A stretch of 32,000 nt of DNA, taken from the NCBI GenBank assembly GCA_005191425.1, contig SUPR01000001.1:40380-72379 (forward strand). The letters are read 5' to 3'. Under the pieces are notes generated by a model. It ran no database searches, had not been told where the DNA came from, and saw nothing but the letters and a program-made list of their open reading frames with translations. The position numbers were made by a program, and so were the translations under genes. Of the stretch, positions 1-32,000 are shown one piece after another. This stretch comes from Candidatus Helarchaeota ASGARD archaeon Hel_GB_B (GTDB lineage Archaea > Asgardarchaeota > Lokiarchaeia > Helarchaeales > HEL-GB-B). Each line of letters begins with the position of its first letter. The stretch's first letter is position 1.

Positions 1-1
1 A

Positions 2-133
2 AATAAAATTAATATACGTGCTATAGCTCAAGGTAGCTCTGAATTAAATATTTCGTTCGTTATCGATAGAGACCAATGTCAGAAAGCAATTAAAATAATT
101 CATGAAGGATTTGAATTATATAAAGAAAATTAA
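2..133 (+). CDS. lysC: Aspartate kinase, C-terminal ACT domain (partial; 5' end outside window)
   Basis: Manual translation from base 2 gives NKINIRAIAQGSSELNISFVIDRDQCQKAIKIIHEGFELYKEN*. INI-x-x-IAQGSSELNIS is the typical second-ACT motif of aspartokinases. hom and thrH lie nearby. Confidence 0.85.
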   Translation, partial: NKINIRAIAQGSSELNISFVIDRDQCQKAIKIIHEGFELYKEN

Positions 134-134
134 G

Positions 135-139
135 GGAGG
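135..139 (+). promoter_or_regulatory. Shine-Dalgarno GGAGG for the 145 TTG start
   Basis: Sequence gggaggaaaaattg directly after the lysC stop codon. Confidence 0.6.
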
Positions 140-144
140 AAAAA

Positions 145-720
145 TTGCATATTAATACACATATTGCTCTTGGGATCATAATAACATTATTATACTCATA
201 TTTATTAAATCCCATATTTATAGAAGTGTTTATCGTATTTTGTTTTAGCTTTTTAATTGATTTCGATTTTATACTATCAAAATATGCAAAAAATAGAAAT
301 CATCGAGTACTACCTACACATGGAATAATGATTTATTTATTTCTAATCCCATTCGGTTTCTTATTACCAATTTTCTTTTTTTTAAGTGTTGCAGGTGTTG
401 TTCATGTATTTATAGATTGTATTGATTGGGGGACAGCCATATTAAGTCCCTTTTCTAAGAAGATCTATTTTGGAATACTCCCCAAACCACCTGAAAATAT
501 TATCTCTGAAAAATCGTTAAATAAGAGGCAATGCTGGTTTACTTTAACATATTATAAATCAAAAATTTTAATGAGTATTGAAATAATCATTTTTATAATT
601 TCAATTATTTCTATTATATTAATCAATTTTTTTTATTGGTGGTTTTTAATTTTTTATTTTCTTTTTCTTTTTATTCATTTATTTTCTTTCTATAAATGTA
701 AAAACTTAAAAGATAAATAG
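145..720 (+). CDS. Membrane-bound metal-dependent hydrolase (YdjM/DUF457-like)
   Basis: Motif series H..TH, DFDF, HR..PTH, H(V)FID set among several hydrophobic helices; TTG start with an SD. Confidence 0.65.
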   Translation: MHINTHIALGIIITLLYSYLLNPIFIEVFIVFCFSFLIDFDFILSKYAKNRNHRVLPTHGIMIYLFLIPFGFLLPIFFFLSVAGVVHVFIDCIDWGTAILSPFSKKIYFGILPKPPENIISEKSLNKRQCWFTLTYYKSKILMSIEIIIFIISIISIILINFFYWWFLIFYFLFLFIHLFSFYKCKNLKDK

Positions 721-774
721 AAAAGAGTCCAATTTATAGAATAATATTTTAAAAATATTTTTGAAGTGTAAATT

Positions 775-1539
775 ATGTTACATTCATTTCATGTTATTGA
801 GAAAATAAGTGGAAGATCAATTTTTTCTAAATTATTTAAAGAGTTATTGATAGATCCAGCACTATTAAGTGGGTTTCTTTCAGCTATGAATTCATTTGCA
901 ATGAGTGAATTAGCAGATAAGGGAATTGAAAATATTGATATGAAAAATATTCGTTGGGTTTATATTGATGATAAAGATTTATTATTTATTATTGGCGCAG
1001 ATAAAGAAGATGAAGCAGAAATGCTAAAGAACCAACTAAAAGTCCTCAAGGATTCTTTTATTGAGTTTTTTTACATCAAGGATGGGTTCAGTAATATCAA
1101 CTGGGATGGTAATACAACTATTTTCCAAGATTTTGAGCCTGTTTTGGAGGAAAATGTTAAGAGCTGGGAAGAAGCTAAAAAAGTAAAAAATGCAGCAGCA
1201 TTAATGGACTTGCTAGATATTTATCAAAATTTATTTGCTAAGCTTGCATTATTTCCAGAAGCAAAACCACTTGATTTAGAAAATATCGATATCATGGAAA
1301 TGGCATTTGATGAACAAAATGCATCATGGAACGTCCATAAATTAGCTAAATTAGATGAACAAGATTTAAGAGCGAAACTTAAGGACGTAATCAGTAAATT
1401 TGTAATAATTTTGCAAAAAACTGCAAAAGATTATTATACCAAAATCAAGACCTTTGTTTTTCCATACATTAGAGAAGATTGGCAACGAATTAAAGATGCT
1501 AAAATGGACGAAGATATAATTAATTTATTCTTAACTTAG
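775..1539 (+). CDS. Longin-like domain protein with uncharacterised helical C-terminus
   Basis: N-terminal ~100 aa (SGRSIFSK..IDPALLSGFLSAMNSFAMSEL..IENIDM...LLFIIGADKEDE..LK..LK...F) matches the Asgard longin/AP-sigma-like pattern as I recall it. Confidence 0.7.
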   Translation: MLHSFHVIEKISGRSIFSKLFKELLIDPALLSGFLSAMNSFAMSELADKGIENIDMKNIRWVYIDDKDLLFIIGADKEDEAEMLKNQLKVLKDSFIEFFYIKDGFSNINWDGNTTIFQDFEPVLEENVKSWEEAKKVKNAAALMDLLDIYQNLFAKLALFPEAKPLDLENIDIMEMAFDEQNASWNVHKLAKLDEQDLRAKLKDVISKFVIILQKTAKDYYTKIKTFVFPYIREDWQRIKDAKMDEDIINLFLT

Positions 1540-1848
1540 ATAATTGATAATTAAATTAAGAAATTTCTTGTTAATTTTCATTAAAAATTTCATATATAAT
1601 AACATTCTATAAATCCAATTATATAATCAATTATCTTTCACGAAAAATTTATATAATTTTCTTTCATTATGCAAAAATTGTAATTAATATGAATAAATTT
1701 AATAAATCATAATTCAAATTTATATTATCAAGATGAATGAAATCCAAATTTTACAAATTTTAAAATGGATTAGAGAAACGATAGCTCAATTCAAGAAAGA
1801 ACCTAATTTTTTCTTTATTAAATTTTTTTGACTTGGTGAAGATATTTA

Positions 1849-2535
1849 ATGAAAAAAAAATCAAAAGAAAATAATTTAAATAACGATAATAAAAAAGAAA
1901 CCCATTTAAAGTTCATTAAAAAATGGAAAGAATATACAGAAGTTACTAATGCAGGGCCAATATATAGACGATTTTTTGTAAAAAATGGTTTTGATGGAGC
2001 TCTTACAATTTTAGGCGTTATAATTGGCGCTTGGCTTGCAAATGGAGGTTTATGGGAAATACCCGCAAGTTTAATTTTTTCAGCCCAAGAAGTCCAATTT
2101 ATAATATTGACAGGGCTTGGCGCTTCACTTTCAATGGGTATTTCAGGTCTTTGGGGTAGTTTTTTGACAGAATCTGCAGAAAGGAAAAAAGAATTGGATG
2201 ATTTAGAAAAATCAATGGTAGTAACAAAAGGAAAATTTAAAAATACATATATTACTAGAGCTCAGCGTTTTGCAGCGATCTTTGCAGCTATAATAGATGG
2301 GGTCTCGCCAGCTATATTTGCAATAATTTGTTTGATTCCATTTTTTGTTGGGTTTTTCTTCCCCTTAGGATATTTTATTTTTATTGGTTCATTGATTCTA
2401 ACATATTTGATGCTATTTTTACTGGGAACTTTTCTTGGAAAAATATCTAAAAAGAACATTTTAATTTATGGCTTAAAAATGGCTTCTGCAGGAGTTGTTG
2501 TAGCACTTATTTTCATGTTTCTACCGACAGCATAA
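1849..2535 (+). CDS. VIT1/CCC1 family transporter (DUF125)
   Basis: RRFFVKNGFDGALTILGVIIG, SMGISGLWGSFLTESAERKKEL..LEKSM, and about 5 TM helices. Confidence 0.85.
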   Translation: MKKKSKENNLNNDNKKETHLKFIKKWKEYTEVTNAGPIYRRFFVKNGFDGALTILGVIIGAWLANGGLWEIPASLIFSAQEVQFIILTGLGASLSMGISGLWGSFLTESAERKKELDDLEKSMVVTKGKFKNTYITRAQRFAAIFAAIIDGVSPAIFAIICLIPFFVGFFFPLGYFIFIGSLILTYLMLFLLGTFLGKISKKNILIYGLKMASAGVVVALIFMFLPTA

Positions 2536-2855
2536 TATCTATAATAATCAAAATTAATTATTTTTGACTTTTTACAAAATCCTATGCTTTAAAAATTAAA
2601 CACTTTTCATTTTAATATTTTTTCACTATTTTTCCACCGCAATTCTCTATTTCTTTTAATACAAGTCCCATCCATCTTTCTAACATTTTTCTCCTATTTC
2701 CCCCTTTCAACATAATAAGAAAAACAGTCCCGAAATCTTTTAATAAAGTGGACGGGATAGAGGCGTTTGGGGTCACGCCAATATCTGTTCGTATAGAATA
2801 AAAATAAAATTTATTTTCCTATTATTAGCATAGGAAAATGAATAAACCCTTATTT

Positions 2856-3494
2856 TTATATTTTTATGTCTAAATATTCTGAAATTAATTTTTTAAGTTC
2901 TGAATAGTTATTAGCTACTGGGAAATTTGGAAATTCTTTAACTACATTTGGAGGCGGACTAAAAAGAATACCAAACGTGGCATCAGATAACATTCCAATA
3001 TCATTATATGAATCACCTATTGCAATTACTTTGTAATTCATTTGAAGTAGTGCGTTAACTGTTTTTCGTTTCATGTCATTTATTCTAATACGATAATTTT
3101 TGATCATTCCAGCATTATTTACTTCAAGGTCATGACACAATAAAGTCGGATAGTTCATTTTTTTCATTAATAACATACCAAATTCAATAAAAGTATCAGA
3201 AACAATTAAAAATTGGGTATGTCTACGAAGCCATTCTATAAAATCAAGAGCACCTGGTAAAAGTTCCATTTCATTTATGATTTTTTGAATATCTTTTAGA
3301 GTGATATGACGCTCTTTTAAAATTCTTATACGATTTTTCATTAATTCATCATAATCAGAAATATCTCTGGTCGTAAGTTTTAATTCCTCAATTCCAGTCT
3401 TCTTTGCAATATTGATCCAAATTTCGGGAGTGAAAATGCCTTCAAGATCTAAGCAAATCATGAACATAATAATTAGGGATGATACAAAATTCAT
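2856..3494 (-). CDS. thrH: Bifunctional phosphoserine phosphatase / homoserine phosphotransferase (HAD family); true start probably ~3467
   Basis: CLDLEG..PEIW..IAKKTGIEEL..TTRDISDYDELM, IVSDTF, GDSYND..ML closely follow Pseudomonas-type ThrH. Confidence 0.9.
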   Translation of the reverse strand: MNFVSSLIIMFMICLDLEGIFTPEIWINIAKKTGIEELKLTTRDISDYDELMKNRIRILKERHITLKDIQKIINEMELLPGALDFIEWLRRHTQFLIVSDTFIEFGMLLMKKMNYPTLLCHDLEVNNAGMIKNYRIRINDMKRKTVNALLQMNYKVIAIGDSYNDIGMLSDATFGILFSPPPNVVKEFPNFPVANNYSELKKLISEYLDIKI

Positions 3495-3629
3495 TTAAAT
3501 GTTGCTTAAAAATATTCAGATTGAAATTGATATTGATTATTATTAAAACAAATTATTTAAAAATTATTTATCAATTTAAGATTTATCTAAATAATAGTAA
3601 ATTAAAATAAAAAAACTAAAATCTGGTAA

Positions 3630-4136
3630 GTGGAAATTTTGAATGTAGAAATGGAATTGGAATTGGTAGATTCTCCGGGTCAACTAATAAAAATATTAGT
3701 ACCAATTGGAAAGTTTGGTGGAAATATTATTAATATTTTTCATATTAGAGATCGCATAAAAAATAATTATGTTCCAGTTATTCTTAATTTTGATATCCCA
3801 GACATTAACAAATTAAATAAAATAAAAGAAAAATTACAAGAAATTGGAATCAAAATTATTAGATTAGAAAGAGATGTCGGTGCATATAAAGGACATGTTA
3901 TTCTTATTGGTCATGTATTTGATTCAGATATTAATGATACAATAGATGAAGTAATTAATATTAACATTGAAAAAATTCAAATAAGAAAAATAAGTGCATT
4001 AATTAGAGACCCAAAGAAGCCATCGTCCGTAAAATTTTTAATCCAAACAGAAACTGAAGATTTAATGGAAAAAGCATACCAGAAATTTGAAGAGATATCA
4101 AAACACAAAAATCTATTAATGATCAAGGAACTTTAA
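3630..4136 (+). CDS. Tandem ACT-domain protein (archaeal homoserine dehydrogenase-associated regulator)
   Basis: LELVDSPGQL..IL.PI.K.GGNII.IFH.R and VILIGHVFDSDI.DTID; GTG start; 5 bp upstream of hom. Confidence 0.8.
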   Translation: MEILNVEMELELVDSPGQLIKILVPIGKFGGNIINIFHIRDRIKNNYVPVILNFDIPDINKLNKIKEKLQEIGIKIIRLERDVGAYKGHVILIGHVFDSDINDTIDEVININIEKIQIRKISALIRDPKKPSSVKFLIQTETEDLMEKAYQKFEEISKHKNLLMIKEL

Positions 4137-4141
4137 TAAAA

Positions 4142-5167
4142 ATGAAGGAATTTAAATTCATTATTATAGGATTTGGGACTGTAGGTCGGTCTTTAGCTAA
4201 ATTGGTTGTTAAAAAAAATGAGCAATTTAAAAAGAAGTGGGGAATTAATCTCAAATGTGTTGCTATTTTTGAGTATAATGGCGCTTTTGTTGATGAAATA
4301 AATGGGCTCGATCTCAAGACCATAGTTGATTTGCCCCCAAATGAATTTAGTTCATCTCCAAATTGGAAAAATGGTTATCTTGCAAATGACCACTTAAATT
4401 CAATTGATAGTAATATAGTCGTTGAATTGACTAAAACCAATATTAAAGATGCAGAGCCGGCTTATACATATATTAAAACATCACTGCTCAATAATAGAGA
4501 TGTCGTGACTTCTAATAAAGGCCCATTATCATTATATTACCCAGAATTGATGAAAATAGTCAGCAGCAATAATAGACTGTTTAGGTTTGAAGCTTCTGTA
4601 GGGGGTATAATCCCAATTTTGGGGACTTATAAAAATTTGTTGCTGGCAAATAAAATAATAGCCATTTCAGGAATATTAAACGGGACATCTAATTACATTT
4701 TAACTAAAATGACACTTGAAAAAATACCATTTGATATCGCATTAAAAGAAGCTCAAGAAAATGGATATGCTGAAGCTGACCCTTCTTTAGACATTCAAGG
4801 TATTGATGCAGCCTCTAAGTTAGTAATCTTAGCAAATAGTATTTTAGGTTATGAATCCTCACTTTCAAATGTCAAAAGACAAGGGATTGATAAAATAACC
4901 CCTGAAGCAATAGAACTTGCAAGAGAAGAAAGATATGTAATCAAACATGTGGCAGTTGCAAGGGACGGAAAATTAGAAGTTGCGCCCAAATTAATTCCTG
5001 AAAATCATACCCTAAATATTAGTGGGACTAAAAACATTATCATATTAAAAACTGAAGAAGCTGGAGAAATTGTCCTTAGCGGAAGAGGAGCTGGCGGAAT
5101 TGAAGCAGCTTCAGCTGTACTCTCCGATATTTTGTATATTTGTAAAACAAGAAAAAAAGAAATATAA
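4142..5167 (+). CDS. hom: Homoserine dehydrogenase
   Basis: IIGFGTVG Rossmann motif, VVTSNKGP, FEASVGG.IP, GILNGTSNYIL, GYAEADP..D..G.DAA.K, G.GAGG.EAASAVLSD. Confidence 0.95.
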   Translation: MKEFKFIIIGFGTVGRSLAKLVVKKNEQFKKKWGINLKCVAIFEYNGAFVDEINGLDLKTIVDLPPNEFSSSPNWKNGYLANDHLNSIDSNIVVELTKTNIKDAEPAYTYIKTSLLNNRDVVTSNKGPLSLYYPELMKIVSSNNRLFRFEASVGGIIPILGTYKNLLLANKIIAISGILNGTSNYILTKMTLEKIPFDIALKEAQENGYAEADPSLDIQGIDAASKLVILANSILGYESSLSNVKRQGIDKITPEAIELAREERYVIKHVAVARDGKLEVAPKLIPENHTLNISGTKNIIILKTEEAGEIVLSGRGAGGIEAASAVLSDILYICKTRKKEI

Positions 5168-5182
5168 TTTAAAATTTATACT

Positions 5183-5590
5183 TTAAAATGGACTCTGTAG
5201 TGGATTATACCCAGTTAATCCTAATATGACATTATTTGTAATTACGATAAATAGAATTGTTAAGAAGGAAATTAAAACTGCTTTTTGCCACTCAATGTCC
5301 ATAAGCCAATAGGTCAGGAAAATCAGTATAAAAAAAGCAACATATGGACTTAGGTTCTGAAATAATTGAGTCATATAGGGAGGAATATAAATAGGTATCT
5401 GGTCTAGTGCCATTGCTAAATACGGGATTAATAATACAATGATAATTCCAAGTAATATAGAAACTGCAATTCGTCTTTTTGCTTTGTATTTGCCTGCAAT
5501 TATAAGAACAGATAAATACATAGCTAAAATAGCAATTACTATCATTACCGTCAAATATATTAAATTTACAATCCACTCTAATTGCATCAT
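5183..5590 (-). CDS. Hypothetical 4-TM membrane protein
   Basis: 135-aa hydrophobic ORF; AGGTG SD-like site upstream at ~5600-5604. Confidence 0.7.
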   Translation of the reverse strand: MMQLEWIVNLIYLTVMIVIAILAMYLSVLIIAGKYKAKRRIAVSILLGIIIVLLIPYLAMALDQIPIYIPPYMTQLFQNLSPYVAFFILIFLTYWLMDIEWQKAVLISFLTILFIVITNNVILGLTGYNPLQSPF

Positions 5591-5821
5591 AAACTTTTAC
5601 ACCTAAATTTAAATTTTAATATCAGTTATTAAAATTTTTTTTTAAAACGTTCAACACAATGTTTTAAAAATTCATATACAAATTTGGATTTAATTAGATT
5701 TTGAATATTCTTTTAAAAAAGATTATAGTAAATTTTAGTATTTTATAAATTATGAGAAAACTTTAAATTTTTAGTTAAAAAAAAGTTTCTTAACCATAAT
5801 AATAATAAAGGATTAATAAAA

Positions 5822-6400
5822 ATGGAAATTTTTGAGGTCTTAGATAGTGGAGAAACGCGCTTCTTGACAGTAAATACCGTTAAAGAAGCCCTTCGACCTG
5901 ATAAAGTAATTATTATTTTAGACCATGACAAAAAATCAGTTTATATTCACGTTGGTAAAAATGCTTCAACTCGTCTGAAGTTTTCAAGTGCGAGGTCTTC
6001 ACGGTCAATACTTCAAGAACGAAATTTGGCTTATAGAGTTAAGACTATTGATGAAGAGGATCTACCATCATGGTTTGAGAGTATTACCAATAAGATAGTT
6101 AGAGATAATATAAGGGCTGAACCCCCACCACTTGAAATTCTAAAAATATTAAGAAAAATAGAAAACGCAGAACCTATTGAAGGATATAAAAGTGAAGCTG
6201 CTATTGTTAAAAATAAATTTTATAATTTAGAAACTACAGCTACTACAATTATGGGACAAAACCATTCTATTGAAAAATTTAAAGAAGTCCGAGATCTACC
6301 TGAGGGTTTTTATGTATTACCAAATACATATAAAGCAAGACTAATCATCGAAAAAGGTAAAGTTGTGGGAATTGAACTATTAAAAGAACGACCTACTTAA
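5822..6400 (+). CDS. Single gelsolin-like domain plus C-terminal extra domain (Asgard 1DGelX-like)
   Basis: L.PDKVIIILDHDKKSVYIHVGKNAS.R.KF..A....I......V..IDE...P.WF fits the gelsolin fold pattern. The C-terminal part (GYKSEAAIV.NKFY...DLPEGFYVL...Y.ARLIIE.GKV..IELLK) resembles GelX domain X as I recall it. Confidence 0.7.
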   Translation: MEIFEVLDSGETRFLTVNTVKEALRPDKVIIILDHDKKSVYIHVGKNASTRLKFSSARSSRSILQERNLAYRVKTIDEEDLPSWFESITNKIVRDNIRAEPPPLEILKILRKIENAEPIEGYKSEAAIVKNKFYNLETTATTIMGQNHSIEKFKEVRDLPEGFYVLPNTYKARLIIEKGKVVGIELLKERPT

Positions 6401-6545
6401 GATTAATTTTTATGCCCTTTTTTAAAATTTATTAATTTATTTTGATATTTATTAAATTAAACAAATTTATACCCCAAACTAATGGGATTTATGGATTAAT
6501 TTTAATTTACTAATAATTGCCCAAGATTACATAAATTGAGAAATA

Positions 6546-7079
6546 ATGAGCGAAGAAATTTATAAATTTTTTGAGGAACTTGTCAGAGACTATAAAATTC
6601 TATTAGAATTAGTTCCAGTTAATAATAACGCTATAAATATAATTACCCAATATTTCCCGCTTAATTTCGAGGCTAATTTTATAATATCTGACACTGGAGA
6701 AGAATTTTTTATTAGAATCTCCCCAGAATCCAATGTAATAAAGAAAAGAAGAAATCCATTTTCTATCATGACTATTATTACGGATAAAAATACCTTATTA
6801 AAGATAATTAGAAGACAAACTTCAATATTACGCGAATTTAATTTTCAAAATTTACATATATCTAATTTAAAACAAGTTTATATGTATCGAATTATTTTAT
6901 TAGGGATGTTAATACAATCTAAAGCAGAATATGATAATAGAAGAAAAATTCTGCGGTTCTTACCAATTAAAATTATCAGAAATTTCTTGTTGATATTTTT
7001 AGAAGATAAATCATTTGTTCTTATTAAATTGATTTTAAAAAAATTAATTCCAAAAATTATGGGTATTCTAGTTAAATAA
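6546..7079 (+). CDS. Hypothetical protein, possibly divergent SCP2-like lipid-binding domain with basic amphipathic C-terminus
   Basis: The pattern NFIISDTGEEFFIRI......MTIITD..TLLKII....S is SCP2-like but weak; it lies next to a clearer SCP2 gene. Confidence 0.45.
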   Translation: MSEEIYKFFEELVRDYKILLELVPVNNNAINIITQYFPLNFEANFIISDTGEEFFIRISPESNVIKKRRNPFSIMTIITDKNTLLKIIRRQTSILREFNFQNLHISNLKQVYMYRIILLGMLIQSKAEYDNRRKILRFLPIKIIRNFLLIFLEDKSFVLIKLILKKLIPKIMGILVK

Positions 7080-7098
7080 AATAAGATGATTAATAAAA

Positions 7099-7491
7099 AT
7101 GAGTGAATTATTTAACAAAATAGAATTTTTCTGTCAAGCATACAAAAAGAATTCTAAAAAATTACTTAATTTTAAAATAGGGAGTATTTCTAACTATTAT
7201 CCCCAGGGAATTAAAGTTAATATTATAGTATTAGACAATAAAATTGAAAATTATACCCTGTTAATATCAGATACTTCTTGTAAAGTTGTAAAAGGATTTT
7301 CTTCATCCCAATTAAATTTATCAGCCCTACCAGATGTGTGGGACAAGATTTTTTCAGGTAAATACCGGGTAATTAAAGGAATTATGGAGGGTAAAATAAA
7401 AGTAAGGGGGATAAGGTCAATGGTCAGTCCGTTGATAATATTATCATCATTATTTTATTTATATTCGGAGGATTTTGATAATAATGACTAA
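7099..7491 (+). CDS. SCP2 sterol/lipid-binding domain protein
   Basis: C-terminal DVWDKIFSG....KGIMEGKIKVRG is the SCP2 signature. Confidence 0.7.
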   Translation: MSELFNKIEFFCQAYKKNSKKLLNFKIGSISNYYPQGIKVNIIVLDNKIENYTLLISDTSCKVVKGFSSSQLNLSALPDVWDKIFSGKYRVIKGIMEGKIKVRGIRSMVSPLIILSSLFYLYSEDFDNND

Positions 7492-8950
7492 AAATACAGT
7501 TGCTGAAGATATTGCAGAATTTGTAGTAAATTTGAAATATAAAGATATCCCCAACCGTATTATCAAAAAGGCAAAAGATCAAATATTAGGAGTAATTGCT
7601 GCAATTTATGCGGGCTCACTTACAGATGAAGGAAAAATAATAATTAATACAGTTAAACAATTTGGTGATAAAGAGGAATCAAGTTTAATACCTTCGGGAT
7701 TTAAAACTTCAGTAAGAAGTAGTGTATTATGTAATTCGAGCGTAGGAGTTGCTCTTGACTATGTAGATTATCTATTAAGTGGGCATACGGGAGTCTCGGC
7801 AGTTCCGGTCTCTCTTGCAGTCGGAGAATCATTGAATTCTACAGGAAAAGAAGTTATAACAGCTCAGATCATTGCAAATGAAATAGAAGGAAGATTAGGA
7901 ACAAGCGTATTTCTAGGGCCACAAAATGGACAATTATGGTCGTATATTCATTTAATTGGTGGAGCAGTAGCTGCTTCACGATTATTAGGTCTTAATGAAG
8001 ATCAAGTAGCTAACGCAATTGGAATTGCACTCGCCCAAAGCACATATACAATTTTTAGAGGTTATTTTGCAATGGCAAAACTTTTTGTAAGCGGACTCCC
8101 TGCCCAAATTGGAGTTCAAGCTGCTTATTTTGCAAAAAATGGCTTAAGAGGGGCTCATGATATCATTGAGCACCCATTGGGGTTCTGTAATTTAATGGCA
8201 GATATACCATTAAAATTTATTACTAATTCCGCATTGGGTAAAGCTTGGGTTACAGATACTCTCTGTTATAAAATTTATCCAGGTTGCGCTTATGTCGATG
8301 CTATTGCAGATTGTATTCTTGATTTACATAAAGAATTTGATATTAATTACAAGGAAATTAAGAGAGTTGAAGTATTCTCAAGTATTTTAACCACGGCGAT
8401 GGACGATTTTGCAGCACCATTTACTACGATAGATTCGCTAAAAAAAGAACAGACTCATGTAGCGCTAAATTTTACAGTACCTTATACAGTGGCAGCAACT
8501 CTTATAGATAAAGAATTGACACCACGACAATTTAAAAAAGAAAGATATTTGAACCCAGAAATACATAATCTTGCTAATAAAGTAAAAATAATACCAGATT
8601 CTAAAATTTCATCAGAAATCCTGGGTACTTTGCCAGCTATTAAAATTCCAAGCTTAAAAGAGATTATATCTGGAAAATATTCGTTAGCAGATATAAATTT
8701 AGATGATGTAACAGTTGCTTTTGCCGGCGCAGTAAAGATAATAATGAATAACGGAAAAAAATACTATAAAAAACAAAATATTCCTTATGGAGCTCCAGGA
8801 AATCCTTATGATTTAAAGAAAAAATTTACACAAGAAGCTATAAATATATTACCAAGCGAAAAAATAGACCCAGCAATTCGCGCTATAAATAATATTGAAG
8901 CCATCGAAAATATTGGTGATTTAATACAAAAAATTTGTTCTCAAATATAA
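7475..8950 (+). CDS. MmgE/PrpD family protein (start may be ATG ~7484)
   Basis: AKDQILG, ALDY.D...GH....VP.SLAVGE, GAVAASRLLGL..DQ.ANAIGIA, G..AAYFAKNG.RG, KIYPGC, P.GAPGNP. Confidence 0.9.
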   Translation: MIIMTKNTVAEDIAEFVVNLKYKDIPNRIIKKAKDQILGVIAAIYAGSLTDEGKIIINTVKQFGDKEESSLIPSGFKTSVRSSVLCNSSVGVALDYVDYLLSGHTGVSAVPVSLAVGESLNSTGKEVITAQIIANEIEGRLGTSVFLGPQNGQLWSYIHLIGGAVAASRLLGLNEDQVANAIGIALAQSTYTIFRGYFAMAKLFVSGLPAQIGVQAAYFAKNGLRGAHDIIEHPLGFCNLMADIPLKFITNSALGKAWVTDTLCYKIYPGCAYVDAIADCILDLHKEFDINYKEIKRVEVFSSILTTAMDDFAAPFTTIDSLKKEQTHVALNFTVPYTVAATLIDKELTPRQFKKERYLNPEIHNLANKVKIIPDSKISSEILGTLPAIKIPSLKEIISGKYSLADINLDDVTVAFAGAVKIIMNNGKKYYKKQNIPYGAPGNPYDLKKKFTQEAINILPSEKIDPAIRAINNIEAIENIGDLIQKICSQI

Positions 8951-9651
8951 TTATGCTCATTAACTTTTTACTCTATAAATATTTAAATTCATTTACCAAT
9001 GGTCCAACTATTATCCTATAATTTACTACTTGTTTATATTATTAAAGAGATTTCGAATGAATTTTCAATTTATTTTTCAATTATTAACAGCATTAATTTG
9101 TTGTTATTTTATTTATATTCAATTCATCTAAAAAATACAAATTTCTCGTCTATTAAAGCAAAATTTGTCAATTTTTATTGAATTAAAATTAATTGCACCT
9201 AACGAATGTAAATAAAAAATTTATATTAAAAATTCGAATTCTGTGGACTTTACCTAAGATAAATATCAATGATTAATATAGATAAAAATTAATATAATTA
9301 AATTATTTTTTACTTTTTTAGGATGTTCGACTTTTGTATAATTCTAATTTAGACTTTCAAATTTTATGAATACAATAAATTTTTAAGAAAAATATGGAAA
9401 AAAAAGGTGGTCAGGCATCTAAAAATTCAATTATATGAATTGAGGGATGAAATATGGCTAATTTCTTAATGGAGCCTGACCATATTTTAAATGGTCTAGA
9501 AACCAAAAATATAATAGTTATTAAGTTATAAAAAATTTTGTAAAATAGATTTTTATTTGTTTTTTTATACAAATTATAGACCAGAATAATTGAGCAATTA
9601 GTCCACAAAAATTTTTGAAGAATAGTAAATTTTTATCAATGTGAAACAATT

Positions 9652-10140
9652 ATGAGTATAAATAATAAAATAAAATATGACTTTAAGAATAAATCACTAG
9701 CTGATATCCTGCTTGACGAGCTAAAGTATCTAAGGTCAAGGACAGGTATTAGAGTAAGCATCATTTTATCTCAAAGTGGTAAAATACTGTCAATTCATGA
9801 GGATGCAGCATATGTGCCCGACCAATTAAGATATGGAGCAAGAAATCAACATATTGATAAAGAATATTTATCAAAATGGATTGTTTCTACTTCTAGGACT
9901 ATAGAATTCGTTTCAGAAAAAATGTTTACCGATGGAATAAAATTTATTATTTTAGAAGGAAATGATAAGAAAGAAGCAATAATAATGAATTATAAAGACC
10001 CAGATCCAGATATTTCCTTTATTTTAATGGGTTTATTAACAAAAGCTGGATCAATTGGACTTGGATATCAAGAAATAAAAGAGAGTTCTGAAAGAATAAA
10101 AGATATTTTAATAAGCTATAAAAATTATCAGAATTTATAA
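9652..10140 (+). CDS. Roadblock/LC7 (MglB/LAMTOR-like) domain protein
   Basis: Helix, then GIRVSIILSQSGKIL; central helix; IKFIILEG...AII; FILMGL....SIGL...EIK...ERI..IL: roadblock topology with an insertion. Confidence 0.7.
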   Translation: MSINNKIKYDFKNKSLADILLDELKYLRSRTGIRVSIILSQSGKILSIHEDAAYVPDQLRYGARNQHIDKEYLSKWIVSTSRTIEFVSEKMFTDGIKFIILEGNDKKEAIIMNYKDPDPDISFILMGLLTKAGSIGLGYQEIKESSERIKDILISYKNYQNL

Positions 10141-10320
10141 TATAATTAGGTATTATTAAAGAATAGTGATATTTTTATTAAGTATATTGAGAAAATAAAT
10201 ATATGAATTAATGACAAGATTTTTATGATGTTTTAATAAAATCTTAAATTTCAATTATAAATCGTTTTAGTATAAAGATTAACCAAATCAAATTTCAGAA
10301 AGTTCAGGAGTTTAGAAATT

Positions 10321-10713
10321 TTGTCAGAATTTGCTAGATTTATGGAATCTATTTCATCAGAAGCAACTGAAACAAAGATAAATGAACTTTCTGATGTCCT
10401 TAATAAAGTACTTCAGATAATAACAAAAGCACTTGATGATTTAACTGTAAAGATGGTCGGACTTGAAGAAGAAATATATTTTTTAGAGCAAAAGATTGAA
10501 AATATCCAGAGGAGGTCAAAGAATATTCAAGCATCACTGTCCAGACAAGAGGTAAGCCAGAAGGTAGTGACTAATAAAGAAACTAAACCACCAACTACCC
10601 AAACACAGATTAATCAACCTCAAAAACAAACCACAGAAAATGTAAAACCTGTACCCCTTAGATCTGCAGTAAATACTGAACTTAAAGATCTATTTAAAAA
10701 ATTGAAAAAATAA
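10321..10713 (+). CDS. Coiled-coil / low-complexity linker / C-terminal amphipathic helix protein (paralog 1)
   Basis: Heptads over aa ~18-75, T/Q/P-rich linker, ends RSAVNTELKDLFKKLKK; TTG start. Confidence 0.75.
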   Translation: MSEFARFMESISSEATETKINELSDVLNKVLQIITKALDDLTVKMVGLEEEIYFLEQKIENIQRRSKNIQASLSRQEVSQKVVTNKETKPPTTQTQINQPQKQTTENVKPVPLRSAVNTELKDLFKKLKK

Positions 10714-11156
10714 TGATGTTCAAAATGAGTGATAATTTTTTTAATATTTTAATGAAATCATCTACGGCTTCAATTGATGAAAAAATAAAGAAACTAAGCA
10801 TGGTATTAGACAAAATTATGGAAGTTGCAATCAAGTCAATAAGTGGAATTGAAAATCAAGTTCAAACTTTTGACGCAATATTAGCAGAAATTAGAAATAA
10901 AATTGAAGGACTAGAAGCTAATTTGACCGTTTTGGAACAGAAACAAGAAGCAATGGCAAAATCAAGTATTGGTAGCAGTACAACATTAGAAACGCCAATG
11001 CCCTCCCAATCTTCTCGTCCAGTTGAAACAAAACCTATAAATAAACCATTGGCACCTCCTGTATCAGCATCAACTCCAAAACCAACTCGGCCAATTAACC
11101 CCAGAGCTGAATTACAATCAGAATTAAAAGCACTTTTTTCAAAAATGAAGCGTTAA
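10713..11156 (+). CDS. Coiled-coil / Pro-Ser-Thr linker / C-terminal amphipathic helix protein (paralog 2)
   Basis: Shares KI..LS.VL.K...K.......KIE with paralog 1; ends RAELQSELKALFSKMKR; TAATG stop/start overlap. Confidence 0.75.
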   Translation: MMFKMSDNFFNILMKSSTASIDEKIKKLSMVLDKIMEVAIKSISGIENQVQTFDAILAEIRNKIEGLEANLTVLEQKQEAMAKSSIGSSTTLETPMPSQSSRPVETKPINKPLAPPVSASTPKPTRPINPRAELQSELKALFSKMKR

Positions 11157-11167
11157 AAAAAGAAGTT

Positions 11168-12079
11168 TTATTTATTAAAAAAATTTAATATTTCAGTTGC
11201 ACCACTTTTTAATGCAAGCCCTGCTAATTGAGTAGAGGAATTAGGGCCAATTTGAGTTATTATTAAAAATCCGCTTTTTTTGTTAGGAATTTTTACTGGC
11301 ATTAAAATTAATTTGCCTCGTTCACCATCAATTGTTGAGAAGGTCTTACCAATATTAAAAGCATCGCCCACAGAATTTGCAGACAATGCCACTGTTGATG
11401 CAATTAATGAACCAATATTGACATCAATTTCATGTGGAAAAGTCGAGAATAAAACACGCCCCTCAGTGGTAGAAATTAATGCAGCTATTGCTCCAGCTTT
11501 TGTTTTTATAGTTTCCATGATTTTATTTAGAGCTTTCATTGTTTCTTCATCATATAAAGGGACATTTTCTTTAGGTCCAATTAAAAATTTGCACATTTTA
11601 TCTCCTTTGGCAATACATTCAGTTTCATTTATCTCAACTTCAGAATCGAATAATACACTAGCCATACCTTTTAATATTCCTTGAATACCAAAACATGATG
11701 CTATTCCTTCTTCGTAAGCTTCAGGGGAGTTTTGAATCTCAATATATATTTTTTTATTATCTTCATCTATATTTATATTCCCCAATGTTGCACCCCAGCC
11801 TCCTCGTTCTAAGCTTCTTAAGATAAACCTAAACGCGGTATTTTTATCTGCTTTTTTCTTATCTATAACAAGTTCCATAAATCTTTTACCAATATCTTCT
11901 CCAATTTTAATATAAATTGGCCGAAGACCCTCTTTTAAAAATTTATTTGCAGTGAGATACATCTGTCTAAAATGTTCAATATGAAGTATAATTATTCTGA
12001 AATTGAAGCCTTTAATTTCTCCTTTAAAAATAGAAAAATCTTTGAAAGTAAAATTTTTAGTCTCTTCTAACAAGCCCAT
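11168..12079 (-). CDS. V4R (TRAPPC3/Bet3-related) domain fused to C-terminal roadblock domain
   Basis: GWG, NSPEA, SC..I.GIL.G......V...ETECIAKGD..CKF (V4R); then AALISTTEGRVL...I.GERGKLILMP...LII...P......GL (roadblock). Confidence 0.8.
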   Translation of the reverse strand: MGLLEETKNFTFKDFSIFKGEIKGFNFRIIILHIEHFRQMYLTANKFLKEGLRPIYIKIGEDIGKRFMELVIDKKKADKNTAFRFILRSLERGGWGATLGNINIDEDNKKIYIEIQNSPEAYEEGIASCFGIQGILKGMASVLFDSEVEINETECIAKGDKMCKFLIGPKENVPLYDEETMKALNKIMETIKTKAGAIAALISTTEGRVLFSTFPHEIDVNIGSLIASTVALSANSVGDAFNIGKTFSTIDGERGKLILMPVKIPNKKSGFLIITQIGPNSSTQLAGLALKSGATEILNFFNK

Positions 12080-12142
12080 ATTTTACACCTTTTATTATTA
12101 AAAAAGATAAATCATTTAAAATAAAAATAGAGTTAGATAGAT

Positions 12143-15100
12143 TTAAACTCTTGTAATTTTGGTAGATGAAGCCATCCAAATGGGTCCAATTATTTCGTGA
12201 ATTAACGCTACCAAAGTTTCTTGTTGAGATACTAATGCAGTTAATTGTGTTAGGTCGTATTTTTCAGAATATGGTGCAATTAATACTTCTTCACCGTCTC
12301 TACCAACTGCAAATAGGTTCATCTCAGGTCTTTGCCTTATTTGTACATTTCCTAATTCTAGCAACTCTCTAACCTGGTCTTTTGCTTCGTTCAAGATACG
12401 AGATGCAACAATTATTCTTATTCTTCGACTAGCGGATTTAATAGTTTCTAGAGGCAGGTCACTAAAATCAGGAGCTACAATAGATACAGTTGATTTTGTT
12501 CTCATAAGAATGTCCCGGATATATTCTTTTATTGCCTCAACACCTACTAATGGCCAAGTAAGTTCGCCGGATTTCGCTAGTATATTAGTAGTTTCCTGCC
12601 ATACTGCTCTTAGAAGTTGACTTACTTTTAAGGTTTCACCTTCAGCTTCTCTGAATGTAAATGCCGCATCTTTATTAGTGTTTGTAAGTCGCTCTGTTAA
12701 TATAGAATCGGTTTCATCTAATTTTGCAGCTAATTTTTCATTTAATGAATTTGCGTTTGATTCATAGTCAGTTTGGTGTTGGCTAGCTAATTGTAGTAAA
12801 TCAGTTTCTAGTTTTGCAGCATCTGCTTGGAATCCTGCGGCATGGTTGGAAATTGTTTCTTTACATTCCTCATAAGTTTTGGTAGTCAATTCTTTAATTT
12901 GTGCTAAATATTTATTATCAATTTCGTTTATATCGTTTTTTATTTGTGAAAATCCTTCATTCATAGTATTAGATATTTGCTCTTGGACATCATTTGCCAT
13001 TTTATTAACTCGTTCGTTATCATTGTTGACAAAATCTTTAATAGTATTTTTCATTTGATTTAATGCTTCGTGGCCACGGTTTTTAACATCATCTACTCGT
13101 TTAATTTCGGTCTGTACTATATTTGCGACATCATCTTTTTTCTCGTCTATCGATTTATTCATATTAGCTGTTATTTCATCTAATTCTCCTAACTTATTAT
13201 CATCAATTTCTTGAAGATTTTTCTTATGCTCCTGGATTATATTTGCAAGCAATGAAATAGATTTATTACGAATTTCATGTGATTGTGATTCAACATTACC
13301 TACTCTTAAGTCTAATGCTTTATAAAATTCATCACGCATTGAATCAAGTTCGTTTTGATATTCTTTGATTCTATCATCTAGAGTATCAGAAAGAACTTGC
13401 TCCAATTTACTTGTATCTTCTTGTAAAAGTTTATTTTGGCCGGAAATCTTGGATAAAAATTCGTCTTTCAATTTATTTAGTAAGTCGCTGTATCTTTTTA
13501 TGACATCATCTGATTTACTAACTATCGAGTCCTTCATTTTGTAAAAATCTAATTCTATTGCTTCTACTTGAGAATTAATTATTTCTTGAGACTGGTCACC
13601 ATATTTAGAAGCATTATCCTTGAACCAATTTAAGTTATTATTATTATATTTGTCAAAAACAGCAGATACATTTTCCTTTTTAGTATTTATCGATGAAATT
13701 TCGGAACTGATAATATCAGCAAGATTTTCAGTAGTATCGTTTGACCATTTGTCTAAAGATTCATTTACCTTATCTTGATAGTCTTTAATATTTACTTCTA
13801 ACTCTTTAACTAAATTTTTTGATGTTTCATTTATGGTATTAATTAATTGTTCATTAGCCCCGCGTTCTTCCTTAATTTTTTCATTTAATTTTCTAATAGC
13901 ATTATCAATAATTTCCTTAATTTCAGGTCTGTCTTTACTATATTCTTTTAATTCATTTTCCAGTTCTTTTTCCCAGTCACGGAGATTATGAATTGTTTTT
14001 GTTATTTCCCCTGATGAAACATTTTTAATTGAGTCGACCTTGGTCTGAATTTCGTCATGTAAAGTTTTCGATAAAGATTTTATCTTATTTTTTTCTTCAG
14101 ATTTCAGATTTTTAATTGAATTATTTGCTTTTGATTTTAAATCATCCAAATTTTTGTTTAAATTAGAAATACTTGCATCTAATTCTTGATTGAATTCACT
14201 CCTTGCGGAATTTATTTCATCTGTTAATTGAGCTAAACGCTCGTCTAAATTCGAAGTTAATGTTTTTTCCAAATCAGTTGACCCGGCTTGAAGCCTTTTA
14301 ATTTGACTTGTAAATTTGTCAAGAAATTCCTGTTGTATATCACCAACTAATTGCTTGAACCTTGAAATTAAATCATTTGTAAAATTTGCTACATCATTTG
14401 TAAATTGATAGAATTCGGTATCTCGTTTAGTAATTTCATTATTAAACAATTTTTCAGCAGTTTCACGAAAATTGCTGGCTCTATTTTTAAACCATTCCAT
14501 ATGATTATTTTGTGAATTTTGAATTTCAGACCTTAATTCCTTATCTTTTTCCCAAGTAGCTTCAATTTCCTTTTTTATCATTTCTAAGAATTCGTCTGAT
14601 AAATTTTTATGCCATTCATCATAGGCAGTGTAATTTTGATTGCGATTACTATTAATAATATCATTTACTCCTTTGACATATTCGACCATTATTCGATCAG
14701 TGAATTCATCAAATACGCCATCAATGCGAGTATTAAGTAGATTTAATCCTTCTACATTTTCGGCAGAGACTTTATCGAGAATTTCATTGCCGTAATTGTC
14801 CAAGACATTATCAATATTATTATTTAAATTATTTAATTCATTTTTATGTTCATCGGCTGTAGTATCATGTATATTTTTAGTTTTTTGCATTAATTCATTA
14901 TATCTATTTTCCAGGTCATTAGCCAAAGTGTCTTCATATTCATGAATTAATTTATTGTGGTCATCATTACGCTGATTAAAATTGTTAGTTATCTCTTCTT
15001 TTCTCGATTCCACATCAGAATTTAATTTTATTACTTGATTTGTAATTAAATTAGAAATTCCATCTCTAGCATTAATTGTATCTTTGGCAAATTGTTCTAA

Positions 15101-15514
15101 TTGAGTATTTATAGCCTCTGCTACTTGATCTTTAAGAGTTATGACCTCTTGCTTTAAGTCATTAATATGTTTATTAATGTTAGAATCGAAATCCTCTCGT
15201 TGTTTGATAGTTTTTTCTCTATATTGATCCAAAAATTGAGTAAAGGCAGAATAAGGGACGACTGGCATATATCTATTTATATCTTTAGCTGCTGAACCTA
15301 TTGCAACAGCAAGGTTATTATCTAAAAATTTTTGTATTGTATTTCTCGCTTCTTCCATTGAGATATTTGCCAATGCCGCTAAAGATGATTCAGTTATATA
15401 TCCTTTTGCATATAATGCGACAAAGGCTCTTGCTTCAGCTTCTGTTAATGTAACACCTCGTTCTTTAAAAGTATCTATAATTATTTGAAACATATTTTGG
15501 TTTTGTACACTCAT
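12143..15514 (-). CDS. TrmB-family architecture (N-terminal wHTH, C-terminal PLD-like effector domain) with ~880-aa helical insert
   Basis: N-terminus LTEAEARAFVAL...GYIT..SLA....IS......I.KFLD..L...RY.PV.P; C-terminus W.L.G.EAI..YI.D.L.R.KSTV.IVAP...RD.EEVLIAP; the middle is Pro-poor and helical. Confidence 0.8.
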   Translation of the reverse strand: MSVQNQNMFQIIIDTFKERGVTLTEAEARAFVALYAKGYITESSLAALANISMEEARNTIQKFLDNNLAVAIGSAAKDINRYMPVVPYSAFTQFLDQYREKTIKQREDFDSNINKHINDLKQEVITLKDQVAEAINTQLEQFAKDTINARDGISNLITNQVIKLNSDVESRKEEITNNFNQRNDDHNKLIHEYEDTLANDLENRYNELMQKTKNIHDTTADEHKNELNNLNNNIDNVLDNYGNEILDKVSAENVEGLNLLNTRIDGVFDEFTDRIMVEYVKGVNDIINSNRNQNYTAYDEWHKNLSDEFLEMIKKEIEATWEKDKELRSEIQNSQNNHMEWFKNRASNFRETAEKLFNNEITKRDTEFYQFTNDVANFTNDLISRFKQLVGDIQQEFLDKFTSQIKRLQAGSTDLEKTLTSNLDERLAQLTDEINSARSEFNQELDASISNLNKNLDDLKSKANNSIKNLKSEEKNKIKSLSKTLHDEIQTKVDSIKNVSSGEITKTIHNLRDWEKELENELKEYSKDRPEIKEIIDNAIRKLNEKIKEERGANEQLINTINETSKNLVKELEVNIKDYQDKVNESLDKWSNDTTENLADIISSEISSINTKKENVSAVFDKYNNNNLNWFKDNASKYGDQSQEIINSQVEAIELDFYKMKDSIVSKSDDVIKRYSDLLNKLKDEFLSKISGQNKLLQEDTSKLEQVLSDTLDDRIKEYQNELDSMRDEFYKALDLRVGNVESQSHEIRNKSISLLANIIQEHKKNLQEIDDNKLGELDEITANMNKSIDEKKDDVANIVQTEIKRVDDVKNRGHEALNQMKNTIKDFVNNDNERVNKMANDVQEQISNTMNEGFSQIKNDINEIDNKYLAQIKELTTKTYEECKETISNHAAGFQADAAKLETDLLQLASQHQTDYESNANSLNEKLAAKLDETDSILTERLTNTNKDAAFTFREAEGETLKVSQLLRAVWQETTNILAKSGELTWPLVGVEAIKEYIRDILMRTKSTVSIVAPDFSDLPLETIKSASRRIRIIVASRILNEAKDQVRELLELGNVQIRQRPEMNLFAVGRDGEEVLIAPYSEKYDLTQLTALVSQQETLVALIHEIIGPIWMASSTKITRV

Positions 15515-15523
15515 TTTATATTT

Positions 15524-15528
15524 CCTCC
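15524..15528 (-). promoter_or_regulatory. Shine-Dalgarno GGAGG between the ATPase-TPR stop and the TrmB-like start
   Basis: Minus strand reads TAAGGAGGAAATATAAAATG, supporting co-transcription. Confidence 0.7.
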
Positions 15529-17412
15529 TTATGAACTACCTCCTTCTATGGCTACTTTTGTTCTATTTAACTTTTCTACAAAATCAGCCAACCCTAAATT
15601 TTGGAATTTTTGAATGGAATCCTCCAAAATGTCCTTGGCTTTATCTACTTGCCCTTGAATTGCATATACATTTGATAAGTTAGTATAAAATTGCCATGCA
15701 TAAAAATATTCATTATTTGAAAAGAATGTCTTTGCTGCTTTTGTTAGTACATTTATTACTTCATTTGTGGCATTTATTTCTTCGAAATACTTTTTAGCTT
15801 GAGTATAGTTTGCTCTGGCTAATGGATATGCCTTGTCCTTAATGCAATCTTCGGCTTTTTCGACAAATAAATTAGCCAATTTATTTATTAATTCTTTCAC
15901 TTTTTCGGGTTCTCCTAAGCTTCTATTTACATCAATTGCATTAATGAGGACATCCCTGCCATAATCTAATAACCCTTTTTCGAGGAACTTTTCTGTAAAA
16001 CTTTCCAAAATATTTGCGGCTTTTTCTTTTTCATTAACTTTTACGAGACTATCCCCTGCAAGTAATATAAACTTAAAAACTTCATTATAATATCCATAAT
16101 TATAATAATTCATAGCTATATCATAATAACCATTTGCGATATGCTCAACTGCAGATACCAGTCCCGCTGTTAGAGAATCAGATCTTAGACGTTCTAATTC
16201 TTCGAATTGAAAATCTTCCAATAATCTTCCATTTTCAGCCAAATTCATTGCAACTTTAATTAGACCTCTTGCTTGCGCATCTACTGCAATATCACCCAAA
16301 CTACTTCGTAAATAAATCCAAAAACTGTCTAATGTAATATAATAAACACTATCTTCTTTACTCAAATATTTTCCAATCATTTTTTCAAGTATTGGTTTGA
16401 TATCTTCACTTTTTGCGCCAATCGAACGAGCTATTATATCAATATCTGCAAAATTTGCATTTTCCATTGCAAATGACTGTAATATTTTTCTTTCGTCCTC
16501 AGTTAATTCTTTAAGTTCTCGTCCAAAACCTTCTTTAACTCCGCCTTCAGCTTTAAACCATACATCTTTACCTAGTTCTCTTGTATCGCCTCTATTTTCA
16601 TACAACCATCCGCCATTATAAACTAAATAAAGAGGAATTCCACCACTATGTCTTAATAAATTCTCTTTTATCTCTTCACTAAATTTAATTCCTGCTGCAT
16701 CTGCTCTTTTATCAAGTAATTCTATTGCATCAGCATTATTTAAAGTTGGTAAACCTATTTCGTGAAAATCCTCTAATACATAACGAACTTTTGGATAATA
16801 CTTTTCCCAAACAGACATCAAAAAGAGAACAGGGAGGTTTGGATTTTTTACATCCGTTTTTATAGCGTCTACTATTGCTTTTAATACATCAAATGCATTG
16901 TCATGATTTAATATTATAAATCTTTCAACAAGATTAGAAACAATTAGAATACCTTTTTTATTGAATTTATTACCTTGAATATTTTTAATAATTTTAGGTA
17001 ATTTTTTAACAATTTTTTTCAAAAAAGAATCAATATACTTACTCATATCAGGGATTTCATAGCTGCTTTTTAAAAGCGGAGCTTTTTTACCTGGTTTTGT
17101 AATAGGTTTCTTTTTGTCCACGGGTTTCGTTATTTCATCTAATTCATTGCTTATTACATCGAAATAACCTTCAATATTTATCAATGGTACATCATATCTA
17201 ATTACCAGAAAACCATTTGATGAAGCTATGGACTCGATTTGTTTTAAAAAACTTCTTCTACCAATTCCTTCGCGTCCATGTAATATTAAGCCATGTGAAA
17301 TATTTTCTCGGTCAGCTATTTTTTGCAAAATTCCTGAAAATTGATCTATTTCTCTTTTTCTTCCCACAAAGAATTTCGCTGGGCATGTTTCTAATTTAAA
17401 TGGGTCCGTCAT
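15529..17412 (-). CDS. STAND-like AAA ATPase (degenerate Walker A/B) - winged helix - TPR/SNAP-like repeat protein
   Basis: FVGRKREI, LILHGREGIGRRSFL, I.LPTL...DA.ELL..RA, SGGIPLYL, L..DER.IL; C-terminal helical repeats with A..YY/AKKYF patterns. Confidence 0.8.
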   Translation of the reverse strand: MTDPFKLETCPAKFFVGRKREIDQFSGILQKIADRENISHGLILHGREGIGRRSFLKQIESIASSNGFLVIRYDVPLINIEGYFDVISNELDEITKPVDKKKPITKPGKKAPLLKSSYEIPDMSKYIDSFLKKIVKKLPKIIKNIQGNKFNKKGILIVSNLVERFIILNHDNAFDVLKAIVDAIKTDVKNPNLPVLFLMSVWEKYYPKVRYVLEDFHEIGLPTLNNADAIELLDKRADAAGIKFSEEIKENLLRHSGGIPLYLVYNGGWLYENRGDTRELGKDVWFKAEGGVKEGFGRELKELTEDERKILQSFAMENANFADIDIIARSIGAKSEDIKPILEKMIGKYLSKEDSVYYITLDSFWIYLRSSLGDIAVDAQARGLIKVAMNLAENGRLLEDFQFEELERLRSDSLTAGLVSAVEHIANGYYDIAMNYYNYGYYNEVFKFILLAGDSLVKVNEKEKAANILESFTEKFLEKGLLDYGRDVLINAIDVNRSLGEPEKVKELINKLANLFVEKAEDCIKDKAYPLARANYTQAKKYFEEINATNEVINVLTKAAKTFFSNNEYFYAWQFYTNLSNVYAIQGQVDKAKDILEDSIQKFQNLGLADFVEKLNRTKVAIEGGSS

Positions 17413-17948
17413 ATTAAAAACCTTTTTTATTTTAATTTATCCTTAATATATATGTGTGGTTTTAAAAATTTTGAACATTGAATTATTTTAAATTATATTG
17501 ATCTTTAATATTTATATGTTTAATTTAAAGGTTTAATTTAAAGAGATTTTGATGATTTTTTAAAAATACAAATTTTAATTTTTTAATTTATATTTTTAGG
17601 AATTTCTGTATTACACATAAAAATATTAGACTTTTTGAGAGAAATATCCGTTATTTATATTTTTAAATATTTTGTTATTATATTTTCTGACTGTAAAAAA
17701 GCAGATTTTAGATTAGACATATTTAAAATACAATAAATTACTGATAAAAAGGTTAGTAATTTAATATCTTACATTTTATAATTTTTTTTATAAGTCAGAT
17801 TAACTGAAATTTATATTGATTAAGTTTAAATAAAATAATAATGTTTCAAATATTAATTTTTTAATCGATAACGAAATATAAATATAATAACTACTAATAG
17901 TTAATATCAAAATCACTATTTAATTTGTTTTCACTTTAAAAAGTTAAT

Positions 17949-18617
17949 TTAAAAAAAGGTGTTAATGAAAGAAATTATCGAATAACCATTGAATTGGAGA
18001 TATACTTCAATAATTGAGATTATTAATATGATAAGAAGAAAAATGTAATTATTAAAAATTCGCCAAATCCGATCATTTGTATAAATTATTTCACTATTTT
18101 TTGGATTTTTAATATTTAAAATTTTACATAAACCCATTCCTAAGAATAATCCCGAAAATATACTTATAATCGCAAATAAGGCATCTTCAGAATAATCAAA
18201 TATACCTACTAAAAACCGGTAATTCACTATTAGGTCAAATAAAACTAACATTATAATTAATGTACAGACTCCAGAAATGATTACTGCTATAATAGAATTT
18301 TTTGATAATTGGATTATAGGTTGCACCATAAAAACTATGCAAATTAAAATTAATAGAATGTACGGAATGAATTCATAATATTGAGCAAAAATTAACGGTA
18401 CACCTAATGATATTGTAGAAATTATATCCAATATAGTAAAAAATAAAAACATTTCACCTGCTAAAAAATAAAATAAAGACCCCCAGCTTAATTTTGGTTT
18501 TTCATCTGATTTTAGACCCCAGAAATTAAAACTACTAATAACTTTCGGTATAAAAAATAAAATTATCCCAAATAAATAATAAGAAATTCTTAAATCAATC
18601 ATTTTTACAATCTCCAT
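17949..18617 (-). CDS. Hypothetical multi-pass membrane protein
   Basis: 222-aa ORF with about 6 hydrophobic segments; overlaps the 3' end of the phosphoesterase gene by 13 bp. Confidence 0.7.
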   Translation of the reverse strand: MEIVKMIDLRISYYLFGIILFFIPKVISSFNFWGLKSDEKPKLSWGSLFYFLAGEMFLFFTILDIISTISLGVPLIFAQYYEFIPYILLILICIVFMVQPIIQLSKNSIIAVIISGVCTLIIMLVLFDLIVNYRFLVGIFDYSEDALFAIISIFSGLFLGMGLCKILNIKNPKNSEIIYTNDRIWRIFNNYIFLLIILIISIIEVYLQFNGYSIISFINTFF

Positions 18618-19813
18618 GGGTTTGTTTGGTTTAATGTTAAACTATCAAATATAACACCATTTTGATCAATTGCATGTATTGTTAATCGGGTATTATTTAT
18701 TTCAACATGACAAAACTCGTAAACTGACCTAATTATCGCAGAATTTGGGTGAGTATTATAAGCCATAGCTTCTAACTCTGCTCCGCCACCACCTGTAATT
18801 ATATAATGAGTCCCATTTACATTCAGTCTCTCGTAATAATGAATATGTCCATTGAATACAACATCCACTTTATAACGTTCTAATAATGGAATAATTTCTT
18901 GTACCACTTTATATTTCCCTGCAGATGCATAAGCAGGATAATGCCAGTACCCAATTATCCAATTTATATTTTTACTTGCATTTGCTTTAAATAATGTTTC
19001 ATTCAACCAATCTAGTTCAGCTTGGCTAATTCCGTTTCTATTAATATAAGTTTCGGTATTTATATCAAGAGCAAAAAAACAAGTATTACTATAATTGAAA
19101 GCATAATAAAAATCATTATGAGTATAATTCATAAAATATTCAAACCTATGACCATAATCAGGTGCATATTCAATAGTTTCATGGTTACCAATTGAGCACA
19201 TATAAGGGTGAGTGCTTGCATAATCATTAATATCTATGCTATCAAAAAAGCGCTGCCAGTGGTCCTCTCGATTTGGAGCTAAGACAATATCTCCAATATT
19301 TAAAATAAAATTTGGATTTGTTTCTATCATTTTTTTCATGATAATTCTCTGAGCAGAATACCCAAAAAAATCAGGCCTTGTATCTCCTACCACATTAAAT
19401 GAAAAAACAGGTTTATTTGATGACGGTGCAGTCCTAAATTTATAATCTTTATTCATATAATATAAATTACATTCACTGCTATTAATTTTATAATGATATT
19501 CTGTGTCCGGCTTTAAAGATGTAATATTAAAATGATGAATTCTTACAGCTACGGGGTCACTTATGTTAAGGTCTAAATAACTAGAATTTTTTCCCAAAAA
19601 TACAGTTGTTATACATTTTTTCGGGGTTTGAAATGATATCCCAATAGCACTAGAAGCATTTCCAGTAACAATTGAAAGATACGGAGCTTTTTCATAATAA
19701 TTATTATTAACCCCAAAATTAAAATCTCCTGAAAATATTACCAACATAAATGCCCCATATATAATAATAAATAAAAAGATTTTCGCGAGAATTTTTTTAC
19801 CCATTTTTCTCAA
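18605..19813 (-). CDS. Membrane-anchored purple-acid-phosphatase-like metallophosphoesterase with FN3 domain (start probably ATG 19804)
   Basis: N-terminal TM helix, FN3-like H...ITSLKPDTEYHYKI, calcineurin-like motifs GDTR, GDIV, GNHE, WHYP, GHIHYYER. Confidence 0.9.
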   Translation of the reverse strand: MRKMGKKILAKIFLFIIIYGAFMLVIFSGDFNFGVNNNYYEKAPYLSIVTGNASSAIGISFQTPKKCITTVFLGKNSSYLDLNISDPVAVRIHHFNITSLKPDTEYHYKINSSECNLYYMNKDYKFRTAPSSNKPVFSFNVVGDTRPDFFGYSAQRIIMKKMIETNPNFILNIGDIVLAPNREDHWQRFFDSIDINDYASTHPYMCSIGNHETIEYAPDYGHRFEYFMNYTHNDFYYAFNYSNTCFFALDINTETYINRNGISQAELDWLNETLFKANASKNINWIIGYWHYPAYASAGKYKVVQEIIPLLERYKVDVVFNGHIHYYERLNVNGTHYIITGGGGAELEAMAYNTHPNSAIIRSVYEFCHVEINNTRLTIHAIDQNGVIFDSLTLNQTNPWRL

Positions 19814-20353
19814 ACCTATTAAATCAGTTTAGTATTTTAATAAAAATATTATATAATTAAAAAGATATCAGATAATATTTATATTTTATTATTCATTTCT
19901 TAAAAAAATATTAAATAGTCGAGACTTGGAAAATATCCAAATTTTTTTATCCTCATTTTAATTACTTGAGTCCTTAAATGTCAATTATTAATGAAAATAA
20001 TTGATATAAACACGTAAAATTGTTATAACCAAATCAATTTAATATTATAAACAAAAAATTAAAAAGCATCTTAGATATAAGAAAAGAACAGATATATTAA
20101 ATGCACTTTGACCAGAAATATACGGTATAGAATGATGTAAAATTTGGTATTCTAAAATTTACTTGAATTATAATTAGAAACCATTTTGGTTCATGACAAA
20201 ATAGTTTAATTTAAAATTCATATGTTAAATTATTCTTTTTTTGAAATTAATTTTATGTTTTCTGTTTAAATTATTTGTTTAAAATATTTTTAGCCTAACT
20301 TTTAAAAATTCTTGTTATTTATTTGAATTATTAAGTGTCAATAAAGGGAGTTT

Positions 20354-20857
20354 ATGCAAGTCTATATTACAACACTTGGGCGATCTGAATGGGCAGTTAT
20401 CAATAGTTATTATGCAGTTGTTAAAAATAAGAGATATTACCCAGATTTAATTTATATCATAACTGAAGATTTGTTCCAAGATAGAATTCACAAGATAATA
20501 GATGGTCTAAATATCATTTCAAATGAGTTTGGATTTAATCCAGAATATAAATTGACAATTGTAAAAGAATCCGAGTTTTCTGATGCAAAGAATAAAATCG
20601 ATATAATCGCAAAAGATTTAGAAAATTCTAATAATATGATTGCCGTAGATATTACATCTGGTCGAAAAGTATTAGTAATTAATATTCTCTTATTAATATT
20701 CTATTCAAAAATAAAAGTTCAACATATTTTTTATTTAGCAATAAAGACAATTAAAGGGGTTAATAAACCATATGAAATGATACCAATTCAAATTCAATCA
20801 TTAAGAGATTTTATCCAAGAAATTAATGAGGTGAAAAATAGACCAAATGGCACATGA
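20354..20857 (+). CDS. Stand-alone CARF-domain protein
   Basis: CARF motif I YITTLGRS.WAV and motif II IAVDITSGRK, followed by IFYL; no fused effector domain. Confidence 0.75.
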   Translation: MQVYITTLGRSEWAVINSYYAVVKNKRYYPDLIYIITEDLFQDRIHKIIDGLNIISNEFGFNPEYKLTIVKESEFSDAKNKIDIIAKDLENSNNMIAVDITSGRKVLVINILLLIFYSKIKVQHIFYLAIKTIKGVNKPYEMIPIQIQSLRDFIQEINEVKNRPNGT

Positions 20858-21854
20858 AACAATAATTAATCCCCCAGAATTACAAATTTTATTGAACAAA
20901 TTTGACGACTATTCGATATCATTTCCTGCTTTTTCTAAAGATACAATTTTAACTGCAACACCATTTAATGATTGTTATAAAATAAAAGTAAATGATAATT
21001 ATTTTGATTCCGATCGAGATGGTCTTAACATTTTTAACGATATTTATTATTCAGAAATACCAAATAATCAAGATTTTCTAGAATGTCTCTTGTCAAGTAA
21101 TTGTATTACCTATCCTAACGTGGGAGATTTTGAGTATATAAGAAAATCATATAAAAATATCCATAAAAAGGTATATTTTGCTGTGGATACAAATATTCTC
21201 TATCATAGGTTTATCTCTTTCTCTAAATTAAAAGAAGAGAAAATCGTATTAGCACCTACCATTAAAGATGAAATAGAGTCATCAATAAATTATAAATATA
21301 ATAGGGAGGAAATTAATGAAATTAAAAAAATTGTAAGATATAACAAAAATTTATTTGATGAATTTAGAAATAGACGCATAAAAAAGTCAAGAAAGGCAGC
21401 ATATCTTGCATTAAATGAGCTAAAACTTTTAAATATCCTTAATATAGACAGCGTAAAAATAGAGCAAGAAAATTATGAACAAAATGATTTAAAAATTGTT
21501 AGAGAGTTAAAAGCTTTTGAAAATGACTCAGGAGCGTTGGTAGTATTATTAACAGCAGATAGAGCAATGGTAGATTTCTGCAGAATAGAGTCCTTAGATT
21601 ATTTTAATTTTGATTATCCAAACACATTTAATATAAATACATGTTCGGCACAACAATTTAGGTCTTTAATTTTTAATTTAGCCGTTGTTTTTGGATTTAT
21701 AAAATTAAATTCGACAATAATATTCGGCGAATTTTCAGGAAAACACGAGTTAGACAATTTGAAAATTAGATTTTTAAACAAAAACTTGTATAATAAATTC
21801 GAAAAAGATTTAAGCATCTGCCGGAAGTTAGAAAAACTAAATTTTGATTTTTAA
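20847..21854 (+). CDS. PIN-domain ribonuclease with N- and C-terminal extensions
   Basis: YFAVDTNIL, LAPTIKDEI, NDLKIV, VVLLTAD acidic tetrad; overlaps the CARF gene by 11 bp; GAGGTGA SD at 20828-20834. Confidence 0.8.
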   Translation: MAHETIINPPELQILLNKFDDYSISFPAFSKDTILTATPFNDCYKIKVNDNYFDSDRDGLNIFNDIYYSEIPNNQDFLECLLSSNCITYPNVGDFEYIRKSYKNIHKKVYFAVDTNILYHRFISFSKLKEEKIVLAPTIKDEIESSINYKYNREEINEIKKIVRYNKNLFDEFRNRRIKKSRKAAYLALNELKLLNILNIDSVKIEQENYEQNDLKIVRELKAFENDSGALVVLLTADRAMVDFCRIESLDYFNFDYPNTFNINTCSAQQFRSLIFNLAVVFGFIKLNSTIIFGEFSGKHELDNLKIRFLNKNLYNKFEKDLSICRKLEKLNFDF

Positions 21855-22059
21855 AAATAATTTAAAACGAAATAAAAGTTCATTTTTTACTAATTATTAT
21901 TTTTTTATATTAATTTTATAGAATTTATAGAATTTTTATAATCTATATAAATTTTGAAATCTTTAACAAATTAAGAATTTTATATGGTAAACTTTTTAAA
22001 AGTTTATAGTTTTCAAAACTTGAAAAAAATGGTGTTGTCATTTATGAAAAGGTGTCATA

Positions 22060-22971
22060 TTGGAACGAGTTAAAGTATTTGTCCCGGGCCATTTAACTGG
22101 CTTTTTTGAAATTTGCAATGGACCTAATTTATTATCGACCGGTTCTAGAGGCGGTGGGTTATCGATCAATAGTGGTATGCTTACTGAAATTTTAGTTAAA
22201 AATTATGATGAAGATGTAATTAATATAAAAATTAATGGTAAAAAAGTAAATAATGCAATTGTAAGTAAATATATTGTAGATTATTTTTTGAAACAAGTAA
22301 AACCAAATAATTATTATGTAGAAATAAATCATACTACTGAATTTCCAATTGGAAATGGGTTTGGGATGTCTGGGGGTGGTGCTTTAGGAATTTCCTATGG
22401 ATTGAATATACTCTTAGAGTTGAACAAAACTAGGAATGAATGCGCTCAGATTGCACATATAGCAGAAGTAAATAGTAAGACGGGTTTAGGTGATGTGATT
22501 GCACAAACCTTTGGAGGCGTAGAGATAAGAGTGGAACCTGGAGCACCTGGAATTGGAGTTCTAGAAAATATACTATTTATCCCAAATTTGAAGGTAGTTT
22601 GTTATACAAATGGAAAAATAGATACTAATTCAATTATAAGTAATAAAGATCGAATAAATGATATTAATAAAGCTGGGAATATGTTAGTAAAAAAACTATT
22701 GAAATCACCATCTATTTCCAATTTAATGGAATTATCATTCCAATTTGCTCAAAGTTCTGAGCTGATAACGGATGATGTTTTAGATTTATTAAAAATCCTT
22801 CATTCATATGGGTTTCAAAATGCATCTCAGATTATGTTAGGTCGTTCAATTTTTTGTATAGTAAATGAGAATGAAGTGGATAAAGTTAAAGAAATAATTA
22901 ATGACCATACGTCTAAAGGAAATATATTTATTGCAAATATTGACAATCAAGGAGCAAGAATAATAGGTTAA
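22060..22971 (+). CDS. pok: Pantoate kinase (GHMP family)
   Basis: FVPGHLTGFF, GSRG.G, P.G.GFGMSGGGALG, AH.AEV...TGLGDV.AQ..GG.EIR..PG.PG; TTG start. Confidence 0.93.
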   Translation: MERVKVFVPGHLTGFFEICNGPNLLSTGSRGGGLSINSGMLTEILVKNYDEDVINIKINGKKVNNAIVSKYIVDYFLKQVKPNNYYVEINHTTEFPIGNGFGMSGGGALGISYGLNILLELNKTRNECAQIAHIAEVNSKTGLGDVIAQTFGGVEIRVEPGAPGIGVLENILFIPNLKVVCYTNGKIDTNSIISNKDRINDINKAGNMLVKKLLKSPSISNLMELSFQFAQSSELITDDVLDLLKILHSYGFQNASQIMLGRSIFCIVNENEVDKVKEIINDHTSKGNIFIANIDNQGARIIG

Positions 22972-22976
22972 TATAA

Positions 22977-23783
22977 ATGATAGAAATACCAGATGATCAT
23001 CCAAGGGCTGAATCGCTTAGAATAAGGCATGTAATGGAAAAAGGATACATGAATAGAATTGTTGCATTAGCAGGGTTAATTGCACATGGTAGAGGAGAAG
23101 CTTTTGATTACATTATTGGAGAGAAAACAACTCCTCCAGCATTAAAGTCAATAGAAGCAGCATTATCTATGATTAAATTAGCAAAATATCCAGTATTTAG
23201 TATTAACGGAAATACAGCGGCTCTTGCACCAAATGAGATTGTCAAATTTGCAGAAATCTCGGGAATAAAATTGGAAATCAATTTGTTTTATAGAACGGAG
23301 GAACGTATACAGGCGATTAAAAAACATTTATTAGATGTAGGGGCTAAAGAACTTTTTGGTATCTCAGATAGAAAAGCACAAATTCAGGAGTTATCAAGCA
23401 ATAGAAGGTTTGTTGATAAAGATGGAATATTAAAATCAGATGTAATATTAGTACCTTTAGAAGATGGAGATAGGACTGAAGCACTAAGAAAAATGGGAAA
23501 AATAGTTATTGCCATTGATTTAAATCCTCTCAGTAGAACTGCCCAATGGGCAAATATTACTATAGTAGATAATTTTTTAAGAGTTATTAAATTATTTATT
23601 GAAAAATGGCCAGATATTGAAAAAAAATCAGAATCAGAACTAAAACAAATAGTGAGAAATTTTGATAATAAAGAGAATTTAAGAGAAATGATAAAATATT
23701 CAATTGATTATTTAAATAAAATTTCAAATAAAGGAATATATATTGATGAAGTTTTGAATTTCGGATATAAAATAAGAATATAG
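22977..23783 (+). CDS. pps: 4-phosphopantoate--beta-alanine ligase (phosphopantothenate synthetase)
   Basis: IP.DHPRAESL.IR, GLIAHGRGEAFDYIIGE.T, SINGN.AAL, VPLEDGDRTEAL..MGK.VIAIDLNPLSRT. Confidence 0.95.
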   Translation: MIEIPDDHPRAESLRIRHVMEKGYMNRIVALAGLIAHGRGEAFDYIIGEKTTPPALKSIEAALSMIKLAKYPVFSINGNTAALAPNEIVKFAEISGIKLEINLFYRTEERIQAIKKHLLDVGAKELFGISDRKAQIQELSSNRRFVDKDGILKSDVILVPLEDGDRTEALRKMGKIVIAIDLNPLSRTAQWANITIVDNFLRVIKLFIEKWPDIEKKSESELKQIVRNFDNKENLREMIKYSIDYLNKISNKGIYIDEVLNFGYKIRI

Positions 23784-23790
23784 TGATTAT

Positions 23791-25104
23791 ATGAGTAAAA
23801 ATTATAGTGAGAATGTAAAAGTCCAAGTTGCACTTGATTTAATGAATCTTGATCGTGCTGTTCAGATTGCTAAAGAAGCTGTTGAAGGTGGAGTAGATTG
23901 GATAGAAGTAGGGACACCATTAATAAAGTCAGAAGGAATGAATGCAGTTAGAACGCTTAAAAAAGAATTTCCAGACCATAAAATTGTAGCAGATATGAAA
24001 ATTATGGATGTTGGAAGTTTAGAAGTAGAAATGGCTTCTAAAGCAGGGGCAGATATTGTAATAATTTTAGGTGTTAGTGATAATTCTACTATTTTGGAGG
24101 CTGTTGAAGCGGGTAAAAAATATGGGTCCCAAATTATGGTAGATTTAATTAATGTAAATAATTATATTGAGCGAGCTATTACTTTAGAAAAAATGGGTGT
24201 AGACATAATCTGTATTCACATTGGAATAGACCAGCAAGTTTTGGGTATGAACCCTGTGAAAATAACAAAAGAAATAAATGAGGTAATTTCTAATGTAAAA
24301 TTGGCTATTGCAGGTGGTCTTAATTCAGAGACTGCACCTTTAGCTGTAGAAGCAGGTGCTGAAGTTCTTATCATTGGGCATGCTATAACGGCTGCTGAAA
24401 GCCCCACAGAAGCAGTCAAAACAATTAAAAAGGCAATAAAAACTGGAAAACCGATTGAATCAAAATTGATGAAAAAATATAACGAACAAGAATTTTATAA
24501 AGTCTTTTCATTAGTTTCAACTCCAAATATCTCAGATGCAATGCACAGACACCCATGTCTTGAGGGTATACGACCTGTTTGGAAAGGTGCGAAATTAGTC
24601 GGGAGAGCAGTAACTGTAAGATGTTATAATGGTGATTGGAGTAAACCAGTTGAAGCAATAGATATAGCACAAAAAGGAGACGTTATTGTAATTGATGAGG
24701 GTGGAGGCGACATTGCAGTTTGGGGAGAATTAGCCAGCTGGTCATGCAAAATGAAAGGGATTAATGGAGTAGTTATCGATGGCGCAATTAGAGATGTTGA
24801 GGACATAGCAAAAATTGAGTTCCCTGCATTTTCTAGATTCATAAAGTCCAATGCAGGAGATCCTAAAGGTTTTGGCGAGGTTAATATTGAAATTGACTGC
24901 GGAGGACAAAAAATTAGACCAGGTGATTGGATAATTGGTGATGATAATGGTGTTATTGTTATTCCAAAGGAAAAAGCTCAAGAGATGGCAAATAGAGCAA
25001 TAATGATCCATGAAAATGAAAATCGAATTAGAGAAGAAATTAAAAGAGGTAGTACTTTATCTAAAGTTTTGAAATTAAAAAAATGGGAAAAAGTATTAGG
25101 TTAA
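23791..25104 (+). CDS. 3-hexulose-6-phosphate synthase fused to RraA/HMG-aldolase domain
   Basis: HPS barrel: QVALD, EVGTPLIKSEG, ADMKIMD.G, H.GIDQQ, AGGL. RraA: STPNISDAM, GRAVTV, AVWGELA, VIDGAIRD. Confidence 0.93.
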   Translation: MSKNYSENVKVQVALDLMNLDRAVQIAKEAVEGGVDWIEVGTPLIKSEGMNAVRTLKKEFPDHKIVADMKIMDVGSLEVEMASKAGADIVIILGVSDNSTILEAVEAGKKYGSQIMVDLINVNNYIERAITLEKMGVDIICIHIGIDQQVLGMNPVKITKEINEVISNVKLAIAGGLNSETAPLAVEAGAEVLIIGHAITAAESPTEAVKTIKKAIKTGKPIESKLMKKYNEQEFYKVFSLVSTPNISDAMHRHPCLEGIRPVWKGAKLVGRAVTVRCYNGDWSKPVEAIDIAQKGDVIVIDEGGGDIAVWGELASWSCKMKGINGVVIDGAIRDVEDIAKIEFPAFSRFIKSNAGDPKGFGEVNIEIDCGGQKIRPGDWIIGDDNGVIVIPKEKAQEMANRAIMIHENENRIREEIKRGSTLSKVLKLKKWEKVLG

Positions 25105-25114
25105 GGTTATATAA

Positions 25115-26032
25115 TTGAAGATTGGTGTTATGGGCGCCGGAGCAATTGGAAGTTTATTTGGTGGCTATTTAAAAAAGTCAGGGCAAGATGTTATCCTAAT
25201 AGGAAAAGAATGGAACGTAAAACCCATTAAAGAACATGGACTGGAGCTTGTTCCTTTTAATTCTGAGGATACTCTGAACATAAAAATAGAAGCAACAACT
25301 GACCCTGCTACGTGTGGATTCCAAGATTTGGTAATTTTAACAGTAAAAGCTTATGACACAAAATCAGCGCTAATTGATGCAGAACCAATAATAAAATCTG
25401 GACACACTCGTATTTTATGTTTACAAAATGGTTATGGTACCGAAATTATAGCATCACAATTATATGGCAAATCTTCAACATTAAGAGGTGTAACTTCACA
25501 TGGAGCAGTTATTACACCCGGGCACGTAATTCACACTGGTTTAGGTGATACGTTTATTGGTCAGTTAGACCCTAACACCAAAATTGATGATATTATAGAA
25601 ATTTTCAATCAAGCTAATATAAAAACAAAATTTGTTGAAAACATCCAAGATATTATTTGGAGTAAAGTATTGGTTAATGCTTCAATAAATCCATTTGGCG
25701 CATTAACAAAATTAAGAAATGGTCAATTACTTGAAAATTCTGATATTGTAGAATGTATGAAACAAGTTATAAGGGAAGGAGTTAATGTCCTTAATTCACA
25801 TGGAATAAAATTAAATATCAATAATGCAATTGAAAATGCAATTAGAGTAGCCAAAATGACTGCGTTGAATAAAAACAGTATGTTGCAAGACATTGAGAAA
25901 GGACGCCGTACAGAAATAGATTATATAAATAAAGCGATATCAGAATTAGGTAAAGAAAATGGGATAAAAACCCCTATGAATTATTTATTAACTGCTTTGA
26001 TAAAAGGATTAGAATATTCTATTAAAAATTAA
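25115..26032 (+). CDS. panE: Ketopantoate reductase
   Basis: GVMGAGAIGSLFG, VKAYDT, QNG.G, WSKVLVNA.INP..AL, N..SMLQD...GR.TEIDYIN. Confidence 0.95.
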   Translation: MKIGVMGAGAIGSLFGGYLKKSGQDVILIGKEWNVKPIKEHGLELVPFNSEDTLNIKIEATTDPATCGFQDLVILTVKAYDTKSALIDAEPIIKSGHTRILCLQNGYGTEIIASQLYGKSSTLRGVTSHGAVITPGHVIHTGLGDTFIGQLDPNTKIDDIIEIFNQANIKTKFVENIQDIIWSKVLVNASINPFGALTKLRNGQLLENSDIVECMKQVIREGVNVLNSHGIKLNINNAIENAIRVAKMTALNKNSMLQDIEKGRRTEIDYINKAISELGKENGIKTPMNYLLTALIKGLEYSIKN

Positions 26033-26045
26033 ATGGTTTAATAAA

Positions 26046-27248
26046 ATGCAAGAATTTGGAGTACCTGAAAAAGAAATTATTTTAAGACTAACAAAACTAT
26101 TAAAAGACGATAAAAAATATGACTCAGGAAGAATTCTTGGGTCTATGTGTACAAAACCACTTACTATTGCAATAAAAATTTACCAAGATTTTTTCGATAA
26201 AAACTTAGGAGACCCCGGATTATTTCCTGCAACATGGGCTATTGAACGCGATGTTATACGTATGATGAGTACTTTATTAAATAATCCAAACGGTGTCGGT
26301 TACTGCTGCTCGGGTGGTACTGAGGCAAACCTTATTGCAATGAGAATGGCAAGAAATTCTCATGATATTAAACATCCAGAAATTATTGTCCCTCTTTCAG
26401 CTCATGCTTCATTTGATAAAGCAGCTGATTTAATGAATTTAGACATAATTAAAGTACCTTTAAATGAAAATTATCAAGTTGACGTTGAAGGCGTGAGAGC
26501 TGCTATTTCAAAAAATACCGTTGCGATTGTTGGAATTGCTGGGACTACATCATTAGGTGTCATTGACCCAATCAAAGAATTAAATGAAATTGCTATAGAA
26601 AATGACATATATTTTCACGTGGACGCGGCATTTGGTGGACTTGTTTTGCCATTTTTAAAACGACTTGGATATAATATCCCTAAATTTGACTTTACTCTTG
26701 ATGGTGTTAAATCAATTACAGCAGACCCACATAAAATGGGAATGTCTCCGATAGGTACTGGTGGTATAATTTTTAGAGATGCCTCAATTGTTAGGTCCAA
26801 TGCTTTTGAAATACCATATCTAGCTGGTGGTAATTTTAAACAGGCAACAATAATAGGAACGAGGTCTGGAGCATCAGTAATAGCAACATGGGCAATATTC
26901 AAATATTTAGGAATAGATGGCTACTCAAAAATAGTTAAAAAATGTATGAATCTTACACATATCCTTTCAAAAGGAATTAAACAAATTGATGGCGTATCTC
27001 CAGTGATAGACCCAATTATTAATATAGTGGGCTTTGAGTCTGACCGCTACAATATACATACTATTGATAGGGAATTAAGAAAACGGGGATGGGCTTTAGG
27101 TGCATTTCCAAATTTCTTAAGAATTGTAGTAATGCCGCATATTAGAAAATGCCATATTGATGAATTTTTATCTGACTTAGAAGATATTGTTCATCATTTA
27201 AAGGAAAAATCAAGTTATGTACAAAAAACACCCGTAAAAGCATTTTAA
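26046..27248 (+). CDS. mfnA: MfnA-type PLP-dependent decarboxylase (tyrosine/aspartate decarboxylase; likely beta-alanine supply)
   Basis: ILGSMCT.P, NLGDPGLFP, SGGTEAN, HASFDKA, HVDAAFGG, ADPHK (PLP lysine), GTRSG. Confidence 0.92.
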   Translation: MQEFGVPEKEIILRLTKLLKDDKKYDSGRILGSMCTKPLTIAIKIYQDFFDKNLGDPGLFPATWAIERDVIRMMSTLLNNPNGVGYCCSGGTEANLIAMRMARNSHDIKHPEIIVPLSAHASFDKAADLMNLDIIKVPLNENYQVDVEGVRAAISKNTVAIVGIAGTTSLGVIDPIKELNEIAIENDIYFHVDAAFGGLVLPFLKRLGYNIPKFDFTLDGVKSITADPHKMGMSPIGTGGIIFRDASIVRSNAFEIPYLAGGNFKQATIIGTRSGASVIATWAIFKYLGIDGYSKIVKKCMNLTHILSKGIKQIDGVSPVIDPIINIVGFESDRYNIHTIDRELRKRGWALGAFPNFLRIVVMPHIRKCHIDEFLSDLEDIVHHLKEKSSYVQKTPVKAF

Positions 27249-27464
27249 TATCACAATTTTTTTGTCCTATTATATATTATACTACCTATTTACTTTTTTT
27301 GATTACTCTTAATGAGTTTATTAATTTTAATATTCTAAATAATTCTTGTTTTGAATCCTAAACTCTTCTGAACATTAATTTTTTAGCATGAGTTCAAAAT
27401 TTTTATAAATTTATATTTTATTTTTGATTTTATATTAGAAAATTATATTATATTTAAGGTCTTT

Positions 27465-32000: not shown

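Follow-up and report, generated by a model that had tools for sequence, protein, structure and literature searches.

The three minus-strand genes of a compact convergent locus in a Helarchaeota archaeon are the Helarchaeales lineage-specific version of an operon found across the Asgard archaea. Our preferred reading, held with about even confidence, is that this operon encodes a DNA-binding giant bearing a long arm together with an NTPase switch, and that the three plus-strand genes beside it are not a fixed part. The locus lies in a 32,000-nucleotide stretch of the Candidatus Helarchaeota ASGARD archaeon Hel_GB_B genome (the window). A sequence-only reading had suggested an Asgard origin, which the Helarchaeota source bears out, and had described six eukaryote-like genes as one candidate cytoskeleton or trafficking module. 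Nearly all of its domain calls were confirmed, and its six ORFs and their spacing proved exact, with convergent stop codons 11 bp apart and minus-strand gaps of 14 and 63 bp:

15529–17412, minus strand: NTPase-TPR gene, 627 aa; the intergenic gap to the giant gene is 14 bp
12143–15514, minus strand: predicted giant TrmBL2-type gene, 1123 aa
11168–12079, minus strand: V4R-Roadblock (V4R-Robl) gene, 303 aa; 63 bp from the giant gene
10713–11156, plus strand: small coiled-coil protein 2, 147 aa, with a start that overlaps the protein 1 stop
10321–10713, plus strand: small coiled-coil protein 1, 130 aa, TTG start
9652–10140, plus strand: gene for a predicted divergent roadblock/MglB fold, 162 aa
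17413–17948: AT-rich intergenic region, 536 bp, 5' of the NTPase gene; likely the promoter region of the minus-strand operon
5822–6400, plus strand: context gene, Asgard two-domain gelsolin (2DGel), 192 aa

All six ORFs have orthologues at 25–80% identity in related genomes and are thus real genes. SD-like sites precede the giant (AAGGAGG), V4R-Robl (AGGTG) and small coiled-coil protein 1 (CAGGAG); the NTPase gene has merely a weak one (AAGGT), and none was seen in the sequence upstream of ORF 9652. Pfam and NCBIfam searches agreed with the earlier statement that no enzyme or GTPase is recognisable among the six genes. A same-genus locus (L013) is collinear with the window from ORF 3630 through the NTPase gene by tblastn; collinearity stops at 17413–17948, and ORFs 17949–18617 and 18605–19813 have no tblastn match in L013.

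Conservation of the operon core

The NTPase-TPR gene is single copy in 7/7 Helarchaeales genomes, and in all seven the giant gene is adjacent, co-directional and immediately 3' of it. Homologues of the NTPase (556–596 aa) were found in 84 of 400 Asgard genomes by profile search (alignment A2), and in several other Asgard families all or nearly all genomes have it (30/31, 6/6 and 5/5). At 8 of 12 distant Asgard loci, the NTPase gene is followed by a mid-sized rod gene (425–773 aa) and then by a giant (1176–1812 aa) that shares its N- and C-terminal domains with the window giant. By source name, these operons belong to Borrarchaeum, Jordarchaeales, Freyarchaeum, Heimdallarchaeum and Wukongarchaeota. 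No other neighbour is common to more than three of these distant loci, and the mid rod protein is missing from Helarchaeales. We found no paper describing an NTPase/rod operon, which apparently was previously undescribed.

Synteny across related genomes, the check proposed for the six-gene module, gave a divided answer. The minus-strand trio is together in every resolved Helarchaeales locus, but the plus-strand genes are not fixed; in family f2 (three MAGs plus a 107-kb contig), neither the 162-aa roadblock gene nor the small coiled-coil genes adjoin the core. The locus is composite, with a Helarchaeales operon core beside loosely attached plus-strand neighbours, and because three of the six genes are such neighbours, the six do not read as one cytoskeletal or trafficking machine.

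V4R-Robl lies 0.06–4.8 kb from the giant, despite strand changes and insertions, in the six resolved loci (G000, G001, G003, G004, G005 and the 107-kb contig); several f2 contigs were not long enough for positions to be resolved. In f2, the giant and the opposite-strand V4R-Robl are separated by a 282-aa ORF, or by genes for an LRR protein, ADH and a Na/H exchanger. Since unrelated genes intervene and the strand is opposite, V4R-Robl is a neighbour there and not an operon member. Within a single order, inherited gene order may contribute in part to the retention of such neighbourhoods.

The giant protein and its NTPase partner

The giant begins with a TrmB-type wHTH (aa 1–100, nt 15215–15514), continues as a hendecad helical rod of ~830 aa (~aa 101–933) and ends in a PLD-fold TrmBL2-like C-domain (aa 934–1123, nt 12146–12715). 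An N-terminal profile built from 11 giants (A5) matched TrmB 3qph (1.4e-11) and TrmBL2 5bpd (1.7e-10) over positions 4–101. As a single sequence, the window giant falls below the Pfam TrmB cut-off (E 0.021), and its wHTH shares only 11–22% identity with the wHTHs of other families. For the C-domain, the AF2 model (pLDDT 79) matched TrmBL2 in Foldseek (4.8e-11) and also TrmB 2f5t (2.3e-8; TM 0.60, rmsd 2.8 Å), while the sequence profile alone gave no significant match (E 1.1). The alignment of the model with 2f5t covers only 140 of its 233 residues and the giant ends right after the PLD-fold domain, at aa 1123, so the second, sugar-binding C-terminal subdomain of TrmB sensu stricto is missing. 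The N-terminal profile match and the C-domain fold uphold the earlier name of ‘giant helical TrmB’, and together they identify the giant as a predicted TrmBL2-type protein whose wHTH head and PLD-fold C-domain are split by a rod.

The giant therefore resembles the Thermococcales chromatin protein TrmBL2 (5bpd, 5bqt) and TrmB (3qph, 2f5t) in its wHTH and PLD-fold C-domain, and it resembles TrmBL2 also in having no second sugar-binding subdomain. In contrast to the ~30-residue pairing helix of these proteins, it has a duplicated hendecad rod of ~830 aa (1200–1500 aa in other Asgard archaea), and, unlike them, it is always encoded right after a dedicated STAND NTPase-TPR gene; its DNA binding is predicted. 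The rod has a hydrophobic period of 3.65 residues and an internal duplication (336–481 vs 625–770, E 2e-24), with one copy per rod half. The sole proline of the window rod, P530, lies mid-rod, and a Gly or Pro break occurs at one aligned rod position in 6/6 orthologues. Pfam Apolipoprotein matched the giant (1.1e-16, 61.6 bits) below its 90-bit cut-off, and also the mid rods of other lineages. The long-arm machines SMC, Rad50 and MukB offer a working analogy only, in that they too combine a DNA-binding head, a very long helical arm and an operon NTPase. Unlike them, the rod protein has no ABC ATPase head, its arm is hendecad and not heptad, and its fold-back is putative. No sequence relationship to these machines was detected: SMC-type ABC ATPase head halves are absent from the giant's ends, and NCBIfam SMC matches to the coiled coil were only chance-level.

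The NTPase-TPR protein consists of a STAND/AAA_16-like P-loop domain (~aa 1–370) and a C-terminal half of putative TPR/SNAP-like helical repeats. In the window copy, all Pfam matches are below cut-off (AAA_16, 18.6 bits vs 32.6; SNAP, 21.5 vs 25; TPR_12, TPR_14 and TPR_2, 15–17 vs 23–30). Walker A reads GREGIGRRS, with R52 and R53 where Lys and Thr are expected; Walker B has N160 instead of Asp (VSN); and a Lys-rich insert separates the two. The window copy therefore has neither the GxxGxGK[ST] nor the hhhhD motif of STAND/AAA_16 proteins. Orthologues carry FVGR...G-x-x-G-x-GK[ST] and hhhhD, and the canonical GRPGIGKTS and hhhhD are kept in families f2 and f3 (A2) and in 10 distant Asgard homologues. 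Overall, 14 other genomes or families have intact Walker motifs; only G000 and G001 have lost them. Because f2, f3 and the distant homologues keep both motifs, the family is, as judged from these alignments, one of P-loop NTPases of which the window copy is a degenerate member. The earlier ‘degenerate ATPase’ label is thus right, but for this genus only, where the Walker A Lys and Walker B Asp are lost. As in STAND NTPases with TPRs (AAA_16/MalT/AfsR-type), N-terminal P-loop motifs in the orthologues are followed by putative TPR/SNAP-like repeats. Compared with these proteins, the window copy is sub-cut-off in Pfam and has the Lys-rich insert and the two lost catalytic motifs, and the partner of the NTPase is a rod protein in place of a transcription output domain.

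The V4R-Roadblock protein and the plus-strand genes

V4R-Robl joins a V4R domain (~aa 1–170, nt 11570–12079; PF02830, 44.8 bits vs cut-off 31, E 1.3e-11) to a Roadblock/LC7 domain (~aa 180–303, nt 11171–11542; PF03259, P0002 aa 189–262, 26.0 bits vs cut-off 23, E 7.8e-6). All 10 aligned orthologues (A8) keep C129, E152, C155 and C163, as in a conserved Cys/Glu metal site; Zn sites have been described for PoxR and Thor-TRAPPC3 (PMC10933270). Sequence searches did not place the protein with eukaryote-type TRAPPC3/Bet3: the only families listed by hmmscan (E<=0.1) were V4R, Robl_LC7 and MetOD1, TRAPP/Bet3 not being among them, and the best NCBIfam match was the V4R part of MsvR. One orthologue carries the IMG name ‘predicted hydrocarbon binding protein / regulator of Ras-like GTPase activity’. 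The fusion of a V4R bearing the Zn-site motif to a roadblock/longin-type platform is shared with Asgard roadblock and TRAPPC3/V4R proteins, among them the longin-TRAPPC3 fusion of Heimdall (Commun Biol 2024, PMC10933270), and with V4R-V4R-Roadblock proteins from other archaea, such as one in an Altiarchaeales MAG. Here, by contrast, V4R comes first and the roadblock second, and there is just one V4R. Full-length orthologues were found in Helarchaeales only. In MK-D1, small GTPase genes generally lie outside operons with roadblock, longin or TRAPPC3 genes (PMC10933270); unlike that arrangement, V4R-Robl is kept near the NTPase/rod operon.

The two small coiled-coil proteins are paralogues (29% identity, E 1e-9). 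Protein 1 has an N-terminal coiled coil, a Pro/Thr/Gln-rich linker and a conserved C-terminal helix (A6), in which ELKxLF is followed by a basic tail; the end helix of the small proteins has an unexceptional hydrophobic moment, and neither paralogue matched WH2 (Pfam, E<=0.1). The family occurs in 156 of 301 Asgard genomes, and the paralogues align full-length with the last ~110 aa of 406–413-aa proteins, namely two Arf/Gtr1_RagA-domain GTPases and a HEAT-wHTH protein in G005. By homology, they are free-standing copies of the Arf/RagA-like GTPase tail: they share its coiled coil, Pro-rich linker and terminal helix, but have no GTPase domain. Tandem duplicates of the gene occur in f1 (window, G001) and, among the three f2 genomes, in G002 and G006. 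The gene adjoins the core in two of three families (f1 and f3), and in G003 it lies 332 bp directly upstream on the same strand. Outside Helarchaeales it is 0.2–2 Mb away from the NTPase operon.

For the 162-aa protein (P0001), Pfam gave no match, Roadblock/LC7 included. Its AF2 model (pLDDT 74, pTM 0.73) has an a-b-b-a-b-b-b-a fold that in Foldseek matched MglB 3t1s (E 1.7e-6; TM 0.57/0.68) and 1j3w best, as well as the Asgard roadblocks 9jue and 7f8m and LAMTOR. The best 50 of 55 matches at E<=1e-3 were all roadblock-fold proteins or complexes containing them, and the model superposes as a divergent roadblock/MglB fold. This fold is shared with MglB and LAMTOR/Ragulator at 10–14% identity (up to 21% to Asgard Roadblock3), but, unlike in those systems, no MglA- or Rag-type GTPase gene adjoins the gene; no MglA/Ras-like partner, as an MglB-type GAP would have, was found among the six genes or in the window's immediate flanks. 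Homologues are named solely as Helarchaeota or Promethearchaeota MAGs. Since a profile search found the family in 0/293 other Asgard genomes, except for one weak match broken by stop codons, it appears restricted to Helarchaeales. Contrary to its earlier assignment to the module, the gene stays with a gelsolin-SCP2-PrpD block and not with the core. In f2 it follows gelsolin/w6546-SCP2-PrpD, and the block then runs into enoyl-CoA hydratases. The 2DGel gene accompanies it in f1, f2 and G005. The roadblock gene was not found in G002 or G003. It probably belongs to the upstream gelsolin/PrpD block. The gelsolin profile (A7) matched 2DGel3 7c2h (4.3e-12), Heimdall 2DGel 7whf (3.1e-9), Loki gelsolin 7whg (6.3e-7) and villin (1.2e-5); the window 2DGel copy alone had no Pfam match.

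Alternative explanations and a model for the operon

We considered it very unlikely that the six products form one eukaryote-like cytoskeletal or membrane-trafficking complex of a roadblock heterodimer, a rod, a TPR adaptor and short helical effector motifs. Such a complex would explain why G005 has all five protein families within ~10 kb (strands differing), why the small coiled-coil gene adjoins the core in two families (in G003 just 5' of the NTPase gene) and why f1 and f3 have a two-domain gelsolin 0.4–4 kb away from the cluster; the small proteins are moreover homologous to Arf/RagA-like GTPase tails, and roadblock folds are GTPase platforms. It does not explain the separation of the roadblock and small coiled-coil genes from the core in f2, the missing roadblock gene in G002 and G003, the 0.2–2 Mb distances outside Helarchaeales, or six genes without a GTPase, actin or membrane protein. 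A predicted TrmBL2-type DNA binder in an Asgard-wide operon points to DNA or chromatin and not to vesicle trafficking. A membrane or lipid scaffold, in which apolipoprotein/perilipin-like repeats coat lipid, a lipid sits in the Bet3-like V4R and the cluster connects DNA or cytoplasm with the membrane, is quite unlikely. The Apolipoprotein matches in the giant and mid rods are consistent with it, as 11-residue repeats of the apolipoprotein type might just as well form helices that bind lipid, and the TRAPPC3/V4R fold binds palmitate or other ligands (PMC10933270). But the giant's Apolipoprotein score is far under the Pfam cut-off, hendecad coiled coils fit the same periodicity, and the small proteins' end helix is not exceptionally amphipathic by hydrophobic moment. 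Lipid- or membrane-related neighbours (SCP2-like in the window, PAP2 in G005, an ArsA/Get3-type ATPase in f2) vary by family, and none is conserved with the operon.

A ligand-responsive transcription system is unlikely. Here the giant would regulate nearby genes, V4R would sense a hydrophobic effector and the STAND NTPase would be a MalT-like co-regulator. TrmB family members are mostly effector-controlled regulators, the head domains match TrmB (3qph, 2f5t), the V4R Zn-site residues are invariant and IMG annotates V4R as a ‘hydrocarbon binding’ domain; Helarchaeota have been proposed as hydrocarbon oxidisers (PMC6478937). However, flanking genes differ completely between families, so that no conserved target regulon lies nearby, and the giant, like the chromatin protein TrmBL2, lacks the second sugar-binding subdomain of TrmB. 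A regulator also has no obvious need for a conserved rod of 830–1500 aa, or for a second rod protein elsewhere. Antiviral defence, with an Avs-like STAND NTPase and TPR sensor beside a coiled-coil protein that carries a PLD-fold nuclease as effector, has only a slight chance of being right. The STAND-TPR architecture, weak NCBIfam ZorA matches to the rod, Csa3 and PIN genes 3 kb away, and matches of the C-domain model to the PLD-family nucleases Nuc, NucT and Zucchini (E 1e-5 to 1e-6) would agree with it. Yet in structure the C-domain model is closest to the non-catalytic domains of TrmBL2/TrmB, and the 11 aligned C-domains, which share invariant E, T, P, R, D and E residues, lack a conserved His at the catalytic position of PLD proteins. 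Because the gene is single copy in the order and near-universal in other Asgard families, its distribution is unlike that of patchy defence genes. Thus, neither the patchy distribution nor the catalytic effector domain of Avs-like systems was found.

Our preferred reading, an arm-bearing giant with an NTPase switch, would proceed from a TrmBL2-family protein whose short pairing helix, between wHTH and PLD-fold C-domain, grew into the ~830-residue hendecad rod. We infer that this rod folds back near its midpoint, bringing wHTH and C-domain together again as a TrmBL2-like head on DNA, from which a ~60-nm arm would project. The NTPase-TPR protein may be the nucleotide switch that loads, bundles or releases the arms. 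V4R-Robl could serve as a dimeric, Zn-site, small-ligand-binding adaptor, which Helarchaeales would have recruited on dropping the ancestral second rod protein. The small plus-strand proteins, copies of a tail with which Arf/RagA-like GTPases would dock, are linked to the core in f1 and f3 only and lie outside this machine's fixed parts. In this genus, because the Walker A Lys and Walker B Asp have been lost, the switch would act only as a nucleotide-independent scaffold.

Locus layout and surroundings

All six open reading frames that the sequence-only reading had placed between 9652 and 17412 were recovered at exactly its coordinates, as were the 11 bp between the convergent stop codons (11157–11167) and the minus-strand gaps of 14 and 63 bp.

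Genes of the locus
9652–10140, plus strand: 162-aa protein with a roadblock fold
10321–10713, plus strand: small coiled-coil protein 1
10713–11156, plus strand: small coiled-coil protein 2
11168–12079, minus strand: V4R-Roadblock protein (P0002)
12143–15514, minus strand: giant TrmBL2-type rod protein
15529–17412, minus strand: NTPase-TPR protein

The Shine-Dalgarno sites claimed for the minus-strand gaps are present as SD-like sequences before the giant (AAGGAGG) and the V4R-Roadblock gene (AGGTG). A weak AAGGT is all that precedes the NTPase gene. On the plus strand, small coiled-coil gene 1 is preceded by a Shine-Dalgarno-like CAGGAG, and none was seen in the sequence upstream of 9652. A 536-bp AT-rich spacer precedes the NTPase gene in this AT-rich window (GC 22–36%), and collinearity with the genome of the same genus ends at the NTPase promoter region.

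The flanks hold ordinary archaeal metabolism genes (homoserine dehydrogenase, PrpD-like, CoA synthesis) together with Csa3 and PIN genes. Of these last two, the first encodes a Csa3-like CARF/Rossmann regulator and the second a PIN-domain protein; both lie at 20354–21854 on the plus strand, at a distance of 3 kb from the locus. Neither a CRISPR array nor cas genes were noticed in the window, and tRNA and Rfam scans over it gave no matches. A 254-aa protein at 775–1539 (plus strand) has a weak longin-like match (Fuz_longin_1, E = 8.7e-4, below cut-off), and a homologue in genome G003 (L028:9626-10222) is about 5.5 kb from the NTPase gene.

An NTPase and rod-protein operon across Asgard archaea

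Synteny was examined in the Helarchaeales genomes and then in wider Asgard. Each genome of the order (7/7) has one copy of the NTPase gene, followed in every case by the adjacent, co-directional giant; among 144 genomes searched from the rest of the class, one gave a weak partial match to the NTPase gene. Beyond the order, a profile of the NTPase found homologues of 556–596 aa in 84 of 400 Asgard genomes, mostly as single copies. They were almost never found in families f4 and f5; counts for other families are listed below. A related-locus search with the same profile, constrained by the patterns it uses, reached Helarchaeales only.

Genomes with NTPase homologues, by Asgard family
f13: 30/31
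f21: 6/6
f28: 5/5
f15: 10/12
f16: 8/22

We compared 12 distant loci, from Borrarchaeum, Jordarchaeales, Freyarchaeum, Heimdallarchaeum/Heimdallarchaeaceae, Heimdallarchaeota and Wukongarchaeota. In eight, the NTPase gene is followed by a second rod protein of 425–773 aa (the mid rod) and then by a giant of 1176–1812 aa, whose N- and C-terminal domains match. One contig ends after the mid rod, two loci (both f16) have the NTPase and mid rod only, and the order is permuted in one f4 genome. No further neighbour was common to more than three of the 12, and the operon proteins are currently annotated as 'hypothetical' or 'ATP-binding protein'. By this comparison, the Helarchaeales operon is a variant that lacks the mid rod, has a shorter giant and has gained V4R-Roadblock as a neighbour; a search of the window's genome with the Freyarchaeum mid rod was empty, which is uninformative. 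A literature search for Asgard operons with TrmB/TrmBL2, STAND and coiled-coil proteins found no description in the library searched. The locus is a new Helarchaeales form of an operon that is Asgard-wide and apparently undescribed.

For the NTPase-TPR protein itself, Pfam matches to AAA_16, SNAP and TPR were all sub-threshold, and the NTPase profile gave only chance-level AAA+ matches in the PDB. In the orthologue alignment, the f2 and f3 proteins (the two Helarchaeales families outside the window's own, f1) are canonical P-loop NTPases (GRPGIGKTS; hhhhD), whereas the window's protein and that of its congener carry GREGIGRRS or GREGIGRKS at Walker A and have Asn in place of the Walker B Asp. 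Both motifs are also intact in ten distant homologues. Thus, the 'pseudo-ATPase' state arose recently, in this genus. Between Walker A and B lies a Lys-rich insert (aa 95–153) that is probably disordered; its outline is conserved across Helarchaeales orthologues.

The giant is a TrmBL2-type protein. An N-terminal profile of 11 giants matched TrmB (3qph, 1.4e-11) and TrmBL2 (5bpd, 1.7e-10). At the other end, the sequence profile of the C-domain was not significant against the PDB, so a fold search was needed: the last 190 aa are predicted (pLDDT 79) to form a long helix and an α/β domain, with best matches to TrmBL2 (4.8e-11) and the TrmB C-domain (TM 0.60, rmsd 2.8 Å), then to PLD-fold proteins. 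The roughly 830 residues between the two ends have a hydrophobic period of 3.65, as in hendecads, with a single proline, P530, near the midpoint. A duplication (336–481 vs 625–770, E = 2e-24) places one copy in each half of the rod, and a Gly or Pro break occurs mid-rod at the same aligned position in 6/6 giant orthologues.

In the V4R-Roadblock protein, both domains score above Pfam cut-offs, and 10 orthologues share the V4R metal-site residues C129, E152, C155 and C163 without exception. All other genomes of the order (6/6) have a full-length orthologue, and none occurs elsewhere in the class. The gene lies directly downstream of the giant in G000 (the window's genome) and G001, and likewise in G003 across a contig break. 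It is convergent with the giant in G004, with one ORF between, separated from it by a PAP2 gene in G005, and 4.8 kb away on a 107-kb f2-like contig, where LRR, ADH and Na/H-exchanger genes intervene; the V4R-Roadblock contigs of G002 and G006 span only 4.4 and 2.6 kb, so that position relative to the giant is not readable there. A complex prediction for the NTPase-TPR and V4R-Roadblock proteins, made without controls, scored 0.00 and gives no evidence on binding either way.

Elsewhere, V4R(-V4R)-Roadblock fusions occur in, among others, an Altiarchaeales MAG. Only about five representatives among 1.84 billion matched P0002 end to end. A divergent full-length relative, P0074, has arginine/lysine-type biosynthesis genes nearby, on a contig that ends at the gene. 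The V4R gene near the Borrarchaeum operon encodes a thioredoxin with two V4R domains and no roadblock, with a DHDPS gene between, and was treated as a coincidence. A longin-TRAPPC3 fusion has been reported in Heimdall archaea, and small GTPase genes in MK-D1 lie generally outside operons of roadblock, longin and TRAPPC3 genes (Commun Biol 2024, PMC10933270).

Two further observations concern f2. An ArsA/Get3-type ATPase gene always flanks the V4R-Roadblock gene, adjacent or one ORF away, at three loci (L014:8981-10554; L015:1885-2826; the 107-kb contig), and in G004 a Ras-family small GTPase gene additionally follows right after. The operon contig of G002 (L064, DATKTP010000090.1) carries the label 'Candidatus Deferrimicrobium sp.', although a genome search places G002 in the window's archaeal order. 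The contig's genes share 45% identity with those of Helarchaeota; probably the public label is in error or the bin is mixed.

Plus-strand neighbours: roadblock and coiled-coil proteins

The 162-aa protein has no Pfam match, and BLASTP found no similarity to the roadblock domain of P0002. Its AF2 model (19 homologues, pLDDT 74) shows an α-β-β-α-β-β-β-α topology, with matches to MglB, Asgard roadblocks and LAMTOR at E values as low as 1.7e-6, so the roadblock assignment made from sequence holds at the fold level. The family was found in Helarchaeales only, and not in G003 (94% complete). Its gene sits inside a metabolic block that is kept in f1 and f2.

Conserved block, window 6546–10140, plus strand
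From 6546: window ORF
7099–7491: SCP2-like
7475–8950: MmgE/PrpD-like
9652–10140: 162-aa roadblock

In f2, the block reads gelsolin / ORF 6546 homologue, SCP2-like, PrpD-like, 162-aa roadblock and two enoyl-CoA hydratases, which is the window's left flank minus the core. The 162-aa protein is a Helarchaeales-only MglB-fold roadblock that travels with the gelsolin gene. In the window, that gene (5822–6400, plus strand) encodes an Asgard two-domain gelsolin (profile match to 2DGel3, 7c2h, 4.3e-12). Its f2 orthologues (L030:9132-10490; L031:6679-7941; L032:2037-3248) carry an extra Q/E/K-rich coiled-coil extension of about 220–250 aa, for a total of 403–452 aa, and G005 has a copy with a Lys-rich tail.

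The two small coiled-coil proteins are paralogues, of a family with a Pro-rich linker followed by an invariant C-terminal E-L-K-x-L-F helix. A family profile detected it in 156 of 301 Asgard genomes, mostly in single copy; it is near-universal in f4, f5, f27, f20, f28 and f21, with no match in f13, f15 or f16. Outside Helarchaeales its neighbours are not conserved, and where it shares a contig with the operon the distance is about 0.19 Mb (G307, Borrarchaeum), 0.28 Mb (G265) or 2 Mb (G267).

Linkage to the core varies within the order. In G003 the gene shares its strand with the NTPase gene and lies 332 bp upstream of it. In G005 the genes for gelsolin, 162-aa roadblock, one small coiled-coil protein, an additional coiled coil of 214 aa, V4R-Roadblock, giant and NTPase fall within about 10 kb, in orientations other than those of the window. 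In f2, small coiled-coil genes are on separate 2.5–3.6-kb contigs; none was found within 6.6 kb upstream of the G002 NTPase gene, or among genes called over the 20.9 kb examined of the 107-kb contig, whose end falls within the NTPase gene. An extra coiled-coil protein of 214 or 254 aa with a shared C-terminal motif is encoded directly upstream of the small coiled-coil gene in f3 (L016:9686-10330 and L028:5060-5824, both minus strand) and is absent from the window.

The same module also occurs as a tail. In two ORFs of about 410 aa, Arf and Gtr1_RagA domains are accompanied by the small-protein module, which makes up the last ~110 aa, and two Arf/RagA-like GTPases of about 406 aa on other contigs of the window's genome (G000:C134:18817-19941; G000:C117:17124-18296) match the tailed GTPase of G004 through to the C-terminus. 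Since a 406-aa HEAT-repeat and wHTH protein of G005 (L081:1474-2694, G005:C1) also carries the coiled-coil, Pro-linker and terminal-helix tail (E = 7e-20), the module is portable and not confined to GTPases. The small proteins are free GTPase-tail modules and not WH2 proteins: no WH2 family match was found. The hydrophobic moment of their C-terminus was unexceptional against shuffles, and an amphipathic membrane helix was rejected. A third free-standing copy in the window's genome (G000:C124:26022-26435; L079:6514-6975) adjoins a 1850-aa ORF.

Possible functions of the operon and their meaning

The sequence-only reading had proposed that the products of all six genes could form one complex, with linkage across the two strands perhaps coincidental. 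The NTPase/giant pairing in 7/7 genomes, the V4R-Roadblock gene near the giant and the small coiled-coil gene beside the core in f1 and f3 support part of this, but the roadblock and small coiled-coil genes lie apart from the core in f2. A single six-protein complex is a rival reading; the observation is confirmed and the earlier interpretation partly supported. For the plus-strand genes the best reading is that they are neighbours drawn from the circuitry of GTPases and actin regulators; they are linked to the core in f1 and f3 and lie outside the conserved unit. The two 'cytoskeletal' candidates, the small coiled-coil proteins and the 162-aa protein, are reassigned, and the extra neighbours better identified.

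From the observed gene identities, motif states and gene neighbourhoods we propose how the operon might work as a machine. By folding back, the giant's rod would bring wHTH and C-domain together into a TrmBL2-like head that is bound to DNA and carries an arm of about 60 nm. The NTPase-TPR protein could be an assembly switch, reduced to a scaffold in the window's genus, and the V4R-Roadblock protein a ligand-binding dimeric adaptor recruited in this order. It is a long shot that the Asgard-wide operon makes DNA-anchored arms of ~60 nm or longer that couple chromatin to cytoplasmic signalling platforms, with the Helarchaeales arm connected to small-GTPase and actin-regulator circuitry by a Bet3-like/roadblock (TRAPP- or Ragulator-like) adaptor and by free GTPase-tail modules. 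Rivals of the proposed machine, besides the six-protein complex, are a ligand-responsive TrmB regulator, a scaffold that coats lipids or membranes, and a defence system. If the chromatin-coupling arm were real, it would be a prokaryotic forerunner of the nucleoskeleton or of chromatin-to-cytoskeleton tethering.

The conserved operon of a switch NTPase and a TrmBL2-headed giant rod is evolutionarily plastic: in one order the second rod was lost and a V4R-Roadblock protein recruited, and in one genus the NTPase motifs then decayed. These natural variants offer ready-made comparisons of active and dead switches, and of operons with or without a second rod or adaptor. Eukaryotes have no closer known prokaryotic relatives than Asgard archaea, and genes without known function that span the Asgard lineage are prime candidates for the cell biology that preceded eukaryotes. 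Should the rod machine organise DNA, it would bear on how chromatin was organised before the nucleus.

Follow-up and report, generated by a model that had tools for sequence, protein, structure and literature searches.

The window, which is the whole 32,000-nucleotide stretch of Asgard archaeal DNA analysed here, carries two tandem genes (ORF1 and ORF2) whose products we think, with a little more confidence than doubt, form a hetero-oligomeric coiled-coil adaptor presenting tethered docking helices to a putative conserved partner. The N-terminal helix and coiled coil would oligomerise, probably joining ORF1 to ORF2 here and like to like in genomes matched by the family only once, of which there are many. 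Each chain would extend a disordered arm of 40-70 residues, free in composition, and the 17-residue end helix with its invariant E-L-K would be a short motif that docks into a groove of its partner, itself expected to be highly conserved phylum-wide; oligomerisation would make this docking multivalent. We infer a tethered docking motif because E-L-K is invariant at a fixed, extreme C-terminal position and the arm before it is variable and unalignable. A protein groove fits the helix better than a lipid surface would, since an acidic residue is invariant and the hydrophobic moment is low.

A tandem pair of diverged paralogues

Both open reading frames named in a preliminary description of this DNA are present. 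ORF1 (10321..10713, + strand, 130 aa), the A-type paralogue, starts with TTG and has GGAG 9 nt upstream. ORF2 (10713..11156, + strand), the B-type paralogue, is listed at 147 aa; the ATG at 10725, giving 143 aa, is likely its true start because all its homologues begin MS(E/D)(D/N)F (MSEDF type), which corresponds to this codon, 11 nt past the ORF1 stop. The tandem genes of a related locus (L003) have identical 11-nt spacing. Co-transcription of the pair is likely. Translational coupling, as first proposed, is not certain: the ORF1 stop does overlap an ORF2 ATG (TAATG, 10711-10715), but the start supported by homologues leaves the 11-nt gap.

Compared over their full length by BLASTP (E 1e-9; 29% identity), ORF1 and ORF2 are true paralogues, diverged copies in tandem, and orthologues of ORF1 in Helarchaeota MAGs are 45-62% identical to it. 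A stretch of ~45 aa that had been said to align without gaps does so with MAFFT (11/45 identical by hand count), whereas BLASTP introduces a 14-residue gap into it. The tandem pair occurs in two taxonomic families, that of the window and a sister of it (f1 and f2; genomes G126, G124 and G123), and in the tree the A-type and B-type clades have supports of 100/100 and 99/97. It is reasonable to suppose from the retention of the pair in both families, with each type well conserved, that the two products hetero-oligomerise. The pair is thus a natural experiment, whose diverged subunits may show the transition from homo-oligomer to hetero-oligomer. Dating of the duplication from the tree was dropped, as its backbone was not resolved.

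The AlphaFold2 (AF2) model of ORF2 agrees with the claimed layout of a coiled coil, a disordered arm and a conserved C-terminal helix. It places helices at residues 3-15 and 21-86 (147-aa numbering), the long one with pLDDT 90-98, corresponding to a short helix followed by a long helix or coiled coil (10725..10970, + strand). The arm (10971..11099, + strand) has pLDDT below 50 across most of residues 88-123 and is rich in P, S and T (20%, 18% and 12%). The C-terminal ELK helix, PRAELQSELKALFSKMKR (11100..11153, + strand), spans residues 130-146, 17 in all, at pLDDT ~84, and was also found by a tail HMM (E 1.6e-13 against all ORFs of the genome). By analogy with this model and from alignments (A1 and A2), ORF1 has a conserved N-terminal helix and coiled coil (aa 1-64; 10321..10512, + strand), a linker (aa 65-112; 10513..10656, + strand) that is unalignable across the family, and a C-terminal ELK helix, LRSAVNTELKDLFKKLKK (10657..10710, + strand; tail HMM E 2.6e-12, same search). 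The P/S/T-rich character attributed to both linkers holds for ORF2 and not for ORF1, whose linker is rich in Q, T and K (17%, 15% and 12%) with 10% P. The longest proline run in either linker is 2.

An Asgard family with an invariant terminal motif

On the evidence of their sequences, ORF1 and ORF2 belong to an undescribed, Asgard-specific and phylum-wide family. Members are 120-180 aa long and share a conserved N-terminal helix, a coiled coil, a variable arm and a terminal ELK helix. The family was matched in 267/400 Asgard genomes and in 75/90 high-quality ones, mostly once per genome; within the source genome the family HMM gave E 1.2e-34 for ORF1 and 4e-37 for ORF2, and both can be aligned over their whole length with members from Lokiarchaeia, Odinarchaeum and other families. 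Among cultured Asgards, L. ossiferum (L040:8001-8456; G137:C1:2628799-2629233) and P. syntrophicum (L039:7992-8393) encode orthologues. The C-terminal motif noticed in the two window proteins proved to extend throughout: its consensus is R-x-A-(I/L/V)-x-x-ELK-x-LF-x-K-x-K at the extreme C-terminus, and in alignments of 37 members from across the phylum E-L-K is invariant and L/F nearly so. The arm is unalignable, with proline ranging from 0 to 41% among members. Few or no clear members were found in several actin-bearing Asgard families (f9 0/3, f13 2/31, f16 1/22).

Named relatives are annotated only as 'hypothetical protein' (Helarchaeota, Lokiarchaeota, Promethearchaeota and Odinarchaeum), a search of the ESM Atlas returned archaeal hypothetical clusters only, NCBIfam gave only noise, and we found no description of the family in the literature. 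A small protein matched in two thirds of the Asgard genomes covered, built of an oligomeriser, a tether and an invariant, putative docking helix, and for which we found no description, is therefore a cheap and well-defined target. Identifying its partner, whether actin, a GTPase/Roadblock platform, Vps4 or the membrane, would bring one more component into what is known of cell biology in the lineage of the eukaryotic ancestor.

Comparison with eukaryotic actin-assembly factors

The preliminary description had likened the N-terminal coils to BRK1 and CCDC53 and the terminal helix to WH2, which would make the proteins true homologues or precursors of these parts and an ancestral nucleation-promoting factor of the WAVE/WASH type. 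Profile tests largely refute this homology, and we now consider it scarcely credible. The order of parts is identical to that in WAVE/WASH, and CCDC53/WASHC3 (Pfam PF10152) weakly matched both window proteins (16.0 and 14.1 bits; E 0.017 and 0.064) as well as 11/37 family members (best E 8.6e-5). However, the window scores fall under the gathering cut-off of 24.6 bits, and the matches span model positions 10-97 and 20-90 (of 147), covering the coil and low-complexity arm and not the C-terminal block. CCDC53 is also one of ~200 coiled-coil-type families matching, and Baculo_PEP_C, DUF1664, NPV_P10 and FlaC match more of the 37 members than it does. All Pfam matches to the two window proteins were sub-threshold and of coiled-coil type.

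Structural libraries gave the same picture. The best 60 PDB matches of the whole-family profile are generic, mostly trimeric coiled coils; free BRK1 is trimeric too, a likeness in favour of the homology, but chains of BRK1, WAVE, WASH and CCDC53 are absent from these 60. A Foldseek search with the ORF2 model against the PDB and the AlphaFold Swiss-Prot models gave nothing below E 0.3. For the terminal helix, the WH2 profile (PF02205) did not match ORF1 or ORF2 at E up to 1, was absent from the 14 families listed for ORF2 and from the 25 commonest across the 37 members (E up to 10, where HMMER filters remove most matches above E ~0.1), and did not match ten isolated tails of 29-32 aa. A tail-only profile searched against the PDB at E up to 10 gave six matches attributable to chance (E 0.16 or worse), with no WH2, MIM or other peptide among them. 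Central and acidic regions are missing from the two proteins, as is Trp; they stop 0-1 residue past the basic cluster, and no Trp-containing acidic end was seen among the family members aligned. The proposed kinship thus failed each of these tests, with no profile match beyond generic coiled coils. The family is laid out like eukaryotic actin-assembly factors, without detectable kinship to WAVE, WASH or WH2.

Analogy is a separate matter. It is possible, though in our judgement improbable, that the family regulates actin in a manner akin to Pro-rich/WH2 or VASP modules without being a member of WH2, WAVE or WASH. The ELK helix would bind lokiactin in its hydrophobic cleft, with several such helices brought together by the coil and, in some lineages, profilin-actin recruited through polyproline. 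The WH2 helix has the pattern Arg, hydrophobic, hydrophobic, x, x, hydrophobic, and R-x-A-(I/L/V)-(M/L/N/Q)-x-E-L-K conforms to it at the level of pattern only; the first half of the tail, R-x-A-(I/L)-(M/L)-x-x-(L/I)-(K/R), is followed, as in WH2, by a basic cluster. Against this stand the silence of PF02205 on full proteins and isolated tails, the lack of a WH2-bearing PDB chain among the tail-profile matches, and the absence of an LKKT/V element and of a helix-ending Gly after the tail helix, in which L-F-x-K-(R/M)-K stays helical and then ends. Lokiarchaeial members have polyproline runs of 4-8, ~15 residues upstream of the tail, but proline content is not a trait of the family (0-10% in ORF1 and the third paralogue), and the Loki and Odin profilins were reported to show no polyproline binding (PMC8410842).

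An invariant motif calls for a very conserved partner, and the lokiactins of most of the phylum are 72-81% identical to the actin of the source genome, which encodes lokiactin (L001:1498-2631, - strand) and gelsolins. In published work, profilins and gelsolins are the only regulators named for Asgard actin (bioRxiv 10.1101/2025.11.30.690169), which leaves a gap. Yet several actin-bearing Asgard families are without the protein, as noted above, and fusions to gelsolin are wanting: among the ORFs of 59 gelsolin loci (30 + 16 + 13) from ~50 genomes, the family and tail HMMs matched nothing significantly, and neither of the two gelsolin genes in the source genome carries an ELK tail, whether judged by eye or by the genome-wide tail search. 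More speculative still, and doubtful, is the fuller proposal that the family is the missing Asgard actin-assembly factor. It would be an oligomer whose tethered ELK helices engage lokiactin monomers or filament ends, with profilin-actin brought in through polyproline in some lineages, resembling and possibly foreshadowing eukaryotic Pro-rich/WH2 or VASP-GAB modules; in the window's order it would have split into two subunits wired to Roadblock/small-GTPase signalling.

Set beside Ena/VASP and WASP/WAVE modules, the family likewise combines a putative oligomerisation helix with a flexible arm, often rich in proline, and with a short end helix reading R-x-A-hydrophobic-hydrophobic-x-x-hydrophobic-basic before further basic residues, along with the Lokiarchaeial polyproline. 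It differs in giving no profile or fold match, in lacking LKKT/V, EVH1 and a central or acidic region, and in having its coil at the N-terminus, whereas that of VASP is C-terminal. Proline is optional in the Asgard family (0-41%; 10% and 20% in the two proteins here). A further parallel is the ribosomal stalk: in aP1 and P1-P2, a flexible hinge joins a small helical domain for oligomerisation to a conserved hydrophobic helix at the C-terminus, and several copies of this helix are displayed to recruit a conserved partner. The ELK-helix family has this design principle in common with the stalk but no sequence relation to it; its tail is basic where that of the stalk is acidic (ending LF-G/D), and it is Asgard-specific and without a link to ribosomal genes.

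Look-alike tails, other candidate partners and gene neighbourhood

Tails resembling the ELK helix also occur on Asgard Arf/Rag-like GTPases (P0177, P0186 and P0189-P0191, and in the source genome L119:5128-6309 and L120:5771-6856). They consist of a short coil or proline tract and then a terminal helix with ELK-x-(L/M/I)F at the protein's very end; in the GTPases of other Asgards, a proline tract precedes NVR-x-x-(V/I)I-x-ELK-x-(L/M)F. In contrast to the family, these tails are joined to a GTPase domain and not to the family's N-terminal domain. The tail HMM supports the likeness moderately for P0177 (E 1.3e-3), while the source genome's two tails match by regular expression only (tail HMM E 55 and 79). 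Such portability suggests, and we count it in favour of, a docking motif. Our search of the Asgard Arf preprint turned up no account of these tails. A link to the Arf GTPase recovered with lokiactin by co-precipitation from L. ossiferum (bioRxiv 10.1101/2025.11.30.690169) was considered and rejected, since 0/20 Arf-like regions of G137 (presumed L. ossiferum) end in an ELK tail.

The same GTPase tails would also fit a membrane anchor, small GTPases being proteins that need one. In this reading, to which we give little credence, the basic amphipathic C-terminal helix would anchor the coiled-coil protein on anionic membranes, and the GTPases with similar tails likewise, in the manner of the MinD C-terminal helix. 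The tails carry a net charge of +2 to +4, and their hydrophobic residues fall at i, i+4, i+7 and i+8; a gene for a VTT/DedA membrane protein lies directly upstream of the family gene in three families (Odin-like and two others); and the third paralogue adjoins a gene for a ParA/MinD-type ATPase. By a simple Eisenberg calculation, made without reference helices, however, the hydrophobic moment is low (0.07-0.42, lowest in Lokiarchaeia) and mean hydrophobicity mostly negative (-0.49 to +0.06). An invariant Glu sits beside the hydrophobic face, invariance of E-L-K at the level of identity would be unusual for lipid binding, and in many members the basic cluster is followed by an acidic end, such as TDDDDDD in L040.

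Recruitment of the MIT domain of Vps4 by a MIM1-like end helix, which would make the protein an ESCRT accessory, seems very unlikely. The MIM1 consensus is (D/E)xxLxxRLxxL(K/R), with Arg7 and Lys/Arg12. Like ESCRT-III proteins with MIM1 helices, the family has a helical core that a flexible linker joins to an amphipathic helix at the end, whose 4-then-3 hydrophobic spacing equals that of L4/L8/L11. The two ESCRT-III proteins of the source genome itself have the ends LQEQIDELKKSLEE and IAELEKEIKRLKEEK, which likewise lie past a flexible linker and contain D/E-L-K. The hydrophobic positions thus fit the consensus, but the key charges are inverted, with the invariant Glu at position 7 and Phe at position 12. 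Similarity to Snf7 is lacking too, this family not being among the 25 commonest in the family-wide Pfam scan, and ESCRT genes stand beside the family gene in 0/40 loci examined. A PIP box (Q-x-x-L-x-x-L-F in ORF2) was rejected because other members have M, N or I in place of the Gln, an aromatic residue hardly ever occupies position 7, and the two charged invariant residues of the tail, E and K, sit on 'x' positions.

For the adaptor reading, the window's genes point to a possible setting. The upstream neighbour (9652..10140, + strand, 162 aa) has an MglB/Roadblock fold: it matched no Pfam or NCBIfam entry, and its AF2 model (pTM 0.72) gave MglB as the best Foldseek match (E 4.5e-7), followed by Asgard Roadblocks and LAMTOR. 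The convergent downstream neighbour (11168..12079, - strand, 303 aa) is a V4R and Roadblock/LC7 fusion (Pfam V4R 1.3e-11, Robl_LC7 7.8e-6). This flanking of the tandem genes by Roadblock-fold genes points to a small-GTPase/Roadblock polarity or trafficking setting. The V4R-Roadblock gene is kept close to the family gene in L003 and L037, and a homologue of the upstream neighbour adjoins it in L003 and lies just downstream on the opposite strand in L037. The GTPase/Roadblock setting may be local, because it is in the window's order alone that Roadblock genes adjoin the family gene; across the phylum the neighbourhood changes, with no conservation beyond the level of order or class. In Lokiarchaeia, the neighbours of the family gene are an Elf1-like gene and a gene for a 206-aa protein without known function.

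Tandem paralogues and the family they belong to

We compared the co-directional genes ORF1 (10321-10713; 130 aa; start codon TTG, preceded at 9 nt by GGAG) and ORF2 (10713-11156; 147 aa), in a window that is AT-rich (22-36% GC). BLASTP aligned the two proteins end to end at 29% identity (E 1e-9), confirming them as paralogues; the preliminary description of a tandem pair is thus sound overall. Their closest relatives are hypothetical proteins in MAGs of Helarchaeota, Lokiarchaeota and Promethearchaeota, which places the source of the window among the Asgard archaea. The translational coupling also proposed for the pair is uncertain: the ORF1 stop overlaps an ATG (TAATG), but all ORF2 homologues start with MS(E/D)(D/N)F, which points to the ATG at 10725, 11 nt past that stop, and the same 11-nt gap separates the two genes in a gene-called relative (L003).

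A profile built from both paralogues and their relatives matched 267 of 400 Asgard genomes (among the 90 of high quality, 75), with one full-length match of 120-180 aa per genome in most. Exhaustive search of 1.8 billion representatives returned 376 matches, in which the full-length ones are small proteins and the remainder long coiled-coil proteins matched piecewise. The annotation "hypothetical protein" applies to all named members, OdinLCB4_005915 of Odinarchaeum yellowstonii among them, and the ESM Atlas gave archaeal hypothetical clusters only. The family is real, widespread and apparently undescribed.

An alignment of 37 sequences drawn from across the phylum showed recognisable conservation in the N-terminal 45 residues, a linker ("arm") that could not be aligned across the family, and a C-terminal helix ("tail") with the consensus P-x-(S/N)-x-R-x-A-(I/L/V)-x-x-E-L-K-x-L-F-x-K-(R/M)-K, in which E-L-K is invariant. 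Arm proline ranges from 0% to 41%, with runs of 4-8 in Lokiarchaeia, so polyproline is a trait of lineages and not of the family. The window's own genome (G000) encodes two members besides the tandem pair, making four. The third, with the proline-free arm, is on contig C124 (26016-26501, minus strand), and a gene for a ParA/MinD-type ATPase immediately follows it in the same direction; the fourth, on C47 (5262-5744, minus strand), is divergent, and its tail SIRAALIQEMKEFF has EMK in place of ELK. Other genomes of this genus and of a sister family also have the two genes in tandem (G126, G124, G123). In a tree, ORF1-type and ORF2-type sequences each formed their own well-supported clade, with a backbone branching that lacked resolution.

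Two larger protein types were also observed. P0100 and L065:7989-9209 (G127), of 406-409 aa, join N-terminal HEAT repeats to the whole family module and carry the tail ...TRAALNEELKKVLLKRK. G002 comes from a taxonomic family in which no clear member was seen, but encodes a protein of 269 aa (L111:1168-1977) in which an internal PINTRRAMLDELKGIL motif is followed by a proline-rich segment and then by another helix, IMELNREFLEEYRKLRK, at the terminus; this protein may represent a diverged relative or one with the motif in tandem. Gelsolin fusions were looked for as well: the family and tail HMMs, applied to 59 gelsolin loci of about 50 genomes, and a check of G000's own two gelsolin genes revealed none.

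Comparison with actin-assembly factors

The AlphaFold2 model of ORF2 (16-sequence alignment) comprised a short helix (3-15), a long single helix (21-86, pLDDT 90-98), a stretch with pLDDT below 50 across most of 88-123, indicating disorder, and a C-terminal helix (130-146, pLDDT ~84). These four elements bear out the proposed layout of coiled coil, linker and C-terminal helix. The linkers had been called P/S/T-rich, which suits ORF2 (P 20%, S 18%, T 12%) better than ORF1 (Q 17%, T 15%, K 12%, only 10% Pro); the longest proline run is at most 2 in both.

The further claim, of kinship to WAVE/WASH factors through BRK1/CCDC53-like coils and WH2-like tails, failed in profile and fold searches. Pfam gave ORF1 and ORF2 sub-threshold coiled-coil matches only; CCDC53, with a cut-off of 24.6 bits, scored 16.0 and 14.1, confined to the coil and low-complexity arm part of the model. 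Among the 37 aligned members, CCDC53 (11) was matched less often than the generic short coiled coils Baculo_PEP_C (21), DUF1664 (20), NPV_P10 (16) and FlaC (14). WH2 (PF02205) was absent from the 25 Pfam families most often matched by these members, and ten isolated tails gave no match to it at E up to 10. Searched against the PDB, the family profile had as its best matches coiled coils, most of them trimeric, from the phage gp26 needle, reovirus sigma-1, autotransporter stalks and GCN4 adaptor fusions, with no BRK1, WAVE or CCDC53 chain among the best 60; a tail-only profile reached E 0.16 at best, and Foldseek found nothing below E 0.3 in the PDB and Swiss-Prot models. Unlike WH2, the tail has no LKKT/V element, and unlike WAVE/WASH, ORF1 and ORF2 have no central or acidic region, because they stop directly after the basic cluster. 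They resemble actin-assembly factors in layout only and have no detectable relation to BRK1, CCDC53, WAVE/WASH or WH2.

Candidate partners of the tail

That E-L-K is invariant at the level of identity across the phylum suggests that the tail docks into a groove of some protein partner that is itself highly conserved. A role as a pure membrane anchor is counted against by a low hydrophobic moment (0.07-0.42), by the invariant Glu beside the hydrophobic face, and by acidic ends past the basic cluster in many members, such as TDDDDDD in G137 (probably Lokiarchaeum ossiferum). The orthologue in that genome (L040:8001-8456) ends FSKRRTDDDDDD, its acidic run directly following the basic cluster; acidic ends of lesser length occur in several further members.

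WH2 helices follow the pattern R-x-A-L-L-x-x-I-R/K, to which the tail's first half is similar, and polyproline lies ~15 residues upstream of the tail in Lokiarchaeial members; actin therefore stays a live candidate. The polyproline argument is weakened by the report that Loki and Odin profilins do not bind polyproline (PMC8410842). For Vps4, which the tail would engage as a MIM1-like helix, the hydrophobic spacing fits and D/E-L-K is present in G000's own ESCRT-III tails, but the charges are inverted at the MIM1 charged positions.

A regular expression for the tail pattern, run over all of G000, matched C-termini in the family members and otherwise in just two GTPases of Arf/Rag type (Pfam Arf, Gtr1_RagA), on contigs C45 (L120:5771-6856, minus strand) and C117 (L119:5128-6309, plus strand). 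Both carry an N-terminal extension of ~100 aa and, where a C-terminal Roadblock domain would be, a short coiled coil joined by a linker to a tail with ELK-x-IF. Homologues in other Asgard archaea (P0177, P0186, P0189-P0191) end in a proline tract and NVR-x-x-(V/I)I-x-ELK-x-(L/M)F. A tail HMM built from small family proteins alone supported P0177 (E 1.3e-3), P0186 weakly, and neither G000 GTPase. An Arf GTPase co-precipitates with lokiactin in L. ossiferum (bioRxiv 10.1101/2025.11.30.690169); the tail was absent from all 20 Arf-like regions read in G137. A tail common to family and GTPases is a lead rather than a result.

Gene neighbourhood and a possible adaptor

The best-supported reading of the family is an oligomeric coiled-coil adaptor presenting tethered docking helices: the coil would oligomerise, and its chains would carry the helices on tethers. 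In the window, the adaptor gene would have been duplicated into two subunits, ORF1 and ORF2, which probably pair with each other, set in a Roadblock/small-GTPase gene neighbourhood. The gene upstream of ORF1 (9652-10140) had no Pfam or NCBIfam match, and its product has a predicted Roadblock fold, for which Foldseek ranked MglB first (E 4.5e-7), ahead of Asgard Roadblocks and LAMTOR subunits. Downstream of ORF2 lies a convergent gene for a V4R-Roadblock fusion (Pfam), and beyond it (12143-17412, minus strand) genes for a 1123-aa protein, with a very long helical rod between TrmB-like ends, and an adjoining protein of 627 aa that gave a SNAP/TPR-like match below threshold. The neighbour set is kept, rearranged, in same-order relatives (L003, L037, L038); the 1123-aa and 627-aa proteins adjoin the family gene in relatives of this order.

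Outside the order the neighbours differ. At no locus of the 40 examined is the family gene flanked by one for actin, profilin, gelsolin or ESCRT. In Lokiarchaeia it adjoins genes for a 206-aa uncharacterised protein and an Elf1-like zinc ribbon. At L042:11415-15984 and L041, also Lokiarchaeia, an Elf1-like gene carries a ~130-aa extension and stands beside four conserved proteins of 313-422 aa without a Pfam match; two taxonomic families keep this block close to the family gene, arranged differently. In Odinarchaeum and two other families, three non-Loki families in all, a UbiA prenyltransferase and a membrane protein with a VTT/DedA domain lie beside the family gene; at L051:6014-8504 (Odinarchaeum yellowstonii LCB_4), L052, L067 and L055 the order is divergent UbiA prenyltransferase, VTT/DedA-domain protein, family gene. 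Separately, the window encodes at 20354-21854 (plus strand) a Csa3-type CRISPR-associated Rossmann-like domain protein, whose gene has an 11-nt overlap with that of a PIN-domain protein.

Follow-up and report, generated by a model that had tools for sequence, protein, structure and literature searches.

The window analyzed here, a stretch of 32,000 nucleotides from a Candidatus Helarchaeota genome, encodes a protein of 1123 residues (P0001) in which two TrmB-like end domains are held apart in sequence by a single helical rod. This raises the question of how a regulator-type protein is built around so long a helix, and of whether its two ends lie far apart or side by side. A preliminary description had pictured a dimeric rod or a helical bundle that links DNA binding to a distant sensor. 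P0001 and its full-length orthologues (38-80% identity) were compared by profile, periodicity, repeat and structure-prediction analyses, and the features located are listed in Table 1.

Table 1. Features of P0001 and of the two adjoining genes, in coordinates of the window.
Feature	Residues	Nucleotides	Strand	Basis
Gene for TrmBL2-like rod protein P0001	1123 aa	12143..15514	(-)	ORF list, translation, orthologues
TrmB-type winged helix-turn-helix (wHTH)	~20-95	15230..15457	(-)	TrmBL2 best PDB match of 6-orthologue profile
Helical rod, hendecad (11/3)	88-979	12578..15253	(-)	Hydrophobic periodicity; AF2 all helix
Duplication copy 1	~237-528	13931..14806	(-)	Ungapped core aa 299-481 = nt 14072-14620
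Duplication copy 2	~535-827	13034..13912	(-)	Ungapped core aa 588-770 = nt 13205-13753
Central hinge, with P530	526-532	13919..13939	(-)	Rod midpoint and copy junction; AF2 helix break
N-arm break (putative elbow)	~266-278	14681..14719	(-)	AF2 break 266-273; phase shift; paired-indel site
C-arm break (putative elbow)	~786-792	13139..13159	(-)	AF2 break 786-790; mirror partner of N-arm break
TrmBL2/TrmB-type PLD-like domain	980-1123	12146..12577	(-)	AF2 model and Foldseek
Upstream operon partner, AAA_16/STAND-like NTPase with TPR/SNAP-like C-terminus	627 aa	15529..17412	(-)	Pfam
Downstream co-directional V4R + Roadblock/LC7 gene	303 aa	11168..12079	(-)	Pfam

P0001 is of the TrmBL2 type by domain homology

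We used profile and structure comparisons to examine the two ends of P0001. An N-terminal profile built from six orthologues found TrmBL2 as its best PDB match (5bpd/5box, E 1e-3, chain residues 10-96). P0001 scored 15-18 bits with Pfam TrmB (PF01978), whose threshold is 25.6 bits, and all six orthologues were matched below this threshold (best E 2.3e-5); paralogues from the same genome that carry the same C-domain family scored above it, at 28.3 and 34.7 bits. All orthologues shared the motif R81-Y82-x-P84-V-V-P87 without change, with the helix starting at residue 88; the TrmB family has a Y-x-P-V-x-P motif and, directly after the wing, an amphipathic coiled-coil helix that serves in dimerization. 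At the other end, a profile of the C-domain family compared with PDB sequences also placed TrmBL2 first (E 2.7e-4, collinear with chain residues 79-228), and the end of the rod aligned with TrmBL2 residues 79-117. A C-domain model, predicted by AF2 from a 120-sequence alignment (pLDDT 89.5), had TrmBL2 5bpd as its top Foldseek match (E 4.7e-11, identity ~15-18%); the effector-binding domain (EBD) of TrmB, 2f5t, was matched with an rmsd of 2.7 over 140 columns, and PLD-fold proteins came next. Pfam Regulator_TrmB matched the C-domain with only its positions 6-132 of 233 and, like the N-terminal Pfam match, was below its gathering threshold. The HxK(x)4D motif of PLD enzymes was absent anywhere in P0001, and the C-domain residues conserved in the family were R1005, K1007, P1015, N1056, R1072, D1073, E1075 and E1076. 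The protein ends after the PLD-like subdomain, without the ~70-aa sugar-binding subdomain, which is the trait of the TrmBL2 subtype.

Taken together, these domain homologies indicate that P0001 is a TrmBL2-type protein, in which a TrmB wHTH is followed by a coiled-coil helix and then by a PLD-like domain that lacks the sugar-binding subdomain, and in which the pairing helix has grown from ~40 to ~890 residues. The preliminary description had proposed a TrmB architecture with a wHTH and a PLD-like domain at the ends and a coiled-coil helix lengthened into a rod, and each of these proposals was borne out, with TrmBL2 the top match for both ends. Its distant sensor was left unsupported, since the sugar-binding subdomain is missing, as in TrmBL2.

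TrmBL2 (PF0496 / TK0471; PDB 5bpd, 5bpi, 5box, 5bqt) is a chromatin protein of Thermococcales, which coats DNA as a stiff filament that stalls SMC as a roadblock (PMC11840125) and is without the sugar-binding part (PMC4158304). It shares with P0001 the order of wHTH, helix and PLD-like domain but is 264 residues long, with a coiled-coil helix of ~40 residues, whereas the helix of P0001 is hendecad-based and internally duplicated. The two differ also in the recognition helix, where Tyr50 of Pyrococcus furiosus TrmB/TrmBL2 is important in DNA recognition (PMC4158304). This tyrosine is absent from P0001, in which R57-N58 aligned with the Y-D pair of TrmBL2 in a HMMER alignment; the equivalent column holds R, E or Q in the orthologues and is highly variable across the family. 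The sugar-responsive regulators TrmB, TrmBL1 and Tgr (PDB 3qph, 2f5t) resemble P0001 in the wHTH, the amphipathic coiled-coil helix and the PLD-like first EBD subdomain, but P0001 is without their C-terminal beta-barrel sugar-binding subdomain and its rod is ~20 times longer. DNA binding by P0001 is predicted.

The rod is an acidic hendecad helix

The rod of P0001 displayed a hydrophobic period of 3.66 (power 8.4; shuffle maximum 2.3), and no heptad signal (period 3.5) was detected by this periodicity analysis; the choice between heptad and hendecad, which had been put forward as a check, thus fell to the 11/3 hendecad. Hendecad phase was constant within the blocks 96-235, 280-505 and 525-945 and shifted at residues 240-280. 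The hydrophobic stripe was narrow, with large L/I/F residues at 3-4 of 11 positions, and the net charge of the rod was -55. Among the 891 rod residues only one proline was found, in 'DRPE' as previously noted, although it is residue 530 and not ~529. A whole-protein AF2 model from six sequences, all helix at low confidence (pLDDT 56.5, pTM 0.31), was used solely for secondary structure and break positions; the breaks, likewise of low confidence, were at 266-273, 526-532 and 786-790, symmetric about residue 529.

An apolipoprotein-, perilipin- or LEA-like 11-mer helix, which would lie on lipid surfaces and couple membranes or lipid bodies to DNA, was considered in view of the Pfam Apolipoprotein match (E 1e-16, 61.6 bits) and the 11- and 22-residue self-offsets and 11/3 periodicity of the rod, an amphipathic periodicity common to apolipoproteins A-I, A-IV and E (PF01442) and other 11-mer repeat proteins. 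However, the match falls short of the 90 bits that Pfam requires, hydrophobic residues form no more than a narrow face, no basic belt is present at the interface of this strongly acidic rod, and a lone proline differs from 22-mers punctuated by proline. We consider a lipid-surface role exceedingly improbable, and the apolipoprotein-like bundle proposed earlier fails by the face, proline pattern and Pfam score. A match to the tail of ZorA, of the anti-phage Zorya system, was rejected as well (29 bits against an NCBIfam cut-off of 250); it was confined to the coiled-coil tail, outside the MotA-like membrane part.

The rod contains an old internal duplication

Identity of the rod with itself was highest at an offset of 289, followed by 22, 30 and 11. 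When residues 96-530 were aligned with 531-985 by the Smith-Waterman method, 234-528 paired with 532-827 (score 324; shuffles 98 +/- 15; z 15), the split of the halves at the midpoint before alignment biasing the copy junction towards the midpoint. An ungapped core, in which 299-481 matches 588-770 and the offset is precisely 289, gave window scores of 139-166 (null 55 +/- 8), and windows free of the split supported the duplication only for ~247-481, at offsets of 289-298. The flanks outside both copies were 149 and 152 residues. All six residue pairs quoted for this duplication in the preliminary description were present at offset 289. Relative to shuffles, z was 15-19 in P0001 and 10-23 across the orthologue group, and the duplication was kept in eight orthologues (38-80% identity) at an offset of 289 or 290. 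In addition, contigs of independent metagenome runs spanned both copies with no joints or indels. An assembly artefact, against which the earlier claim was to be checked, is ruled out by the common offset in the orthologues and by these contigs. Thus, the results show that the 289-residue duplication is real and old.

Large tandem duplications with a junction at the rod midpoint were also found in other lineages (P0069, U=290; P0039/P0042, U~680). In P0004 and P0005, ungapped diagonals continued past residue 530 and hinted at a partial third copy in the flanks, but this was rejected, as the window matches do not fit. Mapping of the repeat unit onto shorter relatives in search of a pre-duplication form gave no reliable assignment, because rods align almost anywhere (z 4-12) through generic hendecad similarity; a search for shorter proteins with the P0001 C-domain returned only fragments.

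Mirrored indels indicate a probable antiparallel pairing of the rod halves

Insertions and deletions in the rod were found to occur in mirrored pairs. P0008, P0010 and P0012 carried an indel of 8 aa at 271-278, always together with one of 7 aa at 786-792, and P0009 was missing 20 aa across 258-286 and 18 aa across 787-814, a further 12 and 11 aa at the same mirrored sites compared to the other carriers. The sums of the paired positions (271+792 = 1063 and 278+786 = 1064) place a dyad at ~531.5. P530 lies within 4 residues of the rod midpoint (-0.01 of the half-length away), and the hinge was always P or G in the orthologue group of P0001 (KDxPE, GEN or GEG). Several other family members had proline clusters exactly at their midpoint, and the pair P0057/P0061 differed in length by 22 residues (2 x 11) at position 516, the midpoint being 500. 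Taken together, the mirror-symmetric paired indels, the midpoint proline and the equal flanks, described here for the first time as a sign of such an arrangement, indicate that the two halves probably pair antiparallel about residue ~531. Copy 1 would thus pack on copy 2. When local hendecad amplitude in one arm was correlated with its mirror image in the other, the proposed register, i + j = 1061, did not stand out (r 0.04); the highest value was at i + j = 961 (r 0.5, ~2 SD among autocorrelated trials). Complex prediction of the two head-proximal arm pieces with their heads (residues 1-233 with 828-1123) scored 0.30 (mark 0.32), a value that speaks neither for nor against pairing.

These findings bear on a parallel, in-register dimeric coiled coil of ~130 nm, with the wHTH pair at one end and the effector pair at the other, which might act, for example, as a chromosome-to-membrane tether. 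The amphipathic stripe along the whole rod would suit such a dimer, and many regulators dimerize via parallel coiled coils. A parallel dimer nonetheless leaves the paired mirror indels, the midpoint proline and the equal flanks unexplained and runs counter to the parent TrmB family, in which the coiled-coil helices are antiparallel; for a membrane tether, neither transmembrane nor lipid-binding features were observed, and the rod carries a strong acidic charge. Parallel pairing is, in our estimation, quite improbable. The dimeric rod first envisaged to link the wHTH to a sensor therefore stands as a rod but not as a simple parallel separation of ~130 nm, given that the mirrored indels and midpoint hinge would place the wHTH and C-domain together, as they are in TrmB, either in a cis hairpin or in a trans dimer. 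The roles first suggested for it, as a membrane tether, condensing protein or filament, are hypothetical.

The antiparallel arrangement could be a hairpin of ~65 nm or a double-headed antiparallel dimer of ~130 nm. In the latter, an essentially straight helix of ~890 residues would pair over its full length with that of a second chain, as if the domain-swapped TrmB dimer had been lengthened. Each end would bear one composite head, formed by the wHTH of one chain and the C-domain of the other, and the rod could bridge two segments of DNA while keeping the distance between them fixed. Mirrored indels, midpoint symmetry and equal flanks are predicted equally well by this homodimer, with which the mirror indels and midpoint hinge fit no less than with the hairpin. 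Moreover, the coiled-coil helices of TrmB pair antiparallel in trans (F81/I91', F84/L88') in a domain-swapped dimer (PMC4158304). Pro/Gly was not significantly enriched at the rod midpoint across the family (36 observed vs 30.5 expected), and 14 of 37 members were without either residue there; these counts rule out a universal hairpin loop, so the hairpin is not general. By contrast, a helix-breaking P or G is kept at the midpoint throughout the orthologue group of P0001, AF2 breaks the helix there (at low confidence), and the midpoint proline clusters of several other members likewise speak against a straight helix. We regard the extended homodimer as possible but rather unlikely for P0001, and tentatively favor the hairpin over pairing in trans.

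Neighboring genes and the Asgard family

The rod gene is separated by 14 nt from the upstream NTPase gene, and this neighbor was kept at orthologue loci (39-47% identity) and in close relatives. Its P-loop is degenerate in the P0001 clade, with the Walker A Lys and Walker B Asp lost, whereas the orthologous NTPase at locus L001 retains a canonical P-loop; the NTPase was absent beside distant family members at the loci examined. The protein encoded downstream matched Pfam V4R (1.3e-11) and Robl_LC7 (7.8e-6), and its gene was in the same position in close relatives; at the orthologue locus L001 a V4R gene was 2.2 kb away on the opposite strand.

Of 151 Asgard genomes sampled, 146 contained the C-domain family; its rods were of very diverse lengths, which were fixed within each orthologue group. 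Among 345 representative clusters the C-domain was C-terminal in nearly all, and proteins reached 1907 aa. P0001 has the traits of this family, namely a wHTH, a hendecad rod whose length varies (nearly every rod has a period of 3.66-3.68) and the C-domain signature TW...RxK...P...N...RDxEE..L.AP. Every named member carries no annotation beyond 'hypothetical' or 'HTH domain-containing', and literature searches on Asgard TrmB, coiled-coil, apolipoprotein and hendecad proteins found no description of the family.

A cytoskeletal or filament-forming coiled coil, with vestigial TrmB-like ends that have lost DNA binding, would be in keeping with the non-conserved Tyr50 position, with two short same-genome paralogues that have the C-domain and a coiled coil but no wHTH, and with neighbors of roadblock, V4R and GTPase type, which are not DNA-related. 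It is at odds with the wHTH, which is conserved throughout the family together with the R-Y of the wing and the PxxP motif, and with some paralogues that adjoin genes for Orc1/Cdc6 or for DNA ligase, SSB and RNase HII. We judge it very improbable.

A proposed DNA-anchored arm and its implications

The explanation that we hold to be probable, if only modestly so, is that P0001 is a TrmBL2-type protein with an ~890-residue hendecad rod, antiparallel halves and a dyad-centered duplication, favored as a ~65 nm hairpin and a putative DNA-anchored arm. The halves would pair about a dyad at ~531, where the midpoint of the rod, its sole proline and the junction of the copies coincide, in the same antiparallel sense as the short coiled-coil helices of TrmB. 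With the tandem duplication centered on this dyad, copy 1 in the N-arm would pack against copy 2 in the C-arm, and the unit-on-unit antiparallel interface of the ancestor would be kept while the rod lengthens by one unit. Most likely the arm would be an intramolecular hairpin with elbows at ~270 and ~788, which would bring the wHTH and C-domain back into one TrmBL2-like head. It may be an acidic arm, anchored to the nucleoid or to DNA, that serves as a spacer or scaffold, and may work with the co-transcribed STAND-like NTPase in the P0001 orthologue group and with the V4R-roadblock protein in close relatives.

The arms of SMC, Rad50 and MukB provide an analogy only: like the arm proposed here, they are long and antiparallel, with a central apex, an elbow, termini brought together and paired indels in both arm halves. 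P0001, however, is without an ABC ATPase head, hinge or zinc-hook domain, and its rod is built on hendecads where theirs is based on heptads; the two are unrelated in sequence and fold, and the NTPase here is a separate, STAND-like protein.

Few archaeal chromatin proteins have a known role in architecture, and TrmBL2 is one of them. If the heads of the family bind DNA, its members would form rigid, acidic arms or bridges on the nucleoid, each with a defined length; to our knowledge, no element of this kind has been described in prokaryotic chromatin. The locus also illustrates how such rods may lengthen in large steps and yet stay in register: with a tandem duplication centered on the dyad, the two copies would pack against one another. 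More broadly, and at present unlikely, Asgard archaea may possess a near-universal set of multi-paralogue, DNA-anchored 'molecular rulers', with TrmBL2-derived heads and antiparallel hendecad rods whose lengths arise via dyad-centered duplications. If so, arms of ~30 to 130 nm each, controlled by STAND NTPases and by GTPase modules of the roadblock/Rag type, would organize the nucleoid or tether it to other structures in the cell. The lineage that is closest to eukaryotes would then possess a chromatin-scaffold system unmatched in other prokaryotes.

Internal duplication of the P0001 rod

The low G+C window (~28%) was found to encode a protein of 1123 residues (P0001), with MAG proteins from Helarchaeota and Lokiarchaeota as its nearest database relatives. 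The residue pairs that the preliminary description had placed at an offset of 289 were all found in the P0001 translation, and 289 was the top self-identity offset within the rod, with 22, 30 and 11 next in rank. By local alignment of residues 96-530 to 531-985, residues 234-528 were matched to 532-827 (score 324 compared to 98 ± 15 for shuffles). Split-free windows of 100 residues revealed an ungapped core (299-481 and 588-770) at exactly 289, with scores of 139-166 compared to a null of 55 ± 8. In seven orthologues (38-80% identity to P0001), the strongest internal diagonal likewise had an offset of 289 or 290; thus, the duplication is old. An assembly artefact was ruled out as its source by two contigs from independent metagenome runs (X1 and X2), which span both copies with no joints or indels. 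Taken together, shuffle-tested alignments, the shared offset in orthologues and the independent contigs confirmed the duplication.

Coordinates of the P0001 gene, its neighbours and selected relatives
Feature	Locus	Coordinates	Strand	Comment
P0001 gene	window	12143-15514	-	1123 aa
Partner NTPase	window	15529-17412	-	GREGIGRRS compared to GRPGIGK[TS] in deeper orthologues
222-aa ORF	window	17949-18617		no Pfam match
Contig X1	window	12000-14507
Contig X2	window	12819-15700
1246-aa paralogue	L013 (G000:C114)	9405-13145	-	Pfam TrmB above threshold
Orc1/Cdc6 gene	L013 (G000:C114)	14167-15468	-
857-aa paralogue	L014 (G000:C120)	6129-8702	+
Gtr1/RagA-Arf-type small GTPase gene	L014 (G000:C120)	4834-5769	+
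401-aa paralogue	L015	7536-8741	-	C-domain + coiled coil, no recognisable wHTH
388-aa paralogue	L016	6946-8112	-	C-domain + coiled coil, no recognisable wHTH
Neighbourhood of P0039 (1792 aa)	L005	12392-16433
Roadblock/LC7 genes	L017	2273-3547
Roadblock/LC7 genes	L018	1316-3184

End domains and nature of the rod

Evidence for the end domains from the sequence of P0001 by itself was weak, with matches to Pfam TrmB and Regulator_TrmB/FilR1_middle all under threshold. By use of an N-terminal profile of six orthologues, TrmBL2 ranked first among solved structures with E 1e-3; the matched part (TrmBL2 chain residues 10-96) runs from the wHTH through the wing into the first turns of the next helix. 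When 1.84 billion representatives were searched with a C-domain profile, 345 clusters were recovered, and for a 120-sequence alignment drawn from them the top solved structure was again TrmBL2 (chain 79-228, E 2.7e-4), followed by TrmB. The AF2 model based on this alignment was confident (pLDDT 89.5), and it was matched most closely in fold by TrmBL2, at E 4.7e-11, and by 2f5t, the effector domain of TrmB (rmsd 2.7 Å, 140 columns), with the PLD-fold proteins F13, FAM83B, NucT and Zucchini ranked lower; no HKD motif was found in P0001. The chain stops after the PLD-like subdomain as in TrmBL2, which is without the sugar-binding part of TrmB (PMC4158304). The start and end of the rod aligned with the start and end of the TrmBL2 CC helix; based on these collinear matches, the rod is an expanded CC helix. 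The Tyr50-Asp51 pair of the recognition helix, a defining trait of TrmB, was absent in P0001, where it aligned to R57-N58 in a column that varies across the family. Binding of DNA by P0001 is a prediction only.

The rod had a hydrophobic period of 3.66 (11/3) with a power of 8.4 compared to a shuffle maximum of 2.3, and no heptad signal (period 3.5) was detected in it. Within each of three blocks (96-235, 280-505 and 525-945), hendecad phase was steady. Large residues form the hydrophobic stripe, which occupies only 3-4 of 11 angular positions; net charge was -55, and P530 was the sole proline among 891 residues. As read from sequence, these features are those of a hendecad coiled coil and not those of a lipid-surface helix. 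Matches to Pfam Apolipoprotein (61.6 bits, threshold 90) and NCBIfam ZorA-tail (29 bits, cut-off 250) were sub-threshold and echo the 11/3 periodicity, not membership of those families.

Proposed antiparallel arrangement of the rod

That the rod halves pair antiparallel about residue ~531 is suggested by four observations. The midpoint of the rod (residues 88-979) is 533.5, within four residues of P530. Orthologue indels occurred as mirror pairs: P0008, P0010 and P0012 were missing 8 residues at 271-278 plus 7 at 786-792, and P0009 was missing 20 across 258-286 plus 18 across 787-814. Since 271+792 and 278+786 give 1063-1064, the dyad is at ~531.5. A low-confidence AF2 model had helix breaks at 266-273, 526-532 and 786-790, which divide the rod into helices of 178, 252, 253 and 189 residues, with 529 as the centre of symmetry. 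The CC helices of TrmB are themselves antiparallel in a domain-swapped dimer (F81/I91', F84/L88'; PMC4158304).

Pairing at i + j ~ 1063 places copy 1 (~237-528) opposite copy 2 (~535-827), with flanks of 149 and 152 residues; in other lineages the same pattern was found in P0069 (unit of 290) and in P0039/P0042 (unit of ~680, junction 0-14 residues off midpoint); the halves were split at the midpoint before alignment, which biases the junction to the midpoint, and split-free support spans only ~247-481. P0057 and P0061 differed by one 22-residue (2 × 11) insertion, at position 516 compared to a midpoint of 500. We read the duplication as a tandem event centred on the dyad of an antiparallel rod that pairs with itself; such an event would make the rod one unit longer and preserve the ancestral unit-on-unit interface.

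This symmetry does not distinguish an intramolecular hairpin of ~65 nm, toward which we lean slightly, from an extended antiparallel homodimer in trans of ~130 nm with one composite head per end. Midpoint Pro/Gly was absent in 14 of 37 long family members and not enriched family-wide, consistent with the homodimer. By contrast, a Pro or Gly was kept at the midpoint throughout the P0001 orthologue group and Pro clustered there in several other members, which favours a hinge. We regard the homodimer as less likely than the hairpin. The preliminary description was borne out in assigning P0001 to the TrmB/TrmBL2 kind and in its duplication, but it had pictured a long dimeric rod, and a parallel dimer of this kind is improbable given the signs of antiparallel symmetry.

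Family distribution and paralogues

The C-domain was found at the C-terminus of proteins of ~350 to 1907 residues, nearly all with a rod period of 3.66-3.68. Named members were all from Asgard MAGs (Atabey-, Hod-, Frey-, Sigyn-, Prometh-, Hel- and Lokiarchaeota) and annotated as hypothetical or HTH domain-containing. C-domain matches were detected in 146 of 151 sampled genomes of the phylum (1-6 each, open frames up to 1921 aa). In other lineages, the rods (P0058, P0046, P0061, P0057, P0068 and P0024) consisted of short tandem repeats with offsets at exact multiples of 11 (44, 55, 66, 77, 88, 132 and 176), the 88-residue repeat of P0058 running through almost its entire 1006-residue rod.

Beside P0001, Hel_GB_B encodes paralogues of 1246, 857, 401 and 388 residues, the first two exceeding the Pfam TrmB threshold. 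The wHTH-less shorter pair may act with the long forms, as partners without a head or as caps.

Gene neighbourhood

The P0001 gene is preceded, with a 14-nt gap, by a gene for a 627-aa AAA_16/TPR NTPase. Orthologues of 39-47% identity showed the same pairing, as did close relatives, and in the latter the rod gene is in turn followed by a V4R(+roadblock) gene; at the loci inspected, no such NTPase neighboured distant family members. The Walker A lysine and Walker B aspartate were lost in the NTPase of the P0001 clade (VSN at the Walker B position), whereas deeper orthologues were canonical (ID/VD). The same losses were found at two loci of close relatives, L017 and L018 (GIGRRS/GIGRKS, ISN). 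Judged by these motifs, the NTPase of this clade is probably a pseudo-NTPase without hydrolytic activity. At L017 and L018, which belong to the closest relatives, two or three Roadblock/LC7 (LAMTOR-like) genes immediately precede the NTPase-rod-V4R block, a slot taken in the window by the 222-aa ORF and a metallophosphatase.

An Orc1/Cdc6 gene, of a type often marking replication origins in archaea, is two genes away from the 1246-aa paralogue. The small GTPase gene at L014 is directly upstream of the 857-aa paralogue, and an Arf/Rag-like GTPase lies <7 kb from P0039. Genes of DNA replication and repair flank P0039, namely DNA ligase, an SSB-like OB-fold gene and RNase HII.

Relation to known systems

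TrmBL2 is the nearest known protein to P0001. In Thermococcus it forms stiff nucleoprotein filaments, with SMC stalled at domain boundaries (PMC11840125). P0001 is similar to TrmBL2 in domain order and folds but differs in its helix (~20-fold longer, hendecad and internally duplicated), in the missing Tyr50 and in gene context; the resemblance of its rod to SMC/Rad50 arms is analogy only. A literature search found no paper describing a TrmBL2-like Asgard rod family. P0001 belongs to the TrmB/TrmBL2 kind, and its locus contributes a dyad-centred tandem duplication, mirror-indel evidence in the orthologue group and a degenerate NTPase partner.

Follow-up and report, generated by a model that had tools for sequence, protein, structure and literature searches.

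CoA is universal, and many archaea, apparently along with some bacteria, keep ketopantoate reductase (KPR), pantoate kinase (PoK) and phosphopantothenate synthetase (PPS) without PanB. Without it, these organisms have no enzyme assigned to the first committed step towards pantoate. The described systems closest to the one analysed here are PanB itself (KPHMT; EC 2.1.2.11; PF02548), a member of the PEP-mutase/isocitrate-lyase barrel superfamily; the HMG/CHA aldolases (LigK/PcmE/ProA; PDB 3NOJ), which are RraA-like class II pyruvate aldolases; and the archaeal fusions of hexulose-6-phosphate synthase (HPS), namely HPS-PHI (PDB 9LJ9) and Fae-HPS (NF009833). Another family, NF005442 (PRK07028), carries the name 'bifunctional hexulose-6-phosphate synthase/ribonuclease regulator', which gives no metabolic role and treats the second domain as a ribonuclease regulator. 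The evidence presented here instead favours a function in making pantoate for a full-length member of this family, and a literature search found no paper tying the HPS-RraA fusion family to pantoate.

A CoA operon with an HPS-RraA-like fusion and no panB

The window, by which we mean the whole stretch of 32,000 nt that was analysed, spans positions 40,380-72,379 of contig SUPR01000001.1 from Candidatus Helarchaeota ASGARD archaeon Hel_GB_B (GCA_005191425.1). The relevant features, numbered within the window, are as follows:

22060..22971, + strand: putative pantoate kinase (PoK), GHMP family, TTG start (PF00288, best NCBIfam matches, context)
22977..23783, + strand: PPS, phosphopantothenate synthetase (4-phosphopantoate--beta-alanine ligase) (PF02006, NF010324)
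23791..25104, + strand: HPS-RraA-like fusion, 437 aa, candidate ketopantoate-forming enzyme (NF005442)
23818..24441, + strand: HPS domain of the fusion, residues about 10-217, (beta/alpha)8 barrel, OMPDC suprafamily (TIGR03128)
24484..25080, + strand: RraA-like class II (metal-dependent) 2-oxoacid aldolase domain of the fusion, as predicted, residues about 232-430 (PF03737)
25115..26032, + strand: ketopantoate reductase KPR (PanE/ApbA family), TTG start (PF02558, PF08546, TIGR00745)
26046..27248, + strand: MfnA-type PLP decarboxylase, likely aspartate decarboxylase (TIGR03812)

The gene order is PoK-PPS-fusion-KPR-MfnA, all on the + strand. A sequence-only reading of this DNA had described five co-oriented CoA genes with gaps of 5-13 nt, and the open reading frames match that description exactly: the gaps are, in order, 5, 7, 10 and 13 nt, and spacers of 205 and 216 nt flank the block. 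PPS (NF010324, 335.8 bits versus a cut-off of 227; PF02006, 235.7 bits), KPR (TIGR00745, 271 bits versus 141; PF02558 and PF08546 present) and MfnA (TIGR03812, 499.8 bits versus 299.4) all exceed their cut-offs. PoK has a GHMP kinase domain (PF00288, 37.7 bits), and its best NCBIfam matches are the pantoate kinase models NF041122 and NF040725, at 197.3 and 145.3 bits, both under the equivalog cut-offs (500 and 380 bits, respectively). The name is a contextual inference, made because these models are by far the best matches and the gene adjoins PPS; homologues of this kinase adjoin PPS, panB or the fusion at other loci. Supply of beta-alanine is an established role of archaeal MfnA/GAD homologues, from which we infer that the MfnA-type decarboxylase is likely an aspartate decarboxylase with the same function. 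An archaeal MfnA/GAD homologue appears as 'GDC' in PMC6650551.

The genome (3.54 Mb, 93.7% complete) gave no match to PF02548 with the threshold relaxed to E ≤ 10, and the lack of panB first noticed within the operon thus withstood a search of the genome. No HpcH/HpaI aldolase was found in the genome, and its sole RraA-like domain is that of the fusion. PHI is encoded elsewhere (182 bits versus a cut-off of 160), as is a separate Fae-HPS of the NF009833 family. With these two available for bulk RuMP flux, the HPS copy in the fusion can be given over to a task of its own. At six loci labelled bacterial, the gene immediately upstream of the fusion is SIS/PHI-like. FolD and SHMT are encoded in the genome as well, and therefore a shortage of folate is not shown to drive the loss of panB. 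The expression 'folate-independent', applied to ketopantoate synthesis in the sequence-only reading, remains apt for the proposed chemistry and is not upheld as a statement of the organism's need. Of ilvD, only a 60-aa fragment at the edge of a contig was seen.

The fusion is a full-length member of NF005442 (660.6 bits versus a cut-off of 593), with residues 8-434 aligned to model positions 3-428 of 430 and both domains covered. Judged by score, fold and active-site residues, the N-terminal domain qualifies as a genuine HPS, whose catalysis is inferred from these features. It exceeds the TIGR03128 cut-off (231.6 bits versus 200), matches PDB entries 9LJ9 (E = 8.8e-61) and 3F4W (E = 6e-40), and superimposes on 3F4W with a Foldseek TM of 0.92. 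Residues D68, K70, D73, E39, H143 and D147 are invariant among 16 Asgard homologues, and D68, K70, D73, E39 and H143 are identical in the aligned HPS domain of 9LJ9.

The RraA-like domain (PF03737, 163.4 bits) has as its best PDB match the HMG/CHA aldolase 3NOJ (E = 2.7e-22; Foldseek TM 0.79), whose catalytic pair R123-D124 is aligned with R334-D335 of the fusion. The GEL (residues 312-314) and IRD (residues 333-335) motifs are indeed present, as had been read from the letters, and none of the same 16 homologues departs from G-E-L or R-D. With the fold, the Arg-Asp pair and the G-(D/E)-L motif all in place, the domain conforms to the RraA-like class II aldolase type, although such activity is only predicted. 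The fusion misses the equivalog cut-offs for CHA/HMG aldolase (NF006731, 127.6 versus 179 bits; TIGR02798, 115.7 versus 304.5 bits), and by sequence it is a relative of that enzyme and not an orthologue. A profile search detected no PF02548 signal in the fusion sequence. The AF2 model has a mean pLDDT of 85.5 and a pTM of 0.54; the latter leaves the orientation of the domains open, and any channelling of substrate between them is pure inference.

Mutual exclusion and syntenic exchange with panB

The proposal that HPS-RraA substitutes for PanB had carried the prediction that the two genes would be anti-correlated. This pattern is strong in both phyla of a sample of about 450 genomes (301 Asgard and 151 Thermoplasmatota). 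The fusion occurs in 30 Asgard genomes (28 over the family cut-off and two with weaker or truncated matches), and panB is absent from 28 of these, while 232 of the 271 Asgard genomes without the fusion have panB. In Thermoplasmatota, panB is absent from 109 of the 110 genomes with the fusion and present in 30 of the 41 without it, giving 31 panB genomes, one of which has both genes. When both phyla are pooled, panB is missing from 137/140 fusion genomes and present in 262/312 of the others. It is also absent from all five fusion genomes from other lineages. Four Asgard families without fusion and panB (f5, f12, f18 and f19) also have no PPS, and therefore the whole pathway is missing there. 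The control genome of M. jannaschii has PPS and neither panB nor the fusion, so that a split form or one or more further solutions must be in use. These counts are limited by kinship, in that related genomes are not independent, and most of the genomes are MAGs.

An exchange of the two genes at one position is seen in a Lokiarchaeial family (f3) with the gene order MazG - MfnA - DUF2100 - Zn-ribbon gene - Ras GTPase - [X] - RagA-like GTPase - class IV aminotransferase. Slot X holds panB in three genomes (G144, G138, G057) and the fusion in four (G279, G183, G030, G040), and both states occur within a single genus (g9). The tree of the neighbouring MfnA gene requires at least two changes of slot state. 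The panB gene of a further genome, G207, lies within the same Ras-GTPase/aminotransferase/MfnA neighbourhood.

Gene order around PPS follows the same pattern. In other Asgard families panB directly follows PPS (loci L142, L143, L145 and L153) or is separated from it by KPR (L157), and the PPS-fusion pair of the window corresponds to the PPS-panB pair of its relatives. A cluster in Atabeyarchaeia has an order identical to that of the window, and further Asgard clusters recur in G294, G007, G042/G066, G270 and G168. Outside Asgard archaea, clusters of the PPS-fusion-KPR type are found in Bathyarchaeia, Nezhaarchaeales and a Thermococci MAG, and the loci concerned are those of a Nitrososphaerota MAG, Hecatellales, Nezhaarchaeales and the Thermococci MAG. 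The recurrence of the neighbourhood, which had been named as a check on the idea, is thus documented in several archaeal lineages.

A proposed route to ketopantoate and its alternatives

We propose that the fusion is the ketopantoate-forming enzyme of the operon and a non-orthologous replacement for PanB, and assign this reading a probability of roughly 0.65 in the absence of biochemical or genetic data. The idea of such a replacement, already put forward from the sequence, is supported by the comparative tests of exclusion, swap and gene order, and its enzymology is inferred. A functional analogue of PanB would be expected to show a complementary distribution among genomes that retain the other pathway genes, and the same genomic or operon position, and both are seen; any equivalence would be one of function, not homology.

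In the proposed route, PHI would turn fructose-6-P into D-arabino-3-hexulose-6-P, which the N-terminal HPS, acting in the lyase direction, would cleave to ribulose-5-P and formaldehyde. The RraA-like domain, a putative divalent-metal class II aldolase with an Arg-Asp pair, may enolise 3-methyl-2-oxobutanoate, and the enolised form would combine with the HPS-released formaldehyde to give 2-dehydropantoate. This reaction type would be the orphan 'ketopantoaldolase' chemistry (EC 4.1.2.12). KPR, PoK, PPS and the MfnA-type decarboxylase would then take the product to 4'-phosphopantothenate. Both the substrates and the direction of the HPS reaction are inferred. Metal-dependent 2-oxoacid aldolases, E. 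coli KPHMT and YfaU among them, couple 2-oxoacids with free formaldehyde, and the reaction mixtures for these additions list no folate (PMC10127515). For the RraA-like aldolases characterised so far, however, the substrate is pyruvate or oxaloacetate, and use of the bulkier 3-methyl-2-oxobutanoate has not been shown.

It is possible, though we judge it unlikely, that the fusion takes part in pantoate synthesis without forming the C-C bond. The part of HPS might, for example, be limited to providing PanB, or an enzyme yet to be identified, with formaldehyde or a C1 unit, while the RraA-like domain might serve another end such as oxaloacetate decarboxylation or regulation. Intact panB accompanies the fusion in three of the 140 fusion genomes (G168, G207 and G326), and in G168 it lies directly downstream of the fusion in a PoK-fusion-panB-KPR cluster, which could mean cooperation rather than substitution. 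Pterin C1 carriers also condense spontaneously with formaldehyde (PMC7073904). Nevertheless, the other 137 fusion genomes have no PanB to be supplied, the window genome encodes no other candidate class II aldolase, and the aldolase catalytic pair is invariant. Moreover, the syntenic swap replaces panB and does not add to it.

A second explanation, which we also regard as improbable, holds that the fusion has nothing to do with CoA synthesis and serves RuMP metabolism or the handling of formaldehyde. HPS would provide ribulose-5-P for pentoses and the aldolase would trap toxic formaldehyde on pyruvate as 4-hydroxy-2-oxobutanoate, while the CoA link and the absence of panB would reflect shared lineage or C1 physiology. 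Known RraA-like aldolases do use pyruvate (3NOJ), and among the lineages with the fusion are ones in which the RuMP pathway operates in reverse. Furthermore, CoA neighbours are lacking at most loci outside Asgard and TACK lineages; in Thermoplasmata, Methanosarcinales and Desulfobacterales, the majority of loci have no CoA gene less than 8 kb away from the fusion. The genes that do adjoin it vary (DUF362/Fe-S, KaiC-like, M48 peptidase). This explanation is weakened by the Fae-HPS and PHI already available in the window genome for such a task, and by KPR in the operon, which needs a source of ketopantoate. Nor does a lineage effect account for the exchange at one slot within genus g9, and it would leave unexplained why the fusion is repeatedly placed between PPS/PoK and KPR across several lineages of phylum rank.

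That the C-terminal domain regulates RNase E can hardly be maintained, since only the NF005442 family name and fold similarity to RraA structures speak for it, whereas the domain is closer to HMG/CHA aldolase with the Arg-Asp pair kept, scores under the RraA equivalog cut-offs (NF006875, 63.1 versus 136 bits; TIGR02998, 39.3 versus 241 bits), and would act in archaea, where to our knowledge RNase E is not expected as a target.

Returning to the fusion as a ketopantoate-forming enzyme, on balance we lean towards extending this role to the family. NF005442 would then be a ketopantoate synthase of wide distribution, independent of methylene-tetrahydrofolate and supplied with its C1 unit by a sugar phosphate, with formaldehyde maybe passed directly to the aldolase domain. 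It would catalyse the first CoA step in most Thermoplasmatota, many Asgard and TACK archaea, Methanosarcinales and some bacteria, would have been swapped with panB repeatedly and even in situ, and would provide the gene for orphan EC 4.1.2.12. If this is true, a large family labelled 'ribonuclease regulator' gains a metabolic role, and vitamin B5 synthesis is linked with RuMP sugar-phosphate chemistry rather than with the pterin C1 pool. MAG-based models of Asgard archaea, Thermoplasmatota and methanogens would no longer falsely predict pantothenate auxotrophy, and the enzyme may serve as a formaldehyde-coupling biocatalyst.

Comparison with known systems

The proposed enzyme would resemble PanB in its product (2-dehydropantoate), its nucleophile (3-methyl-2-oxobutanoate) and its divalent-metal enolate chemistry. 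The two genes also share an operon position, after PPS and before KPR, and a syntenic slot, and have complementary distributions. In contrast, the OMPDC-type barrel and RraA-like domain of the fusion have no sequence or fold relationship with PanB, and the C1 donor would be formaldehyde from hexulose-6-P, whereas PanB uses 5,10-methylene-tetrahydrofolate.

HMG/CHA aldolase, to which the C-terminal domain is most closely related among solved structures, has its catalytic pair and G-(D/E)-L motif conserved in the fusion. It differs in that the fusion is joined to HPS, lacks an aromatic-degradation context and is proposed to act on another nucleophile and electrophile. The archaeal HPS-PHI and Fae-HPS fusions have the HPS domain in common with the window protein, and in Fae-HPS, as proposed for HPS-RraA, formaldehyde released by HPS would pass to the domain fused with it. 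The partner in the window, however, is a predicted aldolase, and not an isomerase or an H4MPT-dependent formaldehyde-activating enzyme.

The operon and the missing panB gene

The archaeal route to phosphopantothenate comprises KPHMT (PanB), ketopantoate reductase (KPR), pantoate kinase (PoK), phosphopantothenate synthetase (PPS) and a decarboxylase (PMC6650551). The sequence-only reading had described a co-oriented block of five genes in the window (G+C ~28%), and we found the open reading frames at exactly the coordinates it gave, separated by gaps of 5, 7, 10 and 13 nt and bounded by spacers of 205 and 216 nt. Profile searches assigned them as follows.

22060-22971, plus strand: PoK, a GHMP kinase; best matches are two archaeal pantoate-kinase models, both under their equivalog cut-offs
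22977-23783, plus strand: PPS; NF010324, 336 bits (cut-off 227)
23791-25104, plus strand: fusion of 437 aa; full-length member of NF005442, 660.6 bits (cut-off 593), with a 3-hexulose-6-phosphate synthase (HPS) domain (TIGR03128, 231.6 bits; cut-off 200) and an RraA-like domain (PF03737, 163 bits)
25115-26032, plus strand: KPR; TIGR00745, 271 bits (cut-off 141)
26046-27248, plus strand: MfnA-type decarboxylase; TIGR03812, 500 bits (cut-off 299)

Because both pantoate-kinase scores are under the equivalog cut-offs, PoK is a name given by context. Upstream of the operon (20354-21854) are two overlapping genes for a Csa3-like CRISPR-associated Rossmann domain protein (PF22662) and a PIN-domain protein (PF13638), neither of which was matched in the NCBIfam search. 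Downstream (27465-29968) are genes for a DUF2961 protein and a bacterial-type phosphofructokinase (PF00365, 256 bits), whose substrate, fructose-6-P, is the proposed ultimate C1 source; its nearness to the operon may be coincidence.

The claim that panB is missing withstood a search of the 3.54-Mb genome (182 contigs, 93.7% complete), which contains no PF02548 match even at E<=10. No HpcH/HpaI aldolase was matched either, and an overlooked PanB-like enzyme or another class II aldolase was accordingly rejected. The RraA-like domain of the fusion is the only one in this genome. The best explanation, to which we assign a probability of about 0.65, is that the fusion replaces PanB by forming ketopantoate (2-dehydropantoate) from 3-methyl-2-oxobutanoate and formaldehyde. 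This function is inferred in the absence of an enzyme assay.

Distribution and exchange of panB and the fusion

The anti-correlation between panB and the fusion envisaged from the sequence alone is evident in two large samples. Among 301 Asgard genomes, the fusion is present in 30, 28 of which lack panB, and absent from 271, 232 of which carry panB; the corresponding numbers for 151 Thermoplasmatota genomes are 110 (109 without panB) and 41 (30 with panB). Of the Asgard fusion matches, 28 score above the cut-off of the family; the other two comprise one weaker and one truncated match. Co-occurrence is given as counts without a P-value because most of the genomes are MAGs and related ones cannot be treated as independent. 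PanB is also absent from five further fusion genomes (a Thermoplasmata MAG, Methanosarcinaceae, Desulfobacterales, Nezhaarchaeales and a Thermococci MAG) and from the control genome of M. acetivorans, which carries the fusion. Both genes are kept in three genomes, and in the Thermoplasmatota sample they occur together only in G326.

Neither gene was found in 39 Asgard genomes. Fifteen of these come from four families (f5, f12, f18 and f19) in which PPS is absent too, so that these families lack the entire pathway; the remaining 24 are MAGs dispersed over families that typically have panB or the fusion. The control genome of M. jannaschii encodes PPS and an RraA-like protein with neither panB nor the fusion, so there must be some other solution or a split form.

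The two genes also exchange places at a single locus. In the Lokiarchaeial family f3, only the fusion occurs in genera g4, g5, g8 and g12, panB occurs in g3 and g6, and g9 is split without overlap between two fusion species and three panB species. A conserved gene order in this family runs MazG, MfnA, DUF2100, a Zn-ribbon gene, a Ras GTPase, a variable slot, a RagA-like GTPase and a class IV (IlvE-like) aminotransferase. The slot holds panB on the minus strand in genomes G144, G138 and G057, and the fusion on the plus strand in G279, G183, G030 and G040; G144, G138 and G279 belong to one genus, which thus holds both states. A tree of the neighbouring MfnA gene from 17 genomes implies at least two changes of state, although this is a single-gene proxy and leaves their direction unresolved. 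Judging from its family, the flanking aminotransferase would interconvert valine and 3-methyl-2-oxobutanoate, which is the substrate of PanB and the proposed substrate of the fusion.

The genes flanking the slot encode eukaryote-like small GTPases, one of the Ras/Roc family with a C-terminal zinc ribbon and one Gtr1/RagA-like (4839-6670 and 8570-9514 in locus L055; 4940-6688 and 8039-8980 in locus L147), with the aminotransferase gene coming after them.

Two of the genomes with both genes seem to be in a transitional or redundant state. In G207, panB occupies the slot, surrounded by the Ras-GTPase, aminotransferase and MfnA genes, and an intact fusion is present at a non-syntenic site. A 35-aa RraA-like fragment, 77% identical, lies ~3 kb away (locus L057, G207:C22, 3917-4021 and 6998-8335; also locus L150). 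This arrangement suggests recent acquisition or rearrangement. In the Lokiarchaeial genome G168, one cluster (locus L056, G168:C376, 2664-9276) reads PoK, fusion, panB, KPR, PPS (minus strand) and MfnA. Here the fusion adjoins an intact panB, an arrangement that is either transitional or redundant or else a hint that the two proteins cooperate. A mere helper role for the fusion in pantoate synthesis is possible on such grounds but unlikely, with panB absent from nearly all fusion genomes.

Replacement of PanB by the fusion, our preferred reading, can also be viewed against the recurrence of the gene neighbourhood, which had likewise been proposed as a check and which extends to several Asgard families and beyond Asgard. 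The arrangement PoK-PPS-fusion-KPR-MfnA recurs in three Atabeyarchaeia genomes and in G294, which is of the same order as the window's genome; shorter clusters (e.g. fusion-KPR or PoK-fusion-KPR) occur in four further Asgard families. Outside Asgard, a Nitrososphaerota MAG carries fusion-KPR, Hecatellales carry PPS-fusion-KPR, a Thermococci MAG carries PoK-PPS-fusion and Nezhaarchaeales carry PoK-fusion-KPR-PPS-MfnA.

Proposed source of the C1 unit

If the fusion forms ketopantoate, the C1 unit would come ultimately from fructose-6-P. The window's genome encodes PHI (182 bits; cut-off 160), which converts fructose-6-P to hexulose-6-P, and the latter is therefore available. The proposed chemistry has precedent, because 2-oxoacid aldolases that depend on a metal, E. 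coli KPHMT among them, couple 2-oxoacids to free formaldehyde in reaction mixtures with no folate listed (PMC10127515).

The description of the route as folate-independent is retained for the proposed reaction only. It does not describe a proven requirement of this archaeon, because FolD, SHMT and the H4MPT enzyme MCH are all encoded, and the argument that PanB is missing for want of folate is unsupported for the same reason. The SHMT gene adjoins that for FolD (G000:C45:8306-10460, in the window's genome) MCH is on contig C134 and Fae-HPS on contig C98; C1 enzymes of both kinds are present together. For ilvD, this genome gives a single signal, a C-terminal fragment of 60 aa at the edge of a contig (G000:C97:2-181); the gene was probably cut by the assembly. 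This counts as a point against the preferred reading.

A formaldehyde or RuMP role unrelated to pantoate is improbable as the function of the fusion. In Thermoplasmata, Methanosarcinales and Desulfobacterales, most fusion loci lack a CoA gene in the surrounding 8 kb, which counts against the preferred reading. The window's genome encodes a separate Fae-HPS (NF009833, 586 bits, contig C98), and a distinct enzyme is therefore at hand for the bulk of reverse-RuMP flux.

Clustering the neighbours of 80 diverse fusion loci revealed no dominant partner outside CoA synthesis, and a conserved alternative (non-CoA) context was rejected. Directly downstream of the fusion and on the same strand, nine of these loci (L083, 1558-2562, and eight other Thermoplasmata loci) carry a gene for a DUF362 protein with 4Fe-4S ferredoxin motifs. 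Six loci labelled bacterial (L126, 6528-7100, and five others) have a SIS-domain (PHI-like) gene directly upstream on the same strand, consistent with supply of hexulose-6-P from fructose-6-P.

Nothing relevant emerged from literature searches that paired RraA or hexulose-phosphate synthase with ketopantoate or pantoate, or that addressed how methanogens make pantoate. The protein family has been catalogued before; the function proposed here was not found in searchable literature.

The fusion protein and its known relatives

An AF2 monomer model (mean pLDDT 85.5) has two well-folded domains, a (beta/alpha)8 barrel (residues 10-218) and, after a linker, an RraA-like domain (232-430). Their relative orientation is undefined (pTM 0.54), and channelling between them is not shown. 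Foldseek matched the folds separately (TM 0.92 to 3F4W and 0.79 to 3NOJ) and found no solved structure of an HPS-RraA fusion. The OMPDC-suprafamily residues E39, D68, K70, D73, H143 and D147 of the HPS domain are kept and, like the GEL motif (residues 312-314), are invariant across 16 Asgard homologues. That the fusion regulates a ribonuclease can be set aside almost entirely, despite its RraA-like domain, as it scores under the cut-offs for genuine RraA RNase E regulators.

In Asgard genomes of genus g43 (4-6 Mb, with panB), an HPS domain starts open frames of 810-860 aa (e.g. G295:C6:2978-3628, G253:C112:9477-10124 and G259:C1:857061-857711), which would represent a fusion of HPS with a large partner of unknown identity.

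Among solved enzymes, the HPS-PHI enzyme 9LJ9 has an HPS part with 56% identity to the HPS domain of the fusion (E 8.8e-61). The closest solved relative of its C-terminal domain is the HMG/CHA aldolase 3NOJ (E 2.7e-22), in which Arg123 and Asp124, the catalytic pair, align with R334-D335 of the fusion. The fusion scores under the cut-offs for orthologous CHA aldolases. At the PanB loci of other Asgard families, panB directly follows PPS (L142, L143, L145 and L153) or does so with KPR intervening (L157); in the window, the position after PPS is occupied instead by the fusion.
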